Source: Neoechinorhynchus agilis
Lineage: Eukaryota > Animalia > Acanthocephala
Reading direction: 5' to 3'
Length of the DNA stretch: 64,000 bases
NCBI GenBank assembly: GCA_051530055.1
Contig: CM121341.1
Coordinates: forward strand, 18,454,784-18,518,783
Shown piece by piece: positions 1 to 64,000 of this stretch. The notes under the pieces were generated by a model that was not told the DNA's origin, did not search any database, and saw only the letters and a list, made by a program, of their open reading frames with translations. The position numbers and the translations under genes were made by a program. The first letter of the stretch is position 1, and each line of letters starts with the position of its first letter.

Positions 1-210
1 CGATTATGGATTTATAGAAATTGCTGGAGATTGCGGGAATGATGGAGGCAAGTGAACAGGCGAAGAAATTGCTTTCTGCGAAAAAAAGTGAAATCGTCGG
101 AGAAGTTTATAAATTAAATGAGAGAGCATTTAGAAGAGGATTTAAGCAGCGTCGGAGATTCTCAAGAAACGAAGATGATGGTTCAAAGTGTCAAAAATGT
201 GTGTATAAGC
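1..210 (+). mobile_element. Gag remnant of a Mag-like Ty3/gypsy element (truncated at the first zinc knuckle)
   Basis: Translation LLEIAGMMEASEQAKKLL...GEVYKL...KCQKCVYKH aligns by eye with Gag of the element at 47290 (VLKIAEAIEVAEKASELL...GEVEVDRI...RCGKYGFVH). Confidence 0.6.
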
Positions 211-3113
211 ATGTTGTCGCGAGCGCAATGGCGTAGGGGAACCCTGGCCAAATTGGCAAGGGACGCCAGAATGGATCTTGTGTTTTTACAAGAATTGCGC
301 ATAAGAGGCCAGTCAGGCACAGACGTAAATCAGGAGGATTTAGGAGGAGGCTGGTCATTATGTTACCTATCTGCGGACAGTCGAGGAAATGAGGTGTAGG
401 CGCTTGTTTATCACCCTGCCTCCGAAACTCAGCACTATGCAGTACTATAACTGACCGAATTCTTCGTGTCAGCATAAAGCTTCGGTCGAGAAATCTCTAT
501 GCTTTTGGCGTGTTTTCACCGACCTCCTCGTCGGATGAAGAGGCGTTTGAAGGATTTTATGAAAATCTAGCCGAAGCATTAGATTATGTACCGAACAGCC
601 GGTGACTTCAACGCGAGTTTACCGCATTCCGAAAGATCGCTATATGTGTTGAAAGGCGAGAATCGGAACAGCCGGTACTTGGTTGAGGCGCTGGAGCGGC
701 ATGATCTCGTGTCTGCTAACACTTTATTCCGGAAGCGTCCGTGGCGTTTGGCGACGTTTATGGGTCAAAAGAATCCGTCCAAACATGCCATGGGAAAAAA
801 TCTCAAGAGACGCTTAGCTCAGCTTGACCATATATTGTTGAGACGTAGGGAAAAATGTCGGGTCAAAAACGGTGACACATTCACAGTTGATGGGCTGCCA
901 ACCGACCACAGCTTGATGATGTGTCAGTTGAGCATGAGTGACTCGTTGTTCCGTACGCCTCAGCATCCTCCACGTCCGTTCTATGGCGCCCTCGCTAATG
1001 AGGAGAAGAGGAAAGAGTTCGATACCGAACTAGAGAATCAACTGAGCTCGATGCCAGCTGCTGAAACGGACATTGATTTTTATTACAAGTCAATCTGCGA
1101 CGCGGTGACCGAAGCGGCCGAGAAAACCCTCCCAAAAATGAGGCGTATAAAAGCTGCAAAGGTTATATGGTAGGAGGACTGTGAATTTATGGCAATGGCC
1201 GAGCAGATCAAAACTCTAAGAAAAAGAGGAAAACGATCTGAGGCTCGCATTGCAAGTCTTGAACATGCCAACCTCTATAATGAAAAGCAAAAGGCTTCGA
1301 TAGAGGATGCAGTTCGCAGGATCGCATATAAGGAAGGTTTTGTTAGTACCTCCTTAGCATGGAGAGTGATAAAAACTCTCACAGGAAGATCCCAAAGACA
1401 GCCAACTTTGATTAAAGATCCCTCCCCGGAAATCAGAAAAAAGAGAATCGCAAATTATTTTGCGGAAATTCTGAATTCGCCATTATCGTCTTTGAAAGTG
1501 AGTTCTGCACTTCCAAAAGGCACAATCGTCCCAAGCACTCAGGCATACTTCACTGGACCGATTTCCGTGAAGGGAGCGATCGCTGCGGCGAAAATTATGC
1601 ATGCGAGACGTGCATCAGGCCCAGATGGGATAATGGCAGAGGTACTGAGGTTTGAATCTATTGCCAGAATAATCATACCGATAATGAATGGCATAATGAA
1701 TGGTGGCTCAGTACCTCAAATCTGGCAAACGGCGCATTTAGCAATGATCCCCAGGAAATGCTGCTCGACAAAGGTGGAGGAATACAGAGGTATATCCTTG
1801 ATGCCCAACACGGCAAAACTTTTCAGCAGCATTTTGAGACGCCGAATTCAGCCAATCCTCGAACCGTTTCTAAGAATTGAACAGAACGGCTTTAGGGAAG
1901 GTCGAGGCACTACAGAGCACATATTGGCTTTGAGGAGGATCCTCGAGGAGGCACGAATTTATCAAACGGATGTGACGCTAGTATTTGTTGATTTCCGTCG
2001 AGCTTTCGATTCGGTAAATCGAACGATGATTGGCGGTATCTTAAAAGAGTATGGAGTGCCGCCGATCATTTTCACATCCGCTATGGCATTACATAAAAAC
2101 ACAAGGTCCGCCGTCAAGACAGCTGACGGTTTGACAGAATACTTTTCCACCACTTCAGGTGTTTTGCAGGGCGACACATTGGCTCCTTTCCTCTTCATCT
2201 TGGTGCTTGATTGGGTAATGAGATGGGCACTATCGAATGATGAAGATGGATTTCTTCTGTTGAGGAAAAGAGGTCGTAGGTATCCTGAGATACGCGCCTC
2301 CTACATGGCATATGCCGACGACATCGTATTGATGTCCTCAACAGTCGAAGGAGCTCAACGCATGCTAAATAGGCTGTGCGAGAGAGCGAGTATGATTGGT
2401 CTGACCATCCACTCGAAAAAGACGGAATTCTTGACGATTCCGCATGTCGCGAATACAGTCTCTGGCGAAGGACCGAATGGCGTTGGGCAATTAAAACAGA
2501 TATAGCGGTATGTCTATCTGGGAGCTGTGGTTCCTGAGGTGAGTGTGGATGTCAGCCGACGGAGAGCTATAGCTTGGATAGCAATGGGGCAACTTAAGCA
2601 ACTTTTGACAGTGAGTCTTTGCCAGATGAACTCCGTTCGCAGCTGTTCAGGGCTCTAATTGAGAGCATTCTCTACTACAATGCAGAGACCTGGACACTGT
2701 CACCAACGGCGACGAGGCAGTTGGACCAAAATCATTCATCTCTCTTACGTGCGGCGTTCAAGGTCAGATAAAGTGACCAACAAAGCACTGTATAAGAGAT
2801 CCGGAGTCCAACCGCCCAGTGAATATTTGCGCCGCAGACGACTGCAGTTCACGGGCAATATAATTCCGTCCGAGGCATCTTGCCCACAGGTCGTGCAACA
2901 GTTCCTTTTCTGGAAGCCAACGACATTTTATCGTAAAGGCAAAGGGAACTGTCGTACATACGATGAAATGATTTTAAGAAACGCGAATTGCCCGCACAAC
3001 AGGACTGCTGTCATGTATTTTAGATCCCTTGCGGAGTCTAATTCTATCTGACGGGCTTATACCTACGGTGCAACGTAGGATAGTACTGTTGCATACAATA
3101 CAATATAATACAA
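211..3113 (+). mobile_element. Degenerate RTE-clade LINE (APE + RT), 5' truncated
   Basis: APE motifs DLVFLQE, GDFNA, QLDHIL, TDH (118-1173); RT motifs QNGFREGRG, FVDFRRAFDSV, GVLQGDTLAP, YADD (1189-2505); several stops/frameshifts; 3' hairpin cctacg/cgtagg (3062-3079) and (TACAA)n-like tail ending 3113. Confidence 0.9.
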
Positions 3114-5423
3114 GCTTATCATCAATTAGAGATAAAACCCGAAGCAAGCCACTTACTCACGGTAGCAACACCCTATGGACTCTACAGATATACTAGAATG
3201 CCATTCGGCATCAAGGATGCTCCAAAACTTTTCCAGAGATTTATTGATGGGGTTATAAAGAATATTCCCAATGTGGCGGCTTATATCGACAATTTAATTA
3301 TCACTGGAAAGAATGATCAGGAGCATTTAAAAAATTTGCATTGCGTAATGGAACGACTGCAGGCAGCCGGGATGCGAATCAAGGCAAAGAAATGTAAGAT
3401 TTGGCAAACTAGTGTTGAATATTTGGGACATCGTATTGAAGACGGAAAAATTCAACCGACGAGAGAAAAAGTTATGGATTTGGTGAACGTTCCACCTCCA
3501 CGAAATGTAAAGGATTTGAAAAGCTTTCTAGGAGTGATTAACTTTCAGAAATGATACATCCCTAACTTGCACTCCATATGTGCGCGGCTGCATACTTTGA
3601 CTCGAAAGGGTATAAGATATAGATGGGATATTGAGCAGCGGGAGGCATCTGAATTGGCGAAGAAAGTATTGTCAAAAGCGGAGAATATAGTTCCGTTAAA
3701 TTCGCGAAGACGTAGCATCGCAACATGTGAAACAGGACTTGGTGCTGTTCTGATGCAGGAAGATGAGAAAGGGACACGATGGCCTGTTTGTTACGCTTCG
3801 AGAGTTTTGAGCAAAGCTGAGAACTATGCGACAATAGATAAAGAGGCACTAGCCGTTGTTTTCTCACTAAAAAGGTTCCACCTGTATCTATTCGGTACAC
3901 AATTCCGATTGGAAACCGATCACAAACCACTTGAATACATTTTTGGTAACAAACGAGAGTTATCTAAGATAACGATTCAGAGGCTGGTACGATGGGCTGC
4001 GATATTGAGTCAGTATGATTATACGATTCAAGCGATCAAAGGGGTAAATAATGTGATTGCCGATTGTTTATCGAGACTGGCCGAAAAAGATGATGCCGAA
4101 AAATTAGCGAGGAGCGATCCTGAAATAGATATGATAAAGGAAATAAAGATAGATAGAATCGAGTTATCCGAAACAGTAATTCGAGAGGAAACGAGCAACG
4201 ACCAGCAGTTAAAGCGGATCAGACGATATATTCGATACGGTTGGCCTAAATTAGAGAAATCTGAAGATGCGACGATGTTCAGGAGAAGAGAGGAGCTAAG
4301 CGACTCTGAAGGTATCCTAATGTTACTCGACCGAATGGTCATACTGGCAAAGTTAAGAAAAAACGTCCTGAATATACTTCACAGAGGTCATCCAGGTCGA
4401 GACACAATGGTCGCGTTGGCAAGACATTATGTATACTGGCCAAATATAGATGCTGATCTTAAAAGAAAAGTAAGTCTTTGCGACGCGTGCTAGCGAGGTC
4501 GACAAAATAATCAAGAATTACCTCTAATAATGTGGGACTGGCCTGGTAAGCCGTGGCATCGATTGCATATAACTTAGCTGGACAAGTTCGAGGAAACACT
4601 TTCCTAGTGTGTGTCGATGCTTGCACAAAATGGCCAGAGGTGTGGAAGATGGAAAAAGAAACGACGACCAGGAGCGTTCTAGTGAAACTCGAGGAGCGTT
4701 TTGCACGATTAGGAGTGCCACATTCGATCGTCTCTGACAATGGACCGCAATTTAGATCAAAAGAGTTCCAAAACTTCTGCAGAAAGCATCAAATCGAGCA
4801 CATAATATCGAGTCCCTACCATCCCCGCACAAACGGATTGGCCGAAAGGTTCATTGGAACATTAAAAAGAAGAACCGAAGGTTTTAAATGCAGGCATATC
4901 GAAATACACCTCACGTGTCGACTGGAGTTGAACCAGCGAAAATGATGACAGGTAGACGACTACGAACGATGCTCGACAATGTTAAACCGTCTATGCAAGG
5001 TCGAATGGAAGATCGAAACAAGAAACAAGAACAAGATTCGTGGGAGAATGGAAGAATGCGGGGTTTCGGCGAAAGTAAACCGATATGGTACAAGAGAAAT
5101 AAAGAAGATAATTGGACGAAGGGACGAATAAAGAAAACGAATAGCCCGGTGTCTTATACAATAACCGGAGAGCACGGAGGAGAGCGACGATGTCATGGTG
5201 ACTATATCCGAAAACGAAAAATCTCAATGAGCAAGGAGGAGCAAGAACCAGATAAGTGCGACAAGACTCGAGAAATCGATGAATCCAAGGCCAAAGAAGA
5301 ACCAAGGATTATAAGCGAGGAACAAAACGAACCGGAACCAACGGAATTGAGACGCGGGACACGAATACGAAGACAAACCATCAGACCTTATGATGAGTAC
5401 TTGGGTCGCAGAAGGGAAGGAGA
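3114..5423 (+). mobile_element. Mag-like Ty3/gypsy pol (RT C-terminal part, RNase H, integrase), degenerate
   Basis: RMPFG, YIDN, YLGH (RT); ETDHKPL (RNase H); HRGHPG...WPNI...CDAC, SDNGPQF, PYHPRTNGLAERF (integrase); polypurine tract gaagggaaggaga immediately before TGTGG at 5424. Confidence 0.92.
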
Positions 5424-5509
5424 TGTGGTAGGACGTCAGCGATAGGCATAGTACGATCGATAGTGTGTAGTGCATGTACGTTTGAACATTGTGGTTTGAT
5501 ACTGAGGAT
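5424..5509 (+). repeat. Probable truncated 3' LTR of the Mag-like element
   Basis: Starts TGTGGTA directly after the PPT, like the LTR at 47180; no partner LTR in the window; right end uncertain. Confidence 0.55.
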
Positions 5510-7771
5510 TCAGTTCATGCGCAATTTTTGTTGTAACGAAAAAGGCGTTGTTTCTGGTGATTTCCTTTCGAGACCTCCCGATCCTCCTGTTGATCGTGGA
5601 GGTTTGGATGTCGGTGGTTCGCTAAGGTCTAAGAACTTGCGAATTCCAAGGTCCTTGGAGAAGCGAGAGCAGTTGCTCTCTGATTTCGAGCATCAATCTC
5701 AAGTCCTAGTAAACAATTCCCAGTTGACATCGACAAAGCAACAAATTCCAAAATACTCTTCTTTACCGACAAAAAGATGGCCTTTCATAGCCATTTAAAT
5801 CCAAACCTATCCTACCCAAACAAATCATGTACGACCGAGCAGTAAGTCCGTGGACTCGTACCATCAAGAACGATGGTATTAAAAGGATCGATCACGAATC
5901 TACCTGACTTTATACAATTGGTTGGATCACCCTGTCAAGTTTTCGAAATCTAACCTCTCTAAAGAAGTCTACGATATTACGTCAAGTTCTCAAAAAGTTC
6001 AATTTCTGGTTAAAGGTGTTGAACCTTCTCTCAGCAAAGAAGAACGGGACGAGTTTGAACAAACTTTTGGATGCAATATAAAGTTTTTTCTAAACTCAAG
6101 AAGGACGGGCCAACCTATTTCTATTGCCATGGTGGAAGGACAAAGGAATGTGCGTGATGACTTATGTTCTCAACAATTTTGCTCCTTCAACTGCTTCGAA
6201 ATTAACTTCGTGATGAAATCAAACTATGAGCAAGATGATTTCATCTTTCCGCGATGCAATATCTGTCAGCATTGGGGCCATTGGTGCCAACACTGCCCCA
6301 ATCCTTCTCACAAAAAATATTGTCACTGTGGGGATTCCTCTCACGGTTCGGATCAATGTACCAGTTCAAATTAACATTGCCCAAATTGTCAAGGATAGTA
6401 TTCGTCTTTTTACAATGGATGCCCAGAATTCAAAAATTACGGGGCCTGGGCTCAGAATTCTCGTATTAACGCCGTGGAAAAAAAGGAAAAAGCTCATTAC
6501 TACAACTAAGCAAGTAGCGCCTAAACTCAATTCATTGCTTCCAGTACCCTCCTTTCGACAAGACGCCAACTCTAACTTCTCAGGATTTTCCGGTAACGTG
6601 CCCTCTACTCAAGTGGTACCCATGGAGGTGCTAGAGAGCAAATTAGATGAAGCTTGTAACAAGATTCTAATGATTACGCAAGCTCGTTTTATGGAGGCAA
6701 TGCTGGCTTTTGAAAGAAAGATGAGCGTCTTAATTGATAAGTTAATGAACATTCCGACTATTTTTTCCTCGTGTTTACCAGAACAGAGCTCTGCAAAACT
6801 TCAAAGAGCGAATGTGTCTGGCGAGGTTGCACGAGCAGCCAAAAAGCCGAATGGCGGCTCTCGCTCACAGCACGAGGATGATGTTGTGATGGATGAAGAT
6901 CAATCAACTTCTGAATTCGTTGCAAGAATAATTGAAACCCAATCCAGGCTGATCGACAACGGAACAGCCAATTTGATTACAAATGCCAATGCGAAGAAAC
7001 TTTGACTCGATGGCTCAGGAGAAGGTAGGCAATGTTAAGGTGTTGCAGTGGAACTGTGGGGGTGCGATCAACCTTTTCAAGCTCACTCGATATTTACCAG
7101 GAATATCCATAGCTCTCATTCAAGAGTCAAAAAGCGTTTTTAATTTAGAGCAACTATATGTTCATCTGCTCCTTTTAAAGTCTTCGGTTTTTACATCTTT
7201 CGTTCATTCTCCCTATGGACTTGCCACACAAGGCCTTATTTCCATTTTTCAATCTTCCCTTGTTCCCTCACTGATCATGTCCTATTCCTCTGAGGAATTG
7301 TCTTACAGTATTTTTAAAATACTTTTCAAAAAGAGCTATCTCTCCCTTGCGAATATTTACATAAGACCAGGTCTCATTCATCGTTCACATGTAAAAGACA
7401 AAATCAAATGGCTCCTAGGGGCTAACATCGATCTTATTGTGGGAGATTTTAATGATCCATCCTTGAAATGGTCTCGGGCCGTTGTTAACGCTGTCAATCC
7501 TTCCCATTCTCTTATCATGCCTAACAATCCTTCATTTCACAATATTTCTACCAACAAACACTCCTTTTTGGATCTAGTAATATTTAAGAAAATTTTAAAC
7601 CTTTCAATCGAATATGATCGCCAAGTCTCCAATTTTGTCCTCTTAGGACACGACATCTTGATTTGGTCCATTGGTCTCTTTGACAGGCTGCGCAAAGTGT
7701 ATCACTTATCACCTTTAAATTTAGCGTTTTTTTCGGCTAGTTTGCGAGAAAATTTTCTTACACTTAGGTTC
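5510..7771 (+). mobile_element. 5' half of an I/Jockey-like LINE (ORF1 with three CCHC knuckles; ORF2 APE)
   Basis: Begins at a TCAGTT initiator-like motif; CNICQHWGHWCQHC, CHCGDSSHGSDQC, CPNCQG knuckles (about 6250-6430); APE motifs VLQWNCGG, LIQES, VGDFN, FLDL, GHD (6983-7770); interrupted at 7772 by an LTR element. Confidence 0.85.
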
Positions 7772-7911
7772 TGTGATGGCCCTTAGTTGGCTTTTATTAA
7801 ACAAAACGGACACTAATGATGGATGCACGCACCGCGCGCACATGGAAGGTTTTATATCGATGTAGCGCATAAATTAATTACGCGCATCGATCTATATCGC
7901 AATTCACATAA
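7772..7911 (-). repeat. 3' LTR
   Basis: Near-identical to 14059-14198; purine-rich ggcggaagg precedes it on the minus strand. Confidence 0.95.
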
Positions 7912-10900
7912 ACCTTCCGCCGGATTCTTTTCGGAAGCGAGTCGAGCGACGGACCAGCTTTCCGTTTTCGGATGTCCACGTCGAACCTCGTACCTGCAGC
8001 GCAGTATCCGAAGTAGTTTGTTCAGCAGGCTCGTCTGAAGTAGGTTGCCGTCAAGGTTATCTTCTTTTTCGACATCACATGTAATGTCATTCGGTACCCC
8101 ACCTTCCGGCACTTGAGATTCCTTCACTGTAACGTCCGAAGCGCTCGTATCGCAAGCGGGGGCTATTCTTTGTGTCGAGACTGAGTCCTGACGTCCATCA
8201 AGGTATTTAACTATATCGTATTTTTCATTGGTATCGATCAATTTGGATTTTTGGGCAGAATCTTCACTTTTCGATTTCGCGGGCCCATTCTTCACCCATA
8301 CGGATTCTCCAGATCGGAGCCATCTAGGAAGGTTAATTCCAATCGGTACTCTCCTTTCATAGCAGAACATTCGCTCGTGAGGTGTCTTTCCAGTAGAGGT
8401 ACAAAGCAGCGATCTTAGATTTCCCAGAGCTTGTACCAACGCTTCGTCCCACTTTGTTATTGGCCAAGACTTGTCTTCCAATGTTAGGAGGACCGTCTTC
8501 CAAAGGGTACCATTGAGACGTTCACATTGTCCATTGGCATGAGGACGATAGGAGGTTGTGTGACTTGAGCATATCCTTAGCGAAGTTAGCCAATCGCGTA
8601 ATGTTCTAGAGGTGAAGCAGGAGCCGTGATCAGAGTGGATAAAGGACGGACATCCAAAGAGCGAGAATATTCGTTCGAGGCATAATTTGACGCTGTCTGC
8701 CGAGGTGTCCTTACAAGCGAATGCTATAGGATAACGAGAAAACTCGTCTATTGCCACGAATAAATATTTGTATCCGTGCGTTGGCGTTGGTAAGGGTCCT
8801 TTGAAATCCACGGAGATTCTCTCCCAGGGCGCCATCGCTTTTATCAATTTCAAGCTCGATTGAGGTTTGAAAAAGCGAGGTTTCAAGTGGTAGCAAATGG
8901 GACATTCTGCAGTGATCTTTCGCACGTCATTCAAATCGAACGGTAAGTTTTGCTGTCGAATGAAATGAAGTAGTCTAGTGTTTCCGGGATGGCCGAGAGA
9001 CCGATGAACGTCTTTTAGTTTATTGAACGATATGTTCATTGACGCACATACATTTCTCGATAGTGCGTCCGCACTCAAATTGTCTTTGCCGGGTCGGAAT
9101 CGGATACTATAGGAGAACATCGATAACTGTAGCTTCCACCGCAAAATCCTGTCGTTCCGGATCTTCCCGGCGTGTCGTTGATTTAGCATGAAGGAAATGG
9201 AACGCTGATCTGTGATAACGGTGAAATGGCGCGTTGAGAGGTGTCACTTCTATTCTCTTATCGAATCGACTATGGCTAATGCTTCTTTTTCGATGATATG
9301 ATAGCGTTTTTCATATTTCGATAATGTTCGACTATAAAACGCTACAGGTCTGTCGTTCTGAAAAAGGGCCGCCCCTATGGCATTGTCTGACGCATCGCAT
9401 TCCAGAGTGAATTTTCCATCGTCCTCAATCGCATTCACAGTAGCTTTTTTAATATCTTCCTTCAAGCTGCGAATGACAACGATTTCTTTGTGATCAAGAG
9501 GAAAAGATACGTCGGCAGCGATTAGTGGTTGTATTTTGGTGGAATAATTAGGAATCCACCGACTGTAATACGCAAAAAATCCTAATAAACGCCTTAAGGT
9601 CGCTTTGTTCGATTGAGTTCGGATTTCGTCCAAGGGTTTAAGCCGCGAAGGATCTGGTTTCAGCTGTCCTGCGCCGATATCGTATCCTAATATTCGAATG
9701 GTTTCTCTGCAAAACGTACTCTTTGCTTCGTTCAACTTCAATCCGGCAAGCGATGTGACTTTTTAAAACGGTTTAGATTTACATCGTGTTTTTCACGGGT
9801 TTTGCCACATACAATAACGTCGTCCAAATAGGCAAAGGTAGCTTTTAATTCGTTCCCATCGATTACGTGGTTCATGAATCTCTGAAAGGCGGCCACTACA
9901 TTTGTCACTCCCATGGGGATTCGCGTAAAGCGATAGAGTTTTCCGCAAGCTTCGAAAGCTGTAAAATTGCGCTCTTTGATCTGTATAGGTACCTGATAGT
10001 AAGCGTCTTTTAGGTCTAAGTGGCTGAAATATCTATATTTTGCGATTTCGTTTACAAGAGAGCTTAATTTGGGAAGCGGATAAGCGTCCAAGTACGTGAA
10101 CCTATTTATAGTCTGCGAAAAGTCAACGACAAGTCGCTTTTTCCCATTTTCGCGCTTGACGACAATCACTTGGGCTCGCCAAGGTGAGTTCGCGGGTTCT
10201 ATGACTTGATCTCGCAATAGTCGATTGATTTCTGCACGGTTCGCTCAAATTCTCAAAGAGTAGGGGTGAATAGTGAGACTGCTTGGTATTGACCGATGCG
10301 ATTCGCAGATCTAAACTTTCCATAGTTCCTCCCGGTTTTATCCGCATCTCAGAATGTAAGCGAATAAAGGGTATTCCAAGGATAACATCGGAACATAAAT
10401 CTTCTAATACAAACAATTCCACCTTCAAATATTTTCTTTGTTCATACTGTATGTCCACCAGGCATTTTACCAACACATTTCGAGACGAATTACCCGCGGC
10501 CATCAGGACGTTGAGATTAACAGGCGTGTAACATATCCGTAGTTTTCGGCTCGCGCTCATATCGATGAAGTTTAAAACACTTCCAGTATCCACTAAAGCC
10601 GGCATTTGACCATTTGAAACATTTATTGAGATTTGAACACGTTTGTTGAACTGAGCTTCGAGATTGCTGGTCGCAAGAAAAATCGAAGATACGCTTTTAT
10701 TCGTCAATTTTCCTTTAGTCTTACAAACCCTAGCGAAGTGGCCCTGCTGGGAGCAGCAGTAACAGACGGCCTCTTTCACCGGGCACTGAAATCGAGGATG
10801 CCGTTTAAGTCCACAGAAATAGCACAGGTTAGTCCCGTTTCGTGACATTTTCGTTATTTTCGATGGCTGGGTCTTTACGGTTGCGTCACATTCAACGGTT

Positions 10901-11529
10901 TCCAAAATGGAATCCGAGCTATAACCAGGATTGATGAAGCCGACAGAACCAACCTCGGGTTTATGGTTGAAATGCGCCAAACTTTCCACCGCATTCTGCA
11001 TAGATTTTGAGATCTCGATTGCTCTGTCAAGATCCAAATGCTCGTTCTCCAAAAGTCTTTGGCGGATAGAGTCAGATCTCATTCCAGCAATGAACGAATC
11101 ACGAAGGAAATCGTCCCGAGCTTCCTCAGCGGATACATTTTTGAAATGACAATTTTTAGCCAACGATCGGAGGGATTGAATAAATTGGTCGATATCTTCG
11201 TTGTCTGCCTGTTTTCGTATGGACAAGAAATACCTGGCCATGATTTCGTTGCTTTCTTTTAGGAATAAACGATCTAAAGATTTCAGAGCATCATCTAGAG
11301 AGGTCTCCTCTTCGACGAATTCGTAATCGTCCGCGCCTATGTTCAGAAGTAGAGTGTCGATGGAAACACCTCCATCAATTGATTTCAGAAGGTGTTGGAA
11401 ATTCCGTCTCCATAACTTGTACTTCTTCAACGCTCCCTCCTCATGAGGCAATACGTTGAATCGTTCAAGACGCCATGAAGGCTTCGAGACGTTGAGCTCG
11501 CTCGGTAGCGACAAATTATGGATCACCTT

Positions 11530-13998
11530 TGTGGCAGCAACTTCTTTCACGGGAATGACGTGTACCCGCAAGAAGTTTCCCTTAGACGAAAGACGAAAGA
11601 ACAACATACAGGTAACTCATGTATGACAGGATAATAAACATCGTCTTCTTTACGTGACACCGCCAAATTGGTGACCCCGACGAGACTTGAACTCGCAACC
11701 TTCTGATGTCTTCCGGGGCTACCGGGATCTGGTGGTAGCCTTTGACCAAGTCGATCTTTGAGAAGGTTGAACCTCCGTGCAGGTTGCCGGCAAAATCGTG
11801 GATGTGCGGCAGAGGGTATCTGTCTGGCTCCGTCGCATCGTTTATTTGTCTGTAGTCCACACAGGGCCGCTTGGTTCCGTCGGCCTTGTCGACTGTATGA
11901 AGGGGGCTCGACCACGGAATGCTTGACTTGCGGGTGATTCCATTCTGTTCGAGCTTCCTGAACTCTTCTTTTACTGTCCGGAGGATATCTGGAGCGAGGC
12001 GCCGTGCCTGTGCGTGTCTCGGTGGTCCGCGTGTCACTATGTGATGTTGTACCTGGTGCCGCGCAGCCGAGTCGAATCTCGGAGTTAGGACAGCTGGGTA
12101 CCGGAGGAACAAGGCCTCGAAGTTGTTACTGGGCCTGGTCAAGACGGTGACCAGTTGGGTTGACCCCGGCGTCTGAAGGGGTATTGTGGTGGTTCTTGTA
12201 TTGGACACCAGTCTCCTGCCCTGCAAGTCGATCATTAGCCCGACGTTTCGGAGGAAATCGGAACCAAGGATGGGGTGCTTGACGTCGGCTATGATAAACT
12301 TCCACCAGTATCGGGCCCGGCCTGCAAGGTTGAGCGATAGACTTTTCGTGCCGTAGGTCAAGATGGTGCTGTGGTTGGCGGTGATGAGGCTTTTTTTGTT
12401 GGGGTGGGCTCGATCGTTTCCGGAAGGTGGAACGATGCCGACTTGCGCCCCTGTGTCGACGAGGAAACTCCGACGGGAGTTTGCATCGAAAACGAAGAAA
12501 AGGTCGCCCATGTTGCTGGTGCCGGTCGCTTGGGCGATTATTGTCGGCCGGCATCGGCGTTTCCCTGTGTTGTTGAGGCCACTTTGCCGTTGAAAATGCA
12601 GGGTGGGATGCAGTTCCTGGCTCGGTTGCCCCACTTGGCATGGAAACGACATATACCTGGTATAATCCTCGCAGATGATTTGTTTTTGTGGCGTTGTCGA
12701 ATCACGTCCACCATTGGGCTTGTTTGAGCGATCGCACAGATTGTGGAGTCTCCTGTGATTTGGAAATAGAATTTGTCTGCAACTTCGGCCAGTTCGGTCA
12801 ATTTGAGAGTATCCATGGATGCGACCAGTTCACGGACCTTGGTCGGCAGCTTGTTGATGTAGTGGTACCGAAACAAGGGATCGGCAGCCGGGTTCGAGTT
12901 TGAAGCGTACAACGCCAACATGCGTTCCAGTAAGCGGGAGGGGGGTATCCTCGTTGATTGTCATCTCCACTATCTCCTGCATCCGCCGATATTCGGGAAT
13001 GCTGAAGATCTGCATCAGGCGAGCTTTCAGCGCATTGTACCGATCGCCGGGGGTGGCAGGTTGGCGACATAACTGCAGAGACCTGCGCAAAGGCATTCCT
13101 CGGCGCCTGGGTTGCTCGGTTCGGCGTACCGAGTCATATTACCTCCGACAGAGGAAACCAATTCACCTCCGGTATCTGGACGCACCTCGGCGAAGCCCTC
13201 GGAGTAGACGTCCACCGTACGACCGCCTACCACCCGCAAGCCAACGGCATGGTGGAACGTTTCCACCGACAGCTCAAATCCTCCCTCACGGCTCGCTTCT
13301 CATCATCGGCGTGGGCCAGGGACCTGCCTTGGGTCCTCTTAGAGCTCAGGACCTTGCCCAAGGAAGACCTCGGTTGTTCCCCGGCGGAAGTAGTCTACGG
13401 ATCAACACTGCGACTACCTGGAGAGTTCGTTCAGGACGCTGCATCGGAGATACCCAGCCTCCGTTTAGCACAACTCAGAGACAAGCTAATGGATTTAATG
13501 CCCGCGCCTCCCAGGTGGACCAAGAAGGCCAACAGCAATCACCCTACCAGAATGCCAGCTTCCCTTGATAATGCAAAATTTGTGTTTGTCAGGGTCGACG
13601 CAGTCAAGTCCCCGCTATCTTGTCAGTATGATGGCCCGTACAGGGTCCTACAGACCGGTGCCGTATCGGTAGACCGATTAAAGAGAGCTCACGTGAGCCC
13701 GCAAACAAATGACCACATCCATGTACCACAAATCCCTGATCCGGTGCTGCCTCCGGTACGGCCTCCCAAACAGCAGACGACGCGCTGCGGTCGGCAAGTC
13801 AAAAGACCGGCACGTTTCCAAGACGGAACAGAGTAGTGCGGCGACACTGGAGGGGAGGTATGTGGCGGCAACTTCTTTCACGGAAATGACGTGTACCCGT
13901 AAGAAGTTTCCCTCAGCCGAAAGACGAAAGAACAACATACAGGTAACTCATGTATGACAGAATAATAAACTTCGTCTTCTTTACGTGACGCCGCCAAA
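11530..13998 (+). mobile_element. CsRn1-like Ty3/gypsy element nested in gag of the host element; internally deleted, gag-PR-RT segment inverted
   Basis: 138-bp LTRs 11530-11667 and 13861-13998; PBS TGGTGACCCCGAC (complement of tRNA-Trp 3' end) at 11669; PPT ggaggggaggta; 4-bp TSD CCTT; integrase (SDRGNQF, TTAYHPQANGMVERFH) on plus 13065-13836; gag/PR (FLVDTGA)/RT on minus about 11703-13062. Confidence 0.92.
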
Positions 13999-14058
13999 CC
14001 TTCTTGGAATCCATATCGGAATTGTTAGTCGTTATAGGAATAGTTTTGTTTAATAAAT

Positions 14059-14198
14059 TGTGATGGCCCTTAGTTGGCTTTTATTAAACAAAACGGACAC
14101 TAATGATGGATGCACGCACTGCGCGCACATGAGAGGTTTTATATCGATGTAGCGCATAAATTATTTACGCGCATCGATCTGTATCGCAATTCACATCA
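14059..14198 (-). repeat. 5' LTR with TATA-like (GATATAAAA) and AATAAA motifs
   Basis: TGATGTGA...ATCACA termini on minus strand; flanked by TSD GGTTC. Confidence 0.95.
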
Positions 14199-14203
14199 GG
14201 TTC

Positions 14204-16130
14204 TGATTGCAAGTTGTCAGATATCTTACCTTTAGCATACTCCTTAGTTAATAAAGCCGCTAATTCTTATGTCACACCGTTAAAACCTTCTCTCGCCTTT
14301 ATGTGGGCCGATCACTTCGTTTTCTTGGACGCCAATTCTATGTAGCCCAACGCTCTGGGGATACCCTTCTATGCAAAACCCTATCAAGCCTTCTATAGAC
14401 TGCCCGTTGCCGACAGCGACAATGAAGGGATGCTGATTTTCTTGCTACACTCAAACTTTACTCTTCAAACTGGTGGCGTACCTTTTCTAATGAGGATAAA
14501 GTACCTTGGAGATCAAAAATTACGGCTTGGTTTAAATCCTCGACTTTGGAGGATATTCTTGCTCAAACTTTTGACTTCCATTCCGCAGGCTCCTCGACCA
14601 ACGTGCCGTCAATTTGTTTTCGTAAACTAATTCGTAATCGTACTGATATCTCATTAAATGACATTCTCGAAGTTTGGTCCACAAATCCGAAATTGGGTTC
14701 GGCTAACGGCTACCCCGGGACGAAAATTTTCACCTTGCTTCCTAGGGACTGCATAATCCTCCTTGCAAAGGCTATGCTATGCTGTTCGCCATACGCGTGA
14801 AGGGTTTTCAATGTTTCTAGACGCATTTTCTTGGTCAAAAATGGCAGGAAGGCTATTGTTGAACCAAAGGATGTTCGTCCAATCTCGCTTCAAAATCCTC
14901 TAGTTAGCATATATGAACGCGCCCTTGCAAATAGGTTGAGATCTTTCATTAATGAGCATAATTGCATCTCTCCGAACTGTCATGGCTTTCTAAAGGGAAA
15001 TCAGTTCATTCTGCCCTTGCAGAGGTTTACTCCAATTTTTCCTGCTCTAACCAGCCCATGCGAGCCATTCTTGCCGTGGACATTTCTCAAGCTTTTGATA
15101 AGATTTCTCTTTCTTTTATTATTGAAATGCTTGAATTTTTCAGTCTACCTCACAATTTAATAACACGTATCCACAATATTTTATTTACAAAATCCTTTTA
15201 CTACGAAGACGACGCCTCAAAGACACTTTACTACTCGTCCAATGGTGTTCCGCGGGGTCGACTCTGTTACCTATTCTTCTCCTTATGGCATCACAATACT
15301 TGATTCAGAATTTTAAAGTTCGGGCCTCGCTCACCTGCTACGCGGATGATTTTACTTTTGTCATCTTCACCCACAGAGCAGCTAGAATGAAACTCCTGAT
15401 TGAGCAATGTATTGATTTTCTTAACTCCTTTTTATCTAAAATGAACTTATCGTTGAATAAGTCGAAATGTTTATGCATTTTTAAAGTTCGCTCAAGCAGA
15501 ATTAGGAAAGATTTAAAATCCTTTTTCAACAATTTAATGAATAACCCTGACACCTCTTCTTCAGGTTTTACGAATACACCCCTTAAAATTAAAATATTGG
15601 GTCACACCTTTACTGCTAATCTCTCGCCTAGATTAGATTTGAATAAAATGAAAAAATGCTCACTTTAGCATCGAAAAAGACGAAGCGCGCCGTTACTCTC
15701 GGGTTAAACGCTAATCAATGGCAAACTATTTACAAAAGCTGGAGCATTCCTGGCCAGGTCTTTTTTTCTCGAGGTCGCTCCCCCCGGAACAAAAGGCTTT
15801 ACTCATCAACACGTTCTGCGATATGGGCCGGAGAATTGAGGATCTTCTGCAACAGTAGACTTATGAGATGGTCTAGTTGAACGATACTGATTAGTTTCTT
15901 GTTTTGGTTTTTCTTCTCATACTGCCACATGATGAATAAATCTGTATTATTATTGGTACTGAAAATAAAACATAGAGTTAGTAAAAACATGCCGGCATCA
16001 GGATACAAAATGAAATCGATTTGGCTTGATCTTCCACCGCTTGAGTATGTGTAAAGGTGCCGTGGGTCCTATTGAAGTATGTATTGGAAATACGCAACTC
16101 CAACGCTACTGCGTAATCCAATAGTTTTAC
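14204..16130 (+). mobile_element. 3' half (RT) of the I/Jockey-like LINE begun at 5510, degenerate
   Basis: Resumes after TSD GGTTC; RT motifs RPISLQN, CHGF, VDISQAFD, NGVP, YADD; 3' end approximate. Confidence 0.8.
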
Positions 16131-16496
16131 ACCCTCGGCGTTCCTTTATCCTACACTGTGTCCTCCATGAATTCGCTCCTATCCATCTCTCGGCCCCACG
16201 TGTCCGTTGAAATCGCCGATTATCACGTATCGACCCTCCTTAGGCCTTGTCACTTCCGATAAATCCAACCAAAATTCCTCCTCCTCTGCACTACAACCGA
16301 CTTGTGGGGTGTACGCAGAAACTATTGTTGTGGCTTCGCCGTTAACGCTTAATTTCAGCGAAATTACCCGATCGCTTGTTCGTGTCACCTCTACGACGTT
16401 GTCCACTAAATCCTTTGATACTATGACGCCCACTCCGTTAATACCACTTGCTCCTCCACTATAGAACAGTTTATATCCGTCGCGTTCAATAATCAC
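16131..16496 (-). mobile_element. RTE-clade APE fragment
   Basis: DGYKLFYSG...NGVGVIV...SAYTPQVG...GDFNGHVG, homologous to 46734-47171. Confidence 0.85.
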
Positions 16497-18430
16497 GTTT
16501 TGTGGTCAGAAAGATTAGTTCAACAAGGGATCCTATGGGCCCAATAGTTTTCTCACTCGCAGTCAATCCCGTCGCGCACTCTCTCCAGTCCAGCTTTAAT
16601 GGCTGGTACCTGAATGATGCCACGCTCGGAGGTAACCTCTCTGTAGTACTGCGCGATTTGGAGACACTCGTGAAGGAGACGGCAAAATTTGGCATTGAAT
16701 TGAATGCTGCGAAATGCGAGCTTCTTTTGCTAACGGATCAGCTCACGGGCTTGACGGTCTACGGCCCCAACATCTAAAGGATATAACTTCCTTTTCAGTA
16801 AGTGACGTTGCCCAGTCCCTTGAAAATGCATTGGCACGCCTAGTCGACCAATTTGATGGGGGGGGAGTTGTTCCGGAAACAGTTGAGTTTGTTTTTCGGC
16901 GCATCTTTGTGTGCCCTCGCGAAAAAGGAAGGTGGGATTCGTTCCGTTGCAATTGGAACAACTTTGCGCCGCTTAACAGCAAACATTTTAAATAAAGGGA
17001 TCGCGGAAAAGTACAGATGCTGCTTCGTCCTACTCAGTAAGGCTGCTGTACACCTTGTGGTGCATAGGCGATTGTTCATTCACTCCGTACGTTCATCACC
17101 GAAAACTCAAAGCCGTGCATGATCTTGAAATGTGATTTACAAAAATGCATTCAGCACAGTTTACCGAGCAGATTTGCTCGAAGTAGTTAGAGATCACGCA
17201 CCACCAGAAGCATTTCGTTAAAGATTTTCAGAACCTGGCCCCGGGATAGAATTGATCACTCTAGACCGGTTGAGTCTTCTAGGAAGCTGCATTTTATGTT
17301 CTTATGTTGAAGCCGAGATTAACAATCTTCAGCCGCAACTTTCGGTGCTGTGCGAACGAGTTAATGAATTATCTTCACACGGGGCTCTGTTCCTGATCAA
17401 GAACACCCTCTTTATTCCAAAATTGCTGTATAAGCTGCGCACAGCACCTTTTTTAGACATAGGGATAAACTGGCAAAATTAGAAGAGACGGTAAAAACCT
17501 CTCTCGAGAAAATTTTAAATACTAAGCTATCGGATGGGGCCTGGCATCAAGCGCCCTTGTCTGTGTCGTCCGGCGGTTTGAGTATCCGAAGGCAGCCGAT
17601 ATTTCTCTGCCAGCTTATTTGGGATCGTATGAAACAAGCCGCAAATTAGTTCAATTTGTTCTTGGCGAGATTTACACTTTGGATGAAGATTTCGTGGAGG
17701 CACTAAATCTTTGGTGTGGAGATTCAGGCGGCGAGCAGGTACCGTCATTGGTTGCAAACAATTAGTTTGGGGCTCACCCCTGATAACGAGAATTCATAAC
17801 CCTTTAATTTCAGATTCTCGTGACCTGGTGAACCGAACTCGATTGGCGGCAGTCTCCACAAGAGAATTGGGTGCTTGGCTCAACGTTAGCCCAATCGCTT
17901 CTGTGGGCATGCTTCCCGCTGATGAGACAGTAAGGATTGCAATGTTCCTGAGACTTGGGGTATTGATGTTCACATTCCATCGCTGCGTTGCGGAGCGAAC
18001 GTGGTGCCATCGGGACAACATAGTCCCATTTGTTGGCAATCAGGCAAAAGATACTCACAACACGCCGAAGTGAACGCAATTCTTAGACCGGAGCAATCTT
18101 TGCAGACTCGGTGGCCATGAACCGGACTGTGTCATAGTATTCCCGTAACAAGAGGGCAAATGCCTATACTGGAGCCACTAACATAAAATTCGCCCCTGTT
18201 AAACCGGGAGGGGCAGCAACCGTCGTTGAGGATCGCAAAAAGACAAAATACAGGGATCTGAGTCAAAAATCATTATTTCGTTCCCTTTGGCGTTAAGACA
18301 CTCGGGTAACCTGGTACCGCGGCTACGGAACTGGTCCATCAATTGCCCAAGAGACTAAATCACAACAGCAGGACAGAAGCTGAGTGATCCAGGGCAGTGG
18401 CGTGAATGTTAGAAGCAAGTCATGTTGTTC
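16487..18430 (+). mobile_element. Degenerate CRE-clade non-LTR element (RT + restriction-like endonuclease), segments rearranged
   Basis: QQG..P..YLND, GLDGLRPQHLKD, TTLRRL, HGALFLIKN, ESGAWLN-like, FHRC..., FVPFG-like motifs. Confidence 0.85.
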
Positions 18431-19303
18431 CTAATAAATACGCGATATAAATAGCGAAACCTATAATTTGCCGCGCAGTTGTCTTCTCATCCCTCCTACA
18501 TAGCTGTGAATACTGGACGCTCTACAAATTCAAAATCCGCAAACTCGAACTCTTCCAACAGCGAAACTCCGGAACATTCCGAGAGTGTCCTTTGAGTAAC
18601 GGATAACTGGTACAGAAAATTCAGCGACACCAACTACAATGGGTTGGACACACTAAAAGAATGTTGACCGAATTCTCGAGCAGATCCCGCAACCGAAGGT
18701 CAAAGGCAGTGCTCAAAAAACGTTTAAGTGATTAGCTTAAGCGAACAATGAACGAATTTTACATCATTATCATCATCATCATCATCATCATCGGAAACTT
18801 TGAACATCTCGCAACTAATCGAAATCTATGTAGCTGTGAAAAAATGTCCAAGGCGAATGGTGAAAAATCTCAAATTAACAATGGGAAATGACCATACTCC
18901 CACTACACTTTTTTTCCTGCCACTGCCTCTTCCACTCGAACTTCGGTCGCTTCTCTCATCTTCTCTATGGACAACCAAAATGAAGGATGTCCTGAAACTG
19001 TTTCCCGGATTTCGAGATTACTAACGACGAGCAAAGCGTCTTATAGGATGGCATTTCGAGGTCCTTAATGCGCTTTGATGATACAAACGTCTTTTTCGAA
19101 AAGCGCAGAATGACCTCGTTGCACTAAGTTCAAATATTCCTACCATTATGTAGCTATACTTGAATTTATTTCTTCACATGTCCTTACATCGAATAGTTGT
19201 ACTCGCAAATAATTCAAAAGCAACAACTTTTGCTGAATCGGAAAATAATGCATTTAATTTTTTTGTCATACATTCATAATTAAGTATAAAATCTTTTAGA
19301 AAC

Positions 19304-19706
19304 TCAATACCTGCACTCGTAATCGTACCACTCCATCTCAGGACACAGATCCTCCTTTGTAAAAAGAATTCCCTCGCAGCCAGACTTTATTCCGAAACTG
19401 TAACACGGACTCTTCTTAAATCGAATATCATTCTGATTGCATCCAAATGAATTAAAGATTTTTATGTTGTTAAAAGTTCCATATTTCGAGGCGGGACACG
19501 GATTGACAAAGGTGTCCTTGCACTTTTTGTTCAGCTGCGATCCTGAAGGCATTTCAAGTAATTGAAGACTACGAAGGATGTTAAGAGTTTGCCGCGTACA
19601 CCGGTAATAAGTGAATTATTAGATGTATTGTTGCCATGGTGAATTTGGCGCATACCGATATCTAGTAGATGAGCAATTTTCCGAATTTTTAAATTGCTTT
19701 TACCAT
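19304..19706 (-). CDS. Putative small cysteine-rich, possibly secreted protein with 42-nt and 31-nt introns (3' end uncertain)
   Basis: GT-AG introns at 19662-19703 and 19569-19599 join ATG, a hydrophobic exon (MATIHLIIHLLPV) and the Cys-rich ORF 19304-19552 in frame. No family recognised. Confidence 0.35.
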
Positions 19707-19974
19707 TCTTAAGTAACAATTAGATTATCACTTAGATTAAGGTTTTCGTTCGATGATAAATATTCACAGTGAGTAAACGTAGTTGCCCTTTACGCGAAGC
19801 GTAACCTCATAGGTTCAAAAAGTACCCGAGCCATTCATAAAATGAGCTCATTTTAGTTTATAATGCTGGAGATTTGTACTTGAAGCGAATGTTATATTTT
19901 CGTTTACACAACAACAGAGCTTGCGAATTAAACTACTGAATAATTCTAAAATCTTAAACTGATATATCTATTTC

Positions 19975-20062
19975 AGTATCTGTGTAGCCCTTTTTCACGG
20001 CTGATAATTTTGCTAGGGCATACAGCCCACCGATCTGGTTCAGGGAAGTGCATAAAATCACT
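19975..20062 (-). repeat. Inverted copy of the 3' end of the SINE-like repeat
   Basis: Reverse complement of 20265-20353. Confidence 0.8.
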
Positions 20063-20069
20063 ACATTCC

Positions 20070-20353
20070 GTAGTCGTGCCGAGGTGGTCAAGTAAACTAA
20101 TGCTCCTGATCTCAGTTATTCGAATCCGTTACCGCTTGACGCACAACCAAAGGGGACGAAATACCGCTGAAGGGAGGAAACTCACTGATAAGTCTCGCCT
20201 CCTGGAGGTATCTAAGGATTCGGAGGGACGTACGAACTCATAAACGTATAGTTGATAAGTATTAAGTGATTTTATGCGCTTCCCTGAAACGGATCGGTGG
20301 ACTGTGTGCGCAAGAAAAATTATCAACCGTGAAAAAGGTAACACATAGATACT
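20070..20353 (+). mobile_element. tRNA-headed short interspersed repeat (SINE-like)
   Basis: 5' GTAGTCGTGCCGAGGTGGTCAAG resembles tRNA-Ser/Leu 5' end, B-box-like ATTCGAATCC; body and 3' end (aaaattatcaaccgtgaaaaagg...gatact) shared with 32460-32677, 33385-33510 and 55955-56050. Confidence 0.6.
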
Positions 20354-20522
20354 AAAAAGTTACAAAAAATGTTGTCTATATTGAAAAATCAGGAAAATTT
20401 TATCAGTCACTGTGAATTTAGAGGATTTCCAATAATAAACTGTACAAACGTTATTTTCGTCTCTGTCTAAGAAAATAAATTAATATTTGTTGATAGGAGA
20501 GATAAATGAAATTAAGATTTTT

Positions 20523-20564
20523 ATTCGATATTTCGATCCACTATCTCAGATCTTCTTCAGCAAT
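20523..20564 (-). ncRNA. Minimal type I hammerhead ribozyme motif (PLE pLTR)
   Basis: AUUG-CUGAAGA-A-GAUC..GAUC-GAA-AUAU-C-GAAU: conserved core, stem II, palindromic AUAU stem III; one stem I mismatch. Confidence 0.75.
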
Positions 20565-22962
20565 CTAAAACACATATAACAGGGATTCTCAATTCACGCG
20601 TCACAAAACATCCGGTGGGAGTCGCATCCTTAATTTGAAATCAGGTTTATTGCCCTCGAACGTTTCGAACCTATTTATATATAAGGATTCGATGATAATA
20701 CGTTCGAAACGCCGTTCATTGCAAACTAGTTTTGTAGCGCCACTAAAATCAATAGTGTGCCCTGTGTTTTGTGCATGGACCACCACCGCGGAACTAATGT
20801 CCGTGTTGCGAACAACTGATGATTCGTGCTCCTTCATCCGTCGGGTGAAATTGTTGGTCTGTCCCACATAGACCTCTTCGCAACCGGAGCACGGCATTTT
20901 GTAGACCGCACCAGATGACTGTTGGCCATTCTTGGGACATATCAATCCGTGTAGATTGCGTCCCCTCTTTGTGTATACATTTACTCTCTTGACCTCACAT
21001 CCTGATTTTATGATGCGCTCCATAGCAAGATACGAATGATCATCAGGGAATGGCAGTTCAACGTAGATCTCTTCCTTTTTAGACTTTGTCTCCCCATTGA
21101 AGATATGACGCACATTCCGAATGCACCGTTCGACAAGATGGAGAGGATAACCATATCGACCTGATATGTACTTTAGGTAATCAATCTCCTCGTTACACAA
21201 CTTAGCGTTGCTACAATGTGTAAGAGCACGGTGGATGAGTGACCTAATCCTCGAAATTTTGTATTTGCGAGGTTGGGCTGATGTCCATGGCACACCTCTC
21301 TTTCGGTACACCCTGGTCGTGTAGTTTCCACTGGCTAATCGGTATATCCACACATCCAGGAACGGAAACTTACCATGGTCCTCCTCTTCGATCGTCCACT
21401 GAATATTGTCGTCCCTTCCATTCAGTTCATGTTTAAGGCGATTCATATTAGTCTTTGAAGGGTCGATCAACAGGAACGTGTCGTCCACATATCTGGACCA
21501 GATATTAACCCCGATGGCAAATGTTCGTCCTCCCAGTGCCGCATATACAGCTCAGCAAGCACAGGAGCTGACGGGCTGCCCATGGCTACTCCATCTTTCT
21601 GGTCATAGTCGATGCCGTTGAACTGGAAGTTGCAGAATCTGGTGCAAAACTGCAATAGCTTTCGCCAGTCGCTATTAGTTAAATTCCATTCAGTGTTCGT
21701 AGACAGGAGAGGAACTGCGAGATCTATTGCCACATCGACAGGAATTTTGGTGAAGAGGGAGATCACATCTGCCGACAGCATCCTATACTGGGAATTCCAA
21801 GACGATTTCAATCTTGAAACGAAATCCGCTCCAGAGGAAACCACTCTCTCTGAAGATCCCATTGCGCTCCTCAACATGCCAGCTACTCTCCTTGAGATGT
21901 TCGTGCAGAAAGTGGAGTGTGTCGCAATTATTGGTCTGAATTTGATAGGCTCTTTATGTACTTTCGCAAGCAAATACATTTTGGGCGTTTTCGCATCGGT
22001 TGATCTAAGGATCTTATAATCCCCATCCGGAAGCTTGCCTTGTTTTTTAAGGTTCAAAAGAAAAGAATTGAATTCTTTTTCACGACTAGACGTTGGGCAT
22101 CTTGATATTCTTGCAAATTCGACTCCATTTAAGATTTCCTCTCCAGCACTTATATACTGTTGCTGACTTAATACACAATACTCATATCCTTTATCGATCT
22201 TCACTGGAACTATCTGCGTGAGCGACTTGAGCATATTGACCCCTCTTAACATCCTTTGTGATACATTGAAATTCACCCCACGATTCTTGAAGACAGATTC
22301 ATAGAAACGCTCAAGTTTCCAGATCGGGATATTTAGATTATCACGTTCCGTTGTCATTGCGATCGTCTCTAACCTGATCCTATAGTCGATTCTCCTCGGT
22401 GCATTGTACGGAACAAAATCCGAACCATAGCTAAGCAGCTCCAGGACTTCATTCGGCAAAACCACCCCTGAAATATTGCGGATAGAATCAGTATGTTCTG
22501 ACGCGGCAAAGAGTCGGTTGTTTGTAAGATTCGCGATTTTATTCAGGTGTCGTCTATAGATCCATCTCTATTCGTTCAGTTATAGCCGATAGCAGTGATG
22601 GATAGAACTCCTGATCGACCAATCCCTTTAAGACGTTCGCCTTTGTTTCTCTGACCTTGCCAGACATCGATCTGATTGTCCCATCCATGAGATTGAACAT
22701 CATGCCCTTTCGACTGCTCAACACGGATATTAGTTCCGCGGTGGTGGCCCATGCAAAAAACACAGGGCACACTATTGATTTTAGTGGCGCTACAACACTA
22801 GTTTGCAATGAACGGCGTTTCGAACGTATTATCATCGAATCCTTGTATATAAATAGGTTCGAAACGTTCGAGGGCAATAAACCTGATTTCCAATTAAGGA
22901 TGCGACTCCCACCGGATGTTATGTGACGCGTGAATTGAGAATCCCTGTTATATGTGTTTTAG

Positions 22963-23004
22963 ATCACTGAAGAAGATCCGAGATAGTGGATCGAAATATC
23001 CAAT
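22963..23004 (+). ncRNA. Minimal type I hammerhead ribozyme motif (inverted pLTR)
   Basis: CUGAAGA-A-GAUCC-GAGAUAGU-GGAUC-GAA-AUAU-C-CAAU; stem I 5' strand mutated to AUCA. Confidence 0.75.
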
Positions 23005-23084
23005 AAATTCTTAATTTCATTTATCTCTCCTATCAACAAATAACAATGAATTCTCTTTTCAACAATAAATTAATATTATCTACT

Positions 23085-23740
23085 AGCTTACCGCAAGCAG
23101 TTGGCTTGGGACCTTCCCCTAATAAAGAAGATTCACGAATCCTTTAACGATCTTCTCACAAAGGAATCGGGAGCCTGGCTAAATGCACTCCCCGCCCCGA
23201 CAATCGGAACTCTTCTAGAGGATTCTACGTTAAGGGTCGCAGTTTCTTTTAGATTGGGCCAGGATATTTGTATCCCGCATCGCTGTCGCTGCGGCTCTAT
23301 GGTTGACGCTAATGGCAGACACGGACTCTGTTGTGAAATGTCCAGAGGGAGGAAGCGACCTGACGGTGTCACGGTTTTTCTATGGCGGGAGGGAAAACCG
23401 CTTTTATGGGATGCGACTTGTGTGGACACGCTTGCCCCTAGTAATTTTCCCTTTTCATAAAAGAGCCCTGGAGGTTCAGCGGTTGTAGCTGAGGAACGAA
23501 AGCGTTCAAAATATAGAGAGCTCCTAAGGAATTACTATTTCGTCCCTTTTGCCGTGGATAGTTATGGAGCCTTAGGACTATCAGCGCTCACTTTCCTCGA
23601 CGATTTGGGACGAAGGACGAAAAGAATGAGAGGGGAACCGCCCTCGAGAAATTTCCTTGCTCAACGAATCGCAATTGCGATACAGCGAGGGAACGCTGCC
23701 AGTATACTAGCGACGTCGGGATGTTTTCAAGAATGAAAAA
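23085..23740 (+). mobile_element. CRE-clade 3' fragment (RLE domain)
   Basis: [58 protein letters not shown]. Confidence 0.9.
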
Positions 23741-24134
23741 CGAAATAGTAAAATAAACTATGAATTTTTTAATTTTCTTAAATTTTCAAAATGCAGTACC
23801 ATTTTAAGGTACTGCACATATAAACGTTAAGAAATCTTTGTTCCTGCATATAGGCTAATATAATTTTTTCACCTTTGTTTTCCGAATCAAAGTTCACTTT
23901 CGTGCTCGCCTGTTCGAAAATTTAAGGCTATCTTCAATTTAGACTGTTCATTGTTTAAGCTCGCATTAAAGATCATATCTTTGTTCAGTTTCGTCACGTA
24001 TACAGCGAGAGATTATATTTTTTATCGATTGAACGTGATTTTATGCTCCCAATATCCCTAACAAAATCCGCTTAAGCTATTTGTGTTTATTATTGATATA
24101 ATTCTAACAAAGTTATCGCCTTACAACTCACAGC

Positions 24135-25242
24135 TCACTGATTGTTACTATCAAGGCATTTTCGGCATGAAAAGTACATATTTCTTTCTAGAAACTCTCC
24201 TCGGTCTTGTAATGCGCATGGGAAGTGGAACATTCGACCACAAGCAGTGCAATCAATCGAAGCCATTTTTTCTCCACACAATTCGCATTGACACTCACCC
24301 GCCTTCAACAACGCCTTTTCTAATCCTCGCAAACGACGTCTTTCAATTCTGAGCCGTTTAGTACCACCAACGCACATTTCGTGGAACCAAATCTTATCAA
24401 TCAGAATCTCGATGAAAAATAAGAACCTCGTTGAAATTCAGATTTTTATTGTGTTCACAAATATTTCCAGGTGCAATGAGTGGAATGATCGATTTGGGTG
24501 CCACATATGGACCGTATAGATTGTCATATAAACCAGAAGTAGTATCTCTCCTATTGCAAAGACAGCATTTGGTACCCATGGAAGGGCAGGTCGAACCGTT
24601 AGTCCGAGGACATCGAAGCAAAGTCTCAGCCTGGCCTATTTTCGCCTTTCTTGTCACTCTTTGTGATACGAACGTTGGAACATGAAGGCAATATTTGCCA
24701 GATTGATCCTGCGAAAGGAAACACGCTCTAGATTCGGCAATCTTGGCATCGTCTCTTTTCTTTGGACCGTACTTTGCTTGGAGCTGGCGTCCTATTATTT
24801 GAGCCTCGTCGTCAAAAAATGTTTCCTTTTTCTTCTTCTTGTTTCTCTTTCGTTTTACTGGTTTTGGAGGCGAATCATCGGCAGGTTTTCGTTTTCGTAG
24901 AGGTTTAGGTGCTTCTTCTTTTATGTCAACTGCCGGACACTCCAAATCAGTAGGTATTTCTTGATCAGTATGCATAGAGTCCACTTGATTGTCATCCTGT
25001 ACACTGATGACCTTTTCAATCGTTGTTACTCCACATGCATCTTGGCTATGCACTGTTATTTCATTGGAAACACTACATTTATGATTGCAATCAGTAATTG
25101 ATCCATCGACATCAATTTCGCTGGTTTGTTGATTTAACATAGACTGGCCGTTCTGCGTTATTTCCGATTGAGGATCCATTTCTGAAACACCGAGGGAATT
25201 GGAGAAAGACACACAACGGGGTGTCGGGACACCAATGATCAT
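24135..25242 (-). CDS. Extended-PHD (ePHD, C2HC pre-PHD + PHD) protein, TCF20/RAI1-like; exons 25242-24427 and 24392-24135, about 357 aa; start may lie further upstream
   Basis: CCLC..LYGPY..E|IWFHEMC..GLEKAL..CELC....C..C...FHFPCA..C..C; a 34-nt GT..AG intron (24393-24426) restores the frame; basic NLS-like stretches upstream. Confidence 0.8.
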
Positions 25243-25899
25243 GACAGTGAGAATTCCGTGTTAATAAATATAAATAAAATATAGGCTTTCGACGATAACC
25301 TTTACCTCTATTCAAAAACCTTGAAATTTGTGTTAGAGACAGGTGGTGATAGAAACAAATACAGCCTTTTTTGTAGATTGTTGCGCCTCGGAAACTTACG
25401 CTTTTATGCTACGGCAAACGTCTTCACCACATTACAAATCGCAGATTTTGATGATCTGATCGACAATTATTGACGTGATTGTTATTTTAGCTCATACAAA
25501 TACATAAATTATTCAAAAGTTAAGGGGGGGATCATTGAGAATGTCAAAAACAATTGTCAAGTATGTGTATGATTCGAGATTTACATTTGTAGAATTCAAG
25601 GTTTACAAATCTCGCTATTGCATAAACTAAAACATGAGAAGAGCTATTGTATTTGATTGCGGTACTATTTATATACTGACTGCCATGTAAACATAGTCGT
25701 CATAATGAATCGATACGAACGAGAATCGATTCAAACTATGGAGTGCTTTTACAATGGAGCGCAGAAGCAATGAAAGCAATCTGGAACTGATTTTCCCATC
25801 GGGTACAACAATAAAAAACATTGGTATGACCCATAGTTTGAGAAGGAATTCCAAAATTTTCTTGGTTCTTGTGTCCAGCCCAAAGAACGAGCACGCCTA

Positions 25900-26340
25900 C
25901 TCGCTAGGTAGTTTTCACGTTTTATTAATCCTGTCGATTGATACTAAAATGGAAGACCGCTCCTTTTGTCTCGCTTCTGCGCAGACTCAATTGCCCCAAA
26001 ACGATAGCCGGGCACCATCGAGGCAGTCGGTTTAAACAGAGATGACGGAAAAATGTCCGACGGCACATCCACAGTTCCGTGGAAAAGAGGCCGTCTTCTT
26101 GGGACTTCATCTGCCCGAATACGATTGCTAAGAGCAACTTGTCTCTTGCAGTTTCAAGATCCGAAGTGGTGAATAGGTCGGAAGACCGAAAAAGGAAGAA
26201 GTACAAATGGATTGATCGATCGCTCTACATTTCAGACACCTTTCGCCATTGAGCCAATTGGTGCCGTCGGACCAAGCACCGCAGAACGTTTAACCAAGGT
26301 TGGAAAATCGTAACAACAAACGACCATCGTGCGGCCAATT
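25900..26340 (+). mobile_element. Diverged CRE-like RLE fragment (same family as 56470-56930)
   Basis: EAVGLNRDDGK..DG..TVPWKRGRLL; about 450 bp shared with 56470-56930. Confidence 0.7.
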
Positions 26341-27182
26341 ATTTTTATCAGAGAATCAACTGTACGATTTAGAAAGGGATCCCATCGGTACTCTGAGCGT
26401 CCGAAATTGTAACTTTTTTAAAAGAATCTCAAAAAATCCTTAAGATACATTGATAAAAAAATCTAGGAAGAGTTGTTGTAACTGAATAGGCTATAGCGTA
26501 TACAAATGATCTTGCAGCAATCCCTATTTGATCCTTAAACTTTCTACTCCAGTGAGGGAGAACCGCCATAACTCAAAGTGCGAAGATAATGAAATACTGT
26601 TAAGACTTGCCGACATAAAAAAGATTAAAAGTTTGCTGAAAATAAAATAAGGAATTGGTACAAACTATTTTGAATTTCTCTTTTCTAAAATGCAAAAATT
26701 GTTTCTAATTCCATCAATTTATTAGCTCCGAAATTAAGAATTTTTTGTCCTGTGATGAAAAAACTCATCGCATTTATGCATTTGCAGTCTTACCAATGGA
26801 ACAAGTGCCTTTAGAACTATTGCAGGCAGAAAAGATTCGAGATGTTTCTATAAATGATGACGCAAATATGTTGACAGTTAGAAACCGCTACAATCAAGGA
26901 GAATTGAACTGTTCATTCATCGCAGAAATCAATGGCTTACTCCCTAGTAGCGCACATCGGTCATCATGCGCCTCATGCAGCACGAATTGTGCTGTGCTCC
27001 AAGCGGTCGCGCAAAGCGAATTCCGCTTGCCTGTTTAACCAAAATGTTCGCAAAAAGGACTAAAATGTTCAGAAAATTAAATGCAAATAAGTGTTACTGA
27101 TTCGAATTCGAGGTGCATGTATTCAGCTTCCTTTCGCATTCAGTGATGTCTTGACATAATCTTGACGTTCGAATAATTTGCA

Positions 27183-27585
27183 AAGATCTTTAGATTTTCA
27201 CATCGGAGAATTTCATCAATCTCCATTGATGTTTAGAGTGCATTTAAAATTTAGGATTTGTTTAACAAACAGCAGTGCGTTACAGTCTCTAAATTTCGTC
27301 ATTGCACACGAAATCAAATATCCTCTAATAATTTTGCTTTTAAATTTTTTGTGAAAAGGTTTTAAGATTTCACATCTGAGAGTTTCATCAATCACCATTG
27401 ATGTTTAAAATGCGTTTAGAATTTAGGATTTGTTTAACAAAAAGTCGTGCGTTTAGTATCTAAATTTCGTCATTTCAAATGAAATCAAAAATCATCTAAT
27501 AACCTTACTTATAGTAAAGACTTGAGCAAACAGTCTTATTATTTTAAATCTGAGAATTTCTTTAATTCTTATTGTTGTTTTTTAC
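27183..27585. repeat. Degenerate tandem repeat, about 175-bp period, 2.2 copies
   Basis: gatttcacatc..tttcatcaatc..cattgatgttta..atttaggatttgtttaacaaa..ctaaatttcgtcatt..gaaatcaaa recurs at about 27190 and 27365. Confidence 0.8.
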
Positions 27586-27599
27586 AATCATAGGTTTTA

Positions 27600-30500
27600 T
27601 TTTGAAGATATAAACATAATTATTCGCCGTCCTCAGCCGCAATTGTTGCCAGAATGCTTGCAGTGTTTCCTCTCAACACGGCGATGCTGATATTTTGAAT
27701 CAGGTATTGATCTGAGTTTGCATCACCGGTTATAACCTGAAGGCGTCGCTTCAGGTCTCTCAGGAGTTGAAGAGCCTCGCTACCGAGAAATCCGTAGGTC
27801 TCAGCTCCAAAATGCACAAACACATAGCCCGAGCTAAATCGAGGTATTTCGCCGTTTTCAGTCCTTCCGCAGCGCTCGCTGCACCTCCAGCTTGAACCAC
27901 CGAGAACTTTAGATTGGTGTCTGCGAGTGTATCGACACAAGCGGCGTCCCAGAGGAGACATTTACCCTCCGGAAATGCGGTAACCCCCATCAGGTCTACG
28001 CCCGTCGTCCCTACAGAGGTTTACAGGTTCCAAAATATTGTGGATATTTACCGCGTAACAAGTGCCCGGCTCAGCACCATGTTAATTTCGGCATATCTTG
28101 CGAATCTGTCGGCTGATTTTCAACAGATGAGACCATGACGACCCTACGAATCACCCCTTTGCACCCCAGCGGCAACGCTGCGGCAACGGTGGGGATGACA
28201 CATCGGTAGTCCTAGTCTCATTGAAACTCCGACCGTACCGCTTCGTCGGAGAGGAGAGTACCCACAGATGCCAGCGGGACCGCGTTCAACCAAGCACCTG
28301 ATTCTCTAGTGGAGACTGCCAACAACCTGGCACGAACAACGTCGTCGCTTGAGTCTGATAAGAGTGCTTTGAACTCTTGCGACGAGAGGTCGATCCCACA
28401 CAGATTGTTTTTGGTCATTCATAGGTACTTGATCGGAGTTGGTCAGTGTACACCACTCACTGATTTCCTCTTCAAAATGCCTATCAAGACGATACGCATC
28501 TTTCAAAATGCGCTGGGAGCCTAAAAATGCGGACATGGATATGTCTGCTGTTCTCCGGATGCCCAACCCGCCAGAAGATACAGGCAAGGTGCTTGTCGCC
28601 ATGCCTCTTCTGACAGCTGGACATTTAAAACTTGTTCGAGACAGTCCTTTAATCTCTCATCTGGCTTGCCAAGCTGAAACTTGTGATTGAAAAACGGCGC
28701 AGTGCGTAGAGCATAAAGGAACTTGGGGATGAAGAGCGTGTTCTTTATCAAGAACAGAGCCTCGTGTGATCCAAGCTCACAGACCATATAGCAAGGCACC
28801 GATAATTTCCTTAGAAGGCTGTTAATTTCGTGTTCTATATTCCCATCGAAGACACAACTACCCAAAAGCTTAAGCAGGTCTAGGTCGATCATATCTATCC
28901 AGGGTGCAACATTTTCAAAGTCGCGCTTGATTACGTCTTTTGCAGGGCCCCTCTCTATGTTACGGAATAGAATTTCGAACTTTTCTGTGTTCAATTCAAT
29001 GCCCAACTTGCTTCCCCCCATCTTGATTTTCTACAGGTCACGAAGAACTACCTGGGGATCGCCCCTAGCGTAGCATCGTCCAGGTACCAGCATTGAATTC
29101 CGCATCAAGAGAATGCGCTAATTCGCTCACTGTGAGCGCAAAAACCAATTGGACATAATGGGTTTCTCTGTTGATCGCCTCTTTCGGAAGGAATGATGTG
29201 ATCGTTGAATACAAGAGGGGCCCCAGCTCCGTACGAATTTATAAAATACCCGTAAGCCTCCGGTGCGTGATCTCTGACAGCTTTTAAAAGCGAGCCGCGA
29301 TTAACGGAATTGAAGGCGTTCCGGAAATCTAATTTCAGGATCACACACGTTTTGACGTTCTCATTGGCTTCCGCCCCGCAAGGTGTGCAGCAACCTAGTT
29401 GAACTGGACGAAGAATTTCAGCAACACCTTCTGAGGCTCGCCTAGAAATCACTTTCTCTGCTAGTCGTCTCAATGTACAGTCAATCGCGATGGGACGAAT
29501 ACCACCGTCCTTTTCTAAAGCGCAGAGGGAAGCGCCAAAAAACCATTCGATCGCTTTGGGTGGACAGGTTGTCCCCAGAGAAAACGCCGACTAACCGAGT
29601 CAAGGCGTTCAGGAGAACATGAGATGGATCACCTACAGAGAAGGACATCATGTCCTTTAGGTGTTGAGGCGGAAGCCCGTCGAGCTCCTGTGCTGACCTA
29701 TTTGCGAACGAAGAAACGGCTGTCTTAACAGCATCAACCGAAAATTCTAACGGGGTGCACGAGGGATCATCTTTAAATATTCTAGATGACCGGAGGGTCG
29801 AGGATGTTTCTCTCTGAGAAGTTTGAGTTTTCGTATCATCTCTTGCGAATTCGTTGGTGGATGATAGAGTGCGAACCGCACCTCTCACATCACCATCGGC
29901 GAGTTTAGAAGACACTCTGGGTTCGGCTCGTATTCGGTGGCTTTGAAAAATCTCCTCTAAAAACGCGAGTTTTGCGTGTGACCTCTCCAAACGAATTGTC
30001 GGAGGACACCCGGTTTTTGATGAGGGTAACAAGGGACTCGTCAGATTGTACTCCAGCACAAAGTAGCAGTCTCGGGAATGCGAAAGGCGTGTCCAAAATT
30101 TTCCCCCTTTCGCAATTTTGATCTGCTTGTCACAGACCGGGCAATTATGTGTTAAGGCCTTCGGATCTCGGGCAGCATTCACCTCATCCCTCCAGAGTAC
30201 TTGAAATTTCCGTTTGCCGCTTGCTATCTGTTGGTTGTTCGGACCAAAGTTGATTTTACGAATTTGCAGCGCCGGTCCTCTCGTGATGGCGATTCGTGGT
30301 TTGCTGAGATGGTTAAGTCCCGAGTGGATCGAGGGGACGGCGGTGGAATTGTTGACATGCCTATTGCTTGTAAGTTTTTGCTTGCGTAATATTCACGAAC
30401 CTGATTTCTCTTTTTTGGTCAGCGATAGATTTACTATTTAGCGCTTGTTTGTTAGTAATTGTTTCGCAAGTTTTTCACTTCAACGTCGATCTTAAAATTT

Positions 30501-30640
30501 GTTCGAAACGCCGAAGAAGCGAAACGACAGATAAAGATTTGAAGCGGTTAGAGTCTTCTCCTGAGTCTGCAGCGGACGATGGTTTTCGGAGGAAAATTCG
30601 AGTAAGCTTTTTAGAATTCGTTTAAAATTTAGGAAATTTT
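27600..30640 (-). mobile_element. Long degenerate CRE-clade element
   Basis: Zinc finger CPVCDK, LADGDVRGAVRTLS, PVQLGCCTPCGAE, LDFRNAFN, HEALFLIKN, ESGAWLN, LLWDAACVDT, IAVLRGN; many frameshifts; 5' limit uncertain. Confidence 0.88.
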
Positions 30641-31639
30641 TAGCCATAAATCATGGTTCCTTTTTGTTTATTCAAAGCACTGCAGATTTTAAGTGCGCAT
30701 GGATGAAATAACCGAAATCGTACAATCTTTTTGGTCCTCATCTTCAGCGCTTAAATACAAAAATCATGATTCGCAGAATTTTTGAGTGTAATTTCGATTG
30801 ATTCCAAATTTTCTATTATTTTTCTAGGTTTCACAATAATAAAGCACAAAACGTGCAATCGACCACCCATTTAAATTATCTTTCAATTAAATTGTAATTT
30901 GGTGGAGTTTATAGATTATGTATTGAGATACCTTCGCATTTTAAGTGCTACATCGATTGCTTAAAAGGAAACGACTGAACGTTAATGAAGTGTATCATTA
31001 GGTTACTTGAAAGCTGAATAATTTTAAAGGTCAGAAAAGTGAAAATTCCAACGACTATTAATTTTAAGTCCCCGAAAAGAATCATTTTTAAATGTAAGAT
31101 AAAGATGTTTAATGATTTGTGTAAATGGTGCTTGTTAAACTTATGTGTTTAGTTCAAGAAATGGGAAGTTACAGCCATCAGTAAGAGTGATTTTGTCTCA
31201 GGATTTTATATGATCATTTCGCAAAGCTAGACGTTCGATTTCGGCTTGCCAAAGTCATCAAGAACATCCTTCCGGATGATAAACATTGAATGGTGGGTAA
31301 CATAATCCCGGTTACAGATTCCTTTATTATTATGAAATATTTCGCGAATGTAAAAACTTACAAGCGATGACTGATGAGGCGATGTTTCCTCTTTCGAAAT
31401 ATTTCCTAATAATAAAGGAATCTGTAACCTGGACTAAGTTAACCACCATTAAAAATTTATGCTTTATGCATTTGAACTCCGCAAAGCCATAAGCAGGAAA
31501 ACTGATTGAAACTTTGCATGATTAAACGTTTGCATTTTAGAATCACATAAACTAACCAGGAACGAATTGCTAAATAAAGTGGTCAACTTTCAATAGCAAT
31601 CGATTGACAATAAACGTAGATACTAGACGTTGAAGCTGT

Positions 31640-32725
31640 TTTAAAATTTATCATCGATAGAAAATCCTTCGGGTTAATCAAAGTACACTTTTGGTGAAAA
31701 TAATCCCGATAATAACGTATTTGATTTATTTGAAATATTTCGCGAGGTTACCTCACCTTCTCAGTCATCTAAAAATGGGTTTACACATTAGATCTATAGA
31801 ATGCACTGTGAAGAGCAAGATAAAGTTTAGATCGGACAGAAGATGCAGGGCATTAAGAAAAGGGTCTCTCAACATAAGCAAGCCTGTAGTCGATTTGAGC
31901 ATTCTTCGGCTATCTCCAATCATCAAGTTACATGTAAACATCGAGCGGATTTTGGTGGCACCAACTTTATACAAATAGAACAAAACGTAAAAGGACGTCT
32001 TGTTTTGGAGGCCTTACACATCGCTGTGTCCAACACAATGGACTAAAATAAAGCTAATTTTAGCTTGAAACTTCCAGCCAGTCACGTGTTAAAAATCAGT
32101 GCTAAAATCATGGAAATCCCCGAACTTCGGGTTTGCGATCCCGCGCATTCCAGCATAAACCCTTAATGTGTAAAACCCATTTTTAGATGACTGAGGAGGC
32201 GAGGTTACGCCGCGAAATATTTCCAATAAATCAAATATTTTTGAAGACTGGCCAGCCAGTAACCTATGAACTTTAACTTTTTTTACTATGCAAAGTTTAA
32301 TTTAACAATAAGTTTTACAATAATAAAGCACAAAATGTGCAATCACCATCGCCCACAAAATCTTAGCTTCTCTCCTTCCTCGGCTGTCGCTATCACGCTA
32401 GCAGTATAAACGGACGCCCTTGATCCCAGTTAAGGGTCAACTGGTTCGAATCCGCTATGGTCAGTGATGCACAAGCAAAGGGGACGAAATAGCACTGAAG
32501 GGAGGAAACTCACTGATGAGATTCACCTCTTGAGGTATCTGAGGATCCGGAGGGATGTACAAACTCATACCGGATGGTTCAGTTTATCGAGTGATTTAAT
32601 TACTTCTCGGAACCAGATCGGTGGGCTGTGTGGCCGAAAAATTATCAGCCGCGATAAAAGGCCACACATTGATACTTAATAAATCAAATATGTTATGACC
32701 GGGATTATTTTCACCAAAAGTATAT
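31640..32725 (+). mobile_element. Penelope-like 3' fragment (GIY-YIG C-terminus) with inverted pLTR; interrupted by a 439-bp insertion
   Basis: KRVSQHK..SAISNH..LVLEALHI (31843-32046); arms 31690-31790 (minus) and 32165-32238 + 32678-32725 (plus), each with a hammerhead motif (31731-31767 minus; 32188-32227 plus). Confidence 0.8.
32239..32677 (+). mobile_element. SINE-like repeat with 5' extension, flanked by 14-bp TSD
   Basis: TSD aataaatcaaatat at 32225-32238 and 32678-32691; B-box GGTTCGAATCC near 32445; body matches 20140-20353. Confidence 0.7.
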
Positions 32726-32805
32726 TTAAGATTTACATAAGAAAGGTTTAAGATTGGTCAGAGTGTAAATATTAGGATTTTATACACTTTTGTACAGATT
32801 TTTCA

Positions 32806-32887
32806 GCTGCGATGGCCGAGTGGTTAAGGCGTCAGACTAGAAATCTGATGGGATTCTCCCGCACAGGTTCAAATCCTGTTCGCAGCG
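32806..32887 (+). tRNA. tRNA-Ser(AGA)
   Basis: Acceptor GCTGCGA/TCGCAGC, anticodon arm TCAGA-CT-AGA-AA-TCTGA, long variable arm, GTTCAAATC T-loop, oligo-T terminator downstream. Confidence 0.95.
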
Positions 32888-33384
32888 ACGGACTTTTTAA
32901 TAAAACAATTCAAAATATCGAAAGATACGCGAACGTGACATCGAATAGACATCGGGATTACAACTCCAGGGTTCTCGTTCGAAAGTTTTTCCTTCAACTT
33001 CCTCGTAGGCCAAAACACCGACCGGCGACGAGCTGGAGCGTGATTGATGGTAAGAATCATTTGATTAAAAAATTAGTCTACATTTTTCGGGTGTCTCCGG
33101 AAAAATTGAGTTTTCATTACATTGTGCATTCGAGTCCTTGAAAAACTCAATTGATTGTGCTCTCGTCAAACAACGGAACTGCACCAATTGGAGAACCAGA
33201 ACGAAACTTGCGAATGATTTTGTAGTAGTGTGAAAAACTGAAAGTAAGCGGGAATGTATTTTTTATGGCGTATAACAAACGTTTCTCTACTTTTCTAAAG
33301 AGGTCTGTGTAAATATTAAATGGGTACATCAGACAAACTATGAATTTTATTTTTAGTTCAAAATATAGTCTGAAATGACCATCA

Positions 33385-33510
33385 TTACACGGCTGATAAT
33401 TTTCCTCTGGGCCATACGGTAAAGAGTTTGTACATTCCTCCGGATTTCTAGATACCTCCCGGGGTCCTCTCTTCATCATTATTTCGTTTCCTTTGGTTTG
33501 TGAGCCCTAC
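33385..33510 (-). repeat. Internally deleted copy of the SINE-like repeat
   Basis: gaggtatcta..atccggaggaatgtacaaactc..aaaattatcagccgtg on minus strand. Confidence 0.7.
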
Positions 33511-35207
33511 CGGCAAAGCATTCGAAATTCCGACCAAATGGTACGTTTTGCGAGAAAATTGATGCTGATTGTCGGCATATTGAGACAAACTCCTTTTCCT
33601 GGCATTATCCTAAACAAAGAAACATTAGTCCTTGAAAACTAGAAAATCATAATTTTTGCTGTGAAAATATTTAAAGTCAATTAAACATAAGTATAATCAA
33701 GTTATTTTGTCAATATTTGTGCCTACGACGTTACCGATATGTTACTTTTAAACCCACCGATCTTTCTTATTATTCTATCTAATTTTTCCTTAATTCGTTC
33801 TCTCGCTTAGAAATTACTCATTTGTACACACCTTGAATAATACGAAGCATTCGAATACTCATGGAGACTGGGTGCGCGAAGATTCTTGAATGCAGATACC
33901 GAAATTGATTTAGCTTTGTATTTAACTGTATTCCTTGTGCACGGATCACATGTGACTTTTGAGAAGAAATGCCGAGCGGCAAACTTACAATACTTGAATA
34001 TTTGATCTTCGGTTTGATTTAATTAGATTTTAGATATTTTTCAAATACATTCACAAGCACACTTTATTAATGGATGAATAAAATCGAATTGATTAATAGC
34101 GGCGATATTCAAGTTCATCGTTTACTCAAACATCGAACAATGTTGTGACTTTTTCTTATCACTCACACAACAAAAATATTGGTTCTCTATACCCATGGGT
34201 AATGTATTAGTGGCACCCCCTCGAGTTACCGCTCAATATCAAAGAAAAGCTTTTCTTGTGTATATTGCGCAGAATATTTCTCACCCCTCCGCAAATATCA
34301 CATCTCGTTCTCGTGCCGTATTCCGAATCGCTTCTGTTGAGTTTTCCCTCCGAGAAATTAAGGCGCTGTTATGTTGGAAAATACTCTTAAGAATTTAATG
34401 CAATTTTTACATGAGCAATGTCAATTTTTGCTTTTTAAATTGACATTTGGGCGGGCCGCGTGGAGATGTGAAGTATGTTAAGGTAGCAACATCGAAGCGG
34501 AAAGCTCCTCCAGCTTGTTGAGCGGTTCTTGGGCTTTGTCTAGCTGATGTCCAGAACTCTCCCTCTCATTGTCTGCGGAAATGCCATCCTTTCCCTTTCC
34601 AACCGCTCGGTATTTTAAGTAGTGCATCGACGATAGTTCCACCGAGTCTTTAGCCACAAATCTAACTCGCGTGGAGAGTTTCTCCGTCGCTGTGGCACAC
34701 CGAGTGGTCCAAATTCAGCGCGTTGCGAATGTGTTCGCCAAACGTTGACCAAAGACCGTTCAGTTTTCCTCGTGTAGATGACCCCGAAATTGTCATCGGT
34801 CAAAGCTGGACGAACTTTCCGGTTTGATGTCGACGCACCTTTTGGTAGGTTCCTGAAGAAGCCGTAAGACGGCAAAAGCTCGGTCCAAGTGTCAATATAA
34901 AAATTTAATCGGTCATGTTTCTGAATGGGGAAATATTAAAAAATTTGTAGTCTCAAAATTTATTATCCTTTCTTAACTTATAAACTCTCCATTCATTATG
35001 TCAATGATTTCCTTATCTGTGTTAAAATAATGTACCCAGATTTATGAATTTTCGATAGACTAACTCCAAGTATTTACGTATTCGAATAAGGATTTATAGT
35101 GCATTAAATGTTTCCGTTTGTATTTTAATTGACGACTAAATAAATGAGTTATCAGCAATCGCATTCATTTTTTAATTACGCGATTCATAACTCTCTTTTA
35201 TTAAAAT

Positions 35208-35519
35208 TTACAAGTTTTGGAAGATAATGCTCTGTGGAGCCGCGGTTTTCCTCGCGCTGGCAACATTCCCTCGTTGTACTACGAGGGAGATGTTTTGTTT
35301 AAGAAATGCTGTCGCGCGCGGGTCATTTTTCATCGCAACCGACCTCTTTGCTATATTGGATACAAGCTGAAATGCGGATTCTCCGAGGGCCCGAACGTTG
35401 GAATTGTCGATGAATGTGTTTAAAATGAGCGCCATAAACAATTTAAAGATTTCTGACACGTCATCATGGTTGTTTATGATTCTTCCCGACCATTTTGTAA
35501 TAAATGACCATTTTTCCAT
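35208..35519 (-). mobile_element. CRE-clade extreme 3' fragment
   Basis: ALGESA..FLKQNISLVVQRGNVAS. Confidence 0.75.
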
Positions 35520-35615
35520 TGGTTCCTAACTGATTAGAATGTTTTACGCCACATTACGCGACTCTGAGACTCACCAGTGTAAGATGGCGTTTCCGTGAAA
35601 TTTATGAGTGTTAAT

Positions 35616-35748
35616 CTTCCCTTCTTCCGCGCTTTCATCCACAACGCCGTCGACACGTCTTTTTCTTTTAGCTTCGTCAAAGCGCCTTTCTTCGCATGCA
35701 CACAAACGCCTTAGGTTTGAACCCTTACGATTTTCGGTTTTTCTTAGA
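35616..35748 (+). promoter_or_regulatory. Pyrimidine tract (possible 5'TOP) and acceptor-like sites upstream of eEF2
   Basis: cttcccttcttcc at about 35616; tttttcttttag (about 35670) and tttttcttag (about 35748) before the ATG. Inference only. Confidence 0.3.
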
Positions 35749-35765
35749 CAAATACAAGCCCGAAA

Positions 35766-38306
35766 ATGGTCAACTTCACAGTCGAAGAAATTCGAGGTTT
35801 AATGGACCACCGCCGTCACATTCGAAACATTAGTGTGATAGCTCATGTTGACCACGGGAAGTCCACATTAACTGATTCATTGGTTTCTAAGGGAGGGATT
35901 ATTGCTCAGGCTAAGGCTGGAGAGGTTCGCTTTACGGATACGAGGAAGGATGAACAAGAGCGATGTATTACAATCAAATCAACGGCTATTAGTCTTTATT
36001 ATGAAATAAAGGATTCAGATTTGGCGCTAATGAAGCAGGAAAAGGACGAAGGCATCAATCACGTATTGATTAATCTAATTGATAGTCCTGGGCACGTTGA
36101 TTTTTCGAGTGAAGTCACTGCCGCTCTTCGGGTTACCGATGGAGCTTTGGTTGTGGTCGATTGTGTTAGTGGCGTGTGCGTCCAGACGGAGACTGTGTTA
36201 AGACAGGCGATCGCCGAGAGGATAAAACCCATTTTATTTTTGAACAAAATGGATCGTGCTCTTCTTGAGCTTCAACTCGAGCAGGAGGAGCTGTACCAGA
36301 CGTTTCAGAGGATCGTGGAAAGTGTCAATGTTATCATCGCCACTTATGGAGATGACGGCGGTCCTATGGGTGAAGTTCAAGTTCATCCGGAACGTGGAAC
36401 TGTGGGATTCGGTGCTGGACTTCACGGGTGGGCATTTACCCTAAAGGAATTCGCTGAGATGTACGCGAGTAAGTTTGGAATCGAGATTACCAAACTGATG
36501 AAGCGTCTTTGGGGAGACAACTTTTTTAATGTCAAAACGAAAAAGTGGACTAAGAATCAATCGTCGAAAGATGACGTCCGTGGCTTCAACCAATTTATCC
36601 TTGATCCAATATTTAAGGTCCTTAAGGCAATCATGGACTGTAAGAAGGACGAATACATGAAACTGCTCGATAGGCTCAACGTCAAAGTGCCAGTTGAAGA
36701 ACGCGAAAAGCTGGATATAGGAGGCAAACCTCTTCTTAAGGCTGTGATGAGGTATTGGTTGCCCGCCGGAGATACTCTTCTAACGATGATTGCCTTGCAT
36801 TTACCTTCTCCCGTTGTTGCCCAGAAATACAGAGCAGAAATGTTGTACGAAGGACCTCACGATGACGATGCTTTTAAAGGTATCCGCGATTGTGATGTGA
36901 ACGGGCCTCTGATGATGTACATTTCTAAAATGGTACCGACATCAGAAAAAGGTCGTTTCTACGCCCTCGGACGTGTATTCTCAGGAGTTGTATCGACGGG
37001 ACAAAAGGCCAGGATAATGGGGCCAAACTACGTTCTTGGCAAAAAGGATGATTTATCGATCAAGGCTATACAAAGAACGATTATTATGATGGGTCGATAC
37101 GTTGAGACAATCCCCGAAGTGCCATGTGGAAATATCTGCGGTCTAGTTGGCGTCGATCAGTTCTTGGTAAAGACTGGTACAATCACGACCTACGAACATG
37201 CCCACAACATGAAAGTGATGAAATTCAGCGTAAGTCCCGTTGTAAGAGTTGCAGTTCAACCTAAGAATGCAGCGGATCTTCCAAAACTCGTCGAAGGACT
37301 GAAACGACTGTCAAAGAGTGACCCGATGGTACAATGTACAGCATGTGAGAGTGGAGAGCACATCATTGCCGGTGCTGGTGAACTCCACCTTGAGATTTGC
37401 TTAAAAGATCTCGAAGAAGATCACGCTGGAATTCCACTCAAGGTGTCGGATCCCGTCGTTACGTACCGTGAAACCGTTGGTGGTCAGTCAAGTGAAGTTT
37501 GCCTTTCCAAATCGCCCAACAAACACAATCGATTGTTCATGCGGGCGTGTGCAATGCCAGAAGGACTTCCGGACGATATTGAGAATGGCGAAGTAAATGA
37601 CAGACAAGAATTCAAGGCAAGGGCTCGCTATTTATCCGAAAAATACGATTACGACGTGGGTGAAGCCAGAAAGATATGGTGTTTCGGACCCGATGGAACC
37701 GGTCCGAATGTCATCATGGACTGTACTAAAGGAGTTCAATATCTTAATGAGATAAAGGACTCCGTTGTTGCTGGATTCCAATGGGCAACAAAAGAAGGTC
37801 CTCTATGTGAAGAAAATGTCAGGGGAGTCCGGTTCGACTTACTCGATGTTACTCTCCATGCCGATGCAATTCATCGTGGCGGCGGTCAGATCATCCCAAC
37901 TGCGCGACGTGTCTTGTATGCATCGATGCTGACAGCACGTCCAGGTCTCTTTGAACCTGTATATTTGGTCGAGATTCAAGTTCCCGAAGGATCCTTAGGT
38001 GGGGTTTATTCAGTTCTTAGCAGAAGACGCGGACAAGTCTTCGAAGAAAGTGCAGTGATGGGTACACCAATGTTCGTGGTGAAAGCCTATTTGCCGGTCG
38101 CAGAATCATTCAGTTTTTCGTCGGATTTGCGATCGAACACTGGAGGTCAGGCGTTTCCACAATGTGTATTTGACCATTGGCAGATGGTTACCGGCGATCC
38201 ATATGATGAGAAATCCAAGATCCGGACGATTGTTGATGAAATCCGAAAACGAAAAGGATTAAAACAATCCCTCCCCGATGTCAATGATTATTTCGATCGT
38301 CTTTAA
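35766..38306 (+). CDS. EEF2: Eukaryotic translation elongation factor 2, intact and intronless (846 aa)
   Basis: MVNFT start, [10 protein letters not shown]-loop, RFTDTR, DSPGH, NKMD, diphthamide loop [16 protein letters not shown]-terminal IRKRKGL. Confidence 0.99.
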
Positions 38307-38559
38307 GAACACCGCAGGAAAGAGAGATTTGTTAGACATAAAAATATAAGATCGTATTCTCTGGTGAATTCTGCACTGGCCTTCTTGACAGGGCAAGTTA
38401 TGCGCGAAAACTGGAGCATTTTTCCTCACTAGCAAAGTAAAGGGATTTTATTTGCTTCGCAAACAATTTGCGTTGTTCGACACTAATATATATTGTTTGT
38501 TATCAAAAGTCTCAGAGTTTTTGTTACAGGGCAGAGGAACCATGTAACCCTGGATCCTC

Positions 38560-39030
38560 GTGAACACTTACAAAAGACGGGATATTCGTAGGCAGGAGAG
38601 GGAAAAATAAAGCTGTAATAAAATTTGGAGAGATCAGGCGAAAGGATTCCTAAATGGCGGAGGCGTTTGAGGTGGTAAATTTTAAAGGTATTGCGTTAGA
38701 GAGAGTGATGTGCGAGTCCCATTTCAAGTTTGATTGAAATTGGATACCCAGAATTCTGAAAGAGGTGACTCGTCGGATGTCATTTGGAACATCCGTGTAG
38801 GATATGGGGTTGCGGGAGATTGAGGGGATCATCTCGAAGCATTTAGAGAAATTTAGATAGAGTTTGTGATTGGTGCAGAAATCATTTATGTGCGCGATTT
38901 CGTTAGACGTTAACGAGAGGGTCGAATGGTGATTGACTGATGAGATCGTCGGCTATGTGATAAGGTTATTCAAATACATCTTCCTTAAATAGAACCTCAT
39001 CTATTTGAGAGAATAGGAAGGCCGCTATAT
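38560..39030 (-). mobile_element. CR1/L2-like RT 3' fragment
   Basis: IAHINDFCTNHKLYLNFSKCFEM..FRILGIQFQSNLKWDSHI; homologous to 51984-52400 and 61995-62320. Confidence 0.8.
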
Positions 39031-39606
39031 TTTGGTTGGCAAAGTAAGACTTTTCCCCCCGTCTAATTCACATACAATTTTAAGGCAGTCTTAAAAAATC
39101 TGATTTTCTTGTAGTTTTTATTATGGAAATTCTGCCATCACAATCGGGCTATTTACGTTTACTGAATATTTGATGAACATATTTTTGGAGTCCCTCGTTT
39201 CACAGGCCATTTCTTTAAAGCGATCAGGACGAACTTTTTAATATCTACGTCGTGACACAGAAGAACTGCTTCGACTGTTGTATACGCCTCCGCATCCGTA
39301 AGTGAAGAAATTTCGATTGATTTCTGTGTGGTTTCTGCTCACTTCGTCTCATTTCTGGATATAATTAACGGGAAGAATGGGTATCGGTTTATTGTCCTCA
39401 ATATTTCGTTCGCCTCACTTCAAGTGCGAATAAAACACGTAAACATCAAATAAGGCCGATTATAGTCTAAAACTCCGGATAATGCCAAAATGAGGAAGTC
39501 TGAAGAGACGGACGAAATATTTAGATCAATATCTATTCCTCTCATCACTAAAAAGAACACATATACAAATGAACAACTTCTTTACAGATATATTAAAGTT
39601 TGTTCA

Positions 39607-40293
39607 ATGCTATCCCATCTTGCCAGTCGATTAATTGGATCGCATTTCACCACTGCATCCATCTTAAGGAACTGGAGACCATTCTCGGCCACTCCATCTC
39701 GCCTCTACGCTCAAGTGCGTCATCCAGCTCCGAGTTTCGCCGGAAAGGCTGTTCTTAATGGTGAATTTAAGGAGATTGCATTGAGTGATTACCAAGGCAA
39801 ATACTTGGTCTTATTTTTTTATCCTCTTGATTTCACGTTTGTTTGTCCGACTGAGTTAGTGGCCTTTAATAGGCGATTAAACGAATTTAAGGACATCAAC
39901 GCTGAAGTGGTTGGCGTCAGTACCGATTCTCATTTTTCGCATTTGGCATGGACAAATCTCAGTGAAAAACAGGGCGGTGTCGGTCAATTAGAGTACCCGC
40001 TTCTATCAGACTTTAACAAGTCCATTTCACGGGACTACGGTGTTCTACTCGATACCGATGGAATTGCTCTAAGAGGTTTGTTTGTGATTGATCCAACGTC
40101 AGTCATTCGCCATATCACCATTAACGATCTTCCCGTTGGACGCAGTGTGGATGAGGTTCTAAGAATTGTCAAAGCGTTTCAATTTGTAGAAACGCATGGT
40201 GAGGTATGTCCAGCAAATTGGTCGGAAGATAAGAATCCAAGAACAATCAAACCTGATCCAAAGGGATCGCTTGAGTATTTTAAAGACGTGTAG
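39607..40293 (+). CDS. PRDX3: Typical 2-Cys peroxiredoxin with mitochondrial-targeting-like N-terminus (PRDX3-like), intronless
   Basis: [14 protein letters not shown] (peroxidatic Cys), GEVCPANW (resolving Cys), SLEYF; Arg/Ser-rich leader MLSHLASRL..; the upstream in-frame ATG at 39490 is probably not the start. Confidence 0.9.
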
Positions 40294-40535
40294 GGTCGTC
40301 TTCCTTAAAAAATATATAAAAACTTTCTAAATCAAAGGGACCTTAAAGTCCACTTGAACTTACCAAAGTACCCTCTAAAACACACACATGATCAGACTAT
40401 CGATAACCAATACTTTTTAGCCTCGAGACACAAAGTGCTGCTCGATATTTAACTAAAAAATCTGCTTTTACTTTTATGAGAACGGGAATAATTGTTTGAA
40501 ATTCAAAATATCTTGAAAAATGAAACTGCTCATGA

Positions 40536-40721
40536 TTGTTGTGCAGTGGCGACAAAAATTTGGTAAATTTATCGAATCGATATTTCGGCCCAATCCAGAG
40601 CATTCATCAAGATTATTAAAGTGTTTTATTCGCACGTTAACAATCTTGATAAAGGCTCTGGATTGAGCCGAAATATCGATTCAATAAATTTACAAAATTT
40701 TTTGTCGCCACTACACAACAA
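40536..40721. repeat. Foldback (about 88-bp inverted arms) with a hammerhead motif in each arm
   Basis: Arms 40536-40623 and 40633-40721; AAUC-UUGAU(G/A)A-A-GGCUC-UGGAUU-GAGCC-GAA-AUAU-C-GAUU at 40642-40681. Confidence 0.85.
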
Positions 40722-40925
40722 TTCAAAATATCCATCGATAGAAAGTCCTTCGGGATAATAAAATTACACTTTCGGTGAGAATAATCCCGGTCATTACATA
40801 TTTTATTTATTCAAATATTTCGCGAGGCATCCTCGCCTCTTCAGTCATTGTTTGCAAGTGCTTTGAATAAATAAAATATGTAATGACCGGGATTATTCTC
40901 ACCGAAAGTGTAATTCAAAATATCT
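40721..40925. repeat. PLE pLTR-derived foldback (about 53-bp perfect arms) enclosing a degenerate hammerhead
   Basis: Arms about 40761-40815 and 40862-40915; same family as 31690-31790; CUGAAGA-G-GCGAGG-AUG-CCUCGC-GAA on minus. Confidence 0.85.
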
Positions 40926-41162
40926 TCAGAAACGAATGGAGGAAAAAATGGTTCTAAATTGAAGATTTTATAGGCGAGATTTTATTTTTTCTTCAGATAC
41001 ACCAGGTTTGATTTTAAGGTTGAAGAATTTTATGTTCATACCTCACTCTTTAATCCAATTGTTCTAAGACGAATGACGCTCAATCTCTAGAATTTCCACT
41101 GACAAATAGCAACCAAGTTATTCCCAAACATCAAAGCACAGAGAAGATATGTTAGTTACCTA

Positions 41163-44160
41163 GTTTTTTTTTGTCGAAACAATTTATTTTAAAATGATTA
41201 AATCGTCCCCCGGACGCTGACCGCATTTCCTCGTTGGATTGCGAGGCTTATTCTTTGTATCAGGAAAATCCTCTCGCGTCGCTCCCCTGTTTCTGCTGCA
41301 AGTCGTCTTCCGAGTTCGGCACAAAAGCTTCGTGCCGAAGATCCCAGCGCCCCTTGTGTCTCCACGCCGAAAGGAAGGAAAATGTAATTTTGTTTCAGCT
41401 CATTGTATTTCTCCGCTTTCCTCCTTTCGGCGGCACTCGCTGCTCCTCCCGTCTCCGCTAAAGCATCTTGCCGGTTGGACATGGCGAGTGGGTCCACGCA
41501 TGTTGCGTCCCAAATTAGACTCTTCCCTTCTTTCCAAGGGAAAACGGTTATACCGTCGGGACGCTTACCATCCGAGCGACAGAGGTGATTGGGCTCCAGG
41601 ATGGTTGGAACGTGGATCGAGTTCAGAGCTCTGTTAATGATCGCGTTGAGCTCTGCGTGCCTTGGGAAACGACCGCTAGATCTCTTGCAGTAGAGTCCAT
41701 GTCTCCCGAGCACGTCAACTTTTATTCCACATCGGCACTGGTGTGGGGCACAGGTTGGAAGTCCTAAACGTAGAGCGACGGCTATTCGAACTGTCTCGTC
41801 GTCCAGCAAAGTTCCCAAAGTACCAATTGGCAAAACGTTCAACCATGCGCCTGACTCATTCGAGAAACTGGCCACAAGTCTAGCTTGAGACATCTCGTCC
41901 ATCTGGCCTTTTAGTTTGTTGTGAGCCGTCAGGATTAAGGGGTTATCCCAAGCAGATTGTTCGTGCGCGTTGGTTGGAGCTTGTTGCAGACCGGTCTGCG
42001 AGAGCCATGATGTGACTCCCTGTTTCAATAGTTTGCATGGCTTCGGCATTCTGTTTAAAAGAATTTCCCCCTGTAATTCCTCCGTCTTGTGCATCGAGGA
42101 TACGAATGCCGGAAGGGCCAAACCAGCCACACTTCGTAAGCCTAAACCTCCGTATTTGATCGGAAGGGCAGCTTGTTGCCAAGCTTCATCAGTGATGGCG
42201 CAGTTCGTTACCTTCTCAAGATGCTTTTTCATCAAACCATCTAAGTCAAGGAGACGTTTGGTGTGTCGGAAGTACGGGGCTGCTCTCATCTTGAACATAA
42301 GCTTCGGTATGTATAGGCAGTTTCTCACCAAGAAGAGAGCTTCGTGTGCATTCAATTCTTGAACGCAGGAGCACAAAAGATCCAGTTTAGGGAGCTCTTC
42401 TTCAATCTCGCGATCTATGTTCGCATCCAGGACGCAACTGCCGAGAAGAGTGAAGCTTTGCCGGTTGATTAATCGGATTCCTGGGGCAACGGATTCGAAG
42501 GACTGCATTATATCCGCCATGTGAGAATGTGAAATATTTAGTGGCAATAGTTCACACTTCGCGGGGTTGACACGTAGGCCAAATTCCGCAGCAGAAATAA
42601 GCAGGGATTGCAGGTCTTCTAGAAGCGTCTTTGGGTCACCGCCCAATGTCGCGTCATCCAAGTACCAGACGTTCAAACTTGCCTTGAGCTTACGAGATAT
42701 TCCATTGGTTGTTAAGGAAAATCCTATGGGGCCGAGAGGATCGCCTTGTTGCAGGCCTGTTTCGGACCAAATGGTGTGCTCGTTGAAATGTAGAGGTGTC
42801 TTAGAACCATACGCCTTCACAAAGTATTCATAGGCTTCAGGTAATTCTCGAGCAATGGTACTTAGCAAGGCTGTTCGATCGACTGTATTAAAGGCGTTCG
42901 AAAAGTCGACTTTTAGGACAACCGTTGGGGTGGCAGAGGCGTCGATATAGGTATGTGTGGAGTGCACTATCGCTTCTGCTCCACATGGAGTACAGCAGCC
43001 CAACTGAAAAGGTCTGAGTTGCTCACTTACCCTTTCGCTCAGTCGCTTACACAAAATCTTCCCTGCCAAACGTCCTAGAGTGCAGCCCACAGCTATCGGA
43101 CGAATATCTCCGTTTGATTTGGAAAGGGCGCAAAGAGATGCCGAGAATAGAAAATTCGTTGCTTCAAGTGGGAGAGGTCCATTTATGATTTCGTCGACCA
43201 CATTAACGAGTTAGGTTTCGAGCTTCATTCCCATCACTCCCGTTCCAAATCCCAACATATCCTTGATGTGTTGGGGTCGAAGTCCGTCGGGTCCATGTCC
43301 CGACCCATTGGGGAACGAGGATACAGCACATCTAAGTTCCTCCCGCGTGCACCTCGTCGATTGACGCGACTTTTCCGGTATCGGGGGCAAAATCGGTGGC
43401 AAAGCTGAAGGATGCTTACTTCTCAACGCCTCCAGTGTCGAGCGGTCGTTGTCCGCAAACGTAGCTGTGGAACTGAGTAACCTGACCGCTCCACGGACAT
43501 CTGCGTCTGCCAATTTGGCAGAAATCCTATTACTCAAATTATAAGGACGGCCGAAGGGTCCTTCTGGACGTTTCTTGGCAAGAGTTTGATTATTGTAACT
43601 TTTCGTCACAGCCTCCTCAAAAAGTCGATCAAAATTGGTTATCCGCTGCTTGATGGTGGTCGTGAGGTTGGACTCGGGGTCACGGCTAGTACTCAGAACC
43701 AATTTTGGAAAGGCGAATAAACGTGAATAGTTTGTATTCGTCGGTTCAGATAGGCAGTTTGCCAGCAGCTTAGAAGACCATTTCACAGCAGCCATTCCTG
43801 GCTCCTTTTGGAATCCTCTTCAAGACCGTTTTTGGAAGATATTGTAAGAGGCGCTTCATCACATTTTGAGTTTCGAGACTGTCGATGATAAAAGGTTTGT
43901 CCAACACTGGTGGAAGGGAAGATCCAGGGCATCGAGATCGTACCGGGCCATGTTTTCGAATGAGCCCACTTATCGTCACACCTATGACGCAATCGCATAC
44001 AGTACAGCGAGTCGAAATCGAGGGCGAAGTGGGCGGAGGGAAGAGATCTGCCTCCGTTGGCATGAGCGGCATTGTTTGTAAGTGTTTACTACTTTGGTGA
44101 AAATTGAATAATAACTGTTCAGCAATGGGAAGAACGGTCTCTTGTTCAATGTCCACCTAT
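41163..44160 (-). mobile_element. Near-complete CRE-clade non-LTR retrotransposon (zinc finger, RT, RLE); one frameshift and one stop
   Basis: CTVC..KH..C finger, LQQGDPLGP, YLDD, CRCG..GRHGLYC, RPDG..WDATC, SLAIQRGN; A-tail at 41163-41170; ORF segments 43770-44156, 43211-43795, 41198-43201. Confidence 0.95.
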
Positions 44161-44339
44161 GCAAAAATAACGTCAGTAAACTAAACGCTGTTCATACAAC
44201 CATCCAAGAACAAAAAAGAATCGTTACTTTGATCTCCGAACCAGGAAGTTTTCAGCTTTATGCTTCACGGAGATAAACTTTGACTGTTTGTTAACCATAA
44301 AATCGGTCAATTATAATTCGAACGATTTCGAAATTCAAG

Positions 44340-44553
44340 CTATTTGTGAAAATTTGTAAGAAATATATTCTTTACATCCTCACAATTTTATATTAAGAAT
44401 TCTACCAATAGGGCTCTGATTTACGAAATGACGAAAATAAATCAAATGCAGGGGAAAATCAACTGTGCAAATTTTAGAAGCTTTTCTATGAAACATTTCA
44501 AGGCGACGGGGTTTGTGATATGGACAGATTGCAAAAGACGGGATAACGGTTAG
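44340..44553 (-). mobile_element. CR1/L2-like RT 3' part (continuation of 51984-53100)
   Basis: YPVFCNLSISQ..RRLEMFHRKASKIC continues FILPSLTNSYP across the RTE insertion. Confidence 0.8.
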
Positions 44554-47500
44554 TCTTCTTTCTTCGTGCTTATCCCTTTTCGGGGTCGCACAAAAATGTA
44601 CAATCAAACATAGTTCATCATCATCTCTCTAGACCGCTTGTCCTCTGCAACTGCGTCTTTCCACCTTTTTTGGGTCTGCTCCGTCTCCTTGTTCCCTCAA
44701 ACTCCATTTCCACTATTTCGGATATAAATGTGTCGCGAGTTCCATTTTTTTACTTTCTCGCTCCATTTGATCCTTCGTTGCTGAATTAAGTCTTTCACAC
44801 GCACATATTTATTTGGAATAATGTCTCTCCAGGTGATTCCAGCCATCCATTGCAACATATTCATCTCGGCCACCTGCAGTCTTTTGATGTGGCTCTTCAT
44901 GGTACTCCATATCTCTGAGCCATAAATCATCGCTGGCCGTATCGCAGTCTTAAAGACTTGACCTTTTATCATCAGTGGTACCTTATCATCACAAATGATC
45001 CCTGCGAGACTTCTCCATTTCATCCACCCGTTTTGAATCCTAGCGCTTATTTCGGCTGTCATGTCGTTTCCCCTCGATACGAATGAACCCAGATATTTGA
45101 AGTTCTCAGCTTTGTTCAGTTGCGTATCTTGTAAGCAAATGCTTTTCGGTCCGACATAGACGGTTTTATCCCTCGAGATATGTAGACCATTTCCTCCCAG
45201 GGCCTATCTCCATTTTTCCAGGTCTTAATGTAGTTCTTGGCATGTATGGCTCGACAATACAATATCATCAGCAAATAAAATATTCCACGGAGCACCTCTA
45301 TTTAGCGGTTCGCTGATTACGTCCATGATTATCACGAATAAATATGGACTTAGTGCTGATCCTTGATGTAGTCCAGCTTTCACGGGGAATTCGCTCGTGT
45401 TTCCGACCGGGGTTCTTACTATTACCTTGCATTCCTTGTACATATCTTGTATTACTCGAACGTATACCGCTGGACAGAATTTCCTGCTCAGGCACATCCA
45501 TATCAGATCTCTGGGGACGGTATCGTAGGCCTTTTCGAGGTCAATGAAGACACTGTGCAGCTCTTTCTGCTTTTCATAGCACTTTTCGTACAACTGTCTC
45601 ATTGCAAATATTGCATCTATGCTACTTCTGGCTGGCATAAAGCCTCTCTGAATTTCAGATATTGATATTTCACTCCTCAAGCGTCGGCCAATTATTCGCT
45701 CGTACAGCTTCATCGTGTGACATATCAATTTGATTCCTCTGTAGCAGCTGCAATCTCTTACATCCCCTTTTCCTTTGAAAATCGGGATCATAATACTTCG
45801 CCTCCATTCGTCTGGAATCCGCCCAGCATCGAAGATACGTCGTACAAATTTAGTCAATAAATGAATAGCATCATCTCCCAAGACTTTCCAGAAATCTATA
45901 GGTATTTCATCTGGTCCGGTCGCTTTGCCGTTTTTCATTTTGGAAAGAGCTATCCTGACTTCTTATTCGATATGATTTGTAATAATCCTTGATTCAATTT
46001 TTCATTTCCACTTTTTCCTCAGCGATTTTCGGAATTCAGAAGTTGTTCGAAATAACTTTTCCATCTCTCTCGAATGTTTTCATCGTTGTGCAAAACGTTA
46101 CCTTCGTTATCTTTGACTTGCCTCACACTCGTTACGTCTTTCGATTTTTGGTCTTTGATTCTTCCAACTTTGAATACATACGAATTTCCTTCCTCCTGTA
46201 TCCTCGAATAGAAAGCCGCATCTGCTTCTTGCTTCGAAATCATCACCGTTACCTTTGCTCTTCTTTTGGCCTCCTTGTATATTTTCTTGTTTTCCTCAAA
46301 TCTATCAAGGTCCATCTTTTTTTGGCCTCTTTTTTGGCTGTCACTGCTATCCGGACTGCATCGTTCCACTACCAAGTTGTCCTTTTAGGTCCTTTTCTCC
46401 CGGAGGTTTGCCCGAAAGTTTCCCTTCCGACGCACCGTATGAACTCTGCTGTTTTAGTCCACCAAACATTAGGGTCCTCGATGTCATACTCTATATTGCC
46501 GATCACCATCTTCTTGAACTTGTCTCAACTTTGCGGTTCTTCGACGCGCCACCATTTGATCTTGCGATTTGTCTGATATTTTCTTCGATTGATGTTTCGA
46601 ATTTGAAGATCAATCAATAATGGTCGATGTTCTGTGGTGCATATTTCTCCTAGAACAATTTTTGAGTCTAACTTCTTTCCGTTTACTTTGTGGATACAGA
46701 ATGTAGTCGATTTGAGTTTGTCGTCCACCGCTACTATGTGACAAGGTGTCTCGTCGGTTTCTGAAGGAATGTGTTTGCGATCCTCAAATCGTTTGCTAAT
46801 GCGAAATCCACAATACATTCGCCCTTCTGATTTCTGTTTCCGAGGCCCTTTCTGCCATGCACTTGGTGACATCCTACGTTCTCAGCTCCCACGTGACCAT
46901 TGAAATCCCCACAAACAGCATATCGATCCTCTTTCGTTACATTTCGCATAACGTCATACAAGTCTTCCCAAAACTCGTCTTTCTCCTGCTGTGGAAGGCC
47001 GGCTTGTGGAGCATAACAGGACACTATTACCATACATTGACCTCCAAGATCTATCCTCATCCACATCATTTTATCGCTTTTTCGGTTCACTTCGATCACT
47101 CTGTCTGTATACGTGTTGCTCAAAATTACTCCGACCCCATTTCGTCCGGTTGGTGTTCCATTGTAGAACAACTTATAACTGTGGTAAGTACGCTATTGAT
47201 TGGGCTAGCGTAAATGGGCATAAAATAGTGTGTGTTGTACAAAAACAGTTTTGTTGAAATAAACTGGTCGGCTGTTTGGTTCATCCACCATGTCAACATC
47301 TGGCGACGAGGACAAACGGAAGACATGGATGGAGGGTATCATGGGACAGCAGAAGGTGTGGATGGAAGAGATGTTCAAAATGGTGTCCAAGGCCCAGATT
47401 GAACAGAAAAATGTGACACGGGGAGCACAGATAACCCCATTCCGCACTTTCGATGGAGTCGAGAACTGGGCCGAGTACGTAGAACAAGCCGAAGCCCACA

Positions 47501-50500
47501 TGGAAATCAATGGAATCAAAGAAAGCGACGAACAAAAGCGTAGATCTTGTCTATTGGCCTGGATGGGTCCAAAGATTTACACAGAGCTAAAGAAGATGGT
47601 AGCCGGCCGACCGTTCGACGAAGTCAGCTATGTAGATGTCAAGTCGCTGATTGACGCTCACGTAGCACAGCCAATGCGCCAGATAACGGCGCGCTACCTC
47701 TTTAGTACATGCCGTAAAGCAGAAGGACAAACTCACGCCGAGTGGGCTACAGCACTACGAGGAGCTGCACGAGGATGCGGTTTCTACAACAAGGAAGTTA
47801 AGGATGAACGATCAGCGGTCGACGAAAGGATTAAAGATCATATTATCGTGGCGACACCTTTGAAAGCTTTAAGAAAAGCTGCGATGCAAGGCAAGGATTC
47901 AGCATCATTGGAGGAAGTCTTAAAGATTGCCGAAGCGATCGAGGTAGCAGAAAAGGCGAGTGAGCTGTTATGTGATTCAAAAAGTAACGAGCGTTCGGAT
48001 CAAAGAGGAGAGGTCGAGGTTGATCGAATAATAAGAAGTCAAAGGTTCCCAAGGAAATCAGAGGATAAGCGAGTACAAGAACCGAAAGAGAAGTTCGGTA
48101 ATCGATGTGGAAAGTACGGATTCGTTCATCGAGATAAAGTTCAATGTCCGGCAAGTAGAGGAAAATGTTACATGTGTGGTATCAGCGGACATTTTGCCCG
48201 AATGTGTAGAAAAGCGGGGGTTAGACAAGTAGAAGCTGTAAAAGGAGTGCAGCCTAGAGAGGATGAGTGGGAACTTAATAAAGGTTATGGTTGTTATGGG
48301 CTAATCTGCACTGCAAATGACGAGGGTAATCGAGCAGAAATAACGGCGAGGGTCGATGGATGTCAAGTGACAATGAATTTTGATACTGGCGCGGAAGTTA
48401 GTATCATCGACGAGGATATGTGGAATAGGATCGGAAAGCCGAGTTTGAAAGCGACGAAGCGATTGAAGGCGTTTGGAGGATCCGAAATCGACTGACTGGG
48501 CAAGTGCAAAGTGAGAATCGAAACAAGAGGGATAAAGAAGAATTCAGTGGTGCACGTGGTAAAAGGAACGAAGGGATGTTTATGGGGGATTGACTGGATA
48601 AAGCTGTTTGATATGGAGTTACCCCTTTCAGTGATCGTCAGGGGAATAAAGACCGTACAGGAGTCAGTGGATGAGATGCTAAAACAGCTTAAAGTACTTT
48701 TCGAGGAGAAGTGTACCCCCATCAGGAATTTCAGAGTAACACTGCCGATTGCAGACGGTGCTCAGCCCACGTGGATACCAGCGAGGAGAGTGCCGTGGGC
48801 ATTACAGGATGCGGTAGTTAAAGAAATGGAACGATTGACGAACAAGGGGGTATTGGAACGAGTGGAGACAGGCGACACAAATTTAGAATGGGGAACCCCT
48901 ATGGTCATCACGAAGAAAAGTAATGGACAAATACGAATCTGTGCGGATTTCAGAATCACCATCAATAAAGCTTTAAGGCAGGACAGCTATCATATGCCAA
49001 CTTTCGACGACATGCTACAGAGATTGGGGAATGGCAAGAAGTACTCTACTATTGATTTATCGGATGCTTACTTGCAGTTAGAGGTGGCAGACGACCATAG
49101 GAAACTCCTAAATATATCGACTCCATGGGGATTGTTCCGGTACCGGAGGATGCCGTTCGGACTAAGTTGCGCTCCGCAGATATTCCAGAAATTTATAGAC
49201 AATTTGTTGATAGATATCCCAAGTACCGGAGCTTATCTCGACGATATAATTATCTCCGGAAAGAATGACGCAGAACATCTCCAAAATTTAAAGGCAGTGC
49301 TCGAGCGACTTGAGGAGGCAGGGATAGGCATCAAAAGAGATAAATGTAGATTTATGGAAGCACAGGTGAGGTATTTGGGGCACAGCTTGGAAGACGGGAA
49401 AATAAAACCGCAAGGAGAAAAGGTGACTGCGATAACGTCGGCGCGATACCCACGAAATAAAAAAAGAGCTTAAGTCGTTCATCGGTATGGTCAACTATCT
49501 AGAACGCCTCATTCCCGAATTGCAATCTCACTGCAAGGGATTGTATGCGTTACTGAAACAAGGAGTTCCGTGGAAATGGGGAAAGTATGAGAAGGACATC
49601 TTCGATGGAGTAAAGCGAGTGGTCCAAAATCACAAGGTCTTAGTACCTTTCGATATCAAAAGAATGACTGTGCTGACATGCGACGCAAGCGAAGAAGGAA
49701 TTGGTGCGGGATTGTTCCATAAGAAGGAAGATGGGAGCAAAGAACCGATCATGTTTGTATCCCGGACACTTACCTCAGCGGAAAAGAAATACGCGACTAT
49801 AGAAAAGGAAGCTTTAGCAATCGTCAGCTCGATCAAGAGGTTCCACCAATTCTTATATGGACATCGATTCATCTTAGAGACCGATCACAAACCCCTGAAG
49901 CATATTTTTGGAATGCGGTTGTCCAAGATGACGAATAATCGACTGGTACGCTGGGGCCTGTTCTTGAATCAATACGACTTTGAGATCGAATATGTTCAAG
50001 GGGTGAACAAATGTGCTGATTTTTTGTCGAGATTTCCGGTAGACCCTCCAAAGCAGAAATACTCAGAGGAGGAGACAATAACGCTACGAATGGTGCAAGA
50101 GGAGAAGGTGGAGGCTTGCGGTTTAACGGAGTCAAGATTGAAAGCGGAATCGATTAAAGATCGTCAACTGGTAAGGATTGGACGATATTTGCAGCTCGGA
50201 TGGCCGAAAACGATGCTCGATACGGACAGGCAGTTCGCGGCCCGAGCAGATGAGTTATCCTGCGAAAACGGCATTGTCATGCACTTACAAAGAATTGTCA
50301 TCCCATTTTCTCTTAGAAAGGAAGTGTTAGATATGTTACATCGTGGTCATCCAGGAATTGAAGGCACAAAAGCTCTATGCCGATATTACGCATGGTGGCC
50401 CGGTATAGAAGATGACATACGGCGGAAGGTAGAAGGTTGCGAAAGGTGCCAAATAGCCCGACCAAATATTCAACAACTGCCGCTTATACCTTGGGACTAT

Positions 50501-51983
50501 CCGGCGGAAGTGTGGGAGCGCGTGCACATCGATTTGGCGGGACCGACAAACTCCAAGATGTATTTGGCGATCGTAGATGCAAGGAGTAAGTGGCCCGAGG
50601 TTTGGTTCTTCAATACATGCAAAATAACATCCGAAATGGTGATCGATCGGATGAGGGAAACATTTGCTCGATTCGGGACTCCAAAGAAAATTGTGAGCGA
50701 TAACGGGCCTCAATTTATGTCGCAACAGTTCAAGGCGTTTGGCGAAGAAAATGGGATCGAGATCATAAAGGCGAGTCCTTACCACCCACAAACGAATGGG
50801 TTGGTAGAACGATTTATAGGAACCCTTAAACGACGCGGAATGGCAGGGGAAGGAATGGATACTCGAAGGGCACTTACGGAATTTCTACAAACATACAGAA
50901 ACACGCATCATGCAATCACAGGAAAAGCTCCAGCAGAAATGATGTTAGGGAGGAGGATGAATACAGTGTTCGACAATATCAGACCAAATACAGAGGAAAC
51001 AGTGCGAAACAGGACAGCGCGAAGACAGAGGCAGAGACCAGATGAGCGTTATCGCGAGTTTGGGGAAGGCAATGAAGTGTGGTGGAAAAAAGGAAGAGCT
51101 GGGAAATGGCAAAAGGGAGTCGTGGAGCAACGATCAGGACCGGTGTCCTATCGAATCGTGGATAAAAAAAGGAACGCAAAATAGGGCGCACGGGGATCTC
51201 GTGAGGAAAAGGGAAGAAGACTACGAAGAATGTGAACAAGAAAAGGATAATGTAAGCATAAAGGTTGAAGAGGAAGAACTTCAAAGGAAGGTAGAGTTCG
51301 ATGCAGAAGATGGAGGTGAAGTCACGAAATCATGGCAGGCCGAGATGCAATCGAAGTTAAAGAAGGACGAGGACCGAGAGCACGCAACACCTTTCTTAAG
51401 GAGAAGTCAACGTCATCGGAGGCCTCCTATACGGCCGTACGACGAATACCGCAAAATAGGTTAGGAATTTGCGGGGGAGGAAATGTGGTAAGTACGCTAT
51501 TGATTGGGCTAGCGTAAATGGGCATAAAATAGTGTGTGTTGTACAAAAACAGTTTTGTTGAAATAAACTGGTCGGCTGTTTGGTTCATCCACCATGTCAA
51601 CAATAACCATCACCCAATTCCCTTACTTTTCATCCCCTCCACCTCAGTTCCTGGACACATAGAATACCAATCTTTCTTCGCTTCATCCTATCTACAACCT
51701 CCATTGATTTCCCTGTCATCGTACCCACGTTGAGGGTTCCGACTCTTATATTTCGCTGCTTCGTAAATTTTTGCTATTTCGTTAAATTATACACAGAGTC
51801 CGAGCGTATTCTCTGCGCGTCGCCTACGGGGAACGCCTTAGTCCGAGGTCTTGTAATCGTTTGATTGTTTATTTTCGGTTTTATTGGAGCGAAATGTTTT
51901 ACAGCCGGATGCCCTTCCTGCAGCCAACCTTCCCCATTTATCCGGGCGTGGGACCGGCATCAGGCTTCCCCGATGGCTGGGTT
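44554..51983 (-). mobile_element. Full-length (about 3.0 kb net) degenerate RTE-clade LINE inserted in an L2-like element and interrupted by an LTR element
   Basis: 16-bp TSD acgggataac(g/t)gttag at 44538-44553 and 51984-51999; APE (ILCVQE..GDGYKLFYNG..GDFNGHVG), RT (GLHQGSALSP, FADD); 3' end gcgaccccgaaaagggataagcacgaagaaagaaga. Confidence 0.93.
47180..51602 (+). mobile_element. Mag-like Ty3/gypsy LTR retrotransposon with identical LTRs
   Basis: 119-bp identical LTRs 47180-47298 and 51484-51602; TSD ATAAC; PBS TGGCGACGAGG at 47301; PPT gcgggggaggaaa; single gag-pol (CYMCGISGHFARMC, FDTGA, YLDD, ETDHKPL, HPG..CERC, SDNGPQF) broken by TGA at 48493 and two +1 A indels. Confidence 0.97.
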
Positions 51984-51984
51984 A
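51924..51984 (-). ncRNA. Twister ribozyme motif (type P1) at the RTE 5' end
   Basis: U^AAC CCA GCC [AUCGGG-GAAG-CCUGAU] GCCGG UCCC AC GC CCGG AUAAA UGGG GA AGG: P2 CCCA/UGGG, P3, P4 CCGG/CCGG and twister-conserved UAA, GCC, UCCC, GC, AUAAA all present; two core substitutions. Confidence 0.85.
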
Positions 51985-53100
51985 CGGGATAACTGTTAGT
52001 GAGGGAGGGTAAAATAAAGCTGTTGTGAAATTTGGAGAGAGCGTATGATTTGGATACGAAATGGCGGAGGCGTTTGAGGAGGTAAATGTTAAAGCTATTG
52101 CGCTTGAGGGAAAGTGTAATGCACGAGTCCCATTTAAGATTTGATTGAAATTGGAGACCCAGAATTCTGATGTCTTTTGGAAGATCGAGGTAGGATATGA
52201 GGTTGCGGGAGATTGAGGGGATCATTTCGAAGCATTTAGAGAAATTTAGATAGAGTTTGTGATTGGCGCATAAATCGTTTATGTGTGCGATTTCGTTAGA
52301 GGTTAAGGAGAGGGAAAGGTGGGATGATGATTGGGCCATTAGGGTGGGATCGTCGGCGTACAAGAAAAGCTTAGAATGAGAGGAAAGAGGTTTAAGTTCG
52401 TTGAGGAAATTATTAAAAAAAAGTGGTGACAGGACGGCACTCTGAGGTACGATTAGGTGAGCGATAGGGTGATCGAAAAGCTAACCCGGCAACGAATATA
52501 TTGTTGACGATTGTGAAGAAAAGAAAGGGGCCAAGCAGTTAATATGGCACGAGTTTAGACCGAAATTGGAATAGGTCTGAAGAAGTAGTGGGTTGCCTAC
52601 GTAATCGAATGCTTTCGATAAGTCCAGGTGAATGGGCCGAGTGACGTGGGTGGGATTACTGTCGAGGTTACGTAGGAATGTGTCGTAAATGCGAAAGCAG
52701 GACATCGGTTGCTGAAAATTTGGGTCAGAAGCCGAATTTTAGAGGCGGTAGCTTATTTTTGAGAAATGGAAAAGGCGTGTTTTGAAACATTTTTCGGTAT
52801 TTGTTAAAATAGTGGGTACAATGGATATTGGACGGAAAAATTGGACGAATCTTTTATTGTGTGTTTTACGGTGAACACGTCGATCACTTAGTGTAACACT
52901 GTCAAATATCAGTTGACGCAGCACCTCTTCATTGTAAATAAGCTGAATTTTTGTGGCTGATACGCTTGTGCTATCATCAATATTCGTCTGATGGATCGTA
53001 GGCGGTTTAATTGCATTTTGTGTGTTGTTGGCCTTTTCCTTCGTGAAATCTGCTCTACACGGTTGGAACCACCACAGTTGCCACATTTAAATGTTTTTTC
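51984..53100 (-). mobile_element. CR1/L2-like RT fragment (5' part of the RTE target)
   Basis: RPISIVP, LDLSKAFD, YADDPT, RILGLQFQSNLKW. Confidence 0.85.
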
Positions 53101-53436
53101 GGGATGTCATGTGGTTGTCCTCTGAGCAAAAGTAGCTTTTGCACTTTGGTCGGACACTTTCGATTCGAATGTCCAAATTGGATTAGAGCATATGAGATTT
53201 GATTCTGTGTTATAATTCTTAGAGAAACTGACTGCCATACATTGGACGATTCAGCGATGAGAGCGTAGTTTCATCATTTGGTCTGTATCGGATGCGACTA
53301 TTCCCACTTGGATCGCTTTTCATGTTCTTTTGATCTGAAGAAAAAATCTAATTTAAAGTGAAATAAATCATCGAATTCCTTGATGGGTTCCGAGGAGGAT
53401 AAGATTCCTAATGTTATATGCAATAAATGTAGTCTT

Positions 53437-53710
53437 TTTTGACTTTTGGTGAAGATACTCCCAGTTAAAAATCATTTTATTCTTCTGAAATATTTCGCGA
53501 ATAAACCTCGCCTTCTCAATCATTGTAAAATCATTTTATTTTTCTGAAATATTTCGCGAGGAATCTAATCGACTGATTAATTTACAATGATTGAGAAGGC
53601 AAGGTTTCCTCGCGAAATATTTCAGAGGAATAAAATATTTTTTAACCGGGAGTATCTTCATCATAAGTCAAAATTTAACATCCCGATGGATTTTCTCGAT
53701 ATGATTAAAT
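53437..53710. repeat. PLE pLTR-derived foldback with hammerhead-like arms
   Basis: Arms about 53437-53529 and 53579-53672 plus a partial internal duplicate; UGA-UUGAGAA-GGCGAGG..CCUCGC-GAA-AUAU-U-UCA. Confidence 0.8.
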
Positions 53711-54530
53711 GTAGCTTGTTTGAAAGATTGTGAAGTCGCTGACTTCGACTCAAATCTGCTTGTAAAAAAGATTAGAAATCATACATTTCATTTTTGTTTG
53801 TGAAAACCATCTTCAATGTACCATTCCAGATTGAAGCAACTTTAATTCTTATATGTTGACATCTTTCTTTTAGAAAATTCGCCCATGTTACCTACTTAGT
53901 AGTTTACGGTATTCCCGTAATCATGGAGACATAGTTCTCCTCTTTTATTGGTCGATCAATATACCTGATCTAACTGCCTGAGCCGTTTGGATCAAGTAAT
54001 CGTTGGTTCGTTCGCTTGGACGAAGGATTTTGAAGCTTTAAGGAGAACCTAATTACACCCTCCACCGCAACACTTGGTTGCTTATACACTTTCGGACTCA
54101 ACTTATAAAAATTAAACCGGTTATGTATTCCAAAACATAAAATAAGTCACTTTTCGATATTTTGAAGTGTGAGTTATCAAATCTGCGCAAAATTACAACA
54201 ACCGCGCATTTTACCATTTACACAGTAAAAACAAACGATTAATTAAAGCTAAATTTCTTCCATAAGTTTAACATCGTTATATCACGATCGATCGCTAGTT
54301 CGAAATCTGTTGCCGTTCACAACATTGCGCTGCTATTAAATAACGATGCGCAATGTGAAGCGTTTGATTCCTCATTGGGGGGAACGAATTTTCCTTTGAG
54401 TATAAGTCAAATTAAATTAATATTGGCAGTGTCCATACTTATGCTCGGGTAATAAAATCCTCTCTTAAAACGCGATGTTCATCGCCAATAAATCCTGAAT
54501 CAGCCGAACTTAATTTGTTTAATATAAAAA

Positions 54531-54821
54531 TTATTCTTTTTGAACGTTGTAATTTTCCGAAGTTTCCTGCATTGGTCTGCGGACTGTTCTGCGTTTTCGA
54601 CTTGTCCGTAATTCATTTGCGGGGATGCCTTGAAGCATGAGTTTTACTTGCATTTCGACTAAATCGTCTTCGGCAGCCCGTTGAGCCGCCAGCAATTGCA
54701 TGTGAGAGGCTGAAGTACTAAATTTTGCCTTTTTCTTCTTTGGCTGTTTTGAGCAATCCTTGCTGGAATCTGTAATGCTTTGAGAGACTCCTCTTTTTCT
54801 TGATTGGCTTTTGCTCATCAA
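54531..54821 (-). CDS. Basic, NLS-rich ORF of unknown function (possible terminal exon)
   Basis: 96-aa ORF with PKKKK and RKRR clusters in otherwise stop-rich DNA; no family recognised. Confidence 0.25.
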   Translation of the reverse strand: MMSKSQSRKRGVSQSITDSSKDCSKQPKKKKAKFSTSASHMQLLAAQRAAEDDLVEMQVKLMLQGIPANELRTSRKRRTVRRPMQETSENYNVQKE

Positions 54822-55463
54822 AATTATACACTCAGTAGAAGATTGTGATGCCCGCTCAATATTATGATTTTCCTCTTGATATTGAGAAGGTGCTGTCGAT
54901 TATACATGTTTACTAATTTTATTGTTTCTGTATTGTATTTAGAAATCATTCATTCGTCTACTTTTGGCACGAGTTTTGTTTTGCAAATAAATGTATTGGA
55001 AAGCAATTGAAATTCGCGGAAACTTTGTGTTCATAAATTATTTTGCGTTGCTTTGGCGTAATCTTGAAATCGATTGATGTTACAAAAATCAAAACCGAAT
55101 GGTGAACGGAATCTATTACAAGAATTGGCACATACCACAAAAAGTCATTTTTTGTATGCTTATTTCTGTACTCTATTTAAGAACCTAATGACCGTTATGA
55201 TTACAGTTTAATTACTTTTTTATTCCAGATCTTTATAATAAACAGCTAATTTTAAATATTTATTAAAGTCGTTATTTGTTCCTACGTAGATGAACAAAAT
55301 TTAATCGATCATTCACAAGAAATCGATTTTCGGTTTAGATCAATCAATGAAAGTTCAGTGTCAGAATTGGGTTGTTATAGTCGAGTGGAAGGGTATGAAT
55401 TTTTTAAATAAGAAACACTGAAAGGTTGGAATGCTTCTGATCTCGAATCGCCAGGGATTGGTC

Positions 55464-55600
55464 TTAGTATCTTAGACAATTGTTGATCAAGTCCTGCGCC
55501 GCGGTACCAAAGGACCCGAGTGTCTCGGCACCAAAGGGAACGAAATAATTATTTCGACCCAGGTCGCTGTATTTTGTAATTCGTGTCGTCCTCAGTGGCC
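55464..55600 (-). mobile_element. CRE-clade RLE fragment
   Basis: TKYSDL..YFVPFGAETLGSFG. Confidence 0.75.
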
Positions 55601-55954
55601 GTTGCTGGCTGCGAGTGCGTCCACGAATGTGGCGTTCCAGAGAAGGCATTCTCCTTCTCGCCAACACATTGTACAGAATATAGAGTTCAAAAAATTATTC
55701 AACTTTTTATAGATAACAATTAAAAATATAAAAGCTTAATGTGATATTTTAGGGCACTTCAAAATTTATCAAGTCTATCGGGTGTATTATATCGTAGATT
55801 TTTTTTAATTTATTGCGCATACACTCAAGGTCTTTTAAGGATCCATAAATTTGTATACATTGTCCAAATATCTAAATATAGAAGTTAGTAGTAGGAAGAG
55901 AAAGGAAAAGTCTCGAGTTAGGGCCGAGATCCCGCCGCGAACGGGAAAACCTGA

Positions 55955-56050
55955 ACCGCCGAGAAGTGATTTTATGCGCTTGCCTGAACCAGATCGATGG
56001 GCTGTTTGCTCAAGGGAAATCATCAGCCGTGAAAAAGGCCAAACATAAAT
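55955..56050 (+). repeat. 3' portion of the SINE-like repeat
   Basis: agtgattttatgcgc..ctgaaccagatcg..atcatcagccgtgaaaaaggcc. Confidence 0.7.
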
Positions 56051-56469
56051 ACGGAAAAACTTTCACGTCGACGTCGTTTCAATAAATCCATAGCTACTAT
56101 ATTTCGCATTCTTAAGATGTTTCAACCGAGTGACAATACGTGCTTTTCAACGATGAATTTGCAGATACGTGATTTTTCAACTATCTATTTGCATGAGACT
56201 TGTAGCTTAAAGAGTTAAGATTGACATCTCATGGTACGAAGCCGCAATCGTTATTCGCGATTGCACAAAAACATTCTATGCATTTCCATTCGATAGGAGA
56301 GAGGAGCCCCTCCATTCGGAGGATCTGTAGGCCTTGAATTTTGCGGTGGCCATTCGCCACCTTCCACTGAAGTAAAGTTGATGATATGCTGCCTTCAAAT
56401 CTACCTTGCTATAGAATTAATATTTCGAAACCGTTTGAACAACAGCATCGATCCGAGGGAGTGGGTATG

Positions 56470-56930
56470 CATCTAATGCTGTATACCTATTTACCGCCTC
56501 GATTGGTACTAAAGTGGATGACCGCTCCTCTGATCTTTCCTCTGCACGGGGACTCAATTGCGCCAAAACGATAGCCAGGCAGCTTTGGCTACAGCAATCA
56601 TCTCCGCTCGAGGCAGTCGGCTTGAGAAGAGATGGCGAAAAAATACCGGGTGGCACATCAACAGTTCCGTGGGAAAGAGGCCGTCTTCTTGGGACTTCTA
56701 CAATTGCTAAGAGCAACTTTTCTCTTGCAGTTTCAAGAGCCGAAGTGGTGAAAAGGGCGAAAGACGGAAAAAGGAAGAAGTACAAATTGCTCGACCGATC
56801 TACATTTTAGACAGCTCTCGTCATTGAGACAATTCGTGCCGTCGTACCAACACCGCAGAATTTTGTAAACAAGGTTGGAAAATGGTTGGTGGTAACAACA
56901 AAGTACTCCAGGGCACCGAAAGTGAATGCT
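56470..56930 (+). mobile_element. Diverged CRE-like RLE fragment
   Basis: EAVGLRRDGEKIPGG..VPWERGRLL; matches 25900-26340. Confidence 0.7.
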
Positions 56931-57059
56931 TGATACATCCTCGAGGCAAAGGAGGATCAAGACCTTCCTTCGTTCCCATCGGAACTTTTATAAATTGGAA
57001 AAATGGCTTGTAAGAATTATTCACTTATTTTTTGGATTTGCCCACCATTCTATGACTTT

Positions 57060-58300
57060 ACAAAATAAATTTTTTAAAGATCATATTGAACTTGCCATAC
57101 CTATCCCACGGACCTATGATAATTGGAAGCTCTCGATCACTGACTGGAGGAAACTCTTGAGTTTCTGCACCAAATTTTCGAACTTCCAATTTTAGAGAAT
57201 GGATTTTGATCAGGTGAATTGTGTAACGATGGGCAGCCCTCTTGCACCGGTGCTTGCGGATTTATACATGCGGCAGTGGGAAGCGAAATACTTGATCCAC
57301 AATTCCTGGAGTCTCATTATGGGCCCGATGTGTAGAGGACACATTTATTCTCCTTGATCGTTCTGCCTATGCCTCCATGCATCTGCAGAACTACCTCAAC
57401 ACTAACGATCCACCCACTCAATGGTCGACGGATGTCGAGACTAACAGTAGATTCAGTTTCCTTGATGTTGCGATAGAGCGTGTTGGTGGAGATGGATATG
57501 TGACTAAGGTGTATCGAAGAATCGATGTTCCACATCGTATAGTTCCATGGTTCTCCTCTCAACCACGAGAATATGAGATCTCCAGGGTGTGATCATTGGT
57601 ACAACGAGCTTTTGCTTATTGCAGCTCTAGTACTGACCTCGAACATGAACTGGATTTTGGGTTATCCGTTGAATCTCGTAAGGAATGTGATCGGTAGCGC
57701 TAGGTTTGGGAGGCCGACAGTCGTGGCATCGGATAAGGATTGTGTGTTTCTTTAGTTGCCGTTTATTGACGAATCCTCCCATCAGAATTTATCTAGGGTC
57801 CTATTGGCAAGCCACCAGAGCAAACGTACGCTCGTCTATTCCAAACAAAAAAATTATGTTTATGGCTTGATCTGTCCGAGCATTCGTGAAGACCCAAGTG
57901 GTGCGGTATATAGAATACCTTGTTCGGATTGTGATCGCTGCTATACTGGCCAGACAAATAACTTTGGGAGGAGGATGAAGGAACATCGCTATTCACTGAA
58001 CAAACATAACACGAACTCCGCTGTGGTTTCTCACTGTTGAGACTATGGGCCATATGATCGATATTAACGACGCATATTTGTTGGTATGCAATGACCATAA
58101 GGTTGAGCTTGTTATTATCGAGGCCATGTTCATTCAGGGAGCCAATACTTTCGAGGGAAACAAGACAGATTATTCCCTAAAGTGGGGGATACCTCCCAAT
58201 AAGACAATGAGGTTGCCTAATTCCGTTTTAGATAATTTACTGAAGACGTCCAGTGTGATTGGACGAAATATTTCAATTAAAGTCATTCTTTGATATAAAT
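57060..58300 (+). mobile_element. Degenerate 5'-truncated Penelope-like element
   Basis: DWRKLLSFCTKFSNFQF, MGSPLAPVLA, RFSFLDV, GAVYRIPCSDCDRCYTGQT (GIY-YIG); hammerhead motif at its 3' end. Confidence 0.88.
58235..58278 (+). ncRNA. Minimal hammerhead ribozyme motif
   Basis: AUUUA-CUGAAGA-C-GUCCA-GUGUGAU-UGGAC-GAA-AUAU-U-UCAAU. Confidence 0.75.
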
Positions 58301-59117
58301 TTTTATCCACTTCCACATAATTAAGAACAGCGGTCTGCCGATAAAATGCCAATTTAATTTTCAAGGCGCCATCGGTATTTCGAATCGTCGACGAGAGGCC
58401 GGTTTTGCGTTTAATCGGGAGGGTGGGCACAAATAATTATTTTCTTTATCATTATTAAAACAGGTCGTTAAAGTACTGATTTTCAAAGACAAGGGGATGT
58501 CCATTCGGGTGGGAATCGGTGGTTATTGTCTGTGGGAGATTTATTTGATTTTGGTTGATTAATTGTGAATTTAAGAACGTTTATTTGTTTTATGATTCCA
58601 ATTTTTTATCGACAATAATCCAACAGAAACATTCACACCACCGCTCTAGATCTCTAGCTGTTTTCCGTTCTTTCCTCCGAATCAAATCGCAAGTCGAGAT
58701 CGACTGGTAAATTCGACAAAGCAGTCAGAATCCCAACGTGCTGATCGTCTCATGCGCAGTAAAGGGCATACTTTCAGAAATAGATTTATCTTGAAAATGT
58801 TCGGTCTTTTCGTTCGCCTTCTTCAGTAAATCTACAATTATAAAAATTTAATATTTTCAAAGAAGCATGGTCAAATAGTTTATCCGGTTGGACTCGCAGA
58901 CTGAGTTTGTGGTCAACGAAAAGGCCGAAAATTTTCAAGATAAATATATTTTTTCTGACAATAATGAAGTACAGGACGTGCATCACCACCGTCCGCAAAA
59001 TTGGAATCGCTAATTATATTATTGAATAATTTCTTTACAAGGGTCATAATGTCGGCAGTTTCAAAGCAGATCCATCGTTGAGCTCACTCCGCTGGCGATT
59101 AAGGTCAGAATCCCCTG

Positions 59118-59191
59118 TGGCCAAGGTGGGGCTCGAACCCACGACATCCACCTTATTGGAGTGACGCTCTAACCGACTGAGCTACTCGGCC
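59118..59191 (-). tRNA. tRNA-Ile(AAT) with C at position 33
   Basis: GGCCGAG/CTTGGCC acceptor, intact D and T arms (GTGGG-TTCGAGC-CCCAC), anticodon loop CC-AAT-AA. Confidence 0.85.
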
Positions 59192-61676
59192 GAATGGAAA
59201 CGACTATCAACGAATCGTTGAATGAAGTAGGTTTGATTGAGAATTTAATTCTCCGCAATAAACAAACATGAATAATTTAATCTTCAAACGTTTGAAGTGT
59301 ATGTTTTAAACATTTGATCAACTGCGAAACCTACGTTTCTTCGCAAAACCAGTTTTTAAACCATCCAAAAACATAGTACATCTAAAAATATTCTCTAAAT
59401 TTACGAATGAACATTCCAATTACTGCAGATAAAATAAAATTTACAACTAGATTTAATTTATAGTTCTTGAGCCAAATATGACCTTTATAAACGCACTGTA
59501 GCCAGGAAGCGCTTGTTATGCACTTCAAATATTTGGCGGGGAATCGATCCTTTCTTTCAATTACGTTCATAAATAAATGCTTCGTAGAGTGAATTTTTAT
59601 TTGTTCAATAATGTTGGTAATACACGCGTTTTTTGATAATCGTGAAATTTGAGCTCTGATGGAGATCGGATACAACAGAAAGATTAAAACTTTTTACCGT
59701 ATTAAACACACTGGAACTTTCTTAGTGGTCGCATTTTGTTTTGACCCTTAACTTTTTTAAGAACAAACGTGCTTAACTTATGTTTAAATGGCTAATTTTT
59801 TAGCGCTCAAATTCTTCTTTTTTAAGACAGTTATATTAACTTGACATTTAAAAAGCCGATTCTTTGCACGGTTCAAAACCCACGGTGCCTACATAGCTTT
59901 GTGGTAATCATTTGGACATCGTGTTTACTTTTTAAATTTTTCCGATCTCGAAAACCGTATGTTTAAATTCTCCGTCTTTGAGCCGCAACGGTGAAATTCC
60001 TTTAGCCACATTTGGCTAAAAAATATTAAACTGTTTTATCTTCAGATACAATACGATTTGAGTTGAATGTATGCAAGTTCTCACAACATTGAATTCGTTG
60101 GTAACAATTTATGAATCTAATGATCCTACTGCTTACATATAGGAAGTTCCTTCAACCTCAGTGAAGGACGTTTCTTTGGGTCAGTTATCAATTAAAAATT
60201 TATCATTTGAACTAGCTTTCAAAATAGCATTGGCGCACACGATATTCTTCAATCGCTTCAAAGGAAAGGTATTCTTCGAGCGGGCCATATTGTGATTTTC
60301 ATGCCCATAATATTAAAGTGCCTCATTGACTTGAATTTTCTAATAACCCTGTCGGATTGATCCTGAAGCTTACAATCGATTGCTTTCACTTAAGAGAATC
60401 ACTCGATGAACGTATCTTTTTATCCAGCCGATTTTAGTTAATTATAAGTAAAGAAAACTACTTGGTCGTTGGTCCAATCGATTTCGGCGACGTTGACTGT
60501 TCATCAGGTTGTGTTGATTAACAGAAAATATAGTGTTATTTAAGTGCGCATATCCAGCAATCGATTGACGAGAGGGGCCGATGAAGCAATTAACTTATTT
60601 GTCGATTCGATAAAGGACTCATTGTGTTTGATAAAAAAACAATGCTGTATTTCAACTTCATTTGGTTATTGAATTTACCACAAAGAACATAATCCGACAT
60701 CCAGTAATAGATTCAGTTTTTCAGTGTTTGGGGAAACCATGGGAAATTTGGAATTTACGTTTTAAAATAAAAAGAAATCCAGAGCCAAGTGGTTTGTTCT
60801 TAAAACTCATTTTCATTGAACTTCATTTACAGTGTTACCATAAAGACAAGGAAATTGTTCGGGAGCAGCTGCTAAACTCCGTCGTTAGAATTTGTAATAT
60901 TGTCAACTCAAGTGCAGAATTCGCACTGACGAAACTTGAGGATATTGGGATTTGAGTTATGAGGAATAGAGTCCATATTATTTTAAGGTATTTTTTCAAA
61001 GTGATTTGTTTTTATTTGCTTTGATAGATATACGAGAAACTTGATGAACAGTAAAGAGTGATGTTTTAAAAACATCGATTGCAAAGAAAGAGCTACTAAT
61101 AACTTACTATGCTTAAAAGGAATGAGCTCACTGCCGTACAAATTTCTTGTTTTTCTGATTTGATGTCATTGGAATTCGGAAATAACGTCCCATTTTGAAA
61201 GCAGCCATGATTTGTTTTGGAAAATAAGCACCGTAGGCCTTTTGGTATGTTGTCGGTTAAAATAAGTTTTATGATTGGTCCTTCTTCTACGAAGAACAAA
61301 GCAGAATTTAAGAAATTTAATTTTTCTGTACTCAAAGGTACTGTTGTTATTTTGTATTTTCCTTTAATGCTGCGTGTAATCGTGATGGTGTATGAAAACT
61401 TCTTTTCTGTGCATTCCTCTCAAAAAGCGTTTTCTCTCCAATGCGCTTAAAAAACCAATCGATCACACTCATTAGGTTCAGATTATAACGAAGTCCAGTA
61501 AAACTCGTATAATCTTTTCGATATTGTCAGTTCTTAATTTAACTTTTAACTTGTGTTCTTAATAAAACTTTGTTTTATATTACACCAAACCTCCAGAAAA
61601 GATGTCACTTTCTCTATTGGACACATCTTCAATGTGCGTGAAAACTATAAATGATATTTATACTTTTGATAGGCAC

Positions 61677-61943
61677 ATGCTTGTCATATCAATTGATATG
61701 AACAACACCGAAATCGTGCATATTGATCCTTATGACTTGATCAATTAATTTTTCATTAGCCTTTCAAATAATGTACTTAATTGGATACCTTCGAAAGCTT
61801 TGTCTGAATTAAAAAGCTTGACACTATTGGACGTGTCAAACAATGCAATTGTCCAAATATTTAACGCCCCGTTCTTAAAAATGAAATCAGTTGGGCAAAT
61901 AGACGTTAATGGAACAAACTTAAAAATCGTTTTTGATACCTAG
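61677..61943 (+). pseudogene. Leucine-rich-repeat fragment with an in-frame stop
   Basis: IDMNNTEIVHIDP..*..LSNNVLNWIPSKALSELKSLTLLDVSNNAI; TAA at 61746. Confidence 0.5.
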
Positions 61944-61994
61944 AACATTTGCAATTGATATAATAACTAGCTTTAACATATAGCAATTTTTAGA

Positions 61995-62320
61995 CGCTGT
62001 TGTGAAATTTGGAGAGGGCGTGTGATTTGGATCCGAAATGGCGGACATCAGCGACTTAGAATTCTGATGTCTTTTGGAAGATCGAGGTAGGATATGAGGT
62101 TGCGGGAGATTGATGGGATCGTTTCAAAGCATTCAAAGAAGTTGAGGTAGAGTATGTAATTGGCGCATAAATCGTTTATGTGTGTGATTTCGTTAGAGGT
62201 TAAGGAGAGGGAAAGATGGAATGATGATTGGGCGATTAGGGCGAAGATCGTCGGCATACAAGAAAAGCTTAGAGTGAGAGGAAAGAGGTTTAAGTTCGTT
62301 GAGGAAATTATATCTGTTGC
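61995..62320 (-). mobile_element. CR1/L2-like RT fragment
   Basis: Homologous to 52020-52410 (ITHINDLCAN..YLNF..KDIRIL). Confidence 0.8.
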
Positions 62321-62327
62321 AGAAATT

Positions 62328-63949
62328 TTAGGCCGGAAACCAAATTGAATAAGTGCAATTTTTCGATTGAAGATTGGCGGAATTACCCGAGAGCCCATTA
62401 CATGTCATCCGGACGCTGGCAGCGTTCACACGCTTGACCGCCAGACTCAAGTTTTGTCGCAAGAAAGTGATTGACTGCGGCTCTTTCGTCACACTCGCGA
62501 TACGTCGCCCCACTTCAATCACGAATTCCGCTGCGACCTTTCCAAATGCCCCGTAAGTCCCGACTCCGAAGGGCAGGAACAAAAACTGAGAGGCTAACTC
62601 ATGATACTTCACGGTCTTAAATTCCTTCGCTCTCGTTGCCGCGACTCCTGCGCCTAATTTAGCGGTCGTTGTATTGCTGTTTGCCAGCGTATCGACGCAT
62701 GTTGCGTCCCATAAAAGACATCTGCCACGTGACCAGGGAAAGACCGTTACCCCGTCAGGACGTTTCCCGTCTGAGCGTCAGAGATTATTTCGCGCCAGGA
62801 TGCAGGGCACCTGAATCGATCTCAGCGCTCGACTTATGATAGCATTGATTTCAGCATAGCGTGGAAAACGTCCTGCGGACCGCTTACATGAGAGACCGTG
62901 TTGCCCCTTGTTGTCCACCGTGACACCACATCGACATTTATGAGTGACGCAAATGTTCATTCCGAATCTGAAGGTCTCATAATCCAGCAAAGTGCCCAAA
63001 TTTGAGGATGGTATAGCACCAAGCTAGGCTCCAGATTATTTGGTCGAACAAGCAGCGAGACGAATCCTAGCCATTTCATCCATCTGGTCTTGTAATTGAG
63101 ATTGAACCCGATGAATGAGTGGAGAATCCCACGCTTGCTGTTTGTTGCTTTTTCTAGGTATCTGTGTTTGCCAGCTTAATGTTGTCCACTTCACAAAAGC
63201 TCGATCGAAATGCTCCGCGTTGATCTCAGGAAAAATATTAGTTGAGTACTTAAGACTAGCACAAAAGGAGGCAAGAAAGGCCGGTAAAGCGACATCTTTA
63301 GTCTGTAGTAGTCCGGAACCCCCCCACTTAATGTCGGTAATGTAGCTTGTCTCCATGATGTATCGTCAAAGGCGATGTTAAGCATTTTCTCCAGATCACC
63401 GCGCAATAGGCAGTCCAATTTATCGAGGTCGTCCGTGTTGTCGAAGGCAGGAACAGTCCTTAGTTTGTGGAGGAGCTTAGGCATGAAGAGGCAGTTCTTA
63501 ATCAAGAAGATTGCTTCATGGCTCTTCAATTCCGATGTTCTCTTGCATATCAACTTTAGCTCTGAAGCGGTCATTTCAATATCCTTTGGCAGATTCTCCT
63601 TCATCACGCAAGATTCCAATAGACGAAGCTTTCTAAGATTAATGGCTTCTATTCCTGGTGCAACCGATGAAAATTCATCCAATATAATTGACTCGTCTTT
63701 TTCCTTCATGTTTAGCAGCAGAATTTGGCACTTTGCGAAATTGAGTTGCAACCCCAGTTCTTTGGTTTTTTCTACGAGTATTTTTAAATCGTCCAGAACT
63801 ATTGCTGGATAGTCTCCCAAAGTTGCGTCGTCAAGATACCAAGTATTGAATTTAGACTTTAAAGATTTAGCAGCGTGATTAACTGCGACTGAGAAACCGA
63901 TGGGGCCCAGGAGGTGTTCACTGTGTATTTTATGCGTCTGGTATGCCAC
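62328..63949 (-). mobile_element. Degenerate CRE-clade element (RT C-terminal half + RLE)
   Basis: LGPIGFS..WYLDDATL, HEAIFLIKNC, CRCGVTVD..HGLSC, FLPFGV, LSLAVKRVN. Confidence 0.9.
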
Positions 63950-64000
63950 TTAAATTTAGCATTTGATCCTTTTGCTTTTCAAGTGTTGCTTTTCAAACAA

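What the first reader, a model, noticed from the sequence alone, without database searches (positions are those of the whole stretch)
14043..14094. Gypsy element with no tRNA primer site: PBS position is a perfect 15-nt complement of its own LTR
Seen: on the element strand, 1 nt after the 5' LTR end lies TTTATTAAACAAAAC (14057-14043), the exact reverse complement of GTTTTGTTTAATAAA inside the LTR (14094-14080), with a 22-nt loop. There is no TGG-type PBS, unlike the other two intact gypsy elements here. Established: Tf1/sushi chromoviruses prime reverse transcription by folding the transcript 5' end onto the PBS and cleaving it. The geometry here fits, since a 3'-OH after ..AAUAAA would extend into U5. 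Inference: this element shows no recognisable chromodomain, so it could be a self-priming lineage outside the known group. Alternatively the hairpin hides the 5'-LTR AATAAA poly(A) signal, which lies inside the stem. Both could be true.
Basis: partly seen in the sequence, partly recalled or inferred. Interest (0 to 1): 0.8.

Follow-up and report, generated by a model that had tools for sequence, protein, structure and literature searches.

The report
Self-priming gypsy retrotransposon lineage in animals
This decayed gypsy retrotransposon has no tRNA primer site but a perfect complement of its own LTR, and dozens of relatives from corals to a stingray share this, so a large animal lineage probably primes reverse transcription with its own RNA as yeast Tf1 does.

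Summary
On the minus strand, the 15 nt at 14057-14043 lie 1 nt after the 5' LTR. They are the exact reverse complement of 14094-14080 inside the LTR, which ends in AATAAA. The loop is 22 nt and there is no TGG-type primer site.

It is not a local accident. In 40 of 63 related loci the same position holds a perfect 11-19 nt complement of the element's own LTR. Named hosts are shrimp, crab, butterfly, spider, snail, soft coral and stingray. The arm sequences differ between families but always match:
- 16 of 16 pairs show changes on both sides.
- No pair shows a one-sided (G:U) change.
- 95% of cells are paired, against 65% in shuffles.

The elements are compact (about 4.1 kb, LTRs 85-300 nt). 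No integrase examined has a chromodomain.

The best explanation is Tf1-type self-priming. The 5' LTR segment pairs with the primer site, is cut after the hexamer and is extended. Hiding the 5' poly(A) signal is a likely second role.

The window copy is dead: it is frameshifted and carries a 2.2-kb foreign block. Placement against named clades, the transcription start and the cleavage were not tested. I found no prior description in the searchable literature.

The parts
14199..14203 (-). 5' target-site duplication GAACC
   Evidence: Same 5 nt follow the 3' LTR at 7771-7767.
14059..14198 (-). 5' LTR, 140 nt, TG...CA
   Evidence: Aligns with 7772-7911 at about 96% identity.
14137..14143 (-). TATAAAA in the 5' LTR, 50 nt upstream of the 5' arm (candidate TATA box)
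   Evidence: Read from the sequence. Function is inferred from the consensus only.
14080..14094 (-). 5' arm, the proposed primer segment GUUUUGUUUAAUAAA. Its last 6 nt (14085-14080) are the AATAAA poly(A) hexamer.
   Evidence: Perfect 15-nt complement of 14043-14057. The homologous arm is found in 40 related loci.
14066..14078 (-). Small hairpin GCC-N7-GGC directly after the arm
   Evidence: Predicted in the minimum-free-energy fold. An equivalent RCCU..AGGY hairpin opens the loop in 24 of 31 families against 35% of shuffled loops.
14058..14058 (-). Single spacer A between the LTR end (CA) and the primer binding site
   Evidence: The same 1-nt spacer occurs in nearly all relatives.
14043..14057 (-). 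Primer binding site, UUUAUUAAACAAAAC, complementary to the element's own LTR
   Evidence: There is no TGG. Covariation with the LTR arm across 30 families.
13861..13998 (-). First copy of a 138-nt direct repeat (leader and start of gag)
   Evidence: 94% identical to 11530-11667.
11668..13860 (-). Foreign 2.2-kb block: sense protease plus the N-terminal part of RT from another element, and an antisense integrase fragment
   Evidence: Pfam hits on ORF 11582-12652. Only 26-36% amino-acid identity to the element's own RT. Antisense integrase similarity by tblastx.
11530..11667 (-). Second copy of the 138-nt direct repeat, continuous with the element's own gag
10123..11607 (-). gag (two CCHC knuckles) and protease ORF
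   Evidence: Pfam protease hits. Alignment with relatives P0001-P0008.
9250..10217 (-). Reverse transcriptase and RNase H, split over two frames (10217-9738 and 9741-9250)
   Evidence: Pfam RVT_1, RT_RNaseH and RT_RNaseH_2.
7852..9189 (-). Integrase ORF (zinc-binding domain and catalytic core, no chromodomain)
   Evidence: Pfam rve and Integrase_H2C2 only, at E <= 1. Homologues.
7913..7920 (-). Polypurine tract GCGGAAGG close to the 3' LTR
   Evidence: Sequence. In relatives the purine tract directly abuts the 3' LTR.
7772..7911 (-). 3' LTR, with its copy of the arm and AATAAA at 7807-7793
7767..7771 (-). 3' target-site duplication GAACC

Best explanation
The element belongs to a large, compact gypsy (Ty3/gypsy) lineage of animals that has no chromodomain and primes minus-strand DNA synthesis with its own transcript, as Tf1 of fission yeast does.

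Proposed steps:
1. The 12-19 nt near the 5' end of the RNA, which end in the poly(A)-type hexamer of the LTR, fold back onto the complementary site that starts 1 nt after the LTR.
2. The element's RNase H cuts after the hexamer (...AAA | RCC).
3. The new 3'-OH is extended over the spacer A and the 21-69 nt of R/U5. This makes a very short strong-stop cDNA, which transfers to the 3' R.
4. When the plus strand later copies the RNA primer, the primer site is rewritten from the LTR arm. This would keep the two arms strictly Watson-Crick complementary in each new copy.

Because the hexamer is inside the duplex only at the 5' end of the RNA, the same pairing probably also masks the 5' poly(A) signal.

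Shown here: the complementarity, its exact position, its covariation and its spread through the lineage.
Inferred: the fold-back, the cut, the transcription start, the rewriting of the primer site and the poly(A) masking.

The window copy itself is a dead, rearranged member.
For: 1. Position. The complement starts 1 nt after the CA that ends the LTR, which is where the primer 3' end must sit. This holds in the window and in relatives.

2. Spread. 40 of 63 loci with enough upstream DNA have a perfect inverted repeat of 11 nt or more at one fixed spot, about 1310-1500 nt before RT. A control zone gives 3 of 43. Loci without it also lack an LTR pair flanking RT, apart from two doubtful pairs, so they are mostly truncated copies.

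3. Covariation in a gap-free anchored alignment of 30 families:
- 95.4% of cells are paired against 65.0% in shuffles (0 of 500 reach it).
- 16 of 16 pairs have changes on both sides, in 124 cells.
- There are no one-sided (G:U) changes.
- The covariation score is 0.735, against 0.159 for shuffles and at most 0.128 for slid partners.
- AATAAA/TTTATT alternates with ATTAAA/TTTAAT.
- The close pair L029 and L035 differs by G->T in the arm and C->A in the primer site.

4. Several different primer sites, each matching its own LTR, occur among contigs of one WGS accession set (WLWD01: L015, L029, L047). A shared cellular primer would not give this.

5. A second small hairpin abuts the arm in 24 of 31 families against 35% of shuffled loops. 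[quoted passage not shown]

6. The Tf1 mechanism is established: the first 11 nt pair with the primer site and RNase H cuts between nt 11 and 12 (PMC7175516).

7. No Rfam family matches the region.
Against: - There is no experimental evidence. The transcription start, the cut and the primer are not mapped in any member.
- The TATA-like box in the window LTR lies 50 nt before the arm. The RNA may therefore start 10-25 nt upstream of the arm, unlike Tf1, where the arm is the very 5' end.
- A conserved A-G-Y lies exactly 11 nt from the predicted cut and looks like an initiator. Yet complementarity usually runs to 13-16 nt. The two facts do not fit one simple model.
- The families in the anchored alignment were chosen by having a perfect arm of 11 nt or more. 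The absence of G:U pairs in the inner 11 positions is therefore partly built in. The set defined by LTR boundaries is free of this bias.
- A few families have arms that do not end in a recognisable hexamer (L020, L043).
Confidence: 0.75

Rival explanations
1. The pairing is only a regulatory or structural stem. It hides the promoter-proximal poly(A) signal, or serves packaging or dimerisation. Reverse transcription is primed by some other, unidentified primer.
For: The hexamer lies inside the duplex in most families. The partner strand exists only at the 5' end of the RNA, which is the logic of 5' poly(A) occlusion in retroviruses (my own knowledge of the HIV-1 poly(A) hairpin).
Against: - The complement begins exactly 1 nt after the LTR end in nearly every family. 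That point is set by where minus-strand synthesis starts.
- No other candidate primer site exists between the LTR and the gag ATG, which follows 0-40 nt after the arm.
- An RNA stem kept only by selection should tolerate G:U pairs, and none is seen in 30 families (with the selection caveat).
- Families whose arm hexamer is non-canonical keep the pairing and have a canonical AATAAA or GATAAA further down in the loop (L002, L032, L050, L047). The pairing is therefore not tied to the working poly(A) signal.
Confidence: 0.1
2. Priming works in trans. The arm of the second co-packaged genomic RNA, or of a short prematurely terminated LTR transcript, anneals to the primer site, rather than the same molecule folding back.
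For: Sequence data cannot tell cis from trans. All the complementarity evidence fits both.
Against: The loop is short (21-69 nt), and the conserved hairpin next to the arm suggests a compact intramolecular fold, as in Tf1. There is no direct evidence either way.
Confidence: 0.1
3. The primer is a cellular RNA (a tRNA 3' end, an internal tRNA fragment or a mitochondrial tRNA), and the match to the LTR is secondary.
For: A core of the primer site is fairly conserved (consensus TTTAATnAACTAAA). A shared primer could produce that.
Against: - There is no TGG.
- The variable positions always match the element's own LTR.
- At least three different sites occur among contigs of one WGS accession set.
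- Hosts range from cnidarians to a vertebrate.
- The two tRNA genes in the window do not match.
- Caveat: the host's full tRNA set could not be searched.
Confidence: 0.03
4. The match is a chance event or a local inverted duplication in this one decayed copy.
For: The sequence is AT-rich, and the copy is rearranged.
Against: The fold z-score is -3.8. The same architecture is found in 40 related loci. Cross-family and shuffle controls are negative.
Confidence: 0.01

Closest known systems
Tf1/Tf2 of Schizosaccharomyces pombe and the Tf1/sushi group of self-priming chromoviruses (Maggy, Skippy, Cft-1, Boty, Grasshopper, Afut1, sushi, Tcn1)
   Same: - No tRNA primer site.
- The site next to the 5' LTR is complementary to a segment of the element's own LTR transcript.
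- A further stem-loop lies next to the duplex.
- Gypsy-type gene order.
Sources: PMC7175516, PMC6934838, PMC6317226.
   Different: - No chromodomain or Tf2-type SH3 domain in any integrase examined.
- In a rough integrase tree the lineage is a tight clade apart from chromodomain-bearing hits.
- The arms are 12-19 nt rather than 11.
- The arm ends in the poly(A) hexamer.
- LTRs are only 85-300 nt and elements about 4.1 kb.
- Hosts are animals, from cnidarians to an elasmobranch.
- It is unknown whether the arm is the very 5' end of the RNA.
Plant Ty1/copia TAR lineage (Houba, Osr-1), predicted to self-prime
   Same: Self-priming was inferred from LTR-to-primer-site complementarity, without experiments (PMC6317226).
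   Different: It belongs to a different superfamily with the copia gene order, and its hosts are plants.
Steamer and other Mag-lineage gypsy elements of marine invertebrates
   Same: Compact animal gypsy elements with short LTRs (153-219 bp), CCHC gag and no chromodomain.
   Different: Steamer-like elements carry a classical 12-nt tRNA-Leu site, TGGTGTCAGAAG, right after the LTR (PMC8905726). Whether the present lineage falls inside Mag in the broad sense could not be tested.
Poly(A) hairpin of HIV-1 and similar occlusion of the 5' poly(A) signal in retroviruses (my own knowledge)
   Same: The copy of AAUAAA near the cap is held in a stem, so only the 3' copy is used.
   Different: Here the partner strand is the primer binding site outside the LTR, not a local hairpin inside R. 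One duplex would therefore serve both priming and masking.
Skipper elements of dictyostelids, which lack a canonical primer site
   Same: Gypsy-type elements without a TGG site, for which unconventional priming is suspected (PMC5006619).
   Different: Skipper has a polypyrimidine stretch and no complementary LTR region. It also has a chromodomain.

Membership tests
Ty3/gypsy LTR retrotransposons (Metaviridae) | pol domain order protease - RT - RNase H - integrase | tested here: met
   Pfam hits in that order on the minus strand from 11607 to 7852. Relatives have the same order.
Ty3/gypsy LTR retrotransposons (Metaviridae) | Direct LTRs ending TG...CA, a short target duplication, and a polypurine tract before the 3' LTR | tested here: met
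   LTRs 14198-14059 and 7911-7772, target duplication GAACC, purine tract GCGGAAGG.
Ty3/gypsy LTR retrotransposons (Metaviridae) | gag with CCHC zinc knuckle(s) | tested here: met
   Two invariant C-X2-C...H...C motifs in the alignment of 9 gag-protease proteins. Nucleocapsid matches in PDB.
Self-priming LTR retrotransposons (functional class) | No site complementary to a tRNA 3' end next to the 5' LTR | tested here: met
   No TGG after the LTR in the window or in about 40 relatives. The tRNA genes in the window do not match. The host's full tRNA set was not available.
Self-priming LTR retrotransposons (functional class) | The sequence directly 3' of the 5' LTR is complementary to a segment of the LTR | tested here: met
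   15/15 in the window and 11-19 nt perfect in 40 of 63 loci. Controls.
Self-priming LTR retrotransposons (functional class) | The pairing is conserved through compensatory change among relatives | tested here: met
   16 of 16 pairs have changes on both sides. Covariation score 0.735 against 0.159 for shuffles (0 of 500 reach it).
Self-priming LTR retrotransposons (functional class) | The complementary LTR segment is the 5' end of the transcript, is cleaved by RNase H, and is found as the primer on strong-stop cDNA | not testable with these tools
   This needs 5' RACE or CAGE and cDNA primer mapping. Only consensus motifs (TATAAAA at 14143-14137, initiator-like AGT) could be read.
Tf1/sushi chromoviruses | Chromodomain at the C-terminus of integrase | tested here: not met
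   No PF00385 or PF24626 hit at E <= 1 in 5 integrase-bearing ORFs of the lineage. About 100 lineage integrases have no such precomputed hit, while remote hits P0239 and P0246 do.
Tf1/sushi chromoviruses | RT/integrase phylogeny places the element inside the Tf1/sushi clade | tested here: inconclusive
   A neighbour-joining tree of the integrase core puts the lineage in one tight clade apart from the chromodomain-bearing hits. It has no bootstrap support and includes no Tf1, sushi, Mag or CsRn1 reference sequences, which were not obtainable.
Mag lineage / Steamer-like elements | tRNA-Leu type primer site (TGGTGTCAGAAG) after the LTR, as described for Steamer-like elements | tested here: not met
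   PMC8905726, compared with the window and its relatives.
Mag lineage / Steamer-like elements | RT/RNase H phylogeny with Mag, SURL, Jule and other references | not tested

The most novel reading that the evidence does not exclude
A pan-metazoan gypsy lineage without a chromodomain, found from cnidarians to elasmobranchs, replicates without any host tRNA. About 1,900 clusters at 50% identity match its gag-protease profile.

In this reading a single 12-19-nt LTR sequence serves three roles: the leader near the 5' end of the RNA, the primer of reverse transcription, and the poly(A) signal in the 3' LTR. The primer site is rewritten from it at each cycle.

Self-priming would then be either ancestral for a large part of Ty3/gypsy or have arisen independently of Tf1/sushi. 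These elements would also be blind spots for tRNA-based LTR annotation and for host defences that target tRNA primer sites.
Probability: 0.5. Interest if true: 0.7.

Novelty: new variant of a known kind. Interest (0 to 1): 0.62.

Why it matters
- **Scope of self-priming.** In the papers I could read it is treated as a peculiarity of Tf1/sushi chromoviruses, with a prediction for one plant copia lineage. A second, very large animal lineage with the same hallmark would make it a mainstream strategy. It would also bear on whether hairpin priming is ancestral for LTR elements, an idea raised in PMC3601003.

- **Annotation.** Pipelines look for tRNA-complementary sites. A 2026 survey of metazoan Ty3/gypsy searched only tRNA 3' ends and discarded LTR pairs closer than 5 kb (PMC13524379). 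Such pipelines will miss or down-score these 4-kb elements. The signature found here is simple to search for: arm ending in A(A/T)TAAA, then RCC, a loop, then CA, A and the complement.

- **Host defence.** Elements that need no tRNA should escape silencing by 3'-tRNA fragments that target tRNA primer sites (reviewed in PMC7472051).

- **Experiment.** Young copies exist in tractable hosts: LTRs are 100% identical in Palaemon carinicauda and Parnassius mnemosyne, and 98% identical in Biomphalaria glabrata. The mechanism can therefore be tested directly.

Tried and rejected
- **Chance or local inverted duplication.** Rejected by the relatives and the controls.

- **tRNA primer.** There is no TGG and no match to the two tRNA genes in the window. 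Primer sites differ among contigs of one WGS accession set.

- **Known RNA family.** No Rfam match at E <= 1 in 13700-14400.

- **Second gypsy element as a sister copy.** The element at 47177-51602 has a tRNA-type site but is only 26-27% identical in RT and integrase, so it is another lineage.

- **Naming the clade.** PDB profile search gave only Ty3, nucleocapsid and DDI1-type protease hits. Pfam on gag gave weak generic Retrotrans_gag hits. The supplements of the mollusc LTR paper hold no sequences. Source names in the protein searches are automatic ('17.6', 'opus', 'gypsy') and not informative.

- **Identifying the host.** The EF-2 ORF is not on record in the collection.

- **Key papers.** The primary Tf1 papers and the Cigr-1 paper are not in the library.

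- **Loci without the signature.** Apart from two doubtful pairs (L036, L060), they also lack an LTR pair flanking RT. I treat them as uninformative rather than as counter-examples.

- **Bacterial-type promoter and terminator scan.** Not meaningful for this eukaryotic element.

Full report
**Observation**

On the minus strand the 5' LTR runs from 14198 to 14059 and the 3' LTR from 7911 to 7772. Each is 140 nt, TG...CA, and they are about 96% identical. The 5-bp duplication GAACC lies at 14203-14199 and 7771-7767.

The LTR ends in CA at 14059, followed by one spacer A at 14058. Then comes TTTATTAAACAAAAC (14057-14043). This is the exact reverse complement of GTTTTGTTTAATAAA (14094-14080) inside the LTR. 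The two arms are 22 nt apart. The last six bases of the LTR arm are AATAAA.

- As RNA the region folds at -14.8 kcal/mol, against -6.0 +/- 2.3 for shuffles (z = -3.8).
- No TGG follows the LTR.
- The 15-mer does not match the two tRNA genes of the window.
- No Rfam family matches.

**The window copy is not intact**

The element spans 6.4 kb, but 13860-11668 is foreign.
- It holds a protease and the N-terminal part of RT from a different element, only 26-36% identical to the element's own RT.
- It also holds an antisense integrase fragment.
- It lies between two 138-nt direct repeats (13998-13861 and 11667-11530, 94% identical).

The element's own genes follow: gag-protease 11607-10123, RT 10217-9738, RNase H 9741-9250 and integrase 9189-7852. 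RT and RNase H are in different frames. Without the foreign block the element would be about 4.1 kb, the size of its relatives.

**Relatives**

The gag-protease ORF has only distant homologues, at 24-35% identity. I fetched their loci and read the junction after the 5' LTR. Each has a different sequence there, and each is a perfect complement of its own LTR, starting 1 nt after the CA where the LTR end could be set (in L004 the 3' LTR was not found):

| Locus | Host or source | LTR arm | Primer site |
|---|---|---|---|
| L001 | Palaemon carinicauda | TTGTGTGCAATAAA | TTTATTGCACACAA |
| L004 | Portunus trituberculatus | TTTGTGTTCAATAAAA | TTTTATTGAACACAAA |
| L002 | ENA assembly | TTAAGTTTGTTTAA | TTAAACAAACTTAA |
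| L003 | ENA assembly | TTGTTGATTAAA | TTTAATCAACAA |
| L006 | ENA assembly | TAAGTTTATTAAA | TTTAATAAACTTA |

An RT-RNase H search showed a wide lineage in invertebrates. A scan of metagenome contigs gave 80 more loci.

- **Loci with an LTR pair.** The longest perfect complement between the last 100 nt of the LTR and the next 25 nt is 11-19 nt in 24 of 32 loci. Cross-family pairings reach 11 nt in 5 of 932 cases and shuffles in 7 of 6400. Most of the eight failures had LTR ends set wrongly by contig-end overlaps. Three of them show the motif a little further on.
- **Scan without LTR information.** In the zone 1000-2600 nt before RT, 42 of 63 loci have a perfect inverted repeat of 11 nt or more, and 40 of these lie at one spot 1310-1500 nt before RT. 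An equal control zone gives 3 of 43.
- **Loci without the signature.** Apart from two doubtful pairs, they also have no LTR pair flanking RT, so they are mostly truncated copies.

Further named hosts were checked one by one:

| Locus | Host | LTR arm | Primer site |
|---|---|---|---|
| L087 | Hypanus sabinus (stingray) | CTTCCAGTCAATAAAA | TTTTATTGACTGGAAG |
| L088 | Biomphalaria glabrata (snail) | GTTTTATTGAAATAAA | TTTATTTCAATAAAAC |
| L089 | Parnassius mnemosyne (butterfly) | TTTTATGTTGAATAAA | TTTATTCAACATAAAA |
| L090 | Xenia sp. (soft coral) | TAAAGTTAAATAAA | TTTATTTAACTTTA |
| L091 | Trichonephila clavipes (spider) | TTCTAAGTCATTAAAA | TTTTAATGACTTAGAA |

A gag-protease profile finds 1,931 clusters at 50% identity with E <= 1e-30. 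The lineage is therefore large.

**Covariation**

I anchored 30 families at the 3' end of the LTR arm and the 5' end of the primer site. The alignment came out gap-free. Counting 16 pairs gave:
- 95.4% of cells paired, against 65.0% in shuffles (0 of 500 reach it).
- All 16 pairs with changes on both sides, in 124 cells.
- No one-sided change.
- A covariation score of 0.735, against 0.159 for shuffles and at most 0.128 when the partner is slid by 1-3 columns.

The first 12 pairs are Watson-Crick in all 31 families counted. Pairing then falls through 93, 81, 81 and 71% to background at pair 17.

AATAAA pairs with TTTATT, and ATTAAA with TTTAAT. Two close families differ by one compensatory change: L029 has CAAGTTGATTAAA / TTTAATCAACTTG and L035 has CAAGTTTATTAAA / TTTAATAAACTTG.

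Caveat: these families were picked for having a perfect arm of 11 nt or more. The lack of G:U pairs in the inner positions is therefore partly built in. The set defined by LTR boundaries is not affected.

**Common architecture**

The elements share this order:
1. A T-rich run.
2. The arm, which usually ends in AATAAA, ATTAAA, GTTAAA or TTTAAA.
3. RCC(U), which opens a small hairpin RCCU..AGGY. This is found in 24 of 31 families against 35% of shuffled loops.
4. A variable stretch, giving a total loop of 21-69 nt.
5. (A/T)CA, the end of the LTR.
6. One spacer A.
7. The primer site.
8. The gag ATG, 0-40 nt further on.

Families with a non-canonical hexamer in the arm often have AATAAA or GATAAA further down in the loop.

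**Mechanism**

The LTR edge marks where minus-strand synthesis begins, so the primer's 3' end must pair with the nucleotide just beyond the spacer. The only conserved partner for that site is the element's own LTR arm. This is the logic of Tf1, where the first 11 nt of the RNA pair with the primer site and RNase H cuts between nt 11 and 12 (PMC7175516).

Here the cut would fall after the hexamer. The strong-stop cDNA would then be only 22 nt in the window element.

In the standard scheme of LTR reverse transcription (my own knowledge), the plus strand copies the RNA primer. In that case the primer site is rewritten from the arm in each cycle, which would explain strict complementarity across very different sequences.

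Since the partner strand exists only at the 5' end of the RNA, the same duplex would hide the 5' hexamer.

Cleavage, transcription start and masking are all inferred.

**Unresolved**

A conserved A-G-Y sits exactly 11 nt from the predicted cut: G in 26 of 30 families and A in 20 of 30. It resembles an initiator. If its A were the first transcribed base, the primer would be 11 nt as in Tf1. Yet complementarity usually extends to 13-16 nt, and the window's TATAAAA lies 50 nt before the arm. I cannot settle the transcription start.

**Comparison with known groups**

- No chromodomain or Tf2-type SH3 domain is found in five integrase-bearing ORFs of the lineage at E <= 1. About 100 lineage integrases have no such precomputed Pfam hit, while the remote hits P0239 and P0246 carry them.
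- A rough neighbour-joining tree of the integrase core puts the lineage, with the window copy as an early branch, in one clade apart from those hits. It has no bootstrap support and no named references.
- Steamer-like Mag elements use a tRNA-Leu site (PMC8905726).
- The second gypsy element of the window (47177-51602) has TGGCGACGAGGAC after its LTR and is only 26-27% identical.
- The papers I could search describe self-priming for Tf1/sushi chromoviruses and predict it for the plant copia TAR lineage.
- None describes it for a chromodomain-less animal lineage. Older papers on Mag, Jule, SURL and Cigr-1 are not in the library, so an earlier mention cannot be excluded.

**Verdict**

The most likely status is a new variant of a known kind. 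The mechanism still needs an experiment, and the clade needs a proper phylogeny.

**Handling note**

I printed the window element only in pieces of at most about 900 nt. For LTR detection my scripts wrote the stretch 7000-15000 and copies of the fetched loci to scratch files.

Noticed in passing
window 11530-13998: A 2.2-kb foreign block lies between two 138-nt direct repeats (94% identical) in the leader of the target element. It holds a sense protease and partial RT from another element and an antisense integrase fragment. Direct repeats this long are not a normal target duplication. Template switching during reverse transcription, or a later rearrangement, could produce them.
   Followed up: partly
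window 47177-51602 (+): A second compact gypsy element. Its LTRs are about 125 nt and 99% identical, with 4.3 kb from LTR start to LTR start and three ORFs (47290-48495, 48511-49473, 49487-51184). It has a classical site, TGGCGACGAGGAC, 2 nt after the LTR. It is only 26-27% identical to the target in RT and integrase.
   Followed up: partly
alignment A5 columns 8-10; in the window about 14090-14088: In relatives a conserved A-G-Y lies exactly 11 nt from the predicted cleavage site, the same length as the Tf1 primer. The window copy has U-G-U there. It looks like an initiator, but complementarity usually runs 2-5 nt further.
   Followed up: partly
window 14066-14078 and the equivalent place in 24 of 31 families: A small hairpin RCCU..AGGY directly follows the primer arm. 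It may be an analogue of the U5-IR-like stem-loop that Tf1 needs.
   Followed up: partly
window 35766-38306 (+) and 39490-40293 (+): An uninterrupted 846-aa elongation factor 2 ORF and a 267-aa peroxiredoxin ORF lie between the retroelements. Both appear intronless. The EF-2 protein is not on record in the assembly collection, so the host stays unknown.
   Followed up: partly
window 6983-7786 (+): An ORF with a weak endonuclease/reverse-transcriptase (LINE-type) match ends about 15 nt into the 3' LTR of the target. The element probably landed in or next to a LINE fragment.
   Followed up: no
window 41198-43201 (-), 45225-45938 (-), 63191-63949 (-): Further ORFs with reverse-transcriptase domains, and LTR-like repeats at 38577-38951, 51984-52344 and 62044-62241 (73-90% identical).
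   Followed up: no
window 27156-27453: Two tandem copies of a unit of about 172 nt (77% identical). Each contains a near match to the 15-mer (GATTTGTTTAACAAA).
   Followed up: no
L001 7182-7676 and 11954-12448 (Palaemon carinicauda): A 495-nt block with (ATT)n microsatellites flanks the element on both sides at 99.6% identity, outside its 290-nt LTRs. This suggests insertion into a repeat, or a duplication that includes the element.
   Followed up: no
L005 and L006: The same 558-aa gag-protease protein is encoded on contigs of two independent metagenome assemblies (ERZ23491787 and ERZ21854043). The host of this family is therefore sampled repeatedly in environmental data.
   Followed up: no

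Follow-up and report, generated by a model that had tools for sequence, protein, structure and literature searches.

A type-P1 twister ribozyme at the 5′ boundary of a fossil RTE retrotransposon in Neoechinorhynchus agilis

Ribozyme-headed retrotransposons and the window element

The closest described system is Perere-3 of Schistosoma mansoni, in which Liu et al. (2021, NAR) found twister variants at the 5′ end of 113 of 113 full-length copies, with TSDs that abut AA (PMC8501958). Cleavage in vitro and in reporters, as well as co-transcription, was established experimentally for this element (PMC8501958). More generally, de la Peña et al. (2020, Cells), citing work in preparation, placed 'truncated but catalytically competent' twisters at the 5′ ends of the RTE superfamily (PMC7761336). 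HDV-like ribozymes likewise sit at 5′ ends, namely in R2, L1Tc, Baggins and certain RTE elements (review, PMC6765202), and follow the same logic: self-cleavage at the 5′ end frees a promoter-less RNA from a co-transcript, and the ribozyme stays on the element RNA. However, the HDV-like fold is unrelated to twister, and R2 is site-specific, whereas the element described here is not.

We compared these systems with an RTE on the minus strand of a 64-kb window (64,000 nt, the whole stretch of DNA analysed) from the acanthocephalan N. agilis. As in the Perere-3 'T-variant', an APE+RT RTE opens directly with a type-P1 twister, the TSD abuts the cleavage-site AA, and both N-1 and the potential P1 strand come from target DNA. 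The 3′ P1 strand UUGG, the L4 sequence GUCCCAAGC and the GAGGG motif are common to Perere-3 and the lineage of the window RTE, and both elements end in a short simple-repeat 3′ tail. Regarding the differences, P2 is CCCA/UGGG in the window and CUCC/GGAG in Perere-3, P3 is a short stem of unrelated sequence, the tail resembles (GAA)n where Perere-3 has GTAA repeats (PMC8501958), and the host phylum is Acanthocephala rather than Platyhelminthes. The window RTE would work like Perere-3, and it is set apart by its tail, P2/P3 stems, host and nearest protein matches, which are fish RTEs (40–47% identity), rather than by direct identity. The sequence-only reading of this locus had named Perere-3 as its precedent, and accurately so.

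The locus is also an instance of the general statement of de la Peña et al., with which the chance-level P1 pairing and the twister-headed RTEs of catfish and other eukaryotes (below) agree; that statement comes without taxa, sequences or junction analysis, unlike the present case. Acanthocephalans go unmentioned in the literature that we found on twister-headed RTEs. Since the mechanism is already published for Perere-3, the window RTE adds a clean further case rather than a principle of its own, and the known mechanism is unchanged by it. The case is unusually clean, since its boundary is fixed to one nucleotide, a paralog shows the empty site, and a younger element is nested inside. Ribozyme-defined RTE 5′ ends are not peculiar to schistosomes, as they occur also in Acanthocephala, teleost fish and many other eukaryotes.

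Insertion boundary and twister fold

The TSD reads ACTAAC[A/C]GTTATCCCGT on the minus strand (52000..51984 and 44554..44538), with 16 of 17 positions identical, and its 17 nt end precisely at U51984, adjoining the first element base (Table 1). The sequence-only reading, which put that base at 51983, the A of U^AAC, next to a 16-bp TSD, is thereby upheld and refined. The difference between 16 and 17 bp is the leading A, assignable also to the element tail. The base that follows the TSD is A51983 at the 5′ copy and C at the 3′ copy; thus, the element boundary is unambiguous. The target element resumes past the 3′ TSD, at 44537 and downward, and its paralog (38921-38568, minus) runs ...ATATCCCGT|CTTTTGTAA... 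unbroken over the junction.

Table 1. Features of the RTE insertion and its surroundings in the window
Feature	Position	Strand	Basis
TSD 5′ copy ACTAACAGTTATCCCGT; supplies U-1 and P1 5′ strand	51984..52000	minus	direct repeat, empty-site paralog
TSD 3′ copy ACTAACCGTTATCCCGT, 1 mismatch	44538..44554	minus	direct repeat
Target: RT C-terminal part (YADD…) of older non-LTR retrotransposon, same orientation	52001..52363	minus	
Target paralog, diverged (about 80%), uninterrupted at insertion point; empty-site reference	38568..38921	minus	
Type-P1 twister (RF03160)	51988..51924	minus	cmscan, 51.9 bits, E 1.1e-8 for window
Twister P1	51988-51985/51927-51924	minus	covariance model
Twister U-1; A1	51984; 51983	minus	covariance model
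Predicted scissile bond = RTE 5′ boundary	U51984^A51983	minus	model U-A step and TSD edge
Twister P2 CCCA/UGGG; P3 CAUCGG/CUGAUG; P4 CCGG/CCGG	within 51924..51988	minus	
Twister L4 GUCCCACGC; L1-3′ GAAGG	within 51924..51988	minus	
Post-twister hairpin (…GCAGGA AGGGCA UCCGGC…), then GUAAAAC	51896..51923	minus	
RTE 5′ segment: twister, post-twister hairpin, about 225 nt 5′ UTR, APE start (…IRVGTLNVGTMTGKS…)	51603..51983	minus	
RTE 3′ segment: remaining APE, RT, 3′ UTR, tail	44555..47179	minus	
RTE 3′ end: conserved GCGACCCCGAAAAGGGATAAGC stem-loop region, then GAAGAAAGAAG tail	44555..44589	minus	alignment to L001, L005
Nested LTR retrotransposon (gag-PR-RT-RH-IN) splitting RTE, 4.4 kb	47180..51602	plus	

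The twister fold proposed earlier is recovered on the minus strand as a covariance-model match to RF03160 that spans all 68 model positions (1-68), with an E value of 1.1e-8 for the window and 6e-11 in a local scan (cmscan). It is the only twister in the 64-kb window. U51984-A51983-A51982 is matched to the UAA of the model: the N^A cleavage dinucleotide with the conserved L1 A is present. The P1 pairs are C-G, C-G, a C·U mismatch and G·U. Both halves of pseudoknot T2 are present, the L2 GC that follows P2 and the L4 GC within ...ACGC, and this pair is invariant in the alignment. The MFE fold yields P2, P3 and P4; the folding energy is no more stable than that of shuffles (z = 0.45) and is uninformative here, so it is the covariance-model match, together with homology and covariation, that carries the twister call. 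Across 24 related copies, all four P2 pairs co-vary (4/4), and 96% of the P2 cells are paired, compared with 85% in shuffles and at most 64% in a slid register. T1, T2 and L4 are conserved in two related RTEs, L001 and L005, both of which were found via proteins alone. The P2 co-variation and the conservation of T1, T2 and L4 point to selection on a catalytic fold.

The score of 51.9 lies below the RF03160 gathering score of 67.2; therefore, the twister was not found in an Rfam scan of the window at the default gathering threshold, and permissive filters were needed to recover it. As a class, RTE-type twisters score below the Rfam cut-off, owing to their missing P1 and variable P3. The twister of L005, an apparently intact young copy, reaches only 41.6 bits (E 5e-6). 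For annotation, this means that the gathering threshold misses the whole class, in which even intact copies give 42–52 bits, and that the 5′ end of a full-length RTE is callable to the nucleotide from the ribozyme.

The sub-threshold score and the unremarkable folding energy would suit a chance coincidence, in which a twister-like sequence lies beside an unrelated direct repeat. This explanation is effectively refuted by the E value of 1.1e-8 and by the rarity of the 16/17 repeat, for which shuffles gave a mean of 0.03 matches and never two matches in 100 shuffles. The repeats also enclose APE-RT coding sequence and a conserved RTE 3′ end, the paralog supplies the empty site, and the same architecture is found at independent loci.

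U51984 and the P1 5′ strand CCCG fall inside the TSD; thus, both are target-derived, as the sequence-only reading had stated. Its further statement that target sequence completes P1 stands for this derivation, but such completion is a chance event, with pairing that averages 1.79 of 4 pairs over 61 insertion sites and equals that of shifted controls. A preference of RTEs for targets that complete P1 was rejected on this chance-level pairing. P1 is dispensable for twister cleavage (PMC5408937), and this, together with pairing at chance, means that the weak P1 gives no ground to expect attenuation.

Recurrent 5′ ends and the origin of the RNA template

We compared the 5′ junctions of L001 and L005 and those recovered by a pattern scan of metagenomes. 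The L001 RTE (56% APE identity and 64–67% nucleotide identity to the window RTE) lies in a 90-bp satellite, and its 13-bp TSD ends at |AACUCGGCC. L005 is a catfish RTE (about 41% protein identity) with a perfect 17-bp TSD that ends in an A-run at the cleavage site. The insertion sites of the two are unrelated, and the exact 5′ boundary in each is ambiguous by one A. Three metagenomic families add 17 + 10 + 6 = 33 distinct insertion sites, with an identity of about 0.3 at positions -30..-1 and 1.0 from +1. Related copies do not extend upstream of the AAC: L001, L005 and all 33 sites begin at AA. A 5′ truncation has some 3 kb of possible end points, and still one and the same position is hit repeatedly. 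Since the metagenome pattern demanded canonical L4 and GAGGGUUG, conservation at these motifs was judged from the protein-found L001 and L005 only. Three further RTEs (L002, L003 and L004; 47–53% identity) have no twister and begin with tandem repeats; they were unusable as junction evidence. These other 5′ modules indicate that the ribozyme is optional in this clade and that the RTE 5′ module is exchangeable.

The locus is very probably a fossil full-length RTE insertion whose RNA template was freed from a longer read-through transcript by the twister. Since the RTE starts exactly at the predicted twister cut site, its parent RNA was very probably shortened by self-cleavage. A parental copy would have been co-transcribed with upstream host or TE sequence. 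The twister, the first ~60 nt of the element, would then fold via P2-P3-P4 and the pseudoknots T1 and T2, and cut between N-1 and the first A without needing P1. The processed RNA, starting 5′-AAC…, would be translated into APE-RT, target-primed reverse transcription would reach the very first RNA nucleotide, and a staggered second nick would generate the 16-17-bp TSD. Copying to the first RNA nucleotide would make the new copy start at A51983, abutting the TSD, which by chance would provide U-1 and part of a P1 strand. Later decay would comprise two ribozyme-core substitutions, loss of the start codon, frameshifts and stops, and then the nested LTR-element insertion. Release of the transcript by self-cleavage had already been suggested from the sequence, and the suggestion gains support from the coincidence of the cut site with the TSD boundary, the recurrent 5′ end and the covariation of the fold. 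Cleavage, co-transcription and any role in translation would follow from homology and from the published work on Perere-3.

The TSD ends mark the start of the RNA template but not the process that produced it. The 5′ end could instead be set by transcription initiation at the A of AAC from an internal promoter, with another role for the twister-like sequence, for example in translation or as structure in the 5′ UTR. The chance-level completion of P1 by target DNA and the conserved hairpin after the ribozyme would suit this account, and published work connects ribozymes at LINE 5′ ends with the initiation of translation (PMC8501958; PMC7761336). However, the nucleotides conserved across phyla are catalytic or tertiary-contact positions (T1, T2, L4 and A1) and P2 co-varies, a pattern not easily accounted for unless the RNA cleaves itself. 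RTEs reportedly have no promoters of their own (PMC6765202), and cleavage and co-transcription have been demonstrated for the homologous Perere-3 arrangement. We therefore consider initiation at the AAC improbable.

Another proposal, compatible with release by self-cleavage, is that the ribozyme is selected mainly for cap-independent translation of APE-RT and that definition of the 5′ end is a by-product. In Perere-3 reporters, downstream expression required cleavage (PMC8501958). The L005 ORF begins just 43 nt past the ribozyme, right after the conserved hairpin and GUAAAAC, and the post-twister segment is kept in L003 and L004 although the twister is replaced. On the other hand, the ORF starts >200 nt downstream in the window RTE and L001, and 37 of the 49 twister-headed metagenome loci with at least 900 nt downstream carry no ORF. 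With so many ORF-less elements, 5′ processing alone is apparently enough to keep the ribozyme, and selection mainly for translation seems a possible but rather doubtful account. For annotation, it also matters that short twister-headed elements are common non-autonomous riders.

Post-twister hairpin, element identity and decay

Directly 3′ of the ribozyme, a bulged hairpin and (G/A)UAAAA are found in RTE-type twister elements of the acanthocephalan, the catfish and many other eukaryotes, and the hairpin shape is conserved across RTE-type twister families. Explicit pair counting shows 83% pairing, against at most 45% in a slid register, and three co-varying pairs; RNAalifold alone gives just three pairs of the hairpin. 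Pair counting thus lends moderate support to a longer bulged stem. L003 and L004 retain this segment next to their tandem repeats. We tentatively suggest that twister and hairpin may be two successive parts of one conserved 5′ module, with the hairpin as a separate functional RNA element rather than filler, although we lean against this reading. If true, the hairpin could serve, for example, in ribosome recruitment on an uncapped 5′-OH RNA or in recognition of the template 5′ end by RT. Alternatively, it might correspond to 'P0', a stem that is optional in the original consensus for twister.

L005 and the window RTE have several features in common: a twister head, the CAGGAAGGGCAUCCGGC·GUAAAACAUU segment that follows it, and at the 3′ end the GCGACCCC…AGGGA motif and a (GAA)n tail. 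Fish Rex3-type RTEs are reported (Volff et al. 1999) to have GAA-repeat tails and 10-14-bp TSDs. The name Rex3 for the RTE of the window and L005, taken from this description, is a lead and not a classification. A fish-like RTE in a fish parasite, with 5′ and 3′ RNA motifs as in catfish, might also reflect an old host-parasite horizontal transfer, which is a weaker possibility.

Once the nested insert is removed, the RTE is 3,001 nt long and comprises APE, RT and a (GAA)n-type tail. The features of the RTE clade are present (a single ORF with N-terminal APE followed by RT, about 3 kb), and the simple-repeat tail and TSDs of variable length at non-specific sites (16-17 bp here, 13 bp in L001 and 17 bp in L005) fit this clade. 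Pfam identifies RVT_1 (2e-25) and Exo_endo_phos_2 (3.9e-5, below the Pfam cut-off on this fragment). The protein matches carry PF03372 and PF00078, with 40–47% identity over up to 100% of the query. The 5′ segment is homologous at the DNA level to the 5′ UTRs of L001 and L005, and the 3′ ends of the three elements have GCGACCCC·GAA·AGGGA·AGC and (GAA)n in common. Protein searches of 5.8 billion sequences with the RTE returned no N. agilis paralogs and no protein above 56% identity, and exact-sequence look-ups of the window EF-2 ORF and the RTE RT fragment returned no record. The evidence from N. agilis itself is a single family copy, and the family is absent from annotated proteins. The window also holds a second RTE-like APE fragment (16481-15994, minus), at which no ribozyme remnant was found.

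Two core deviations of the window twister noticed in the sequence-only reading, UCCCAC and GAAGG, are confirmed in the cmscan alignment as GUCCCA-C-GC and GA-A-GG. The change of GAGGG to GAAGG produces a C·A mismatch in T1, the sole unpaired T1 cell among the 24 sequences, and two of the three Watson–Crick pairs between CCCA of L4 and AGGG of L1 are kept. The change of GUCCCAAGC to GUCCCACGC removes the A of the conserved L4 U•A pair. The roles of the T1 and L4 U•A nucleotides have been described (PMC5408937), and T1 mutants without pairing 'diminish activity' (PMC5113685). L001 and L005 have canonical bases at both positions. Most likely, both substitutions were acquired after insertion, as decay like that of the broken ORF. 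With the T1 mismatch and the lost L4 adenine, the window copy may no longer cleave; the attenuation suspected earlier is thus retained for the two core substitutions and dropped for the weak P1. These substitutions concern present cleavage by the fossil copy only and are uninformative on the parental transcript.

The window RTE is dead: the reading frame of its 3′ segment has at least four frame changes and three in-frame stops, and an LTR element is nested inside it. The LTRs of this nested element are about 120 bp long and 99% identical, and its 5-bp TSD, ATAAC, lies at 47175-47179 and 51603-51607.

A twister ribozyme at the 5′ boundary of the RTE

The window element is an RTE of 3,001 nt when its flanks are joined and the LTR insert is removed. 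It codes for APE and RT domains (Exo_endo_phos_2, 3.9e-5; RVT_1, 2e-25), and shows 40–47% identity to proteins carrying both PF03372 and PF00078, with coverage up to the full query. The closest proteins are fish RTEs (40–47%) and one from an ENA metagenome contig (56%); no N. agilis protein of this family is present in a collection of 5.8 billion proteins. N. agilis is itself an eoacanthocephalan parasite of fish. The reading frame is disrupted by at least four frame changes and three stops, and the start codon is ATA, which is ATG in the relative L001. Features of the window are listed in the table.

Features of the window around and beyond the RTE
Feature	Position	Strand	Remark
Type-P1 twister (RF03160)	51988..51924	minus	Rfam covariance model, aligned end to end
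Post-twister hairpin, then GUAAAAC	51923..51896	minus	directly 3′ of ribozyme
RTE 5′ UTR and APE domain start	3′ of twister, up to LTR insert	minus	…IRVGTLNVGTMTGKSMEVVDRMKRRKIGILCVQELRW…
LTR retrotransposon nested in RTE APE region	47180-51602	plus	gag-PR-RT-RH-IN, three near-contiguous ORFs
Second, different RTE-like APE fragment	15994-16481	minus	5′-truncated; 46% identity to the studied RTE
tRNA-Ser(AGA)	32806-32887	plus	amid transposable elements
tRNA-Ile(AAU)	59117-59191	minus	amid transposable elements

The twister fold proposed in the sequence-only reading was recovered by the Rfam twister-P1 model as a full-length match of 51.9 bits (E = 6e-11 when 351 nt were scanned, 1.1e-8 for the whole 64-kb window), the only twister in the window. 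The curated gathering score is higher, at 67.2, so a default Rfam scan reports no twister. The stems are P1 CCCG/UUGG (C-G, C-G, C·U, G·U), P2 CCCA/UGGG, P3 CAUCGG/CUGAUG and P4 CCGG/CCGG; the L1 triplet is U-A-A, L2 is GC, L4 is GUCCCACGC followed by AUAAA, and the 3′ side of L1 is GAAGG. The model places the predicted scissile step at U51984^A51983. P2, P3 and P4 are recovered in the minimum-free-energy fold, but its stability is not above that of shuffled sequences (z = 0.45), so the assignment is carried by comparative data and the covariance model.

The boundaries of the RTE are marked by a 17-nt direct repeat, ACTAAC[A/C]GTTATCCCGT, at 52000..51984 and 44554..44538 (16/17 identical; mean of 0.03 chance matches in shuffles), the downstream copy adjoining the 3′ terminus …GCGACCCCGAAAAGGGATAAGCACGAAGAAAGAAG at 44555. 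The upstream copy is followed by A51983 and the downstream copy by C; the element thus begins precisely with the A on the 3′ side of the predicted cleavage. The RTE inserted into an older LINE, in the C-terminal region of its RT, and a diverged paralog of this LINE at 38921-38568 (minus) provides an empty site, running unbroken across the reconstructed junction from …ATATCCCGT into CTTTTGTAA…. The repeat and the empty site agree with the earlier placement of the first nucleotide at the A of U^AAC. The −1 U and the P1 5′ strand both lie within the TSD and therefore originate from target DNA, again as had been read from the sequence.

Recurrence of the 5′ end and selection on the fold

Recurrence was assessed in relatives (L001, L005 and metagenome families). 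L001 (ENA ERZ25878500, GC 38%) carries an RTE with 64–67% DNA identity to the window element, 5′ UTR included, inserted in a 90-bp satellite array (6900-7132, 10228-10272) whose adjacent units are unbroken and serve as built-in empty-site references. Its 13-bp TSD, AGTAGGTTCATGA, terminates directly at AACUCGGCC, and its tail is GGAAAGAAGAAGAAG; the twister is decayed (26.3 bits), with P3 lost and an insertion in P4. L005 is an intact 996-aa RTE of the catfish Hemibagrus guttatus with 41% identity to the window element. Its twister (41.6 bits, E = 4.9e-6) ends 43 nt upstream of the ORF, its tail is (GAA)n and its TSD is a perfect 17-bp repeat, GATTTATGCCACTGAAA, whose end falls within the A-run at the site of cleavage, so that the boundary is ambiguous by one A.

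At least 120 loci matched the pattern GTCCCAAGCCCNGNTAAANNNNGAGGGTTG in a metagenome scan. Three families, with 17, 10 and 6 different flanks upstream, show a pairwise identity that averages 0.29–0.32 at −30 to −1 and is 1.0 at +1 and +2, extending through +5 in the two larger families. Copies running upstream of the AAC, which the sequence-only reading had set against its own proposal, were found in none of these three families, L001 or L005. Where 900 nt or more follow the twister (49 loci), 12 loci encode an RTE APE/RT on the same strand; the other 37 have no RTE ORF after the twister and look like short non-autonomous elements with a common twister head. At one locus, L106 (~7900-8100), twister units of ~110 nt are arranged head to tail (…GACCAATT adjoining AATCCTGCC…). 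Together, the ORF-less elements and tandem units suggest short non-autonomous or tandem twister repeats that use RTE machinery.

When 24 non-redundant RTE-type twisters, the window copy included, are aligned with MAFFT, 96% of pair cells are paired; shuffles give 85%, and sliding the partners gives no more than 64%. Compensatory changes occur at all four P2 pairs (CCCA/UGGG, UGUG/CACA, GCUA/UAGC, UCUA/UAGA, CCAA/UUGG, CUCC/GGAG and UCCU/AGGA). The search pattern itself dictated T1, T2 and most of P4, which are thus uninformative in the metagenome loci; L001 and L005, found via proteins only, carry the canonical GUCCCAAGC and GAGGG.

Core substitutions, P1 and the proposed mechanism

Both core deviations noted from the sequence are real. 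T1 pairs CCCA of L4 with AGGG of L1 and T2 is formed by GC, while the second A of L4 belongs to a conserved U•A pair that lengthens P4 (PMC5408937). GAAGG therefore creates a C·A mismatch in T1, the sole unpaired T1 cell among the 24 sequences, and GUCCCACGC lacks the U•A partner. In exhaustive mutagenesis of Osa-1-4, T1 and T2 were the most sensitive elements, and non-pairing bases lowered activity (PMC5113685). Because the ORF of the same copy is wrecked and its relatives are canonical, the two substitutions are most simply post-insertion mutations; they concern the present cutting ability of a fossil copy, not its origin.

The earlier claim that the target completes P1 holds for the origin of the strand, but completion is accidental. 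The target DNA at 61 distinct insertion sites supplies 1.79 of the four P1 pairs, compared with 1.82–2.00 in shifted controls, and twisters without P1 cleave at a near wild-type rate (PMC5408937). The 3/4 in the window is therefore unremarkable, and the weak P1 cannot serve as a ground for attenuation. The −1 position of these sites holds T (26 sites), A (22), C (7) or G (6), a slight A/T enrichment relative to the composition of the flanks.

The anatomy, boundary, empty site, recurrence and covariation established here support the sequence-only reading that the parent transcript was freed by self-cleavage, and this mechanism, as published for Perere-3, is the best supported. A promoter-less RTE would be transcribed within a longer RNA, and its head twister would cut at the bond joining N-1 to A1. 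The trimmed RNA would then serve for translation and as the template of target-primed reverse transcription down to its first nucleotide, so that the new copy would start at the A, flush against the TSD. For this element, cleavage itself, co-transcription and any translational role are inferred from the findings of Liu et al. 2021 (PMC8501958) and from homology. The main rival is an internal promoter that starts the RNA at the A with no cleavage needed; however, such initiation leaves the cross-phylum conservation of catalytic and tertiary-contact nucleotides unexplained.

The Perere-3 precedent had been stated accurately: twister variants lie upstream of 113/113 full-length copies in S. mansoni, the TSDs adjoin AA and provide the P1 strand, and both in vitro and reporter assays demonstrated cleavage (Liu et al. 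2021, PMC8501958). RTE-superfamily 5′ ends are also described as bearing conserved twisters that are truncated yet active (de la Peña et al. 2020, PMC7761336, citing work in preparation). The window element would work like Perere-3 but is not Perere-3, differing in host phylum, in its P2 and P3 stems and in its GAA-type tail (GTAA in Perere-3). We found no literature link to twisters in acanthocephalans or in Rex3-type fish elements. The mechanism is already known; the host phylum and the breadth shown are new.

Terminal modules and other features of the window

The hairpin that follows the twister also occurs in L005 (2459-2486), L001 (~7183-7215) and most of the metagenome loci. A stem with a bulged A, then (G/A)UAAAA, is present in most RTE-type twister families with differing stem sequences, such as GUCAGGA…UCCGGC, GUUAGGUUU…AAACCGGC, GUUAGGC…GCCAAC and GUGGGG…CCCCAC. 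Counted explicitly over 18 sequences, 83% of hairpin pairs are formed, a share that falls to 45% or less if the partners are slid, and compensatory changes are seen at three pairs; RNAalifold by itself recovers only the inner three pairs. The hairpin may correspond to the P0 stem, an optional part of the original twister consensus, or be a separate 5′-UTR element.

Three relatives with 47–53% identity have 5′ tandem repeats and no twister: ~40-nt units in L002 (1-130) and ~80-nt units, GGGTAGATAGAG.TCGTTAGCC…CTCTGATTT, in L003 (5750-6000) and L004 (5750-5960), the latter two keeping the post-twister segment. These repeats matched no Rfam family. Their presence in place of the twister indicates that the 5′ module of this RTE clade appears exchangeable.

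At the other end, a motif GCGACCCC·GAA·AGGGA·AGC precedes the (GAA)n tail in the window (44555-44589, minus), L001 (10190-10227) and L005 (5480-5521), and is a candidate RT-recognition stem-loop. It is common to acanthocephalan-type and catfish RTEs although their protein identity is ~41%; the catfish element shares RNA motifs with the window element at both ends. This raises the question of an old transfer between fish and parasite.

The LTR element is clearly younger than the RTE that it divides; its LTRs are unusually short (~120 bp) and 99% identical, with a 5-bp TSD, ATAAC. No twister remnant was found upstream of the second APE fragment. The sole evident host gene, which may be the functional gene or a retrocopy, is an uninterrupted, intronless-looking EF-2 ORF (35766-38306, plus; complete, 846 aa), and retroelements fill the remainder. 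Its product matches N. agilis ACOME3_004436 (854 aa in the annotation) at 100% identity, and the genomic locus of that protein (GCA_051530055.1, CM121341.1, 18,489,387-18,494,089) is likewise 100% identical to window 34604-39306. Long near-perfect hairpins at 53497-53620 and 40583-40917 resemble plant and animal miRNA families weakly, with scores below threshold, and are probably inverted-repeat or MITE-like sequence rather than miRNA genes.
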